DNA from: Tubulanus polymorphus
Lineage: Eukaryota > Animalia > Nemertea
Reading direction: 5' to 3'
Length of the DNA: 64,000 nt
Assembly (NCBI RefSeq): GCF_964204645.1
Contig: NC_134028.1
Span: 1,302,001 to 1,366,000 of the forward strand
In this document: in pieces, positions 1 through 64,000 of the stretch
Layout: each line of letters starts with the position of its first letter
Position numbering within the stretch: position 1 is the stretch's first letter
The notes under the pieces: model-generated
Seen by the model: the letters and a program-made list of their open reading frames with translations, nothing else
Told to the model about the DNA's origin: nothing
The model's database searches: none
Program-made: the position numbers and the translations under genes

Positions 1-857
1 ACTGATGGAATAAGAGACCAATATGGAGGCGGATGAGAGAAATGGAAGAGGTGTTGATAAGGTTTCCTTACTCTGTCAAATCTGATAAATACACGCGCGT
101 CATGTTTTACACGATTATCAGATGAAATCAACCATAGAACCGCATTATACAATAATACATAGGATTTACATAATACATGTCAGCAACGAGAAAATCTGTG
201 TAGGAGGAAGCTGTGTTCATCAGAGGGGAAAAATTACTGAGTTAGTTAACGCTGCTGCTGCTGATGTTGTTATGATGAACTCTGCAGATGAAAAAGGACT
301 TGACAACGTGATAAGAATAGCTGTTAAAAAACAGAATCACGAGGTCACTGACTTTCATCTAATCTGCCACTCGGGTGAGAGAACTTTTATCATATTCTAC
401 AAAAAGCGTAATCGCTATACAGAGGAAGAGCTAGCGCCGGGCGAAGAGAAATACCACCTGAGTTAAAAACAAACTGTGCTGTAATTTGGCCAGTTTAATA
501 AAATACAATGCAGCGACGGATGGAGACCGATGGGAATAGGATCAGCGCCTTCAACGTTCATCATCATCATCAACGCTCATGGGTGATAGAGTTTACTGGT
601 CGATGGTTCTTCTCTGGCCTCTCAACGACGCAACAAAAACCAATCTGAACTGTGCATATTATAACACACCCGGAGGTGCACTCATAGTTATGTTAAATCT
701 AGGAGGAAACCTGATGATGTCCTAGTGATAGCCGTACTATGCCTCCGAGCGAATCGGAATAACTCAATAGAGAAACTGAACGGAATAATAATGATAACAT
801 CCATGAATAGAACGGAGAGGCAGTTGTATTTTGAGCTCAATTTACCAAAGTGAAGAT

Positions 858-1126
858 CCCCTTCCCCACTGGCACCGACCAATGACCCCTTCCCACACTG
901 GCACTGACCAATGACCCCTTCCCACACTGGCACCGACCAATGACCCCTTCCCCACTGGCACCGACCAATGACCCCTTCCCCACTGGCACCGACCAATGAC
1001 CCCTTCCCCACTGGCAGCGAGAAATTACCCCTTCCCACACTTGCAGCGAGCAATGACCCCCTTCGCCACTGGCACCGACCAATGACCCCTTCCCCACTGG
1101 CACCGACCAATGACCCCTTCCCCACT
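858..1126. repeat. Minisatellite, 28-29 bp unit (ccccttccccactggcaccgaccaatga), about 9 copies
   Basis: Tandem units read directly; they explain the repetitive ORFs 688-1125 and 837-1103. Confidence 0.9.
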
Positions 1127-1483
1127 TCTCATGTCAGTTAATGGAAAATGTCACATTCGCCGCATGTTTCAAATCAAGTGGAAGTGTAACATGATTGACG
1201 TCGATCAAAAGAACAGATTTTTGATCCGTCTGCAGAAATGGCTAATATAATTTCTGGTCGTACGAACGGACGTAGAATCAATAGAACGAAACAAACGACA
1301 TTACGCGAGATATTCACAGAAAACGGTCGCAACATCGTTAATGGAAATCTGGATGAAGATGAAATAAGGCAATGTCTGGTGTAGGTGATGTAATAATCTA
1401 CAGCAGTGACCTGTGAAACACCTAAAGTTCTATCAACTAATCATTATCAGTCTTTCATCATTTAAAATTATCACGTGTAGGAG

Positions 1484-1725
1484 CACCCTCTCCTCCCCTT
1501 CCCCGTTCTCCCCACCCTCTCCTCCCTCCCCACGGTCTCCCCACCCTCTCCTCCCTCCCCACCCTCTCCTCCCCTTCCCCGTTCTCCCCACCCTCTCCTC
1601 CCTCCCCACGGTCTCCCTACCCTCTCCTCTCTCCCCACCCTCTCCTCCCTCCCCACGGTCTCCCCACCCCCTCCTCCCTCCCCACGGTCTCCCCACCCTC
1701 TCCTCCCTCCCCACGGTCTCCCACC
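1484..1725. repeat. C/T-rich minisatellite (~29 bp, ccccaccctctcctccctccccacggtct)
   Basis: Imperfect tandem repeat read directly; explains the Pro-rich and Gly-rich ORFs at 1413-1825. Confidence 0.85.
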
Positions 1726-2692
1726 ATGCAGCACGCAATGGTTTTCTGGTAATTAATGAGTAAATGGTATGCACTGATAGTTTTATACGTGCTGTTGTAT
1801 CTATATTGGATTCAATGTTCTCCACTGATAAGTGTCTCGACTCCGGGGGTGAGGGACACAGAACTAATCACAAATTGAAAGATGTACGGGTACATGTTTG
1901 TATAGGAGCTGTACGATGAAGATCTGTGGAACTGGGCTCCGCACGGGGATGACTACATCAAACCCTTTCATACTCGACTTTAGAGGATAAGATCTTTTTT
2001 AAAACTATGATTCAAAGATTCCGTCGGTTACGAGATACTTTTGCTCTCAGCTGCTCATCAGTTACAACATGTCTATGAAACCTGTTTGATATATTAAACG
2101 CACAAGACGAGTTGATGTTCAGGTATAAGACATTGAAGAACTGTCGTTTAAACGACAACCAGCACCAGCAGTAGTACACGCTAGACACACTTTCATCCTG
2201 ATAAAAACATCCAGTTTTACATCCAGTAAGAATCTCTGTCTCTTTTCCGGAGTAAAAAATTCAAACACGCGTTTATGACATTTTGCCATTGAACTTCAGA
2301 TGTGATTTTAGCTAATGTGTGAAATACAGGGAGTACATAACCCTGCGGTATCAGAGACTGTTGTATCGGTGAGTGAATGTATTTGTGGCGTTGACTGGTG
2401 GTGACAGTGTCAATGTGTATTGACAGAATGATGTATGTATGTGTTTACTAAAGCGCAACCCGAGAGTCTCTCGTCTAATAAAGATGCATCACCCGTCTGC
2501 CACTGGTCCGCCCGTCAGTTCATTCCCATCTCTGTCTCTCTCTTAAATAAAACACTTCCAAAATTGATGTCAACAAAACGATGAATGACGTCAACTGGAA
2601 GCAGTAACAGCAGACGCAGTTTATTTGACAATGAGATTGATTACAGTCACTACAGAGAACTGAAGACATCTGCGGGTAATGGTTTCATTACC

Positions 2693-3043
2693 GCTCAGCA
2701 GCTCAGCTCTGGTAGCTCAGTCTCGGTAGCGCAGCTCTGATAACTCAGTCTCGGTAGCTCAGCTCTGATAGCTCAGTCTTGGTAGCCCAGTCTCCGAGGC
2801 TCTGCTCTGATAGCTCAGTCTCGGAAGCTCAGCTCTGATAGCTCAGTCTTGGTAGCCCAGTCTCCGAGGCTCTGCTCTGATAGCTCAGTCTCGGTAGCTC
2901 AGTCTCGGTAGCTCAGCTCTGATAGCTCAGTCTTGGTAGCCCAGTCTCTGAGGCTCTGCTCTGATAGCTCAGTCTCGGAAGCTCTGCTCTGATAGCTCAG
3001 TCTCGGTAGCCCAGTCTCCGAGGCTCTGCTCTGATAGCTCAGC
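2693..3043. repeat. Minisatellite of 14-bp subunits (gctcagtctcggta / gctcagctctgata)
   Basis: Tandem variants read directly. Confidence 0.85.
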
Positions 3044-4509
3044 CTCCCCTGCAATCATAATCTAGTTATTGCGAGTCGAGCGGAATGAACGGAAACTATC
3101 ACCATTTTACACTGTCGCTTAAATTACACTAGAATTTACCGTCATTAACATCAAACTATCGTTAGTTCATCTTAAAGACATAAAAGCATGTTTCTATTAG
3201 CGACGGGTCATAGCACTTCTTATGATACGGACTTTTCCATCAAGGAAGAAATAGTATGATTCTTACACTGATTCTCAAGAGATTCGCAACAACAACTTAA
3301 AAGACATGAGCTAAAAAACGATAGAAATTATGCAACATTTGCTGAAAAAAAATTTCTGCTTTTTTACCCGGATGACTAAATACACGGGACGCCGACCCGC
3401 TGTGAGGTCCTGGGAATAGATAAACTCATAGAATATTAATCAATGTAACCAGCAGCAGTCAGTCAGGCCCCCGGCTGACTGGCTGCTGCTGCTGCTGCTT
3501 CTTTGGAGCTTAGATAAAGATAATGAGAAAAGAAACTTCAAGTTATGGATTATTTTCTCGCGGGACAATCAGTTACTATTTTCTGAGCATATAATTCCTT
3601 TGAGTAAGGCTGGGATGAGATTCAAGGAAAAAAGAGAGATAGAGAGAAGAGAGGGAAGATAGGGAAGAGAAAGGAGAGAGATGATGATAAATTGCCTATA
3701 TTGCCAGGATGAATTTGTCAAACCGCTGATGATGTTGTCACTATAGTTTCCGCAGTGTAATTGATGGTAGTTTTCACGGGGAACTTCAACACCTAAAGCG
3801 AGACTCGAGGATTCACGACAATCAACTGTTACTTCAACACCATCGACTCAAACATTCAGTTCTAATCTACTGATGAATGTGAAATGAATTCCCATATCTC
3901 GCGGGTCTCCGATGAAAAACATCTGAACTGCCATTAGAAAATTAAACCTGTCGGGCTGTGTATTACTGAATCGCTGTCCCAGATATAACGGGAACTGAAC
4001 AGATTTATCAGTTTGTCGATCATCGATTCCGCATCTGGGAAAGAATGCTTGGAACGTTTAGAGGGAGGTTGGGATGGAGGGACGGAGAGAGAGTGGATGG
4101 GAGGTAGAATACTGCAGTATCAGTAGCCGGGGTAGAGAGATTTTAGCTTGTCAGTTCCAGTCATGTTCAACCGGTATTATTGTAGATCTGTCACGCGAAG
4201 GTAATGCTCGATTAATCCGTTGAGATTCCACTCGGACTCTGAAATTTCCTCGGAGAATTCGGTTGAGGTCTCGAATTATACGAAATTGTCGACAGCTCTT
4301 TCTCATGTCGTCGGTTATTACAAACATCATTAACATAAATAAAGAAAAAACATGTTGACATCAATTTGATAAAAGAAGAACCGATTGAATAAAACCAGTG
4401 AACTGTTAGACTCACCACCAATCGTCCTTTACCAAGTATTTACACATAACTGGTTTCTATTTTCTATTAGTTGTTGTTAAAAAATTACCAAAAATCCACT
4501 TCCAAACTT

Positions 4510-4765
4510 GGGGCCAGTTGCATAGTGATGTCTAATACACTTTAAGACCAGTTTAAGACCATTGCAGCTCCTTTTTGTTGAACATTGACTAAAAACCCAG
4601 TTTCTGTACAAGTACCAGACTTGGGACAGTTGCACATGTCTTGTTCCATGTATATATAGCCGATCTAATAATTCAAGACCAGTCTTAAGATTGAAGGCCA
4701 CTTTTTAGGCTTAAGTCAAAACTGTGCTACCAGGAGACCACTACTATGAGATCAGTCTAAGACCA
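4510..4765. repeat. Interspersed non-autonomous repeat rich in ttaagacc motifs; related fragments at ~7150-7245 and ~14030-14260
   Basis: ccagttgc start shared with ~7153 and recurrent (t)taagaccagt/gagactagt motifs at three places in the window. Confidence 0.4.
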
Positions 4766-6156
4766 TGTTGGCAGTGATCTCCACCAGGCCTCGGAGCTTA
4801 TGGATCCTCTATCTATCGAGGACTCGGGGCCTATAGACCCTGGCACCTGTAAGGGCATTGCAACGAAAGCTACATAAGAGATGTTTATCTAAAACGGTGA
4901 CCGCTGGAAGGAAGATACAAACAGTTTGAACATTGACACAAGATGTACATACCTGAACGTATACTCCAGGAACGTCGAATAAACCGTCCGTGTTCAAACA
5001 TCGTTAAAATCTGTCTCTTATTGTCTGGATTGAAATACATCGTTTGTCTAAACCGGCCGACAGTGAGACTTCAATTAATACCGGCTTCCGATTAAAAAAC
5101 ACGTACAAATAATAGCAACGTTACATTTGACAGGTATTAAAAATTCATAATCTCTCTGATATGTGCGTAATCGCAGTGAGATGATACACTATTAAATCTG
5201 ATTGATAATCCGCGCAATGTCTGCAGACGACAAATCCCTGATCGCATCAGTGAAAATACATCCCAGACGCCGCAGTTTAGTTTCTTTTTTCGAAAAATTC
5301 AATAAAACTAAAAGCTGTCTGAGCCAGCGGTAGGTTTAGAGAGAATTGCACAATAGCGGATACTCTCACTAATTAACAGATATTCTCAATTCCGATAATG
5401 AATTCAAGTCGTTTTCTCACAACAAACGAAACTCATATTTTTTCCGCTGTCTTTGTTCGGAACTGACAAAATACAGTCTGTCCGTAATGTCGTAATGCCA
5501 GAACAGTAAATATCACGCATAATACTGAAGTTAATACTTAATCCAATTACACGAATACCAATAGTTTAACCGTCAAAACCAGCCGGGAAAAACTGGCAGC
5601 AAAAGGAGATCTAACTCTGATCAGGCAACGCTCGAATATCCATTGTTTTGAGATGATTCGCGAGTAAACATCATCCGAGCGGAATGTTAAATATTGTTTG
5701 TTAAAACAAATTTGCGCGTCGTAAGCAAGTGATGCCAACAAAAACACCGATACAGTTTATATAGAAAATGTATCTTGGTACTCATGAAGAGGAGGAGAAC
5801 GCGAGTTCACGAAGAGCATCTTCACCGGATAACATCATTAAGTGTCTCATATAAACGAGCAGCGATGTTTTCAGCAGTAGAGAGCAGTACGTGAACGCGC
5901 GTTCTGAACGCACTGACGTTGGGTAATTAAACACGAATCACCACCACGCGTCAATTCAACCTCGATCGAACGCAGTCAATCTTCCAGCCGTGATTTGATG
6001 ATACTTCGCTCCGATATATTGACTTTTTACCGGTAATTGTGCAGTTCTATAGACCGTTCTGAAATCTGTAACCTCGCGACGAGATATCGGCTTCAATTCT
6101 TACGATCACATTTATACTATCATCGTTCACGTCGATGGAACTTTGAAAGACGCCGC

Positions 6157-6314
6157 AAGTCGCTGCAAGTCTCCTCCGAGTCGCTGTAAGTCTCCTCCGA
6201 GTCGCTGTAAGTCTCCTCCGAGTCGCTGTAAGTCTCCTCCGAGTCACTGTAAGTCTCCTCCGAGTCGCTGCAAGTCTCCTCCGAGTCGCTGCAAGTCTCC
6301 TCCGAGTCACTGTA
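6157..6314. repeat. Minisatellite, 21-bp unit (gtcgctgtaagtctcctccga), about 7 copies
   Basis: Tandem units read directly; source of the SRCKSPP and TRRRLTA ORFs. Confidence 0.9.
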
Positions 6315-7273
6315 TCTCTATTCACTCATTGATCAGTGTGTTATAATTTCTGAAGAATGCGGAATTTCTAAATTGACAATCGCGTGATGAACATATCTGC
6401 GTTGTTCGCTCAGAGCAGAGTCGATGTTTGAAGATGTGACTGACGACGCGGAGTGAACCGCTGCAATATGAGCATGCACAGGAATTATAGAAGCTATTCT
6501 CGTGTTTCCCACGAGGGCAGACACAGAGAGAGAGATACGGAGAACAGCAGATCAACTCATTTGACTCATCAGCGCTGTTAACATCATCGACTTACAAATC
6601 GAGCTTAATAAATTTATCATCCTCATAATCTTTCTCAAGTATTACACTCATTAGCAGCGTCGGGCAGAGACCCCCCTTCAATTCTATTCAATAACCAAAA
6701 CACTTTCTCGTCCATAGGAATTGAATAATGCTAATTCCAGTCGGACCTGTTAAACACTGTCATTTATATAATTAGCTAACCTGAATTATGTAGAGGACTC
6801 TCTCCCCCTCCCCATCCTCCTCTCCCTCCTCTCCCTCTCTAAGCGTTTAGGAATGGACTGCGAATGTTCAGTAGTTGTTGAAGCATCATCTCATTAATTC
6901 TGTTGCAACATTATTTGTTTCCGCTGCGGGTAATTTTACAAATGGCAGCCGTCTAATCGAATGAATACTTCATTAAGACTTTGTTTGATTTTATTCATCA
7001 GAACCGCGACCGGGAGTAGATCGGGTGTAAACGATAAATTGATTTTCAAACATCTCTCATCTCTCTTTTGTGAATACTTTCACAGCGTTAGTTCAGATAG
7101 AAACAAATTCAAATTAAATGGAGGATAGAAACTGAATGGAGGGTTCACACGGCCCAGTTGCGTAATCAAGGCTTAGATATAGAGGACCAGTTAAAGCTCA
7201 TTTCTGTTCTATAACCAATCTAATAACTTTAAGACTAGTCTTTCTAATTTAGGATGAATATCCCATAAAACCT

Positions 7274-7509
7274 ATAGCCGCGATCACACGGAGATGATCA
7301 GACCCGAGTCTAATTTGACTTAAACAAAGCGAAGTGAGCCACTTCCTGCACCAGTTCACACGCAATAATTTGCCCCATGCAAAATTTGGCCCGGGCCTGG
7401 ATCGACATTTTTGGTAGGGCGAAAGAGTGGCCCATTTGGCACCCATGTGAACAGTTGTTTATGTACCAAATTTGGCGCGGGTCAAAAATGCTTGCGTGAT
7501 CACAGCTTA
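7274..7509. mobile_element. MITE-like element with imperfect terminal inverted repeats
   Basis: tagccgcgatcacacg at the left versus cgtgatcacagctta at the right; internal repeated aaatttggc-cggg motif. Confidence 0.45.
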
Positions 7510-8102
7510 TGATTAGAAGTGAACAATCAGTAAAACAGATTCATGTTCAGTTGATCAGTTTAGAGTCGATCTCTGTTCCGAGAAGTAGGTGGTTCCCACA
7601 CAATGACTTCAAGTGTGATAAAACTAGTACAAACTACTATAGTGGTTACTGAAATCCTTGATGAAGACACAGAAGTTAAGGACTAACGTTAAGTAATGGA
7701 TGTCCATGCACTATAAGTAATAGACCATACATCCTGCTATTAGACATCATTATTGAGAAGTGACACATTCCCTAGCGAGCTGCGCTCTAAACTCAAGGTT
7801 ATTTTCCCCGATGAGATAAAAAACCTGAATCAGTGCCAGGGAAATGAGAAGTTGAGATTGAAAACATTTTAATCAAAATGTTGACGATTTCACGTAAATC
7901 GAGGCAATGATTTAAGTCAAACTGAAACGATACACGTAAAACCATTGAGAACTATTTCATGTTTTAGGCGACTGTGGAAGATGTTTAATGTTTATCTATG
8001 CGTAAATGAATGGTTTATGTAAATGTATAGATTTCTATCAGATGTGGTTAATGTTACTGTTGTTTTATTGATGGTCAAACTGAGGATGAAAGAATATCGA
8101 CC

Positions 8103-8146
<44 letters not shown>
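8103..8146. repeat. (CAG)n microsatellite
   Basis: Read directly. Confidence 0.95.
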
Positions 8147-9227
8147 TTCACACCTTCATCGTGGTGACTATAGATAGAAATCATTGATCACTAATAATTA
8201 ATATTGCTTAAAAGCCTCATTTCTCATCACACTTCCTTTCATTCTGCTGTGTTGAATATTCCAGTGAAAATGGATGAGTTGTAATCACTCATTTTTCATC
8301 ATGTCATCATTTTCTATACCTTTAATAAGCAAAATCTACATGGATGATCATAAAAAACATCATATCAAAAAGTATTGCCTAAAAGAGTCCCCGGAGACCA
8401 GATCCTGTCATGTATTTTCATGAGCAGATTTAGGGGGCTCCTATTTTTTGGTAATATTTTCAGTCTACAAGAAAGTTACACAAAGAGTGGCTAATTATTG
8501 CAGGCCATTTTGTTTTAGAATCAATGCTCCAAAAATCATCCAATTTTTTCAAATTTTCCAAGCCCCTAAATAGGTTTCACACGTATGGCTTTAGCTGTTC
8601 ATGTTCAATGTATACACACAACTAGGCCTACAAAGTTTAGGGTACCTCCCTTTTCTAAATTTCTGATTCCACCCTTAATATTTATTTCAAATATACTCAG
8701 TAAATGGAGCTTCTAACAGATGATGGGGGTCGGATGAATTCAGGTGACATAATCTTCTCACAATTTCAGATGAAATAAGAGCCTTCCAATGACCGAACGC
8801 AGTTCATATCAATAAACTCTGGATTAAATGGCAGATTAAACAGCAGATTAAATGGGATTAAGGTGATAGTCAATTAGAGCGTGCTATAGTCTATTTCAAA
8901 CTAGGGTTTATCGACTACATTATCATCAACACAGCTATAAAGTGGAATGAGGTAGAAACAGGTGTTGAATATCAGTGTCTCGCTGACCGCAGAATGGAGA
9001 AATGGACCGTCTCTTGATTTCTCAGAGGTGTCGTTTTGATAGTGTTGGTTTAATGTAGCGAGGAACGCCGCACGTCGTTTACTCGTTAGAACCCGCAGGT
9101 CAAAACATTCGTTCTCCACCACTTTGCATGTCACTAAATGGTGGTTTTTATAGATGGAAAAATCTCTGGTGCGGGTAGAATGTCGATGATACTCCCTCCA
9201 ACACATTGATTTGTAAGTATAACTCCA

Positions 9228-9371
9228 GAGTCGTGTATTGGCTGTGAGTTGTGTATTGACTGTGAGTCGTGTATTGACTGTGAGTTGTGTATTGACTGTG
9301 AGTCGTGTATTGACTGTGAGTTGTGTATTGGCTGTGAGTCGTATATTGACTGTGAGTCGTGTATTGGCTGT
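9228..9371. repeat. Minisatellite, 18-bp unit (gtgtattgactgtgagtc), about 8 copies
   Basis: Tandem units read directly; source of the SQYTTH ORF. Confidence 0.9.
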
Positions 9372-11154
9372 ATCTACACACTGAGCTCACTCACTATCTA
9401 TAATAATTGACAGATCAACTTACATTTACATAATAACACAAAACCACTACTGGTGCCTGCTACCAGAGAATATTATCCGACATCAGGCCTGAATTACAGA
9501 TGAAAAAATGACGTCTTAGCCATTTCCTTAAGTAAACATCCAGCTACTTATTATAAGGTTGAGTGGCCACTACATCTTGGGTAAAGCAGGGATTATTGCA
9601 AAACAGCTAAATGAGTAATCAACTATTTCTCCAACCTCCTAGCCTTATCAGCGCTTCAGGAAATGCAAACAGAGGGTATCCCTCATATCAGGAGCGACAT
9701 CATTAAACTACTGGTCACAGGTCAGTGAGGACATCTTTTGTTTCGAAATTCTAGTTAATGACCCGAAGCGGATACATGAGTCACAAACATAATTATCTAC
9801 CGACCACTGTGAGAAAAACACCATCTCCTTATCACAATAAAACCATGAAAAACGACAAAATAGAAAAAGAGCCTTTTACAACAAAAAACATGAAACAGTA
9901 AATATGAAGAGCATATCGAATATATCTGGGTTAAAACGCATAACGGTATCAAGTGTCGCGGCCAATGAACGACGTCATCTGAACAACAACCACAAACGAC
10001 GACGATCTATTGAAAGAAATGAACATTCGATAAAAGGAAAAAGAGTGAGTTGAGAACTAGTGCTGCCATCGGTCCGTCTGGATTCTGGATTATTCAACCC
10101 TTCACCACAAAGTGAATTGATGAAATTATACAAATGAATGAATATATCACGAAACACGTAATGTCACGTACACTAATTCACACCGATGAAATTAACCCCT
10201 CCCTCCCACGCTCCCTCCGCCCTCCACGGAGAAACAACGGACATTGAGTTAACGTGTACTGCATGGCAATAGTGACGACACTAATGGGTATTACACATGA
10301 GTATTACAGATGGTAGGCACCACAATATACAAGGGTATTACAGAATGGTATTACGCATATCACATAAGGGTATTACACCACACAAGGGTATTACAGACAG
10401 GCGCTGCGGAAGGGTATTACAGAGGAATTTAATGGAAAGGTATTATAGATACTTGGATGAGTATTAAACTGGAAGGTCAAGGACAGAGATGTAGAGTGTA
10501 ATGAGATGAAAAAGGGAGAAACTTCATCCTACAATCCGTATTGATTCCAGATTGATCTCGTTCCCTCAATCCGTATTGATTCCAGATTGATCTCATTCCG
10601 TTAACAAAAGGTTTCCGATAATCATGCGATCGCCGGGTAACAGAACAAAATATCTCATCTATCACGAATCAATAACCGAATATCAAATATCGATAATTCT
10701 GATTAGATATTGATTTGAGAGTGAGATTGAGAAGCACGGAATCATGAGACACAGCGTCTGCTCATATTTACTGTGACGCAGATATTTTTTGAAAAATAAA
10801 AACTGCAGACGACAATTTTTGCTGGGTACGTTACGAGTGTTTAGGGACCGTCACGCATGATGCTCAGGGACCGTCACGCGTGATGCTCAGGGACCAATAA
10901 TGATTACCCCGATGATGGTAATTTGCGTCGAAGCTTTACATAACACTACATCATTACAGACCATTACAGACTCATTTCTGGTTACGGCGAATGATGTAAA
11001 ATGACTGGTCCGAAACTTTGAAAGAAGAATTAGCGAGAGACTCGAGAACGGAGGCATCTACCAGACACGCGATATATCAGGACAATTATACCACGAAGGA
11101 GCTTCAACCGAGATCTAATTCATATGAAGAGATACCATCTGAAGTCACTTGATA

Positions 11155-11706
11155 CTAGAGGTTAAATCGAGACAAATCCGAGGTTGTTATAGCTACGACT
11201 CCTTTTTCCATTGCCTTTAATAAACTGTAACCCGTTATACCTGAGGATCGTTGAGCAAAGGAAGAGAGATGAGTATTACACAGCACCAGTCAATTATATC
11301 AATCAATAAATCAATTCATCTATACAGTTCAATCCTTGATGTCATTTTCCTCATTTTCACTAAATCAATATAGTAAAGGTCATATTAAAATTCCAAAAGG
11401 GAAACTTAATTGCATCAAACTTCTATAGAACTTGTTTCTAACAACTTTTTATCAAGTTTGAAATAAATATGTAATTTTTCTGATTTGTTATAAATTGATG
11501 AATTGTTACTGTATTTGTAATTATATTTGAAGGTTCCGCTGACTGTAAACATCTTCTGAAATGAAAGCGTTTTATAAAGAGAAACAATATTTAAAAGAAT
11601 TGATTAATACCTGTCACTTCATGATGAATAGTTCTCAAAGTTTCCTCAGAATCAGACGTCAAAGATGTTGATACCGAGGTTGACATCGATGTCGACATGG
11701 TCAAAT
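11155..11706 (-). CDS. Possible exons of a small unknown spliced gene (11611-11706 and 11155-11240)
   Basis: tattttcag acceptor and cag|gtatt donor around a 96-nt exon (..MSTSMSTSVSTSLTSDSEETLRTIHHEVT). It joins in phase to a pyrimidine-tract acceptor at 11240 giving GITGYSLLKAMEKGVVAITTSDLSRFNL*. No homology recognised. Confidence 0.3.
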
Positions 11707-12239
11707 CTGAAAATACATTTATTATAACAGTGAGAACAGTTTATTGTACAACTAATTTATTTTGCTTTAATTCAAGAGCTGGGTATAATTTATTTTTCAA
11801 GAAGTCCCTAAGTCACTAAATGCCTTCTTTATTAAAATTATTATGATCTATAAGAATATGATCTATTGAATAACTAATATTTCAGAATTATCAGTTGGAG
11901 AAGGTTGATAACAAAAGGGGTACAAATTTGCGATATCAAACCCACAATGACGCAACTGATACGTTTTTAAAGTACCATAAAATGACACTCAGTTAGATTG
12001 TTTATGAAATTCATGTATCAACAATTACAGCACACATGTATTTTGAATTAGATAACTTTATTGATGCAAAAATCCTGATAACGGGCCTCATAAGTTAAAC
12101 CCCCTAATCAGAGAATGGTAGGGTATTGCCGCTATTGAATAGAGCATTTCACGATCAGTTATCACACCTGACTGGTCACCACAGCCAAATGGTCACCACA
12201 CTGACCAGACAAACTTACTACCTAAATCAATCACCAATA

Positions 12240-12310
12240 TCTTGGTGGTCTAGTGGGTAGAGTGCTGGACTGGCATCCAATAGGTTCCTGGTTCAAGTCC
12301 CACGAGGCCA
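12240..12310 (+). repeat. tRNA-derived sequence (SINE head or tRNA pseudogene)
   Basis: A-box TGGTCTAGTGG, anticodon-arm-like tgga-ctggca-tcca and B-box GGTTCAAGTCCC; stems imperfect, so not called a functional tRNA. Confidence 0.55.
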
Positions 12311-15300
12311 GAGTCAGGGTTGTCAACCAACTGAGGTTAGGGTTGGGAGAACTGTGAAGGGGGATTTTTGGAAAAAATTTTTTGTGAAAAAAACATCCGA
12401 TCTTAATCGATATAAGTACTAGTTCCCAGCGCAGTATGAAGATGGCAGCACCTTCCAGAATAGAAATGACTAAGATGAATCAGCGAAGTGACTCAAATAG
12501 ATTAATGAGATTTTATACCAGTACAGCTCTCTCTATCCACGTATACAATCCAGGGTATACTTCCACATCGAGTCACTGCAGAATTGAATCCAAATATATA
12601 TCAGTCAACAACAATCTTTTATTATTGTATTTTATGCGTAATAATTTCAGGAAAAGTGTTGCAACAATAACAATGTTCGGTCGGGGGCCGACTTACAGAA
12701 CTACTACAAATCGGTATGACATACTATATACATATCATACATTAGTCAACACAGTCAACTCTTATATAATAAAACAGTTTAATATGTCTCTTATATTGAC
12801 ACAACACACGCTGAGAGTAGAGAGTCCTCGGGAGAGTTGTCAACGTTCATTCAGTACAACCGACCTGACAGTTAACCCTACCCCAATATCACACACACAT
12901 ACAGGGCTTATTGACGAACAGTATTATAAATACAACTCGTAAACAATAAACAAAAACAATCTCGATGTAACTAAGAACTCGATCCTATTCACAAAGTACG
13001 ACAGATTTAAATATAGCTTCCAATCCGCAGTAAATAGGAGTAGTTTGACCGTCTATAGCAGGTGGTGTGCCCGGGGTTAAAAATAGGGTTTCCCCATAAC
13101 GCCCCATACCCATATGAATAAAAAACAAATCTATTCAAATTTGAAAACGACAAATGTTGACACTGAATTCACCAGCACGATTCATATTCAAATGGTAGCA
13201 AATTTGAAAATCAGATTGTCGCATGTACATACAGAATACAACGTGCTCGGTGGCCTGCTCGGTCGGTCGTCAGCTCGGTCGGTCGTCAGCTCGCTCGGTC
13301 GCTGTTTCTTATGAGTCATTCTATATAGAGATAGAGACTATTGAAACAACTCAGTCAAATGTGTTGCCATCGAAAATGTGAATTCCCACAAAAACATAAA
13401 TGAAATTCAGTGGGCGATTTATACAAGTATCAATAGCATTAATCTGTAGAAAACACCCGAGGGTCTTTAGGAATCCGTATAACTAAAATACTCAAACACG
13501 AATCAACCTTATAAACAACTTTATATAAAGCCATTTCTAGATCAATCTTTTCAGATTGTTTTTTCAACGTGTTTACGACGGCGGTTCACCGGCAGTAGCA
13601 ACGAACCACGAAGCCATTTCATCAATTATACGTAATTATTATTAATAACTAGTAAAAAGCATTGACCCCCTGAGGAGACATTACAGTACGAGCAGTTCGA
13701 TGGGGGATACCATCGCCGTGTGTGGGGTCGATAGTGAAATAAACTGTAGCTCGTATATGCTAGAAGTAGAGTAAATAACTCTGGTTTGATAAAAAGTCAT
13801 GTCAGTAAGAAATGAAAGTACAAGTAACGTGTCCTCGGTAATTCAGGTGCAAATACTGTACTTTCTGAAAGGGAATCAATCATTCATTTATTACGTACGC
13901 TTAAAATGTGAATTTTTCAGCCACCCCCCTCAGTCACGTTTTTAAACAAAATCTACCATTTTTTAAACATCCAAAACGATACATGATAAAGAATTACCCC
14001 ACCGTCAGTTTGATAAGTTCTTTCTACAGTAAAGCCTGTTTAAGTCAGACGTTTTCGGGACAGGGAATCTAAAAATCTGACTTTGTGAACCAGTATAAGC
14101 CTAATCTGACTTCTAAGAAAATCGGACTTCAAATGTGCTCGATTGCATCAACTTTACTCTTGAGACCAGTTTTAAAGTGATATCTTAATCGATCATAGAT
14201 ATGAAATTTCTCAATATGCATACCGGTATGTGTAATACATGTTTGAGACTAGTTTATACTTTAGTGGCGGCAGTCGGATTGAGTTCATTAGCCTTCAGGC
14301 TCCACGATTTGATATCGAGATCGAAGCACTTGATTGAAGTACCCCGATTCAAGCGCCGTACAGCTCTTGTTCTGTAAGATGATAATTATACAATCATAAT
14401 TGAACATAAATCTATTTACTGATTTCACAGTGGAGTTGGTAAAGGTTGAATTACGAGTTGGCTCCACGAGGATGTAACCGTTAATAAAGAGTTTCTATCT
14501 TATATCTGAAGCATCGATAACCAGAATTATTGCTTTAATAAACACAAAACGATCGATTCTGTGATAGATATTTCCTGAAATATTTGTGTGAAATATTGCA
14601 CCTACCGCACTTAAACACAGAAACTATGAGTTATGCATTTAATAACAATTTTACAGTTGTTTTTTTTACCCTACAGCAAATATTAGACAAGTTTCCATAC
14701 AACATTCCTAGATTGAAATTGTACGCTAAGATACGTTAAAAACTCTACTGGTAAAAACTTGCTTTCAATTTCAAAAACCTCAAGTTTCAAAATGTTCAGA
14801 ACATTAAGCGACCAATTCAACAGGTGAATTGAAGATACAGGCTCTAATGGGGCTTTTCAAGGAGGCAGGCATCATTTCTTAAAGGTTTGTAGCGTATTGG
14901 CATATAGACCTAATCGCTTTAGTGGTGATGATGTCATAGTGGATTTATGGAAGAAGCCATCTTTTCTAGAAGGGTCTATAGTAGGTGTATCTTATTTTAG
15001 TGCATCATCTCTTTAATCGAGTCAAGGATAAGCAGTAAATCTGGTTGAAATAGAACTGCAGCACCGGTGCTATCAGTGCTGGTACTGGTTAGAACACTGG
15101 AATCATTTTTATTACACTTAGAAATAGATGTGTGTACAGCGAGCGGGCGTGTACAGTATTGGTGTGTGATAAAGTGTGATAACGGTACAACTGCAGCTGC
15201 TGATCCATGCAGAAAATCTACCCCTAATCTGACGAGCAGTTTGAGCAGTTTTTAGCTACGCTCTATTGCTCACATCTCCTTCGTTCAGTAAGCTGAAGAA

Positions 15301-16199
15301 ATAGTATATTTTGACTAGTGGCAGCTGTGTTTGATCCGACATCCCGGGAATATTAACACATTCTGACTAATACAACATCAAATCCTGCAGGATCTATAGA
15401 ACTATATTTCAAATCCCGCCCAAACTAGAAACTGAAGCCTAAAGGGGACTATCTGGATATCTGTTCTAAAATAAACGCTTATTGCAATCATCCTGATTAA
15501 ATGTTGAAACACTTCATCCGTGTTGTGTAACAGAAAATCCCAGACCAAGAATTTAAAACGGTCCAAAACGTTTCTTCGCCACAGAAGTCTATTCAACGTT
15601 TCGACTTTTTTCCTAATACCGGTAAATCATCTTCAGGAATACGAGCATCTGTGACAAAATCATGATATGAAGATTAGGATATAGGCCTAGTCGAAATGTT
15701 GTAATAACCTACTGGTTCCAGGAAAAATATCGGACTTCATTTTTCATTCTTAGGGCGGGATTTTCACATAAACGACTTCAAATTATTTTTGATCAGCTTC
15801 ACCGAATTGTGGGAAGCTGCTCCGGTTATTTCTCAATCATTGCTACGAGAGATTTTTACGGGCGGATGATGATCTGCCCACAGCTGCTGCTCACAACACG
15901 AGAGCAGAGGAAAAACACCTTATAAATAGGATAAAAACAAACAACTCTCGGTGAACTTTTAACAAGCTAAAACTCGTCAACATGGACTTCTACAAGAGTA
16001 GGAAATGTGTAATACAGAAACATTATGCATATATGATTATTATTGAGAAATAGAAATCATAGTAAGAGTCTTAGTACACTGTGCACACGCATAGAGAGAG
16101 TGGTAGAACTTGTTTACTGATCATCTCAGAAATAAAAATAGATTGTTCTTCACGTTGATTAGACTCTTCAGTACATACGCTTCTAGCAATATCACCCAC

Positions 16200-16585
16200 A
16201 GCTGCACCAGCGCGGACTGCAGCTAGCAGCTACTACTATATGCACCGCAGCACCAGTCCGGACTGCAGCTACTGCTGTAGGCCTACATAACTGCACCAGT
16301 CCAGACAACAGCTAGGCCCTACTGCTGTATGTACTGCACCAGTCCGAACTGCAGCTACTGCTGTACGTAACTGCACCAGTCCAGACTGCAGCTAGGCCCT
16401 ACTGCTATATGTATTGCACCAGTCCGGACTGCAGCTACTGCTGTACGTAACTGCACCAGTCCGGACTACAGCTAGGCCCTACTACTGTATGTATTGCACC
16501 AGTCCGGACTGCAGCTACTGCTGTATGTACCACACCAGCGCCGACTGCAGCTACTGCACCAGTTCAGACTGCAGCTACTGCTGTA
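16200..16585. repeat. Minisatellite (gcaccagtccggactgcagctactgctgtatgta-like, ~36-42 bp), about 10 copies
   Basis: Imperfect tandem units read directly. Confidence 0.85.
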
Positions 16586-17142
16586 GTATCATCAGACTCA
16601 GCAAAGGTGTGGAATCAAATAACATCAGGATCTGCGCTATAATCAATCAAAAATTCATTCAAACCATAGGGGCCGACAGGCCTTCCGCTACCAGTATTCA
16701 GATTTAGTGGATCCTGGCACTAGAATCAACATTAGGCTACCCTCTCTGTAAATTCTACCACAGTTGGAATTCAAACCTGACGACATCGTGAGACCATGGC
16801 ACCAGTGCCCATAATGATATCAGACCTTGTCCCTACACACTGATGGCCTGTAAACCCTTAAAACTAGGCAAACCAGCCATATATACGATAGCCTGCTTTC
16901 CAGTTCAATAATGTCAATGCTGAGGAGACATATATATTGCTATCAGGGGGTTAAAATTGTATTATCAGTATCAGGCAACCGAATGAAGCCACCAGGTTCA
17001 GTTAGCAACTTAAGTGTCAAATAGATCTGGATCTGGTGTTTCACCACTTTAGACTTTGATGAAATGATACTGATTCACAAAATTACATTCATACATTAAC
17101 GTTTGATGCTCAAAAACAATACGTTGTTAATTAAATCTTACA

Positions 17143-17240
17143 CTTTATGAGAACTAATCCGAAATATCATAGCAGCAGCAGACTAACTGAAGCGTCAGTA
17201 AAATCGCAGGAGATGAGGACTGCCTGCTCGCCATCTTGAT
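17143..17240 (-). promoter_or_regulatory. Putative first exon / transcription start region of a minus-strand gene
   Basis: CAAGATGGCG (YY1-like motif common near TSSs) at 17229-17238, an open frame MASRQSSSPAILLTLQLVSAAAM.. and a gtaag donor near 17142. Confidence 0.35.
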
Positions 17241-17427
17241 TTAACCAGCACCGTTCAGTTCACTTGACCCAGTTTACCATAATTGGCAAAAAAAGTAATT
17301 TATACAGAGTTGATTGTAATTCGAGAAAAGAACACGGCTAGAAATTGATTGAAGAAATATAAAATCCGTTGGTAATCCTGGTCAGGCAGGGAGTTTATTG
17401 ACGTGTTCACTCCGCTATACGAGTTGC

Positions 17428-18050
17428 ATATGAGCTATCCACGTTCCCGTCTCGACCCGTTACTGTCTCGACCCGTTCCCGTCCCGACCCTACCGTACAA
17501 TAGCGCCACCGCAGTCGATAATTTGAACTAAAACACTTCGGCGCGTATCGGATTCGTTTTTCGCATGTTATAAATGGTTGAAGAACGATCAGTGAAACAT
17601 ACCAACAATTTTAAAAAGTCAATTAGATTTTATAAAACTTTTCATTAAAAAGATCGAATGAAGAAAACGCCTCCAATGTCAACAGAGGTAAAAATTCAAG
17701 ATGCGAAGTTAGCAATTTCCAGTCGAGATTTCCTCCCAGAATATTACTGAAGTGGGTTTAAACTGTTTTCAAATGTAATGTTGAATAAATCATACGAGTT
17801 TAATTATTTTGGTTTCAAGTTTCAAATGATATCAACTTTCGGCTTCAAATCTCTCAAAACTCAGTTCTAAAAATGACCCCTCTCGGCCGGGGGCATTTTG
17901 TTTAGGGTACATTTTATTTTGCCATTAATCAGTTCGAATTCATCAAATTTATGAAGAAAATTAATGTATGAATTTTGCAAAAAAATAAAGATGATTGTTA
18001 AATTTATAACGCGTTGTCTTTCTCTACCAGATCCCGTCGGTCTTTCTCCG
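17428..18050 (+). repeat. Left (sub)terminal inverted repeat, unique portion
   Basis: Reverse complement of 32980-33784 (e.g. tacaatagcgccaccgcagtcga, aattagattt, ttcgaattcatcaaatttatgaagaaa) with substitutions and indels. Confidence 0.92.
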
Positions 18051-18052
18051 AT

Positions 18053-19555
18053 GGACATGTTCCGGTCTCGACCCGTCACCTGTCTCTACTCTCTAGACAG
18101 TCCCGTGGACGCTATGTTCCCGTCTCGACCCCTCACATCTGTCTCTACTCTCTACACAGTCCCGCGGACACTATGTTCCCGTCTCGACCCTTCAAATCTG
18201 TCTCTACTCTCTACACAGTCCCGTGGACACTATGTTCCCGTCTCGACCCTTCACATCTATCTCTACTCTCTACACAGTCCCGTGGACACTATGTTCCCGT
18301 CTCGACCCTTCAAATCTGTCTCTACTCTCTACACAGTCCCGCGGACACTATGTTCCCGTCTCGACCCTTCAAATCTGTCTCTACTCTCTACACAGTCCCG
18401 TGGACGCTATGTTCCCGTCTCGACCCTTCACATCTGTCTCTACTCTCTACACAGTCCCGTGGACCCTATGTTCCCGTCTCGACCCTTCAAAACTGTCTCT
18501 ACTCTCTACACAGTCCCGTGGACCCTATGTTCCCGTCTCGACCCCTCACATCTGTCTCTACTCTCTACACAGTCCCGCGGACACTATGTTCCTGTCTCGA
18601 CCCTTCAAATCTGTCTCTACTCTCTACACAGTCCCGTGGACCCTATGTTCCCGTCTCGACCCCTCACATCTGTCTCTACTCTCTACACAGTCCCGTGGAC
18701 CCTATGTTACTGTCTCGACCCTTCACATCTATCTCTACTCTCTACACAGTCCCGTGGACGCAATGTTCCCGTCTCGACCCTTCAAAACTGTCTCTACCCT
18801 CTACACAGTCCCGCGGACACTATGTTCCTGTCTCGACCCTTCAAATCTGTCTCTTCCCTCTACACAGTCCCGCGGACACTATGTTCCCGTCTCGACCCTT
18901 CAAATCTGTCTCTACTCTCTACACAGTCCCGCGGACACTATGTTCCCGTCTCGACCCTTCAAATCTGTCTCTACTCTCTACACAGTCCCGCGGACACTAT
19001 GTTCCCGTCTCGACCCTTCAAATCTGTCTCTACTCTCTACACAGTCCCGCGGACACTATGTTCCCGTCTCGACCCTTCAAATCTGTCTCTACTCTCTACA
19101 CAGTGCCGCGGACACTATGTTCCTGTCTCGACCCTTCGAATCTGTCTCTACCCTCTACACAGTCCCGTGGACCCTATGTTCCCGTCTCGACCCTTCAAAA
19201 CTGTCTCTACTCTCTCAACAGTCCCGTGGACGCTATGTTCCCGTCTCGACCCTTCAAACCTGTCTCTACTCTCTCAACAGTCCCGTGGACCCTATGTTCC
19301 CGTCTCGACCCTTCAAAACTGTCTCTACTCTTTCAACAGTCCCTTGGACGCTATGTTCCCGTCTCGACCCTTCAAATCTGTCTCTACTCTCTACACAGTC
19401 CCGTGGACCCTATGTTCCCGTCTCGACCCTTCAAATCTGTCTCTACTCTCTACACAGTCCCGCGGACGCTATGTTCCCGTCTCGACCCTTCAAATCTGTC
19501 TCTTCTCTCTACACAGTCTCATGGATATGTTCGTGTCTAGAGCCTTCACATCCGT
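18053..19555 (+). repeat. Left 59-bp tandem array, about 25 units plus a degenerate inner unit
   Basis: Unit cagtcccgtggacgctatgttcccgtctcgacccttcaaatctgtctctactctctaca; gtctcgaccc recurs at an exact 59-bp period from 18122 to 19479. Confidence 0.97.
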
Positions 19556-19989
19556 TTGAAGACAGTTTGTGGGACACCCTGACATATCTAATCGGTTTGT
19601 AATATTTCCAGTCAGTGGGACGAACCTTTTTAAAAAATGGAAATGAATATTACAGGTGGTCAAATATTTATTGATTAAAATCATGAAAAATCTACAAAAT
19701 CGATGCTGACATGCTGAATACTGATACATCTACACATAAGGCAAATTTCTACAAATTTAGTGCAATTCTCAGGAATACGTATGTACTAAACACATTAACA
19801 TGCAAACTCATTAAAATGAACGCAAGGAACCAAATTATTACAACCGACAGTTGTCATATTGGCCGAAATTCTAGGTTTTTGATAACCAATAAATCGGTAT
19901 ATCAGAAGTATAACTAGGCTCCACTGTTTCTTGGCTGAATCCCGTGGTCTTCAATACGAAAGGCTTTCATTCTCATCTGAATTTCTTTA

Positions 19990-22900
19990 TCATTTCTGCC
20001 TGTTGTAGCCCGACAAATCGTGAATGACAAATCATAACTTATATCGAAATATCTTGATACAAGATAACACACAGCCTCCATCTTTATGGCTTCAATAAAC
20101 CTGTGTCCACTAAAAATGTAACGACATGAAAAAACTGTTGATTATAGTATATGCATGAAACGCATACTGTAAGAGCAAGTGAGGTTTTACGTATGGGACT
20201 CGACCTTACCTTATCCAGTCTTTCAGAATGTACGATATGATTTTATTCGGTGCCATAAATGGAATGCGTACCGGTGGGTACTGTATATACATACTTAAAA
20301 AAAGGAAATTAAAATAGCAACAAATCATTGATATCGAATCATGATAGTGATCTTTTGTGATGGTGCAGCGAATCATATTCTTGGTGATCCGTACCTTGGG
20401 TGTAGATAAATCTTTTTGCATATTGCTTGCGTGGCCCAAACATAGATGAAGTTAAGAGCACTTCGACGAATAACCATTACACCGTGTCCTTTGCTTGATA
20501 GTGGTTCAGGACGTATATATTTTTGGACAAGCCTGGAAAATAATAAAATATTATTATTCGAATTCAAAGTGGGCCTATACAAAATGTCGTGTGCGATGTA
20601 ACTTTGACTTTACTTTATAAGGAAACATTAGTATGTAAATTAATAAAATTAGTGATAAATTTGTGTAATAAGCATCACAGAATTATCAAAACTTAGCGAA
20701 TATTTGATATTTTCGGATGGTTTTCAGCATGTACAAGTACTGCCGTACCGTACATATAATATGCTTTCATCTTAAGAGCAATTAAAAGTCACAATTGCAA
20801 GCAGAATATAAATCAAAGCTTACAAACACTGTTCTTGAGTCAATGTATTTGTTATATATCGGTTGAGGTCATCAAGCTGTAAAAAATGAAAATACTGTAC
20901 ATCAAAATAGATTCACATGGGCACATTTACAATCAATCCGTCGTTGGCAAGATTAAGCTGAAAGCCACCAAGGCTCTTTTGCCTTTTAGGATATATATGA
21001 AACTGACGTGAGATCTATTTGTTACTTGAATAGCATGCTTTACGCAAGTTGAAAATAAAATTCTTACAATTGCGCGCCGTTTTTCCAATAAATACTTGAG
21101 AGGGACTTGGCGACCATCATCGTTTTCTGAAGTGTCTGGTTCAATTTTCTGAAAGCACGCCCCACAGATCATGTAGTCAGGAAACCTTAAAAAATACATA
21201 TATTTTCACATGGGGTGGTGAGTGATAAAGTTTTGCTCACTAACTCTCATATCCTACACCCACCTTATCTCAAGTTCTTTGCAACAGATACATTTTTTCT
21301 CATTTCCATCTTTAAACAATGCATCCTAAAATTCGATATTATTCAAGACATAGCAAAAAGCAAACAGATTCAACTGGCACTGAAATCTGTTTTGCGAGGC
21401 CCATCGAATAAAATCAACAAGAACACAAAAGCCGATTAGTCCAAAAAAAAACTTGAATTACCTCCCATGTTCTTCGCAACTTCTCAATTTGGCACATGGG
21501 ACAACGGTAAGAATAATTGAACGTGTAGTCATCCGAATTTCCACCTATACACTCTGGGTGTATGGCCCAGTTGCAATTAAATCCATTGCAAACTATCACT
21601 TTCTTACTACAAAAACAAAAAGATTTTTGGTGTCCTTTACAAACCCACCATACCTGATGGGAGCGAAGTTTTAACTGAATGCGAAACTCACCATTTATTT
21701 GAACAGAAACAAAAGATCTTCCGTTTTCCACCTAACTCACTAACATCTTTTAATCTGCAAACTGGAACCTAAAACAAAGTGTGCCATTTTTCATTTATCA
21801 TGGACTTAACACAACATTAACGCATATATTGTAAATAACAAACCTGACGAGCTCTTGTTACTGCAAGCCCCCGAATTGTTTTCTAAAATATTGGATATCA
21901 AATTTTGATTGATGCAAGGCATAAATAATCAATCACTTCGAAATAGAAGATTCACTACATAGATCCTTTTCGACGTTTGATACAAAAATACAATAATCTA
22001 GGATAAGCTGCAAAGGTAAATACGTATAAAAGTATGATTTATAGGAGATCCAGTTACAGGGTTTCCAGTTAAAATTTGATTCTAGACTTAATACAATTCA
22101 AATCAACTAAAGGGCTAAATAACTGTGGAACCGGTCATTTGTTTTTTCCAAGTACCATTCTTTTACTGCTGATACATTTCTCACAAGTGAAACCAATTCG
22201 TTCTGCCTCCTGTTGCGACAAGTCACCAAGTCCTATACATACAGGATGGTACCACTCAACGCACCTTTCGCATGCGATGTATAAGCTACAAAATATCAAA
22301 TATCTAATGTAATTCGGAATTATAATAATCTTATTAGAGCTATGTATGTAATCATGATACACTAACCCTCCTGTATCGATTTTTTTACAAATACAATATT
22401 TCGCAGCTGACTGTGGCAATTCATAGAAAAAACTGCTGCGTCGTCTTGTCTGAAAAAGTGCATTTGATATTTTCAATTATCTGCATTCTACGTTAAACTA
22501 AACTTCTTCAATCTGCTACCACCGGTACCATACCTTCTTTGGATTTTCTCGGAGCTTCACCGTGGTTCTCGTTTCCAAGACCTGTCTTTGCTATAAAAAA
22601 GTGACATGACATACAATTTTTAACGAGCACAAAGACACCATTCCTTAATTTTGATACATATCAGGAATGCATGAAAAAAATACTTGTAGAGAATGCACCT
22701 CAAAAAAAAGTTCATCGCGCGTAGACATTTCTGGTGTTGGGTCATTCACCTATAAATCAAAGAGATCACATGAAATTAGTGAAACCTACATGCTGTTTGA
22801 ATATGGCTCAGATAACTAAGATATACCTCATATATTATATTTTCCTCGCCTATTTGCTGTTCGCGTTCATCGCGAGTAGACATTTCTGGTGTTGGGTCAT

Positions 22901-25900
22901 TCAGCTATAAATATAAAAGTAAGTAGAAACTGTAAATTAGTAAAACTTTATCCTCACATTTTCAACTAATGTTGTTACTTCATATTTTCATATGGCCTAC
23001 CTCTAATGATGTTGCTGGGCAAGAGGCATTGGTCACAGAATATATAGCTCCATTGCTGCTTTGATTTTTCAGATAATCTAGTCCTCGGAAGAGATCAAGA
23101 TCGATAGGCAGGGGCTGACTGGAGTCAATCAGACGGAAAGTATTGTCATTAAACTCCAGTACCAACCAGTGGTCTGTATCACTGGGCTTAATAATCATCT
23201 TTCTTTTCAAGGATGTTTGCAAAAATGCACTTGTCAACAGTTCAGTCAATTCTTCATAGGTCCTTGAGTTTTTTACACCTGATACAATGTTCAGAACTTG
23301 AAACCCACGTTGCTCTAGACATTCCATGATCACATCCATCGAATAAAATCCCTCTCTATCCCTCAGGGCAGATATCATGCAGGTTGGGCCAATTCCTGGA
23401 TTTTGCAACTGCCTAATCCACATTTCGTCTGATACACGATCCATATCATATACTGAAACACTGAACGAGCCATCTTCATCTGATCCAATCGCATTATTGA
23501 CCGCACAGAGTCCGCAGTAGTTGGTGGATCCTTGGATCTGCATAAAATCTCCTCGTTGAGTTTTCACTGATTTCACTTCAGCATGTCTGTTTGGTAATGC
23601 TGTTTGACCAATAACTTGAGCCGCGTATCTGAGGTTGCTGTGGGCTGCAAGCAGTTCATCACCATTTAGATTATCGAAGTCAAGGTTTCGGAAAATATCA
23701 CTGACATCCGAATTTAGAACTGCACGTAGATATGATGTACATTCGCTTCTCTGTCGATCACTATTATGACTGACTTTGGGTACAAAGGAAGACGATGTAG
23801 TATTTTCTGTATGACGTGAAATATTTGGAACAGAATTCGATGAGTTCGGGAAACTTTCGTTGCCGTGGAGAGAAGCATCGAGTCCACGCGTCATATCGCG
23901 AACAAACGCCCGTCCAAACTGATCTCGATCAAGCATGTCATTGCCTAGGTTTTCTCTAAGTTTATTTACGAGGGCATTGTTTATTTCTTCATTTCTCAAG
24001 TGCGAAGCGAGCCGGAAAACAAACATGTGAGTCGCCGGATTCATATTGTTGAGGAAATGAAGATTCTTTTTTCGGTTACTGAATTCCTGCTCAACCCGCT
24101 GACTGTCAATTAAACCTCCAACATTATCCAAAAGAGATATCCTCCGTAAAATCTCAACAGGACTCTTACAGTTTTCTTGATGAAACCAATCGTACAGGAT
24201 GTAGTGGTGAGATGAACGTGTTATTGGATGATCCTCATTTCCTATAGGTTCTGTGTTTGGTTCATAAATATATTTCAAGAATGTGGCCTCAAACGTGATT
24301 TGTCTTGTCTTTGCTTGCGCAATATTTTCATCGGAACTCTCTGCTAATCGACCATCGTGGGGTCGATACATATCACCATATCTGGAATTGGCAAACCTCG
24401 CCACAAGGTGAGCACTGTCACAGATAGATATTGTTGGTCGATGTTTCAGTGATCTCTCCAAGTCAACGTAGTCGCGAGGACTTTCACCCCGAAAATTGTT
24501 CTTTATGCAATATGTTACACCGTGGTCGCAACATCCAACTGCCCAGCCACCTTTCAGAAAAAAAAAACGCAAAATAATGCTATGTTTATGCGATTTTTGC
24601 GATGACAATGCGCGCGAGTGCGCGGTGTGTTCCTTACCGGTATGGCCAAAAATATCTTCATATAGGCTGTCGAACTTTGACCGAGACATCGACATACTTC
24701 TGAGGCGTAGAATCATGTCATTCGTAGACCCCTTGGAATCTACTTTCGCCTTCTTACAAAACTTTCTGATTTCCTTTACCTGCATCACAATGCGATTTAT
24801 ATAACGTATAGGACCTACCATTGTGTTAGTACTGACTAGTACATCATTTTACTTTCACAAAAGTGGAAGGTTTTACATATGCAATGCATAAAATGTGTAC
24901 CTTCTCATTTTTCAGGAGATGCTCCAAAGTATCAGGATGGATAGGCTCAACTCCTTCAGAACCACTATCTGTCGAGCACTTTTCAAATTCAGTGTTTATC
25001 AGAATTTCTGACTTTCTGGTATATTTCCCAATCCAAGGACTCCAGCATTCAAATGAAGGCCTCACAACATGTTCTACAAAAATTGAATACGTTTATCAAA
25101 AAACTTTTGAAACCGCATTTCACACACATGATCTGCCAGATGAAAATTTTATACATAATTAACATGATGTTGGATTTGAGTTTCTACCTTTATGGCATTT
25201 CGATCCTTTGCTCACTATTTCCTTTTCGATATCATTCCAGAAAGAAACGCAGTCGACTTCCTCGTTCAAAGATACTGGTGGCGCCAAATCTGAAACTGAA
25301 ATAAGAGATAATTCATTCACAGTTCTATCTTATATAGACTAGATATAATGTATATCCCTATGGGAGGGGGTGCGTGTACACCCTCCTAAAATTGCCAAGC
25401 TTCTTTGTGATTTGGGAAAATAAATATTAAGCTGATACCTAAGAAAGTTTAAATTCGTCTCTTGTTCTCTGTATTTCCAAGAATGAGTTAACGTTTTCCG
25501 AGGAGGTTTTTTCGGGGTGTCTCGTAATTATATGATATGCCCTATTTTGGGGGTTCACCCTACCTGAGTCAGACCCTGGATTCCCTTGATCAAACTGAAA
25601 CTAATACACAGAATACACAGAATACGCAGAACAGTCATAGACTCACGGTTGTAACGAAAACAGGCTTTTCGGAATGTATCCCATATCAATATGGGTGGGT
25701 AGTATCCACAGGATATGCAATAGAAGTCATAGCTATGACTTGTCATAGCTTCATAGTGGAGATACCCTTGCTGTAACGAGTTTAAAGGTATTTGCTCTCC
25801 TGATAGAGACGTCAGAATATTAATTGAGGTTTGTATAGCCACGTGATTCTGAAAATACAAGCAAAAATCATAAAATATGTAATTAATAATTAAATGATAA

Positions 25901-28525
25901 GGTATTAAATGATATTACATTTTTCGATGCGTTGATAAAACATAGTCAAAAAGTGATGATCACATTTGCAAAATATATCATAAATCACCATATAATAATT
26001 ATCTAACAATGTTATGAGTAAATACCTTTATTCCTTCTCGGATGGTCTTGCACAGCTCTAATGTCATAAATGTAGAATTGTTGAAGTTATGAATGCCATC
26101 TTGCCATTCCTGATAGCGATATGTCATCCCACATCCAATGCATTTCTTTATATGAACAGGTATATCTACCAAATCAATTGAAGAATAATATATACGATAA
26201 AAAGAAACTGAATATTCACGAATATAAATAAGATAAACCTTCATATAATGTCCTACGTACTTTTATGAACTTCATGAATACCAAAGATTCTACCAGAGCC
26301 AACTAATTGAGGGGACAATGTAGCATTGCAAGAAACGCATGACTCTTCACGAGGAACTATTGTTGAAATCTGTGCAACCTTGGTAGTGAGATCAGATGGT
26401 AAATCAACAGGTACCAGTTTTCTTTCAATTACGTACTGCAATTCTTTTTCATCAAGTTCGTTGTGGTTCGTTGTGGTGCATGGTTGGTTGGTTCCTGTTG
26501 TAACCGTAGCTCTATTATATTGGTTGTTATACCATGTACAACAAACTTTATGGACGCAGAATTTAGAGCCTTTGATACAATTACATCGATACAGTTTTCT
26601 CATACTGTCATACACCACAACCGTACGGCCCAATTTCGAATAATATCTCTTATCCTTGCACAGAACAGAAAAATACCGATAACGATCAGACTGATCAAGA
26701 ATCAAAGAGATTAGAGGAACACCATCTCTCAATGACTTTTCATACAGAGCTTCGACTTTTGGAATATGCTCGGCTTTAACGATGTTTCCATCAGCTAGTT
26801 CATTCAAATATTTCACATCCAATATTGGATTGTTCACAGTTGCGGTTACATAACTGACGGATTTTAGATGGGCGCATTCAAATGAATGATTACTTGAGAT
26901 GGCAGCCGCATGCTTTGCATCCCTACAGCTCCTCAATTCACAGAAAATTTCTGAATTTTCTGTCGTTTTCTTTTTTACGTGAATCGGATTTGAATGTCCG
27001 ATCATCGATGGGAAAACGGCAAATATCCCCTGTCTATTGTCGACGCAAACTGCTCGGTGGTGATGTCGCTCAGTGATCCTGCTTGCCGCCGCAGCTTTAT
27101 TTTTCTGACATATATGGATATGTATTTTCATCCATTTCGAAGACAAAACTTTTTCACAATGGGGACATTTCTCCGTTTTCTTTTGTTTGGTCGCATTGTT
27201 GCAGCTATTAGTGTTGCACTGTTGTTTTTCTCTTACATGAGAAACAACAGGTTGCTGTTTTGGATGACAACATTTTTCCATATGTTTAGAGAGTCTTCTT
27301 CTGTCGTGTGCTTTGTGATCACAAAAAAAGCAATGGTAGTGAGATCGCTTCATACAGTTTTGATGACAGATAACACTATATAATCTTGAAATGGAAAAAA
27401 AGAAATATAAAAATCTACCTTTTGCAAATAGTCGCAATTGAGCAAAAACGCGATTTCCAGTAATTATAGGGATATGTATGGTGGCTGATTCGGATCACGT
27501 AAAAAAAGAGAAATTATCCCACTCGATCTCCACCAATTTTTTTTACATATTAAAAACGTTGTTTTACGCTACGTCAAGAACAAAGTTTAATTTAGAACGA
27601 AAAACTGGTTTTAACGTGGCATTAAAAAGAAAAATGTAGAATTCGAAAATTGGTGGAAACCGAGTGTCATCTATTATTTTTTTAATGTGGCCCGAATCAC
27701 GAACCAGCCACAATAGACTATATGAGATCAGTTCATTCCCCGCTTTCCTGGGACCGGTTCCATAATCAGGGCTTAGACTTAAGCGGCCGTCGCGTTATAT
27801 AGCCTTGCATAAATCACAACATAACGAAACAAGACTACAAAACGCACTAGTTCAATGGCACGAAGCTCTTTGAAAACCATCGTTTCGATAATTTTGGATT
27901 CCATATAGTTTTCGAAACAATTACATTCATAATTTATTTCAATTCACCATTTTGAAATATTCACGTTTCTATTTTTTTTGGAAGAGAAAAATATATTGTT
28001 TATTCTTTATGTATCATTGATCGAATCTGAAATTAGATCGTATACCTCAGCTCAGTGACATTGAAAATTCGTTGATAGACTTTTTATTTCAGATGATTCT
28101 ATAGTGATGGCCGCTTGCTCTGGAGGTTTTCAGTAATGAAAATGAGTCAATTTTCATCTAAATGATGTGCCCGACAAAAAACGTTTTTACCTCATCGGTC
28201 AGATTTTTCATCACCCGTTGAGAAACTAATCGATTCAATTTAATGTATATATAAACCAAAAATGGAATACACAAGAAATTTAAAACCTAAAGAAGACTCA
28301 CCGGTCTGAATCGTCTCTGTCCCTCAGAGGTACGGGTATTCTGGTCGTCCAGTGCACCTGCGACAAGTGTTGGTCGACATGATGTTTTTTCTTAGGCTTA
28401 TACCTGACGTTGCTACATAAAGAGCAGTGGTACCTTTCACTTGGAGGTCTGTCGATGCAACAGGTCAAAAAACAAGGCTGGAGCCCAGCCTTCAAGTCGG
28501 ACACATTCTTGAAGAAAGTGGCCAT
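19990..28525 (-). CDS. Multi-exon KDZ (Zisupton/HMGXB3-like) transposase: C2H2-like Zn fingers, SWIM, CxC4, SAP, KDZ core, Josephin-like protease, two PHD fingers
   Basis: In-phase GT-AG exons include 28302-28525, 26261-27384, 26026-26165, 25647-25848, ~24901-25074, 24638-24779, 23001-24550, several small exons, and a last exon ending TGA at 19990. Motifs: SWIM CNCIKGSKFCVH; CxC4 CGMTYRYQEWQDGIHNFN and CISCGYYPPILIWD; WSPWIG..NTEFEK; SAP VKEIRKFCKKAKVDSKGSTNDMILRL; KDZ GGWAVGCCDHGVTYCIK..GESPRDYVDL, YDWFHQ, SQRVEQ. Small exons at 25190-25590 and 20200-22900 are less certain. Confidence 0.85.
27481..27711. mobile_element. Imperfect inverted-repeat (MITE-like) insertion in intron 1 of the transposase gene
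   Basis: gtggctgattcggatcac..cactcgatctccaccaatttt versus aaaattggtggaaaccgagtg..gtggcccgaatcacgaaccagccac. Confidence 0.55.
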
Positions 28526-29040
28526 TATTTTGAATATATTTCTACTATGCGGACATCACAAAACCGAGCACATCAATAACGCAAAGTTTTCGGTCTCTGG
28601 TATCTTCAAAGCAGTATTTGTAATACCAACGTTTAAGACCATGGATCGTGTCCCCGATAAGAAACGATTGAAATGAGCGTTTGTTTCAGTTTTCTATATG
28701 TTTTTTAAGAGTTGAGGTTGACGGGAGTTACTCAATTAGAGCATACCAACGTTAGTGATACAACAGTTCTGTCAACACTAAGAAACCATTAAGCATTTGC
28801 CAGGTTTCTACGTTGTACATCTTCTAGGCTATATATGACAGCAATGCATTAAAACCATTTGTGATTAATTATATGCAACATCCTATGTTCTAACCGTCAT
28901 AAACAGTTCCCACAAACACTGAAATAAATGTGTTTCGATGCTTATGTACCGTAACGCGACGATGAATTTCATTAGCTATAATCGTTTGTATACATTTTAC
29001 ATAACTTGAACTTGAACCCATCGAAGTCTAATCGATGAGA

Positions 29041-29118
29041 GGCGCGGTGGCCGAGTGCATTATGCCGCAGGTCGCTGGTCTCTTCAATTCACGGTTTGGT
29101 TCAAACCCTGGTGGCGAC
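29041..29118 (+). other. Degenerate tRNA-like sequence (Pol III A/B boxes) inside the transposon
   Basis: ggcgcggTGGCCGAGTG..GGTTCAAACCC; no clean cloverleaf. Confidence 0.4.
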
Positions 29119-29328
29119 AATATTTCTCGGTCGAAGGTTCTTTTCTCCATTTAATTAGGAAAAAGAATCATCGAACCCTACGTGGCGCTTAGCGGTTTAA
29201 GAGTTTAAAAATAAGTCTAAAATAAGTCTTATTACGGTAAACAGCATTATTTACAGTGCACGGGAAATTATAACTTTTGGGAGTAGAACGTGGTTTTCTG
29301 AATCTCCGGTCGCCGGAGACAGTTTTAT

Positions 29329-32300
29329 GGGTCGACTAGATGGGAACGACAGGTGTGACGGGTCCAGGCGGGAACATAGGGTCCACGGGACTGTGTAGAG
29401 AGTAGAGACAGGTTTGAAGGGTCGAGACGGGAACATAGGGTCCGCGGGACTGTGTAGAGAGTAGAGACAGATTTGAAGGGTCGAGACGGGAACATAGCGT
29501 CCACGGGACTGTGTAGAGAGTAGAGACAGTTTTGAAGGGTCGAGACGGGAACATAGCGTCCACGGGACTGTGTAGAGAGTAGAGACAGATTTGAAGGGTC
29601 GAGACGGGAACATAGCGTCCGCGGGACTGTGTAGAGAGTAGAGACAGTTTTGAAGGGTCGAGACGGGAACATAGCGTCCACGGGACTGTGTAGAGAGTAG
29701 AGACAGATTTGAAGGGTCGAGACGGGAACATAGCGTCCACGGGACTGTGTAGAGAGTAGAGACAGATTTGAAGGGTCGAGACGGGAACATAGCGTCCAAG
29801 GGACTGTTGAGAGAGTAGAGACAGTTTTGAAGGGTCGAGACGGGAACATAGGGTCCACGGGACTGTGTAGAGAGTAGAGACAGGTTTGAAGGGTCGAGAC
29901 GGGAACATAGGGTCCAAGGGACTGTTGAGAGAGTAGAGACAGATTTGAAGGGTCGAGACGGGAACATAGGGTCCACGGGACTGTGTAGAAAGTAGAGACA
30001 GGTTTGAAGGGTCGAGACGGGAACATAGCGTCCACGGGACTGTTGAGAGAGTAGAGACAGTTTTGAAGGGTCGAGACGGGAACATAGCGTCCACGGGACT
30101 GTGTAGAGAGTAGAGATAGATGTGAAGGGTCGAGACAGGAACATAGGGTCCACGGGACTGTGTAGAGGGTAGAGACAGATTCGAAGGGTCGAGACAGGAA
30201 CATAGTGTCCGCGGCACTGTGTAGAGAGTAGAGACAGTTTTGAAGGGTCGAGACGGGAACATAGGGTCCACGGGACTGTGTAGAGAGTAGAGACAGATTT
30301 GAAGGGTCGAGACGGGAACATAGGGTCCACGGGACTGTGTAGAGAGTAGATACAGGTTTGAAGGGTCGAGACGGGAACATAGGGTCCGCGGGACTGTGTA
30401 GAGAGTAGAGACAGATTTGAAGGGTCGAGACGGGAACATAGCGTCCACGGGACTGTGTAGAGAGTAGAGACAGTTTTGAAGGGTCGAGACGGGAACATAG
30501 CGTCCACGGGACTGTGTAGAGAGTAGAGACAGTTTTGAAGGGTCGAGACGGGAACATAGCGTCCACGGGACTGTGTAGAGAGTAGAGACAGATTTGAAGG
30601 GTCGAGACGGGAACATAGTGTCCGCGGGACTGTGTAGAGAGTAGAGACAGATTTGAAGGGTCGAGACGGGAACATAGTGTCCACGGGACTGTGTAGAGGG
30701 TAGAGGCAGATTTGAAGGGTCGAGACGGGAACATAGGGTCCACGGGACTGTGTAGAGGGAAGAGACAGATTTGAAGGGTCGAGACAGGAACATAGTGTCC
30801 GCGGGACTGTGTAGAGAGTAGAGACAGATTTGAAGGGTCGAGACGGGAACATAGGGTCCACGGGACTGTGTAGAGGGAAGAGACAGATTTGAAGGGTCGA
30901 GACAGGAACATAGTGTCCGCGGGACTGTGTAGAGAGTAGAGACAGATTTGAAGGGTCGAGACGGGAACATAGGGTCCACGGGACTGCGTAGAGGGAAGAG
31001 ACAGATTTGAAGGGTCGAGACGGGAACATAGGGTCCACGGGACTGTGTAGAGAGTAGAGACAGATTTGAAGGGTCGAGACAGGAACATAGTGTCCGCGGG
31101 ACTGTGTAGAGAGTAGAGACAGGTTTGAAGGGTCGAGACGGGAACATAGGGTCCGCGGGACTGTGTAGAGAGTAGAGACAGGTTTGAAGGGTCGAGACGG
31201 GAACATAGGGTCCGCGGGACTGTGTAGAGAGTAGAGACAGTTTTGAAGGGTCGAGACAGGAACATAGGGTCCGCGGGACTGTGTAGAGAGTAGAGACAGA
31301 TTTGAAGGGTCGAGACGGGAACATAGCGTCCGCGGGACTGTGTAGAGAGTAGAGACAGTTTTGAAGGGTCGAGACGGGAACATAGCGTCCACGGGACTGT
31401 GTAGAGAGTAGAGACAGATTTGAAGGGTCGAGACGGGAACATAGCGTCCACGGGACTGTGTAGAGAGTAGAGACAGATTTGAAGGGTCGAGACGGGAACA
31501 TAGCGTCCAAGGGACTGTTGAGAGAGTAGAGACAGTTTTGAAGGGTCGAGACGGGAACATAGGGTCCACGGGACTGTGTAGAGAGTAGAGACAGGTTTGA
31601 AGGGTCGAGACGGGAACATAGGGTCCAAGGGACTGTTGAGAGAGTAGAGACAGATTTGAAGGGTCGAGACGGGAACATAGGGTCCACGGGACTGTGTAGA
31701 AAGTAGAGACAGGTTTGAAGGGTCGAGACGGGAACATAGCGTCCACGGGACTGTTGAGAGAGTAGAGACAGTTTTGAAGGGTCGAGACGGGAACATAGCG
31801 TCCACGGGACTGTGTAGAGAGTAGAGATAGATGTGAAGGGTCGAGACAGGAACATAGGGTCCACGGGACTGTGTAGAGGGTAGAGACAGATTCGAAGGGT
31901 CGAGACAGGAACATAGTGTCCGCGGCACTGTGTAGAGAGTAGAGACAGTTTTGAAGGGTCGAGACGGGAACATAGGGTCCACGGGACTGTGTAGAGAGTA
32001 GAGACAGATTTGAAGGGTCGAGACGGGAACATAGGGTCCACGGGACTGTGTAGAGAGTAGATACAGGTTTGAAGGGTCGAGACGGGAACATAGGGTCCGC
32101 GGGACTGTGTAGAGAGTAGAGACAGATTTGAAGGGTCGAGACGGGAACATAGCGTCCACGGGACTGTGTAGAGAGTAGAGACAGTTTTGAAGGGTCGAGA
32201 CGGGAACATAGCGTCCACGGGACTGTGTAGAGAGTAGAGACAGTTTTGAAGGGTCGAGACGGGAACATAGCGTCCACGGGACTGTGTAGAGAGTAGAGAC

Positions 32301-32977
32301 AGATTTGAAGGGTCGAGACGGGAACATAGTGTCCGCGGGACTGTGTAGAGAGTAGAGACAGATTTGAAGGGTCGAGACGGGAACATAGTGTCCACGGGAC
32401 TGTGTAGAGGGTAGAGGCAGATTTGAAGGGTCGAGACGGGAACATAGGGTCCACGGGACTGTGTAGAGGGAAGAGACAGATTTGAAGGGTCGAGACAGGA
32501 ACATAGTGTCCGCGGGACTGTGTAGAGAGTAGAGACAGATTTGAAGGGTCGAGACGGGAACATAGGGTCCACGGGACTGTGTAGAGGGAAGAGACAGATT
32601 TGAAGGGTCGAGACAGGAACATAGTGTCCGCGGGACTGTGTAGAGAGTAGAGACAGATTTGAAGGGTCGAGACGCGAACATAGGGTCCACGGGACTGTGT
32701 AGAGAGTAGAGACAGATTTGAAGGGTCGAGACGGGAACATAGGGTCCACGGGACTGCGTAGAGGGAAGAGACAGATTTGAAGGGTCGAGACGGGAACATA
32801 GGGTCCACGGGACTGCGTAGAGGGAAGAGACAGTTTTGAAGGGTCGAGACGGGAACATAGCGTCCGCGGGACTGTGTAGAGAGTAGAGACAGTTTTGAAG
32901 GGTCGAGACGGGAACATAGCATCCACAGGACTGTGTAGAGAGTAGAGACAGATGTGACGGGTCGAGACAGGAACATC
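29329..32977 (-). repeat. Right 59-bp tandem array (inverted relative to the left), 61 units plus degenerate inner units
   Basis: gggtcgagac occurs from 29419 to 32959, exactly 60 x 59 bp apart. Confidence 0.97.
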
Positions 32978-33784
32978 GGAGTAAGATAACGCGTCATGAA
33001 TTTAACAATCATCTTTATTTTTTTTTGCAAAATTCATACATTAACTTTCTTCATAAATTTGATGAATTCGAATTGATTAATGGCAAATAAAACATGCCCC
33101 AAACAAAATGCCCCGGGCCGGGTCGTTTTTAGAAAAAAACGGTTTGAGAGATTTAAAGAAAGTTGATTTTATTTTATAGAAACCAAAATAATTACACTCG
33201 TGTAATTTATTCAAGATTATATTTGAAATTAGTTTAGCTTTACCAGTAAATATATATTATTTCTAGGAGGAAATCTCGACGGGAAATTGCTTACTTCACT
33301 TCTCGAATTTTTTGTCCTGTTGACAGTGGAGGCGTTTTCTTGGCAAAAGTGCAGATCCACACCTCTCGTGATTGACGCAATCTGCTGAATGACAGAATCC
33401 AGGCTAAAATCTTTCTATGGAAGATACCCGGGTGAAGATATCTAAAAATTAACCAATGGCAATGTACTGAATTGCTGAATTTTGAATCTGAAATATTGAT
33501 ATCATATGTAGGCCCTAATTGATTGAACCGTTTATGCGGAGAGGTGTGGATCTGCACTTAAGCTTATACCGTTTCCTTCTTCGATCTTTTCAATGAAAAG
33601 TTTTCAAAAATCTAATTGACTTTTTAAAATTGTTGGTAGGTTCACATGCGAAAAACGAATCCGATTCGCGCCGTAGTTGTTTAGTTCAAATAATCGACTG
33701 CGGTGGCGCTATTGTACGGTAGGGTCGAGACGGGAACGGGTCGAGACAGTAACGGGTCGAGACGGGAACGTGGATGGCTCATAT
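32978..33784 (-). repeat. Right (sub)terminal inverted repeat, unique portion, with a ~240-bp insertion
   Basis: Reverse complement of 17428-18050 except ~33342-33580. Confidence 0.92.
33347..33559. mobile_element. MITE-like insertion in the right arm with perfect 21-bp inverted ends
   Basis: aagtgcagatccacacctctc (33347-33367) and gagaggtgtggatctgcactt (33539-33559); absent from the left arm. Confidence 0.7.
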
Positions 33785-35285
33785 ATATATGCGCTATACA
33801 GCCGTGTTTACATTTACTGATGTGTATTAATATCGCGAGATGGCAGCACCATCTGGTCCGCAAAAATTGCCCAAACCTTCCAATTGTTTACTAAATGAAA
33901 TATAACTTGCAATTAGAAAGCTAATTTTATAATCAATATGCGTATATGGGTAATTTCGTTTCTAATTCATCTTATCTATGGCCAATAAAAATATAGTTGA
34001 TATTGAAATGGACTGGTTGCCTGTCGAATTCTGCGCCACCTGTATTCGAGACCGGCAACTAGTCTATTGTCGGGCACATGGCCGGACTTTCAGAAGTTCC
34101 GGATACGACCACCGTACCACTCGGCGCGGCCTCGCACGATATGCAAATGCGTTGTTTAGGGTGTGAATCAGAACGTAGTACTTTGTTTCGGGATTCAACC
34201 AATGTTTTTTTTTTACAAAGAACGAGTTGTGTGTTATTGTAACAAAGAGAAATTGTAATTCCCTTGATTGTGCGTTCTGGCACTCTCGGTCTCCGGCGGC
34301 TCCAAGTCCCGCCGGTGTCATAGAGTGAAATGCCTCCCACCGCATGGCAATAGCTCTCAGGATTAAGGGTTATGGTCAGCAGTCCTAATATGACTCTCAA
34401 CTCGTTTAGAACGAACAGATTCTGATTCTCTTTACTTGGTTTTAGATGAGCGCGTCTATGGTTGAGAGTCACAGACCTTTTCAAAGGTAACATATAAGTC
34501 AAATGCAATGATTTACTTGGCTTGTTGACTTATCTCCGTGTTTAGTCGGTTTTCGATAAAACAAATGTGGCTGGTTTCCGGCCCATCTAACGATGCGATT
34601 TTTCAGTAAACCTATTTGATTGGCTGCAATACAAATGTGACTGGATTCGACCACGGGCCCGAGTAACAAACTTTTTTTCAATATGTTCCAATGATAGGAA
34701 ATTTATTATCAGTTCACGTAAAATCTATCAAATATACATGTACAACAAACAACTGATTACATTGGACAAAGTCTCATTCAACATGAATGAATTAATCATA
34801 AAAATTCCGGATGAACACAGAAACAACTTAGTGATACATGTGCCGTACAATGGTATTTCAATCAGAAATGAATCATATATCTAAAACCAATAATATACAT
34901 GTATCCAGGTTTTAAAAAATACGGACAACCAGTCGCCAAAGAGCTGTTTGAACACTGCTACAACAAAAAGAATTAAGTTTATGGAAAAGTTAAACTCTAA
35001 ACACCTTTGAGCAACTGGTCCCACTATTACAGCGAGAAAACATTTACTATATAAAGTACTCGATAAAACGAAACGTTGTTATGGAATTACACTAAAAACT
35101 ACTTGGTTCTTAAAAATTTTAAACATCACAGCGCAACCCCGTTACAACGAACTTCACTGTTTCTAAAAATCTGTTTGTTTACAACCGATAGTTCGTTATC
35201 TGTACTATGAAATTATCAAACTAATCTAATAATAATAATGTTCTAATCTGCTGGATGAAATTCTAGTTTTCTTACCGATAGATCG

Positions 35286-38200
35286 TTATAACGCGTTTCG
35301 TTGAATTCCATGTAAACCGGAAAATGAAGACGAATAAAGTATATCATTTCTCGCCATCAAATGTGCCCTTGGTGTTCTCGGAGGATAAACATTATTCACC
35401 CTGTTTGGATAACCGAACGGTAGAGGTGGTCTGAAGAAGTTCAAATCTCTATAATTCGTCGTCGGATTTCGGTGACGATGAGTTGGATATATGTGATACG
35501 ACGAATTGACGGATGGAGGCGGTTTTAATTTAAAAAGATTATAGTTCGGTTGATTTTGAAGACGTTTCGCGCGGGAATTTGAACAGTTTTGAAGTTTAAT
35601 CGGTTTGTATAACGGTAACTGTAGTGATTGTGACGATTGACGAGTCGTAATTGATTGCGTGCTAATTTCTCGAGTTAGTGTTGGAGATGTCTGTGTCTCG
35701 GCGTTTGACTTCTTATCTAACTCAGTTTGCACCGACACGTCCAATCTAATCGTTTTCGAGGGTATTCCACTGTCGTCGGAGCGAGAATGTTTTCTACTGA
35801 GATCGATCGGGATATTATGTAGGGTTTTCTCTCCTGTAAAGGAAAGATTTAAAGCTTCTTCTTGAAAAGTGGATCCATCCTGTCTTACACCGATACGTAG
35901 ATCAATCGGTTCTCCTCTATCAGTCGATGCAGGGACGCCAGCGAGGACCTCACTGGTTTTTATTTCTATTGGCTCTCCTTCATGAGTTGATGACGTTCTA
36001 TCAATTGACGTTTCTATTCTCTTGTTATGATGAGACTTCGTACCCTGAAAAGATATGACAAAGTTTTCATTCGATTTGTTTCAGAGGTTCATCTTTGCAG
36101 CAATCCCCGATTGTTACTCATTCTCCCCGCTGAACCACATAATCATCACAACAAAACATTCTGACTTTTAAAATATTGAATGCAACTTACAACGGGTTTC
36201 TTCGGAAACAACCCATCAACGTTTCGGTTCCTGAATTCAGCGGGTGACGCTTTCTTCGGAATCAACCCATCAACATTTCGGTTTCCCAATTCCGCTGGTG
36301 ACGCTTTCTTCGGAAACAACCCATCAACATTTTGGTTTCTGAATTCAACGGGTGACGCTTTCTTCGGAAACAACCCATCAACATTTCGGTTTCTTAATTC
36401 AGCGGGTGACGCGTTGATTATCGAGAACCATTTATCTATAACCTTATCAATGAGAGATGAATCTATAATTCGCGTTATGTTGTTGTTCGCGTCGTCCTCA
36501 GTTGAAATCATTGTAGATTCATCACAAATGTTCATGTTTTGTATTGGTTGGCGATTATCTACATCACTTCCACGCGAGAGAGCCCGTTGAAACTCCCTGT
36601 GCGCAGAGTGAATAGACCAACTACTACTTAGGTCTTCACAACTCTGTGATTCTTCACTAGTCGAGGTGTTTAACGTATTCCAAAGAAGCGTAGGCTTAGT
36701 TGTTGTAGATGCATGGTTGCATCCTCTTGAACCTCGATGCTCGGTAGAATCTGCTGGAACATTTACAATACTATTTTGTTGATATGTTGATATTGAATCT
36801 TGTTTGGAAGAGGCTGCTAGATTTTCGGGTTGGATGATAGATGAATGGGTCACTGGCGCAACTAGTTGAAGCGTCAACTCATCAGGTGACGAAACACACT
36901 GACGAGCTGCAGAATCTTGATGAAGATTATCAGTCGCAATAGAGGAGTCACGTTGAAGGGTCGCTTCATTAACAGGTGGCGAAACACACTGACTAGCTGC
37001 AGAATCTTGACGAAGATTACCAGTCACAATAGAGGAGTCACGTTGAAGGGTCGCTTCATCTACAGGTGACGAAACACACTGACTAGCTGCAGAATCTTGA
37101 CGAAGATTATCAGTCACAATAGAGGAGTCACGTTGAAGGGTCGCTTCATCAACATGTGGCGAAACAAACTGACTAGCTGCAGAATCTTGACGAAGATTAC
37201 CAGTCGCAATAGAGGAGTCACGTTGAAGGGTCGCTTCATCCGGGACAGCACACATAGATTGAGTCACTACTGGGGATTTTTGTTGAGGAGCAATGGATTC
37301 AGCTTTAGATGACGATGTTGATGATTTGTGGCTTGTGATGATCGTTTCATCGATTAAGACAGGTGGATCATTCGTATGAGAACAGAGCAGTGTTTCAGTT
37401 GAATCGACAGAATACCGCCTCACAACTTCATCTATGAGATTTTCTAAATTGGAAATTTCTCGATCCGACATTGCACGATTTTTTATCTTTCGTTTTTTCT
37501 TTATTGGACTAACGATGTAATATTGATTTCCACCAATTAACCGGAGTTTTATCGGCAGCACCATCGACGGAGCAACGTCAAAATCATCATCTACCGTACT
37601 TGACATAGGACGTACGACCAGTTCGTTCTGTCGCATCCTTTTTCCATTTTCGTTTTCAGTATCAAAACTGAGTTTCCTTTTCAACGTTTCGATGTTTTCG
37701 GATTCATTTTGTGAGTTATATTTACGATTTTTCCATGAACTTTCGAACAATACGGTTTCCGGTGCAGGATCCGTTTCGCTTTCGTAAAACACAGTCAGAT
37801 TATCATCGACAAGTTCTGATGAAGGAAACGTAATGGAACTCGAATTTTCATTTGACACACTGAATGTCAATCCGCTAGTTCCATCACTGACAGCAGCATC
37901 ACCGTATTTCAGAAATTCCAAAGTGCCTTTCATCGGTGACCTAGATTGGTCAGGTACATATAATTGTAAACTTTCGATCAAATCCACTCGCGTCGAGATT
38001 ACGTCACTGAGAATTGCGTCACGATATATTTCTTTTCTTCTTTTAAGCATTCGATTTTTGATCGATGCTGACGAGTCGTAATCGACAACTCGTCTGGTGG
38101 GATATCTAGTGCTTGTACAGTCATCATTCATGCAGGCTGATTTACATGAACTTAATGACATATTCTGGTCAATTGTTGAAGCCGTTAGTTCATTCTCATC

Positions 38201-41200
38201 AACTTCACTCAATTTCAAATCTTTACACTCGGGTTGGTTTTCTTTATTCACACATGTGTTGATATCAGAGGTTACTCCATCGAGTTGCAAAGACGCCGCA
38301 AAATCTTTCGCCTGAGTTGTGTCGTATCCGGAACTATTAGATAGGGTTTTATGTAGCGTGGAACACTCGAGACCTAATTCATTCAGATTGTTCGTAGTTT
38401 CTACAGTTTGCTCATTTTGACTACTAGGCATATTTTCAAGGTTTACAACAATCCTGGAAACATCTTCCATGTTTATATCAGTTCGTTCATTGTCAGTTTT
38501 CGATGAATCGATCCCAGTACATGTATCGACAATTACATTCGCAACATCAATCTGTACACTTCCCTGTTCCGAGCTCAACTTCGTATGAATGCCTCCTCTT
38601 CCTATCGAAACATTTAAATTATTTGCCTCGGTGTCTTCATCAGGTTTTTCGATTTTAACATGAATACTTATGTCATTTGTACACCCATCATCTTCAATCC
38701 AAACTTTTGAAGTGTAGTTCAATATTTCATGATCATCGATGCTTTGTAAGAATTTTACCACGAGTTCGTTGGCAAAAACGTTCGCGATATTCGTAAATAA
38801 GACATGTTCAATACAAGACATCATAGAGACGACCACATCATCATCAAGACGTTTGCCAGTTATCGAAATATATTTCGATTCGTAGAGCATAAACAACTGA
38901 CGTGTTGCGCTAGATAATTTGAGTACCATTCCAACCAATGACGATTCGGTTGTTATTATTTCCTCGATGATTTCTGTTGACTCGGAGGTTACATCATTTT
39001 TGAGACATGTTTCCAGTATTTTCTTATCCTCAGCAGATGTGAGTTTACACAGTTCATTAGTGAGTGTAGTGATTATATTAGAAACAGCATCTGCATCCCT
39101 CGATTGATCGGACGTCACTAAAATCTGAGTTATCTTTGATTCAAGCAACTCGCGAAATATGTTAAGTTTTTCATTTTGCTGACCATGTTGTATGCTAAGC
39201 CAATTAGATACAGTTTTGTCCGTTTCAGTTAAAGCTTTAGCCGATATGACGCCTTCGCCAGAAGCATCAAAACAGCTAATTGCTTCTGTTTTGGAGACGG
39301 TATTGTAGGGATGATCTAATTCCGAGCTGGAAATTTCTACCTCATGTTGAATATCAATGCGATCGGATGAAAGATAAGTCACTTGAGGTTGTACTTCATT
39401 AGTATATACATTTTCATCAGCAATGGCATAAGCATCAACTTGTTCATCAGTACGATAATCATTTAAAACCAACTTGCTTTCATCAGCGGCATGGCGCCTC
39501 TCTTCTTCATTAACCACAGTCTTCTCTATATCTATCTCGATAATCTGAGGAGCATTCCTATTCTGCTGAACCTCCTCAATCACAATCAAATCAATCTCAG
39601 GAGTGTCTTCTTGTTCATTCTTTTTACTATTAATTTCCTCTATGAAATCAATCTCAGGAGCATTCCTATTTTGCTGAACCTCCTCGATCAAATCAATCTC
39701 AGGAGCATTCCTATTTTGCTGAACCTCCTCAATCACAATCAAATCAATCTCAGGAGTGTCTTCTTGTTCATTCTTTTTACTATTAATTTCCTCTATGAAA
39801 TCAATCTCAGGAGCATTCCTATTTTGCTGAACCTCCTCGATCAAATCAATCTCGGGAGCATCTTCTTGTTCATTCTTTTTGCTATGAATCTCTTCTATCA
39901 AATCGATCTCAGGAGCATTCCTAATTTGCTGAGCCTCTTCAATTAAAATCAAATCAATCTCAGGAGCATTCCTATTTTGCTGAACCTCCTCAATCACAAT
40001 CAAATCAATCTCAGGAGTGTCTTCTTGTTCATTCTTTTTACTATTAATTTCCTCTATGAAATCAATCTCAGGAGCATTCCTATTTTGCTGAACCTCCTCG
40101 ATCAAATCAATCTCGGGAGCATCTTCTTGTTCATTCTTTTTGCTATGAATCTCTTCTATCAAATCGATCTCAGGAGCATTCCTAATTTGCTGAGCCTCTT
40201 CAATTAAAATCAAATCACGCTCAGGAGCATTCCTATTTTGCTGAACCTCCTCAATCACAATAAAATCGATCTCAGGAGCATTCCTAATTTGCTGAACCTC
40301 TTCGATAACAATCAAATCAATCTCGGGAGCGTCTTCCTGTTCATTCTTATTACTATAAATCTCCTCAATCATGTCAATCTCAGGAGCAGATTCTTGAGCA
40401 ATTTCATCTTGCTCATTCGTGTTCCTTTGCATCTCCTCAATATCATCCAAATTCAGAATTTCAGTAGTATCGCTCCAAGTATCTTCTTCACAGGGAAGCA
40501 AAGCATTATCATCAAACGTTTCTACCATCGAGTCACTTTCATTAACTCCATTGCGAATACCCTCAGAACTATGAAGTCTTTTTTCAGCAACAGTATTATT
40601 CAAACTGTCACATGAAGCTAATTCCTCAAGGGCAGCTTTGTTTTTCCAAATATCACTCTCAGAGTTCGAACTCAGACTACCCACAGCCCACTCACAAGTA
40701 ATAGATTGTTCACTGTCCACTGCTTCATGATTCACTACATGATCACCATTATCATCAGTGTCATCGTTGTCATCAGTATCATCGTTGTCATCAGTATCTA
40801 TGAGTAACGAATAATCAACATCACTAGCGCAGAAATCATCATCATCATCAGTTACATGTGATAATAAGTCCTCATCATCATCAGTTGGACACCTATTCGC
40901 TTGAAATTGTAGAAAGTTTTGAAATCTTAAATTCAGATCATTTTCAGTATTATCATCATCAAAAACAACACTGTGATCTCCAAGCTCATCTAAGTAACCC
41001 GCCAGTGAGTTATTTGTCTTTCTCACATGACAATTTTCGTGCTGCAGTTTAGCAGAATATTCGGATTTCGACATGTCCAATAACGAATTACCAATTTCAG
41101 GCAGAGATATAAAGTTTTCAAAATCGACTAGTTCTGAATCCTCTGATTTGATAAGTAGATTTTCAAACGCCTTTTTGCACAGTGGAACACTGAATTCATC

Positions 41201-41720
41201 AACGCGAGTTAATACAACCTTCAGATCTTCGTGAATATTGAATTTTCGTCTGAGTTCATCCTCGCGGGTATCTCTATCAGATCGATGCATTCTGGTATTC
41301 AATATCTTATCATCGGAATCATCTACAATACAACCAAATATACATTTACTTTGAACATTAGCAACAACGATGAGAGACAGCTAGCGGAATCATCGAATCA
41401 AGCATTTTATCTACATTGTTACGATAAAGAAATTTACCACTACTTAAACTGTTCGATCTTTGACCAACAGTCACGGACCGAAGTTGTCTGTGGCAAAGAC
41501 GTTTTTTCGTGGATCCACAAACTCGGCAAGGTTGTATCGAAAGTCTCTTTCCCGACACTGGTGACCAAACCGCTGCCCACTTACTTTCCATGTTTGAAGG
41601 CGGGGGACTCGGGGGTGGGCTATCAGGAGAATAGTCGAGACATCCCGAACCAAGTGAGTATGAATGACGCATAGCACTGTCATCAGATCCAGAATGGTTG
41701 AATTTAGATGAATTTCTCAT
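35286..41720 (-). CDS. Large (~2000 aa) acidic, low-complexity, probably nuclear protein of unknown family
   Basis: Three in-phase exons with canonical sites: 41438-41720, 36191-41322 (5.1 kb) and 35286-36044. Contains NLS-like PIKKKRKIKNR, PIDLR/PIDLS motifs, TQT motifs and several internal repeats. No globular domain recognised. Confidence 0.75.
36197..36412 (-). repeat. Coding tandem repeat, 54 bp / 18 aa (ASPAELRNRNVDGLFPKK) x4
   Basis: Visible in DNA and in the 1718-aa ORF. Confidence 0.9.
36880..37240 (-). repeat. Coding tandem repeat, 90 bp / 30 aa (DEATLQRDSSIATGNLRQDSAASQ..) x4
   Basis: Visible in DNA and in the ORF. Confidence 0.9.
39540..40390 (-). repeat. Coding compound tandem repeat (APEIDLI(VI)EE..) with about 17 copies of the core
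   Basis: Repeated aatctcaggagc core, frame preserved throughout. Confidence 0.9.
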
Positions 41721-42332
41721 TTTCTTCAATGCTATATGAGGAGAAATAGATGAAAAACAAATAGAAACTAGTTGGATGAAGACTTAAGTGAACCTGTCTA
41801 CTGAAAAGAAATTATGAGAGTTCAAATAGCAAGCTTATATTCCAAGGTAACTTAAGTACCTGACCATAAGTACCCACAGAAAAAGTCCACTTTTCCAGCA
41901 AAAATGGCACGAAAAAAATGTCCTCTATTCATAATCTATTTCTCTTACCTGTCAATAGTCATATAAGAGTTTTCAAGTTAAACAAACATTTGTGTATAAT
42001 CTATTTTGACTAAAGGCAGGCACAATTCACCTTATTCATACTATCTCAATGTGGAGGAAAAATTTCATGATAATTAAAAAAGGCATCTGAACATTCATAT
42101 CATACTATCCTTAGGTCGAGATCTAATCACTGATTGACTTGAGTCAATAAATGCTAAAAAGAGTACAACCAAGTGTATATATATATATATATATATATAC
42201 CATCATATAAGATCAATAACCTAGTTTTTACTGTAAGTTAAACACTAATTACAATATAGAATAAAAACTGGGTCATAGATTCTCTAATCTGAGACAAACA
42301 AAAAAGTAGAATAATTAAATATCATTGTTACA

Positions 42333-42485
42333 CAGTCAACCCCCTATAAACTGCCACCCTCTCTTGATACCAGATTTCTTGTTTATAACAACGGAACATC
42401 AGCAGTTTTGGAACTAGTCAAACTAAACTTCCATAACCGCCAAATACATGTCACCATCCTGGGCAGAATATCAGAGGGTTGACTG
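42333..42485. mobile_element. Short pogo/Tigger-like MITE
   Basis: Inverted ends cagtcaaccc..gggttgactg. Confidence 0.5.
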
Positions 42486-43319
42486 TCTAATGGTCTGTAA
42501 TGGTCTGTAGCTACCGTTTAGATAAACAACTCAAGTCATTTTAAGTGCAACTAAGAACCTAGTAACACTGAATTACATCATCCATCATTAAAATCCCTGT
42601 TTCTATCTCCAAAGCACTGACTATCCTATCTCCTCTAGCACGCTCACTTTCAACTAGGAAGTTATTAATCTGCACTAATCTAAAATTATTTAAATGTGGG
42701 CATACTGACACACTTGACAATACCAGTTATAACAAGACCTGTTGTCATACTGACATTTGTAAGCAATATGTTTCCTTGCTATGGAAATAGGCTACAAGTG
42801 ATAACAATGTTGGTGAGTTTTTATCAGCCCGCATTTTACTGTCAAGTTATCTGAAAAATCACTTATTTATGGAAATCCTATTACTCTGACTCATTGTATC
42901 GGTCTCTGAAGCTGTAACGAAAAAAAGCTACGACTTAAATGTCATAACACTTGTTCTTATTCATTCCTCACAAATTCATTACTTGTAAACTGGGATGATA
43001 GGAAATGCATATATAACCTTAATCTTCCAGATGGCATTCTACCGAGAATGCTATCGTTGAAAGCAGTTCTCTATATTTTTGGTACTGCCGGTGTTTGTGT
43101 GCACAGCAGCTGGACCGAACTCACAGCTTGCCCTGGCTGGTTATAATCATTACAATCAAATTCTACAGCATCTAACTAAGTAAGAAGATTGATTAAGATT
43201 GGGGATTTTAAATACCTTTCTTGATGTCAACGTAAAATCGTTAATCTCTTGTCTTCCATCATAGACGATATACCGGTAATGTATACACAACACCACAGCA
43301 TCCAACCTGACCTGACACG

Positions 43320-43500
43320 CCACGATAGATTGTTGTTGCTGCGCCGACGCTAATCAGCACCCGATGTAATAACGCCACGTGCAATCCGCGCGGGAACGCG
43401 GGAGTATACATGGGAAATACCCAGCATCATTCGCATGCAAGGGACGCTTTCTCCAGCGAGCCAGGACTCCTGGGCGGACGGCGCGCTTTTATTTCTACTC
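43320..43500 (-). promoter_or_regulatory. CpG-rich island, likely promoter of the 35286-41720 gene
   Basis: Local CpG/GC enrichment in an AT-rich background; candidate 5'UTR donor aaag|gtattt near 43215 and acceptor just upstream of the ATG (~41731). Confidence 0.4.
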
Positions 43501-43996
43501 GTGGGATGGTGATGATGATACCATCCCTTTAGGCGATCGGGTTTAAAGTCTCTCCTCCTAGGTCTAAAGTCTCCACATATATTTCTTTATATAATGGTAT
43601 ATAATGGAAAGAACGATGATTAACAATACTCAAATTCAAATACATTTATTTCCTCATTATGTATGTACACATAGACTGCATAGCTGAAAAGTGCATTTTA
43701 ACCTATTCGTAAAATATAATAATTACATTTAAAAATATTTATAAACTTATTAACCAATTTAATTACACGAAACGGACGTTTAAATGGTCCCGGAAAGCGA
43801 ACCGTTCTCCATCGAAAATGTTGCGAATGTTTAGAGTCCCTTTTAGTGTAAATGCGTCAACGGGAATCATTTTTTGTATTAGGAGAACAAGTCTCGGGAC
43901 GAAGAATCGAAAGAACACAAAATATCTCGACGATGCCGCATCAATGTTACGTCTCAATCATTTCGTAAACAACGGTTATTGCGAAGTCTCTCAATG

Positions 43997-59733
<15,737 letters not shown>

Positions 59734-62234
59734 CTTTAATTCTACACTCACTTCGATATACTCCGATATTTAGTTATTATCCGTTTGATATGAAACTAAA
59801 ATAATTCCAAAAATGCTCCATCGTTCGGCTGGTCAGGTGGTTTACGTATATACAAGAATAATTGCGCAAGAATTTCTGAAATATCGAAGAATGGAGTTGA
59901 TAACCGAGCGAGTAAGCGTTGACTCTTATTCATTTCATAGAATTAACTCTTTAGTCGAATTCCAACAAGGAATCGTGGAATCGGGTCCAGAATGAGAGAT
60001 TTCTACTGTTTCATATATACATCTGTACATGTCGGATATTAATGCCCACGCGTGTATAATGCATATTTATTGGAAGCAACATGTTTTACATTCTATTTAC
60101 ATTGAAGGTACTTCTATAATAAGATCAATAATCGCTTTTACGTCGTTTATATAAATTCCATATCGAAATTGAATTTCAATATGTTTTCATTCCGGTATTC
60201 TATATACTGCACTTCCGGCGCATGGAATGAAACCGATTTCTTACTGTAATGATTAGATTTTTTCTCCACGAGTTCATTATATACCGAAACACGCGAAACA
60301 CAGTTCATAGATACACGTAGGAATATCCGTTTTAGATTGAAATAAACTATATTGCGATAAACTAACGTCATCGCGTTAACATGTATATACCTTAGTTTTC
60401 ATAATTGAATATATCAACTTCGATTCAATGATCTCAAATTCAAATTTCAATATGTATTTCGACTCCATTTAAAAATTCAAATTCCTGGGCTAGAATTAAC
60501 ACCTATAGACTGTAATTACGTGTCTGTATTTGCTAAAATTCATGGCGCAGTTTGATTAAATTAATGCAAATGTGTTTCGAATTATGCCATTCTATCTCAC
60601 ATAAACGAGCTGATACGGGTCCCTGATACCCGTTACCCATAAAATTAACCAATAAAATTTAAGAACTTACCGATTCTATTTACATGGTTTTTTCTTAAAT
60701 CAAATATGAAATCCTTGTGTTTAATTAGGAGAATGTTTGTCCTGGTGTATCGTGTATTACTAATTAACCACACCCGAGTTCGGTACTGCGTATAAAACTG
60801 TACACAACACAATCCTGTATGTGTCGTCCTGTCCTAGAGCTGTAAATACTATATGCGAGCAATAACGTCCCAGCTGTGATAAATAATGTATGTTATGGCG
60901 CTACGCAAGCGCACATGTCGCCTGGTGAATTCATCATCAGCTCTCTCTCTCTCTCTCTAGAATCTACAGCTCTACCTATCTATTAATCATGGAAAAACTG
61001 ACGCAAAAAACTCGTATTATATAATTAATGAAGGAGCCTTTTGTTCGGGAGAGCGAAATTTTCCACTGTCGAAACGTCAAAGTGATAAGTGTGAACGAAC
61101 TGAATACAATACGAGTCCTGCTTTAAGTTATCGGTTTTCACGCAATATATTCAACCACTTGTAACTGTTTAAATTCAAGTGAGAATATTAATGAGAAGTC
61201 AGACAGTTTTATTCTATGATGATATTTCAGAGAGCCAACAATAGTAGTGTATTGTATCAATATTAATAATATTTAAACCATTATTCTATAATTTATTACA
61301 CTTTTTCAGTAATTTCTGGAATTGTTGTTTTAAAAATGTGTCACCATTAAGAATAGATTGAATTTAGAAATTTCCAGCGTTCTCGCATTTTTGGTGCAAT
61401 GACCGACTATTTTTTTTACTTTAGGGGCCATTTTTTTAAACACGTCTGTATCTATTTGATTGGAGTAATTACCACCAGGGGGTGCTGTAGCGTTTCGCGG
61501 TTGTTCCAAAAATAACATTCTTCATTGCTATATATGGCGGACATCAGCTCTCAGCAGTAGAAACCACCTGTAGTACGCAGACTATTATAGCATCGTAGAT
61601 TACCAACTCTCCTGATACCACTGCACCCGTCTGAGGGTCACGAGGAAGTCCCCCAGGGCAGCATGAAGTAAAGGGTTCAATTTATGAGGAATTTGCAAAT
61701 TATGATTCACAAATTCAGAGCAACGTTTGGGAAAATTTGATCGCCATTGATTCGGACTTCGATTGGTCTGAAAGCTGAGGAAAGTCCACGTAGGTTTGAA
61801 GTGGTATCTTTTAGCTCTGCTGTTTGGGGAGGAATAAGTTTGAACCCATTTCAGGAGATACCCACTAGAATGGATTATAATGTAAAGTAAACACCATAAT
61901 GCAGAAACTATCTTTTTATTCTTTCGAAAAACCAACAATCTTTGAATTATTTTACAAGAAGCTGCAGCAAAACCGTATAATACACTGAATGTATGTTAGG
62001 AACACACTTCGCTCGCCATAAAACATTATTAATATAGCTATTATTCACAACTGGATTTTCTTATTTCATTTCTCTGTTTCATTATCCATAATTCATAATG
62101 ATAAAAATGTAAACAGAATATTGTAATTATTTCGCTATAACTCATCAGTATAAAGAACATTACTAATTCGTAATAAATAAGATATGAAGCCACAATTATT
62201 GTCTCATCGCACCACTCTCTTGTTAGTACATAAT

Positions 62235-62490
62235 CTTCATCTTATGTGACCACAGTCCGTAAGGTCAACCTTACGTCGAAGCGACAAACAAACCTCCCAC
62301 ACACCACTCAGCGCAATCTATACACTGACCAAATACGTAGGATTTGGATTGTTCAGCGCAAACCAGTTTGGCATGTACCGACAAAAGGTCTCGTTACCGT
62401 TATGTAATGAAGGTAGTGGCTTCAATTTACGCCAGTCCTGTACACGACAATTTGACCATGGAACAACGGGTTTAATCCAGTGTTTTACTA
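62235..62490 (-). pseudogene. Frameshifted paralogue of the coding-like segment at 63797-64000
   Basis: FCRYMPNWF matches FCRYVPNWF; DNA similarity continues (tttggtca..tatagattgcgc..tgagtggt..tgg) but with indels and stops. Confidence 0.55.
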
Positions 62491-63796
62491 TATATGACAA
62501 TATGACATGTACATAGTTAGAATTTTGATATCAAATATATTTTCTTAATCAAATCATAAGCGTCCTTGAGATGAAGGAAGATATTTCGAATTTTCCAAGT
62601 GTATCTTTTTTACAGAAAATATGCATCCAATTGTTTATATGTATATACTTTCAATTTGATATCATACGCGCCCGAGTTTCCTCCTCGCCGAACAGAACAT
62701 CGTCTATCAGAACATCCGAACATCCACAGCCATTTCAGATGAGCCTTAGGCTATATATAATAGAAGATATGATACAGCTCCAGTTCTATCAACTCTCGCT
62801 GATTAAGTATGCGGGGAAAAAAATGAAAACATCGCTGCAGAAAAAAAGCAATCAGGAAGACAACGAACAGGTTCCAGTGTCCACTATTAAGTGAGCTGAA
62901 CCATGAACTGGATCAGAGCGAACTCTAGAATCAGCTCAGCGCTCAACTCATATTTACAAATACCATATTTACACTTACTTTGTACAATTTCAGGTTTTGC
63001 TTTTAGTTATAATGATATACTGTACATACCGTCCACATACATAGGATGAAACAAAAACAACTGCTTACACTAGTCAATTAACTGACCATCATCCCTAATG
63101 CCTTTAGTATATAACATCTATTAGATTCATAATTATATATAGTATCATTCTTAACCAATAAACAAACTACATTCTAGTAATTGATATCAGCAATTATAGC
63201 ATTAACAATTTACAATTTGATTCATAACTTTGATATAACTTAATAAACAAAACGTCCCGTTTTAGCACCAATACTTTTTACGAAATACAAGAGCATTATC
63301 TAGAATTGCGTTAAATGTTAGAGTACGATTTCCTCACTGGAAACGGTCCAGTAAATGTTGACTTGTTCTATTGTTGTATTGTTGTATCTCGTACGAACGA
63401 ACTTGAAAGGCCAGACGTAACAAAACGGCATCACGAAACTGATACGAAAAGGGCGTTGTATCCGTAGAACAGCGAATACACAATAAGCGACTATTGTAGA
63501 AATCAGTATTTCCATTTTGTTTCTAATCCGAAGATATTTTTTTACAATCACAATCACACTGATGATTATCAATATTATCACAAGCACATTATTTCTTATT
63601 ATTCCGAATAAATGTTCCTGAAAATGAAAAGAAAAAAAAAATTGAACATCATGAGATTACTGAATGAAAGGTTTAAATAGATGATGCAAGTTACAAAGCT
63701 AATCGAGTTTTTTTCAAGGAATGGGTTTGGAATTTGTAGCTTTTTATCGGTCAAAATTAAAAGAAAGATTTAAAAAAAAGCTATTATTGGAATGGA

Positions 63797-64000
63797 TTAT
63801 TGGTCATGGCACCTCTGTATAAACGAATCATCATATTCAGTGATCACAGTCATGAGAGCATGATCAGATCGAGACGGCAAACTAACCTTCCACGGACCAC
63901 TCATGCGCAATCTATATGATTGACCAAATACTTCGGTTTTGGATTGTTCTGGTACAAACCAGTTTGGCACGTACCGACAAAAGATCACGTTACTGTTATA
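63797..64000 (-). CDS. Fragment of an unknown gene running off the window end
   Basis: Open frame YNSNVIFCRYVPNWFVPEQSKTEVFGQSYRLRMSGPWKV..; a local diverged duplicate suggests coding origin. No family recognised. Confidence 0.4.
   Translation of the reverse strand, partial: YNSNVIFCRYVPNWFVPEQSKTEVFGQSYRLRMSGPWKVSLPSRSDHALMTVITEYDDSFIQRCHDQ

Follow-up and report, generated by a model that had tools for sequence, protein, structure and literature searches.

A polymorphic KDZ/Zisupton-like transposon with satellite-filled inverted arms and a Josephin-like domain in its predicted transposase

KDZ/Zisupton elements are among the least studied groups of DNA transposons. In a 64,000-nucleotide stretch of Tubulanus polymorphus DNA (the window, to which all positions refer), two copies of the 8-mer CGCTATAC enclose a sequence with inverted ends, raising the question of what kind of element this is and whether it could move by itself. 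A sequence-only reading had proposed a complete KDZ/Zisupton element of ~16.4 kb, belonging to a recent and possibly autonomous family. We consider it likely that the locus is a polymorphic, and probably recent, cut-and-paste transposon of the Zisupton clade (KDZ), whose repeat-binding predicted protein of 1644 aa would cut the ends and leave an 8-bp duplication, with a Josephin domain acting as a deubiquitinase. The features of the element are collected in Table 1.

Table 1. Features of the element in the window, with the basis for each assignment
Feature	Position	Strand	Basis
Left copy of 8-bp target-site duplication, CGCTATAC	17413..17420	+	letters and single-copy empty allele, X1/X3 contigs
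Right copy of 8-bp target-site duplication, CGCTATAC	33792..33799	+	letters and empty allele
Whole element, 16,371 bp	17421..33791	.	end at 17421 common to copies; other right ends are CATATAT read inward
Outermost 7 bp on the left, without an inverted match in the outermost 7 bp on the right (33785-33791)	17421..17427	+	common to other copies
Left inverted arm: three 16-bp subterminal repeats (17442-17490), ~570-bp AT-rich segment, 59-bp array	17428..19555 (end approximate)	+	sequence
Right inverted arm, 16-bp repeats at 33722-33770	29340 (approximate)..33784	-	sequence
Left 59-bp tandem array, 24.9 units, GTCTCGACCC core in each	18057..19525	+	sequence
Right 59-bp tandem array, 61.5 units, with 29-unit (1,711-bp) tandem duplication	29348..32976	-	sequence
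213-bp MITE-like insert in right arm, own perfect 21-bp inverted repeat	33347..33559	.	sequence
Predicted transposase gene, 21 exons, 1644 aa, all introns GT-AG	19914..28525	-	hand-built model
Exons 1-7	28525-28302, 27384-26261, 26165-26026, 25848-25647, 25295-25188, 25073-24901, 24779-24638	-	hand-built model
Exons 8-14	24550-23001, 22904-22827, 22749-22699, 22590-22534, 22449-22367, 22285-22156, 21768-21692	-	hand-built model
Exons 15-21	21606-21462, 21325-21264, 21185-21068, 20876-20824, 20532-20395, 20293-20210, 20109-19914	-	hand-built model
SWIM-type CxCx6CxH motif (C342, C344, C351, H353)	26550..26585	-	named from motif, no Pfam match
CxC4 cysteine cluster core (exon 3)	26026..26165	-	PF18717, E 2.6e-8, above cut-off
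DDE-type catalytic core with SAP-like insert; D553 near 25680, D749 near 24419, E858 near 24092	23900..25848	-	homolog alignment
Josephin-like cysteine protease domain (Q1044, C1050, H1165, D1180)	23001..23552	-	fold and catalytic residues
Two PHD-type fingers (exons 12-15)	21462..22449	-	first, PF00628 E 5.4e-6; both match P0002

Ends, empty allele and other copies

The element spans 17421-33791 (16,371 bp) between its two CGCTATAC copies, in agreement with the complete element proposed; the window holds one further copy of the 8-mer, at 413. Each flanking copy lies 11 bp outside an inverted GAGCYATCC motif (at 17432 and 33772-33780). The inverted similarity begins at 17428 and 33784, 7 bp inside each end, and the outermost 7 bp are unlike (GAGTTGC on the left, CATATAT on the right), so the repeats are subterminal, as had been noted. 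In contigs of X1 and X3, two samples from one study, we observed the empty site, in which the left flank runs through one CGCTATAC into the sequence of window positions 33800-33829. The single CGCTATAC at the site in these two other samples establishes both a genuine 8-bp duplication and a polymorphic insertion, a demonstration that applies to the 17421-33791 insertion only. This is the empty allele that the sequence-only reading had suggested looking for, and it upholds both the symmetric target-site duplication (TSD) and the recency claimed there. An alternative end at the CATATG palindrome (17427) is ruled out, since no duplication matches it and it is at 17421 that the reads break off.

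Other copies have both ends in common with this element and differ in their flanks, which supports the end positions first proposed. One contig of depth 363 begins exactly at 17421, and 80 raw reads of X5 carry mixed loose letters before that position (agreement 0.43); in 108 X5 raw reads, the loose letters before 17428 end in CATATAT, these being right ends of other copies placed on the left arm. Variant left ends at 17425 and 17419 are suggested by one X1 contig and 20 X5 reads. Read depth in X5 is ~2.5-4x that of the flank in the interior and ~45-60x at the ends, so ends are numerous whereas copies with a full interior are few. We observed two derivatives with internal deletions. In one, position 17601 of the left arm is joined to 22661 through a 5-bp microhomology (X2 and X3, two runs of one sample), and the entire left array is missing; in the other, 20119 is joined to satellite in the right orientation (X1 and X2). 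The element thus belongs to a multi-copy family with internally deleted members.

Inverted arms and 59-bp arrays

The kilobase satellite-filled arms described from the sequence stand, at ~2.1 kb on the left and ~4.4 kb on the right, with 24.9 and 61.5 units of the 59-bp repeat. Outside the arrays, the arms are identical at 544 of 622 aligned columns (87%), and the array begins ~630 bp inside the element end. The extra length of the right arm is mostly the 1,711-bp duplication inside its array, which includes an exact run of 1,401 bp and could be an assembly error, together with the MITE-like insert, which is common to other right arms (loose ends at 17661/17669 in X1, X2 and X5). Long open reading frames across the arrays were rejected as genes, being a by-product of the stop-free unit. 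Fish Zisupton is known only with short subterminal repeats. The earlier claim that these arms outgrow the repeats of the superfamily holds for their size and structure, but the satellite-filled design itself is known elsewhere (Rehavkus, Muta1, Tetris).

Are the arrays functional? It is quite possible, if short of probable, that they are passengers, produced when slippage multiplied a terminal motif, and that only the three outer 16-bp repeats are needed for transposition. The two arrays are unequal (25 versus 61.5 units), and of their 20 and 26 distinct unit variants only 4 are identical between arms; yet the array sits at the same place in both arms, the 10-mer core has 91 exact copies, every one of them inside the arms, and it is exact in every anchored unit, with variants mostly outside it. 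The derivative lacking the left array, present in two runs of one sample, also favors passengers, but it may itself be immobile. Muta1 speaks for both sides: in the part of its description available, one repeat per end is enough for excision, whereas additional repeats raise both binding and excision. We favor a functional role, in which a short motif repeated ~90 times in kilobase inverted arms would be the likely binding target of the predicted protein, and the arrays would grow through unequal exchange or slippage.

The predicted transposase and its Josephin-like domain

The gene model is a prediction; all four read runs behaved as DNA, without splice joints. In the 1644-aa model, Zn fingers are followed by the SWIM-type motif, CxC4, the DDE core with its SAP insert, the Josephin-like domain and a pair of PHD fingers. 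Exon junctions within aa 1-905 align with those of homologs, aa 678-1433 match P0002 at 44% identity, and the predicted domain order is established through aa 1433. For aa 1434-1644 there was no homolog match, and an Atlas search with the last exon gave scores under 0.8 only. The SWIM-type residues are invariant in every aligned homolog (19-21 of 19-21), and of 29 homologs, 23 retain D553, 24 retain D749 and 25 retain E858. In a wide structural aligner, the core model of a homolog, P0058, has the ISCth4 (IS256/Mutator) transposase as its best match (Z 10.4 and rmsd 3.8 over 213 residues), with other DDE enzymes next. In Foldseek, the core model had no match at E<=0.001; SAP and ISCth4 appeared there only as weak rows.

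The suggestion that the element may be autonomous fits this copy, whose predicted frame is open and retains D553, D749 and E858, but not the other full-interior copies in the reads, which are decayed (of 40 substitutions listed, 17 are exonic, 2 of these being stops and 10 missense changes; of 12 indels listed, 5 are frameshifts in exons). That decay favors the view that the copy in the window is itself a passenger mobilized by another copy, silent or subtly dead despite looking intact. We regard this as somewhat unlikely, given the open frame over 21 predicted exons with all catalytic residues, the polymorphic insertion, and the X5 reads that show the window letters where other copies have stops and frameshifts (for example, 8 of 16 reads at 24460).

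The sequence-only reading did not mention a Josephin-type protease fused to the transposase, and this domain is the more distinctive feature. All 22 aligned sequences retain its four catalytic residues, and its model (pLDDT 89.8) retrieves Josephin structures of the ataxin-3 type and JOSD2 as the top six Foldseek matches (E 3e-7 to 5e-6); the Atlas score is 0.94. The PF02099 score of 24.9 bits falls just under the 26-bit Pfam cut-off, which 13 homologs exceed. Ubiquitin specificity is only something that we infer, because of this below-cut-off score, the identity of just 15-17% to solved Josephins, and the other papain-like folds that come next in Foldseek (E 2e-4 to 2e-3). Scores for the C39, phytochelatin-synthase and bacterial "clippase" folds, together with the low identity and the absence of any match to PDB chains at E<0.9 in a sequence search, favor an active papain-like protease other than a deubiquitinase, acting for instance in self-processing or on a ubiquitin-like tag. 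Such a function is unlikely in our view, since Josephins account for all of the best structural and feature matches and the same slot in relatives holds USP, OTU or Ulp1, all of them ubiquitin or SUMO proteases.

Core and Josephin occur in the same order in P0002 (LOC141913049 of T. polymorphus) and in P0003 and P0005 of Sinanodonta woodiana, annotated as uncharacterized, hypothetical or "ubiquitinyl hydrolase 1." P0002 shares the two PHD fingers too and is 50% identical over exon 8. PF02099 is carried by 9 of 10 matches in the homolog search, and the Josephin-like domain recurs in a nemertean, a bivalve and further relatives. Among the 58 relatives scanned, Ulp1, USP and OTU never occur together with Josephin; this use of one position by four protease classes points to a shared need. 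No long protein (904-2580 aa) with a Josephin region was found among 532 candidates, so that, on this weak evidence, N-terminal fingers and a Josephin tail are not combined in any database protein. A metagenome scan returned 6 short loci (1.4-5.8 kb), none with a Josephin match, satellite arms or element ends. A single origin of all Josephin-bearing cores may still hold but is unsupported as drawn, with 2 changes in 200 of 200 bootstrap trees, of which the starred branches force only 1, in a tree of cores that contains no named KDZ references.

With a transposase gene inside and many copies sharing base-precise ends, it is highly improbable that the locus has no transposon end at all and reflects a chance 8-mer from segmental or satellite-mediated rearrangement, or an assembly artifact: no listed read or contig bridges the filled junction, the filled allele being that of the window assembly alone, but the empty allele has exactly one 8-mer, and exact 8-mers at symmetric offsets within 30 bp arose in 0.09% of 200,000 flank pairs drawn at random from elsewhere in the window (1.9% at any offset).

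Affiliation, proposed mechanism and meaning

The KDZ/Zisupton identity first proposed is corroborated by CxC4, the SWIM-type motif, core homology and the 8-bp TSD. The core is 35-36% identical over 320-390 aa (E 1e-64 to 1e-67) to P0049 and P0050, which bear CxC7, a Zisupton-defined domain, and one of which has an F-box. None of 56 core sequences matches the Pfam KDZ model PF18758 at E<=1, and CxC7-bearing Zisupton-type proteins show no match to it either; judged by these profiles, PF18758 seems not to cover this animal branch. SWIM, CxC4 and KDZ core form the canonical Zisupton layout in the accessible portion of a Cryptococcus preprint (bioRxiv 10.1101/2024.08.15.608186). As far as excerpts of the sources describe it, fish Zisupton (KDZ standing for Kyakuja-Dileera-Zisupton) shares the 8-bp TSD, inverted repeats and a multi-exon single gene encoding SWIM, CxC4 and a KDZ-type core (PMC12730594, PMC9297572, PMC12062965), but has F-box/CxC7 or Ulp1 where this element has Josephin and two PHD fingers. 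Cryptococcus KDZ elements, in the same kind of excerpt, differ in having a 236-bp TIR (KDZ1) or none (KDZx1) rather than 2.1/4.4-kb arms with a 59-bp array. At 16.4 kb the element is no size record, Chlamydomonas Zisupton-3_cRei being 31.7 kb. Kyakuja, described for two Laccaria families in part of PMC12730594 with a 7-bp TSD, CA..TG termini and no TIRs, does not fit the 8-bp TSD, the GAG left end and the long inverted arms.

Foldback elements such as Rehavkus (Tribolium), Muta1 (Aedes), Tetris and Galileo likewise have an 8-9-bp TSD and long inverted arms with subterminal tandem repeats, up to 50 monomers in Rehavkus-3_TC and over 11 kb in Rehavkus-like elements. The P0058 core fold is also nearest a Mutator-type transposase. 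Unlike foldback Mutator-like elements (MULEs), however, this element has a transposase whose sequence is of KDZ type (with CxC4 and a SAP insert), non-inverted outermost 7 bp and an array set well inside the end; the MULE Pfam domain matched neither the window's exons nor the 58 homologs, which have CxC4 instead. By these sequence criteria, the element resembles a foldback MULE in design but does not belong there. Ginger1, Mutator and Helitron transposases also end in ubiquitin-family cysteine proteases, sometimes with a PHD finger; ubiquitin/SUMO proteases are common in transposases, and the Ulp1, OTU and USP tails are proposed, no more, to act in transposition or repair, while Josephin/MJD is a class unlisted in the available text of that source (PMC2836005). 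The Josephin deubiquitinases ataxin-3/ATXN3L (PDB 3o65, 1yzb) and JOSD2 (6pgv) share the fold (TM 0.56-0.67) and the Gln-Cys-His-acid set, but here the third residue is Asp and the domain sits between a transposase core and PHD fingers. Satellite-filled arms in Mutator-like foldback elements and proteases in other transposases are thus known already. We found no description of a Josephin-bearing or satellite-armed Zisupton in the literature searched, and the founding Zisupton papers, their supplements or Repbase/Dfam, which lay outside that search, may hold such families already.

In the mechanism that we propose, the N-terminal Zn fingers, SWIM, CxC4 and SAP would recognize the GTCTCGACCC-containing repeats, much as the Muta1 transposase does its subterminal repeats, and the RNase-H-like DDE core would perform cleavage and strand transfer, cutting at two non-matching ends and inserting with an 8-bp duplication. 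The PHD fingers may read chromatin. The Josephin domain would strip ubiquitin from the transposase itself or from chromatin or repair proteins at the break, by analogy with the role usually proposed for Ulp1, USP and OTU in the same slot of relatives.

We tentatively suggest that the family represents a distinct, still-mobile animal Zisupton lineage with a captured active Josephin deubiquitinase, that four protease classes (Ulp1, USP, OTU and Josephin) are exchangeable in one slot, and that this could be the first foldback-type KDZ element, with transposase-binding arrays that are still expanding and being spread by the element. The arms would extend the foldback design, with its route from transposon to satellite, to another superfamily. 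The ends of this animal copy are proven, it is polymorphic and it looks intact, so it could go straight into a transposition assay; if this view is true, it would also give a direct handle on why transposases keep gaining deubiquitinases and how transposon ends seed satellites.

Ends, duplication and empty allele

Three copies of the octamer CGCTATAC are present in the 64-kb window, at positions 413, 17413 and 33792, and the last two flank a segment of 16,371 bp (17421–33791). Both lie 11 bp outside an inverted GAGCYATCC motif, so that the coordinates of the sequence-only reading are confirmed; the inverted similarity starts at 17428/33784, and the outermost 7 bp of the two ends are unlike each other. 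Among 200,000 random flank pairs, the chance of a symmetric exact 8-mer was 0.09%.

We compared the left junction with four public sequencing runs (X1–X3 as contigs, X5 as raw reads) that carry one species label and derive from three samples and two studies. In contigs of X1 and X3, which represent two samples, the left flank leads into a single CGCTATAC and then into letters identical to window 33800–33829. This is the empty allele that the earlier reading had proposed to look for in other individuals. A contig of X2 shares this shape and is known by shape alone. One X1 contig, at a depth of 363, has its first base at exactly 17421. In X5, divergence sets in before 17421 in 80 reads, whose letters there are mixed (agreement 0.43), and before 17428 in 108 reads, whose letters end in CATATAT; the latter are the right ends of other copies, and in the contigs two of these right ends adjoin flanks that differ. 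Because other copies begin at 17421 or end in CATATAT, the two non-matching termini are a property of the family, and the concern that other copies might end elsewhere is answered in the negative. Variant left ends are hinted at by one X1 contig (17425) and 20 X5 reads (17419). No record among the matches listed bridges the filled junction, and both flanks of another copy were not seen together in the compared runs. At 17488, 24 X5 reads leave the third 16-bp repeat and enter a (GATTAC)n array, which suggests that one member of the family adjoins another kind of simple repeat.

Features of the element and its neighbourhood (window positions)
Feature	Position	Strand	Description
Left 59-bp array	18057–19525		24.9 units
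Right 59-bp array	29348–32976		61.5 units
MITE-like insert	33347–33559		right arm; 213 bp, perfect 21-bp inverted repeat
Predicted transposase gene	28525 to 19914	minus	21 exons, introns all GT-AG, 1644 aa, stop-free
Small exons 9 and 10	22710–22764; 22865–22919		55-bp tandem duplicate, 91% alike
Short high-copy intronic repeats	~21626–21667; ~27747–27783		hundreds of X5 reads stop there
Imperfect inverted repeat	27503–27683		adjoined by the ~27747–27783 repeat
Weak tRNA-like sequences	29041–29119; 12238–12310		ARAGORN with relaxed threshold only; possibly SINE heads; the first lies on the strand opposite to the transposase gene, just upstream of it
Open frames	35286–36080; 34059–34529
Single open frame	36146–41380	minus	1744 aa, acidic, repeat-rich, 2.3 kb right of the element; no Pfam match
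Formin gene exons	44200–59770	minus	PDZ + FH2; delphilin-like by domain content; indicates an animal host

Inverted arms and predicted transposase

Outside their arrays the arms are identical at 544 of 622 aligned columns, and each consists of three 16-bp subterminal repeats, an AT-rich stretch and a 59-bp array. The 10-mer core of the 59-bp unit, GTCTCGACCC, is present in 91 exact copies (27 on the plus strand and 64 on the minus), all 91 inside the arms; five belong to the terminal 16-bp repeats, the others being spaced one per 59-bp unit. Within the right array, 29 units (1,711 bp) are tandemly duplicated, with an exact run of 1,401 bp, which is either recent growth or an assembly slip; minus this duplication, the arrays number ~25 versus 32 units. 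The MITE-like insert is common to many other right arms, and no clear duplication was found at its edges. Fish Zisupton elements are not known to have more than short subterminal repeats, and they carry a Ulp1 domain.

The gene model was built by hand and is a prediction. The seven exon junctions within aa 1–905 fall in unbroken alignment with homologs, aa 678–1433 give a 44% match to the Tubulanus homolog P0002, and no homolog support was found for aa 1434–1644. Up to aa 1433, the domain order is Cys/His fingers, a SWIM-type motif (C342–H353), CxC4 (PF18717, E 2.6e-8), a core interrupted by a SAP-like insert, a linker, a Josephin-like domain and two PHD fingers. Of 29 homologs, 23 retain the core residue D553, 24 retain D749 and 25 retain E858. 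Modelled on homolog P0058 (36% identical over aa 463–899, pLDDT 90), the core yielded no clear match in Foldseek; a wide structural aligner placed ISCth4 (IS256/Mutator) at the top (Z 10.4, 213 residues, rmsd 3.8), followed by SAP domains, Tn5, piggyBac and integrases. The Pfam KDZ model matched none of 56 core sequences, nor is it among the domains of two CxC7-bearing Zisupton-type proteins.

We propose that the finger, SWIM, CxC4 and SAP parts would load on the repeated GTCTCGACCC, and that the DDE core would next cleave at the two non-identical termini and integrate the element with an 8-bp stagger. For Muta1, PMC5499845 describes a 12-bp subterminal repeat that strengthens binding and is needed for cleavage, with excision rising with repeat copy number. 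That the satellite arrays are instead passengers is possible, and we do not favour it.

X5 depth is ~5–7 on the flank, against a median of 16 in the interior and 293 at the element end; this rough ratio suggests a small number of full-interior copies alongside some tens of elements with common ends. One deletion derivative joins the left arm at 17601 to 22661 over ACATA microhomology (X2, X3), and another joins 20119 to right-orientation satellite (X1, X2). The remaining full-interior copies are decayed: the 40 listed of 227 substitutions include 17 exonic ones (5 silent, 10 missense and 2 stops), and the 12 listed of 56 indels include 5 exonic frameshifts. Site by site, the window letters also occur in X5 at these listed positions (8 of 16 reads at 24460), and we think it unlikely that the copy in the window is itself non-autonomous.

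Josephin-like domain and protease tails

The Josephin-like domain scores 24.9 bits against PF02099, below the cut-off of 26. Its model (pLDDT 89.8) has Josephin structures as all six top matches (E 3e-7 to 5e-6, TM up to 0.67), at 15–17% identity and with other papain-like folds ranking next, and the Atlas comparison agrees on Josephin (0.94). Among sequences selected for a match to the Josephin region, 22 of 22 retain Q1044, C1050, H1165 and D1180. We regard a Josephin fold serving as a non-ubiquitin protease as unlikely. Of ten hits in one homolog search, nine carry PF02099, a Tubulanus polymorphus protein and two from Sinanodonta woodiana among them.

Tail domains were scanned in 58 of 156 retrieved proteins, namely the longer ones and those covering the Josephin region, giving Josephin in 14, Ulp1 in 7, USP in 4, OTU in 1, CxC7 in 2 and CxC4 in 19. 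USP and Ulp1 occur together in 2 of the 58, and Josephin alongside another protease in none. Zisupton-type transposases with tandem USP + Ulp1 tails are P0027 and P0106 (also P0092 and P0112); the related P0001 and P0040 have Ulp1 + PHD + SprT tails, and P0028 a Myb/SANT tail. A core tree was built from 62 rows, each matched over at least 140 aa and having a label, long tail or long length; P0010 dropped out, and the labels of P0013 and P0014 were taken from the alignment. One 99/96 branch unites the window with 12 Josephin rows, and two further Josephin rows stand apart; the transposase–Josephin fusion is therefore old and conserved and arose once or twice.

By analogy, chromatin or repair proteins are the likely targets of the PHD fingers and the Josephin domain; alternatively, these domains would likely shield the transposase from ubiquitin-driven removal. 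Such roles have been proposed for Ulp1/OTU/USP transposase tails in PMC2836005. We consider the whole picture, from mobile element to binding, cutting and tail functions, probable; passenger arrays, a non-ubiquitin protease and a non-autonomous copy are not mutually exclusive.

Place within the superfamily

Zisupton elements have 8-bp TSDs and TIRs (PMC12730594), a multi-exonic gene (PMC9297572) and SWIM+CxC4+KDZ as the canonical layout (bioRxiv 2024.08.15.608186); the element likewise has the 8-bp TSD, inverted repeats, a predicted multi-exon gene and a SWIM-type motif with CxC4. CxC7 and F-box come from the platyfish Zisupton (PMC12062965). A 31.7-kb Zisupton exists (bioRxiv 2022.05.23.493040), and the element's size is therefore not new. 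No Josephin-bearing or satellite-armed Zisupton was found in the literature covered, which lay outside the two founding papers, supplements and Repbase/Dfam. Satellite-filled inverted arms like those of the element are described for Rehavkus and Tetris in bioRxiv 2024.12.02.626372. The element is real, polymorphic and well preserved, and we are highly confident of its identity as a mobile Zisupton-clade element. Joining Zisupton traits to arms like those of Rehavkus and Tetris, it is a Zisupton member with foldback-MULE-like ends.

What the first reader, a model, noticed from the sequence alone, without database searches (positions are those of the whole stretch)
23050..23545. Josephin/ataxin-3-like deubiquitinase domain fused behind the transposase core
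Seen: in the same exon and frame as the KDZ core are QIQGSTNYCGLCAVNNAIG, DREGFYSMDVIMECLEQRG, DHWLVL and FRLIDS. Known: ataxin-3 has QEGSLCAQHCLNNLLQG, DDSGFFSIQVISNALKVWG, HWFTV and WFNLNS, with a Cys-His-Asn/Asp triad. All three positions are present here (C, H, D). The protease passengers I know from Zisupton-type elements are Ulp1-like SUMO proteases, and I do not know of a Josephin fusion. Inference: the element may remove ubiquitin from chromatin or from itself to counter silencing or degradation.
Basis: partly seen in the sequence, partly recalled or inferred. Interest (0 to 1): 0.85.

Follow-up and report, generated by a model that had tools for sequence, protein, structure and literature searches.

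The report
Zisupton transposase carrying a Josephin protease
A young, intact 16-kb jumping gene in an animal genome carries, inside its predicted transposase, a protease domain shaped like the human ubiquitin-removing enzyme ataxin-3, which likely lets the element strip destruction tags off its own machinery.

Summary
Window 23546-23034 (minus strand) encodes a Josephin-family cysteine protease domain: Pfam PF02099 above its cut-off, an intact Cys-His-Asp triad, and a confident model whose best matches are ATXN3L, ataxin-3 and JOSD2 (Z 16.1-14.6). It is not Ulp1.

The domain shares a 1550-nt exon with the rear half of the catalytic core of a predicted 15-exon, 1443-aa Zisupton/KDZ transposase that ends in two PHD fingers. 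The element spans 17421-33791. It has inverted ends, an 8-bp target duplication, and an empty site in other sequencing runs, so the insertion is polymorphic and probably recent.

The fusion recurs in ribbon worms and bivalves (14 of 80 relatives carry the KDZ core), and the two domains have diverged together. The same Josephin clade also sits on Ginger-like integrases, and in 7 of 80 relatives an Ulp1 domain follows it.

The likely role is a tethered deubiquitinase that protects the transposition complex. Activity, substrate and expression are untested. Josephin-like domains are already in print for Dualen and Chlamys retroelements, and other deubiquitinases for Helitrons and Ginger. I found no report for Zisupton. 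Verdict: a new variant of a known kind.

The parts
17413..17420 (.). Left copy of the 8-bp target site duplication (CGCTATAC)
   Evidence: Same 8-mer at 33792-33799; a single copy at the empty site in runs X1 and X3
17421..33791 (.). Whole Zisupton/KDZ-type DNA transposon, 16,371 bp
   Evidence: Duplication, inverted arms and empty site
17428..18100 (+). Left imperfect inverted terminal arm
   Evidence: 83% over 242 columns and 77% over 455 columns to the right arm; the outer 7 nt of the two ends differ
18057..19525 (+). Left subterminal array, 59-bp unit, about 25 copies; its 12-bp core also occurs three times in the outer arm (putative transposase binding sites, inferred)
29348..32976 (-). 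Right subterminal array, same 59-bp unit inverted, about 61 copies
32931..33784 (-). Right imperfect inverted terminal arm
33792..33799 (.). Right copy of the 8-bp target site duplication
21414..28525 (-). Predicted transposase gene: 15 exons, 1443 aa, 14 of 14 introns GT-AG, no internal stop (my hand-built model, no RNA support)
   Evidence: exons 7-8 and 12-15 also match Tubulanus P0001
26261..27384 (-). Exon 2: Cys/His-rich N-terminal region with a SWIM-like CxC...CxH motif starting at codon 26585 (read by eye)
   Evidence: no Pfam hit; Atlas lead to a CxC4-bearing cluster at 0.88
26026..26165 (-). [quoted passage not shown]
   Evidence: Pfam PF18717, E 7.8e-8, 32.7 bits against cut-off 26.9
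24638..24779 (-). Exon 7: SAP-like segment
   Evidence: Weak Pfam SAP match, E 0.057, below cut-off
23955..24550 (-). Rear half of the KDZ catalytic core in exon 8: Asp749, DxxH from 825, Glu858
   Evidence: Asp749 in 8 of 8 rows that cover it, DxxH and Glu in 13 of 13; Atlas 0.95 to KDZ-related clusters
23034..23546 (-). Josephin-family cysteine protease domain (residues 1040-1210): Gln1044, Cys1050, His1165, Asp1180
22156..22449 (-). PHD finger 1 (exons 12-13), closest to the BPTF-type PHD
   Evidence: Pfam PHD E 5.4e-6; best PDB sequence hit BPTF PHD E 4.3e-5, and 3.7e-9 for the Tubulanus homologue
21414..21768 (-). PHD finger 2 (exons 14-15)
   Evidence: Pfam PHD E 0.0023, below cut-off; 50-62% identity to the second finger of P0001

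Best explanation
This is an intact Zisupton/KDZ-type DNA transposon whose predicted transposase carries a Josephin-fold cysteine protease with an intact Cys-His-Asp triad, and that domain likely acts as a tethered deubiquitinase that would cut ubiquitin off the transposase or its partners and so delay their destruction. Shown: the element, its duplication and empty site, the domain's family, the conserved triad, and the fusion in other animals. Predicted: the splicing, the fold, and the catalytic roles. Inferred: the transposase binds the repeated 12-bp cores in the ends, the first PHD finger reads methylated histone H3 and steers the complex to open chromatin, host ligases tag the DNA-bound complex with ubiquitin (and SUMO), and the Josephin domain removes the tag in cis. 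Relatives that also carry Ulp1 would remove both tags.
For: Family: PF02099 above cut-off. A profile of 51 rows hits ataxin-3 (E 9e-9), ATXN3L and JOSD2 and nothing else below E 0.1, aligning the Cys, His and Asp with ataxin-3 Cys14, His119 and Asn134 as counted from the printed alignment. Model pLDDT 94. The six best Foldseek rows are human Josephins. VIA-align Z is 16.1 (2.8 A, 154 residues), 14.7 and 14.6, against 11.5 for the best non-Josephin. Constraint: in 51 rows, Cys in 46 (3 gaps, 2 Tyr), His in 50, Asp or Asn in 49, Gln in 47 (4 gaps), an aromatic residue after the His in 51. Mean pairwise identity is 31% in the domain against 14% in the linker. Old fusion: 14 of 80 relatives carry the KDZ core upstream, with named hosts Tubulanus, Lineus, Sinanodonta and Crassostrea. 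Core and protease identities correlate (rho 0.80 for 13 rows, 0.69 for the 11 closer rows). An Ulp1 domain follows the Josephin in 7 of 80 relatives, which argues that the two are not redundant (inference). Precedent: Helitron VTD domains cleave K48, K63 and K11 chains and are proposed to prevent proteasomal loss of transposition proteins (PMC9741609).
Against: No activity, substrate or expression data. Double-glycine C39 peptidases are the next fold neighbours (Z 11.5). Pfam finds a PHD in only 1 of the 14 KDZ-bearing relatives, though many of these are partial gene calls. The linker also correlates with the core (rho 0.41), so the correlation shows shared descent, not function. Contigs of three runs carry a stop at transposase codon 735, and run X1 also has a frameshift and two substitutions inside the protease, so sister copies decay. 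The idea that the target is the transposase itself rests on analogy only.
Confidence: 0.5

Rival explanations
1. The domain is a chromatin deubiquitinase. The PHD fingers dock the protein on histone H3 and the Josephin domain erases histone ubiquitin marks at the element or its target, which would counter silencing or ease integration.
For: The protease is followed by two PHD fingers in the window and in Tubulanus. The first finger is closest to BPTF, DIDO1, TAF3 and PHF2 fingers, which read H3K4me3 (own knowledge). Fungal KDZ elements carry TET/JBP enzymes proposed to counter silencing (PMC12730594).
Against: PHD fingers are seen in 1 of 14 KDZ-bearing relatives. An H3K4me3 reader points to active rather than silenced chromatin. 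PHD fingers also accompany Ulp1 in Ginger1, so they look like a general targeting part.
Confidence: 0.22
2. The protease is active but acts on another Gly-Gly substrate: a ubiquitin-like modifier such as NEDD8 or SUMO, or the transposase itself (self-processing).
For: Low identity to human Josephins and C39 double-glycine peptidases as next neighbours. Two of three Helitron VTD domains also act on NEDD8.
Against: Best matches are ubiquitin-cleaving Josephins by 3 Z units or more. Co-occurrence with Ulp1 makes SUMO less likely. The model has five Gly-Gly sites: the one at 705 lies in the catalytic core, the one at 849 is not kept in the alignment, and the one in PHD1 is not kept in Tubulanus.
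Confidence: 0.17
3. The domain is a ubiquitin clippase like some bacterial Josephins, cutting before the final Gly-Gly and so removing ubiquitin irreversibly.
For: Bacterial Josephins, several of them clippases, are in the fold neighbourhood (Z 10.1-11.6). The cleavage mode differs even between close bacterial relatives (bioRxiv 2024.07.24.604956).
Against: Conventional eukaryotic Josephins score clearly higher (Z 14.6-16.1). The two human Josephins tested in that paper lack clippase activity.
Confidence: 0.07
4. The domain is a passenger without a role: a chance capture, or a stretch that is spliced out.
For: No RNA evidence could be obtained. Sister copies in run X1 are broken in this domain.
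Against: Triad conserved across two phyla at about 31% mean identity. A 1550-nt stop-free exon. Database gene models of four named animals keep the fusion. The same X1-X3 contigs are also broken in the transposase core.
Confidence: 0.04

Closest known systems
Human Josephin (MJD) deubiquitinases: ATXN3L (PDB 3o65), ataxin-3 (1yzb), JOSD2 (6pgv); Pfam PF02099
   Same: Fold, Cys-His-Asn/Asp order, His-to-third-residue spacing of 15, the G-F-[FY]-S motif and the aromatic residue after the His.
   Different: 14-20% identity. Cys rather than His three residues after the catalytic Cys (43 of 51 rows; 0 of 80 relatives have the canonical CxxHxLNN). Clade-specific conserved Asp, Trp and Arg. No UIM or polyglutamine seen. 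Embedded in a transposase.
Josephin-related cysteine protease of Dualen non-LTR retrotransposons and of Chlamys-1_cBra Penelope-like elements
   Same: A Josephin-like domain on a mobile element's main protein, proposed to disrupt protein degradation (PMC8557442, passages).
   Different: Those are retroelements of green algae; this is a cut-and-paste DNA transposon of animals. Whether the domains share one origin was not tested (no Dualen sequence in hand).
Zisupton / KDZ DNA transposons
   Same: Inverted ends and 8-bp duplication (PMC12730594), multi-exon gene of about 1400 aa (PMC9297572), CxC4 plus SWIM plus KDZ core (bioRxiv 2024.08.15.608186), SAP.
   Different: Josephin and two PHD fingers at the C-terminus, and long 59-bp subterminal arrays. 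The passages I read mention F-box and TET/JBP cargo, not Josephin. The founding papers could not be read.
Ginger1 transposases with OTU, Ulp1 or Ulp1-PHD tails; Helitrons with OTU and VTD deubiquitinases
   Same: A transposition protein with a C-terminal ubiquitin or SUMO protease, sometimes with a PHD finger (PMC2836005; PMC9741609).
   Different: A different protease class. 'Josephin' does not occur in the main text of the Ginger paper, yet 2 of 80 relatives found here are rve integrases carrying this Josephin clade.
Bacterial Josephins (PcJOS, BpJOS, PaJOS)
   Same: Divergent Josephin fold outside the canonical host genes.
   Different: Lower structural scores than human Josephins. They are bacterial proteins, several with clippase activity. 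'Transposon' does not occur in that paper's main text.

Membership tests
Josephin / MJD proteases | Pfam PF02099 score at or above the curated cut-off | tested here: met
   28.3 bits against 26 on the domain; 24.9 on the whole ORF; 56 of 80 relatives match at E up to 0.01
Josephin / MJD proteases | Cys-His-Asn/Asp triad in that order, aligned with ataxin-3 Cys14, His119, Asn134 | tested here: met
Josephin / MJD proteases | Josephin papain-like fold | tested here: met
   pLDDT 94; Foldseek E 7.7e-7; Z 16.1, 2.8 A over 154 residues
Josephin / MJD proteases | Triad and oxyanion geometry in three dimensions | tested here: inconclusive
   Model coordinates were not examined. The Cys starts a helix, the His and Asp lie at the ends of neighbouring strands. 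The Gln is one residue further from the Cys than in ataxin-3.
Josephin / MJD proteases | Cleaves ubiquitin after Gly76 | not testable with these tools
   Needs an enzyme assay
Ataxin-3 orthologues | Josephin followed by UIMs and polyglutamine; canonical CxxHxLNN motif | tested here: not met
   None seen in the 1443-aa model (small exons 9-11 read by eye only); motif absent in the window and in 80 of 80 relatives
Ulp1 / Peptidase C48 | His-Asp-Cys order (own knowledge) and PF02902 match | tested here: not met
   Order is Cys-His-Asp; no PF02902 at E up to 10. Where relatives hit PF02902, it is a separate downstream region.
OTU proteases | Pfam OTU match | tested here: not met
   No OTU family at E up to 10
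Zisupton / KDZ transposons | 8-bp target site duplication | tested here: met
   17413-17420 and 33792-33799; empty site with one copy
Zisupton / KDZ transposons | Terminal inverted repeats | tested here: met
   Imperfect arms, 77-83% identical, outer 7 nt mismatched
Zisupton / KDZ transposons | CxC4 cysteine cluster | tested here: met
   PF18717 above cut-off
Zisupton / KDZ transposons | KDZ transposase domain PF18758 | tested here: inconclusive
   No hit for the window's exon-8 part; E 0.042 in the Crassostrea homologue; Atlas 0.95, with one cluster 16% PF18758; fold searches of the partial core gave nothing significant
Zisupton / KDZ transposons | SWIM and SAP domains | tested here: inconclusive
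   SWIM-like motif by eye, no Pfam hit; SAP E 0.057
Zisupton / KDZ transposons | Placement in the Zisupton branch rather than Kyakuja or Dileera on a transposase tree | not tested
   No reference KDZ sequences were retrieved (blank)
Ubiquitin clippases (bacterial Josephins) | Cleavage between Arg74 and Gly75 | not testable with these tools
   Needs probes or a model in complex with ubiquitin

The most novel reading that the evidence does not exclude
Animal DNA transposons keep their own old branch of Josephin enzymes, passed between Zisupton and Ginger-like elements and often paired with a SUMO protease. Tethered to the transposase and steered by an H3K4me3-type PHD finger, it erases host ubiquitin signals on chromatin at the site of transposition, possibly by irreversible clipping, which would make it the first eukaryotic ubiquitin clippase.
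Probability: 0.1. Interest if true: 0.85.

Novelty: new variant of a known kind. Interest (0 to 1): 0.52.

Why it matters
Transposons keep acquiring ubiquitin and SUMO proteases (OTU, VTD, Ulp1, Josephin-like), and nobody in the papers I read has shown what these do during transposition. This adds a Josephin branch of dozens of clusters at 50% identity to animal DNA transposons. It supplies an apparently intact, insertion-polymorphic element with defined ends, so a Cys-to-Ala transposition test is feasible. For ubiquitin biochemistry it is a fresh set of divergent Josephin enzymes, a family whose bacterial members turned out to have an unexpected cleavage mode.

Tried and rejected
1. Ulp1/C48 or OTU identity: rejected by Pfam and residue order. 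Neither family is among the listed fold matches, which alone would not exclude them.
2. Ataxin-3 retrocopy or recent host capture: rejected (14-20% identity; no canonical motif in 80 of 80 relatives). No cellular Josephin outgroup was in hand, so the tree is unrooted and the donor is unknown.
3. Domesticated single-copy gene: rejected by the duplication, the empty site, and element ends joined to other flanks.
4. Expression: no RNA holder was listed, and nothing from the guessed RNA run X4 could be laid. This is no evidence either way.
5. No whole genome is held, so copies could not be counted.
6. Searches for full-length KDZ proteins were blank. Scans of metagenome and viral contigs gave 54 and 13 pattern matches, none confirmed.
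7. A fold model of the partial transposase core (pLDDT 71) matched nothing significantly. RNase H and integrase rows at E 0.4 or worse are not evidence.
8. More than one exchange of the domain between KDZ and Ginger-like carriers: the free tree needs two changes, but a single KDZ clade is not rejected (p-AU 0.22, 13 against 4 rows).
9. The wide VIA search was not run for the protease model; only the second look at Foldseek's 1000 best.
10. No complex prediction was run, because no ubiquitin sequence was among the session's sequences.
11. Literature: ten searches. Whole-word Josephin plus transposase gave 6 papers, none by title about such a fusion. I did not search the pair Josephin plus Zisupton directly. 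Bohne 2012, Iyer 2014 and a review of eukaryotic transposon diversity were not held. The supplement of PMC12062965, a screen of domain fusions that might list this pair, could not be read. Repbase could not be checked.

Full report
Observation. The four motifs lie in one stop-free minus-strand frame, 24848-22980. The stretch 22983-23561 matches Pfam Josephin at E 1.9e-6, 28.3 bits against a cut-off of 26, with no Ulp1 or OTU family at E up to 10; the whole ORF scores 24.9 bits. A single-sequence search of PDB sequences found no Josephin, so the relationship is distant.

Family. A search of 1.84 billion representatives gave 80 relatives at E up to 0.001, of which 56 match Pfam Josephin at E up to 0.01. 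I aligned the window with 50 of the 80, chosen for coverage. The profile hits ataxin-3 (E 9e-9), ATXN3L and JOSD2 and nothing else below E 0.1. It places the Cys, His and Asp on ataxin-3 Cys14, His119 and Asn134, counted from the printed alignment. In the 51 rows the Cys is kept in 46, the His in 50, Asp or Asn in 49, the upstream Gln in 47, and an aromatic residue follows the His in all 51. The model is confident (pLDDT 94). Its six best Foldseek rows are human Josephins. VIA-align gives Z 16.1 for ATXN3L (2.8 A, 154 residues), 14.7 for ataxin-3 and 14.6 for JOSD2, then 11.6 for a bacterial Josephin and 11.5 for C39 peptidases. Identity to the human enzymes is 14-20%, and none of the 80 relatives has the canonical CxxHxLNN motif. 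This is a separate branch, not an ataxin-3 copy.

The gene. Guided by the Tubulanus homologue P0001, I built a 15-exon model from 28525 to 21414: 1443 aa, 14 of 14 introns GT-AG, no internal stop. It is a prediction without RNA support. In order it holds a Cys/His-rich region with a SWIM-like motif (by eye), a CxC4 cluster (PF18717 above cut-off), a putative first Asp, a SAP-like piece (weak), the rear catalytic core, a variable linker, a helical segment, the Josephin domain and two PHD fingers. The rear core and the protease share exon 8 (1550 nt). The core's Asp, DxxH and Glu are invariant where covered. Pfam KDZ itself is not hit in the window; the Atlas places the core with KDZ-related clusters at 0.95, and fold searches of the partial core were inconclusive. 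The first PHD finger is closest to the BPTF finger, an H3K4me3 reader by my own knowledge.

The element. Imperfect inverted arms and inverted 59-bp arrays of about 25 and 61 copies flank the gene. A 12-bp core occurs 92 times, all inside the element. An 8-mer is repeated at 17413-17420 and 33792-33799, the same distance from the two arms; the chance of an exact match at one given position is about 1.5e-5. Contigs of runs X1 and X3 follow the left flank to 17420 and continue straight into the right flank, which is the empty site; other contigs join element ends to different flanks. Summed depth in X1 rises from about 34 in the flank to 1000-2700 in the outer arm, which fits many short derivatives, although the tool warns that depth is no copy number. 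The element is therefore 17421-33791 and insertion-polymorphic. An 8-bp duplication with inverted ends, and CxC4 plus SWIM plus KDZ, are the Zisupton pattern (PMC12730594; bioRxiv 2024.08.15.608186). Sister copies are close but damaged: the X1 contig over exon 8 differs at 9 of 1684 letters, contigs of all three DNA-holding runs have a stop at codon 735, and X1 has a frameshift and two substitutions in the protease. Only the best-supported 40 variant rows were shown; 142 were not.

Spread. Fourteen of the 80 relatives carry the KDZ core upstream; most of the rest are short gene calls whose context I could not see. Named carriers of the fusion are Tubulanus, Lineus, Sinanodonta and Crassostrea. 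Across 13 rows that hold both parts, identity averages 42% in the core, 14% in the linker and 31% in the protease, and core and protease identities correlate (rho 0.80; 0.69 without the two most distant rows, with the linker at 0.41). Two relatives are rve integrases with this domain, which I read as Ginger-like; three more share their spacer region, one from the jellyfish Sanderia. Seven of 80 have an Ulp1 domain behind the Josephin. A tree of 52 of 81 domains (those covering 75% of the profile) puts the window with Tubulanus inside a supported 24-row group holding 11 KDZ carriers. One origin for the KDZ-borne domains is not rejected. The domain has thus been shared between two transposase types at least once; the direction is unknown.

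Mechanism. Shown: element, family, triad, conserved fusion. Predicted: splicing and fold. Inferred: an active deubiquitinase acting in cis. I rank protection of the transposition complex from ubiquitin-driven removal first (0.5), because that is what the tether suits and because Helitron VTD domains cut K48 chains (PMC9741609). Erasing histone ubiquitin (0.22), another Gly-Gly substrate (0.17), clipping (0.07) and a neutral passenger (0.04) follow. No result here separates the first two.

Comparison with print. Josephin-like domains are reported in Dualen and Chlamys retroelements with the same hypothesis (PMC8557442, passages; a figure legend in PMC9977147 lists the domain, passages). Ginger1 carries OTU, Ulp1 or Ulp1-PHD (PMC2836005, passages). 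I read passages only of PMC6431247, PMC9741609, PMC12730594, PMC9297572, PMC12062965, PMC3424704, PMC7599744 and bioRxiv 2024.08.15.608186. Of bioRxiv 2024.07.24.604956 I read the abstract, passages, section 9 and the first part of section 8. Ten searches showed no Josephin-Zisupton or Josephin-Ginger report, but the founding Zisupton and KDZ papers, one supplement and Repbase were out of reach. Earlier notes of this scan mention a Josephin-like domain on a Helitron and Ulp1-PHD tails on other Zisupton-like elements; these are unchecked leads.

Verdict. It is a new pairing of a known cargo type with a known transposon type, with a testable enzyme and an apparently intact element. New variant of a known kind; interest 0.52.

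Noticed in passing
window 17601 joined to 22661: Contigs of runs X2 and X3 leave the left arm at 17601 and continue with sequence matching about 22661. This suggests a deleted derivative that lacks the left array and both PHD fingers but keeps the protease exon.
   Followed up: partly
window 27376-28023, 21544-21867, 25432-25755, 28996-29300: Depth spikes and many loose ends inside the element point to small high-copy repeats nested mostly in introns and the 5' region; ARAGORN found no tRNA gene in the window.
   Followed up: no
window 22904-22699 (-): Exons 9 and 10 and their preceding acceptors are a tandem duplication of one small exon (printout), so the linker after the protease grew by exon duplication.
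   Followed up: no
window 36149-41380 (-): A 1744-codon stop-free, acidic, repeat-rich ORF with no Pfam match, just outside the element.
   Followed up: partly
window 35289-36080 (-): A 264-codon ORF with two PxDL[SR] motifs that resemble CtBP-binding motifs (recalled); no Pfam match. It may be an exon of the same gene as the long ORF.
   Followed up: no
window 44204-59769 (-): Exons with PDZ and FH2 matches, a Delphilin-like formin by my own recall; host gene, unrelated to the element.
   Followed up: partly
proteins P0040, P0063, P0060, P0077: Ginger-like integrase proteins (rve domain in P0040 and P0063) carry the same Josephin clade, P0063 with Ulp1 as well. I found no report of this pairing; their DNA context was not examined.
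   Followed up: partly
window 23755-23547 (-): A moderately conserved helical segment with an N-x-x-Y motif precedes the protease in both KDZ and Ginger-like carriers. It may be part of the mobile module and should be kept in expression constructs.
   Followed up: partly
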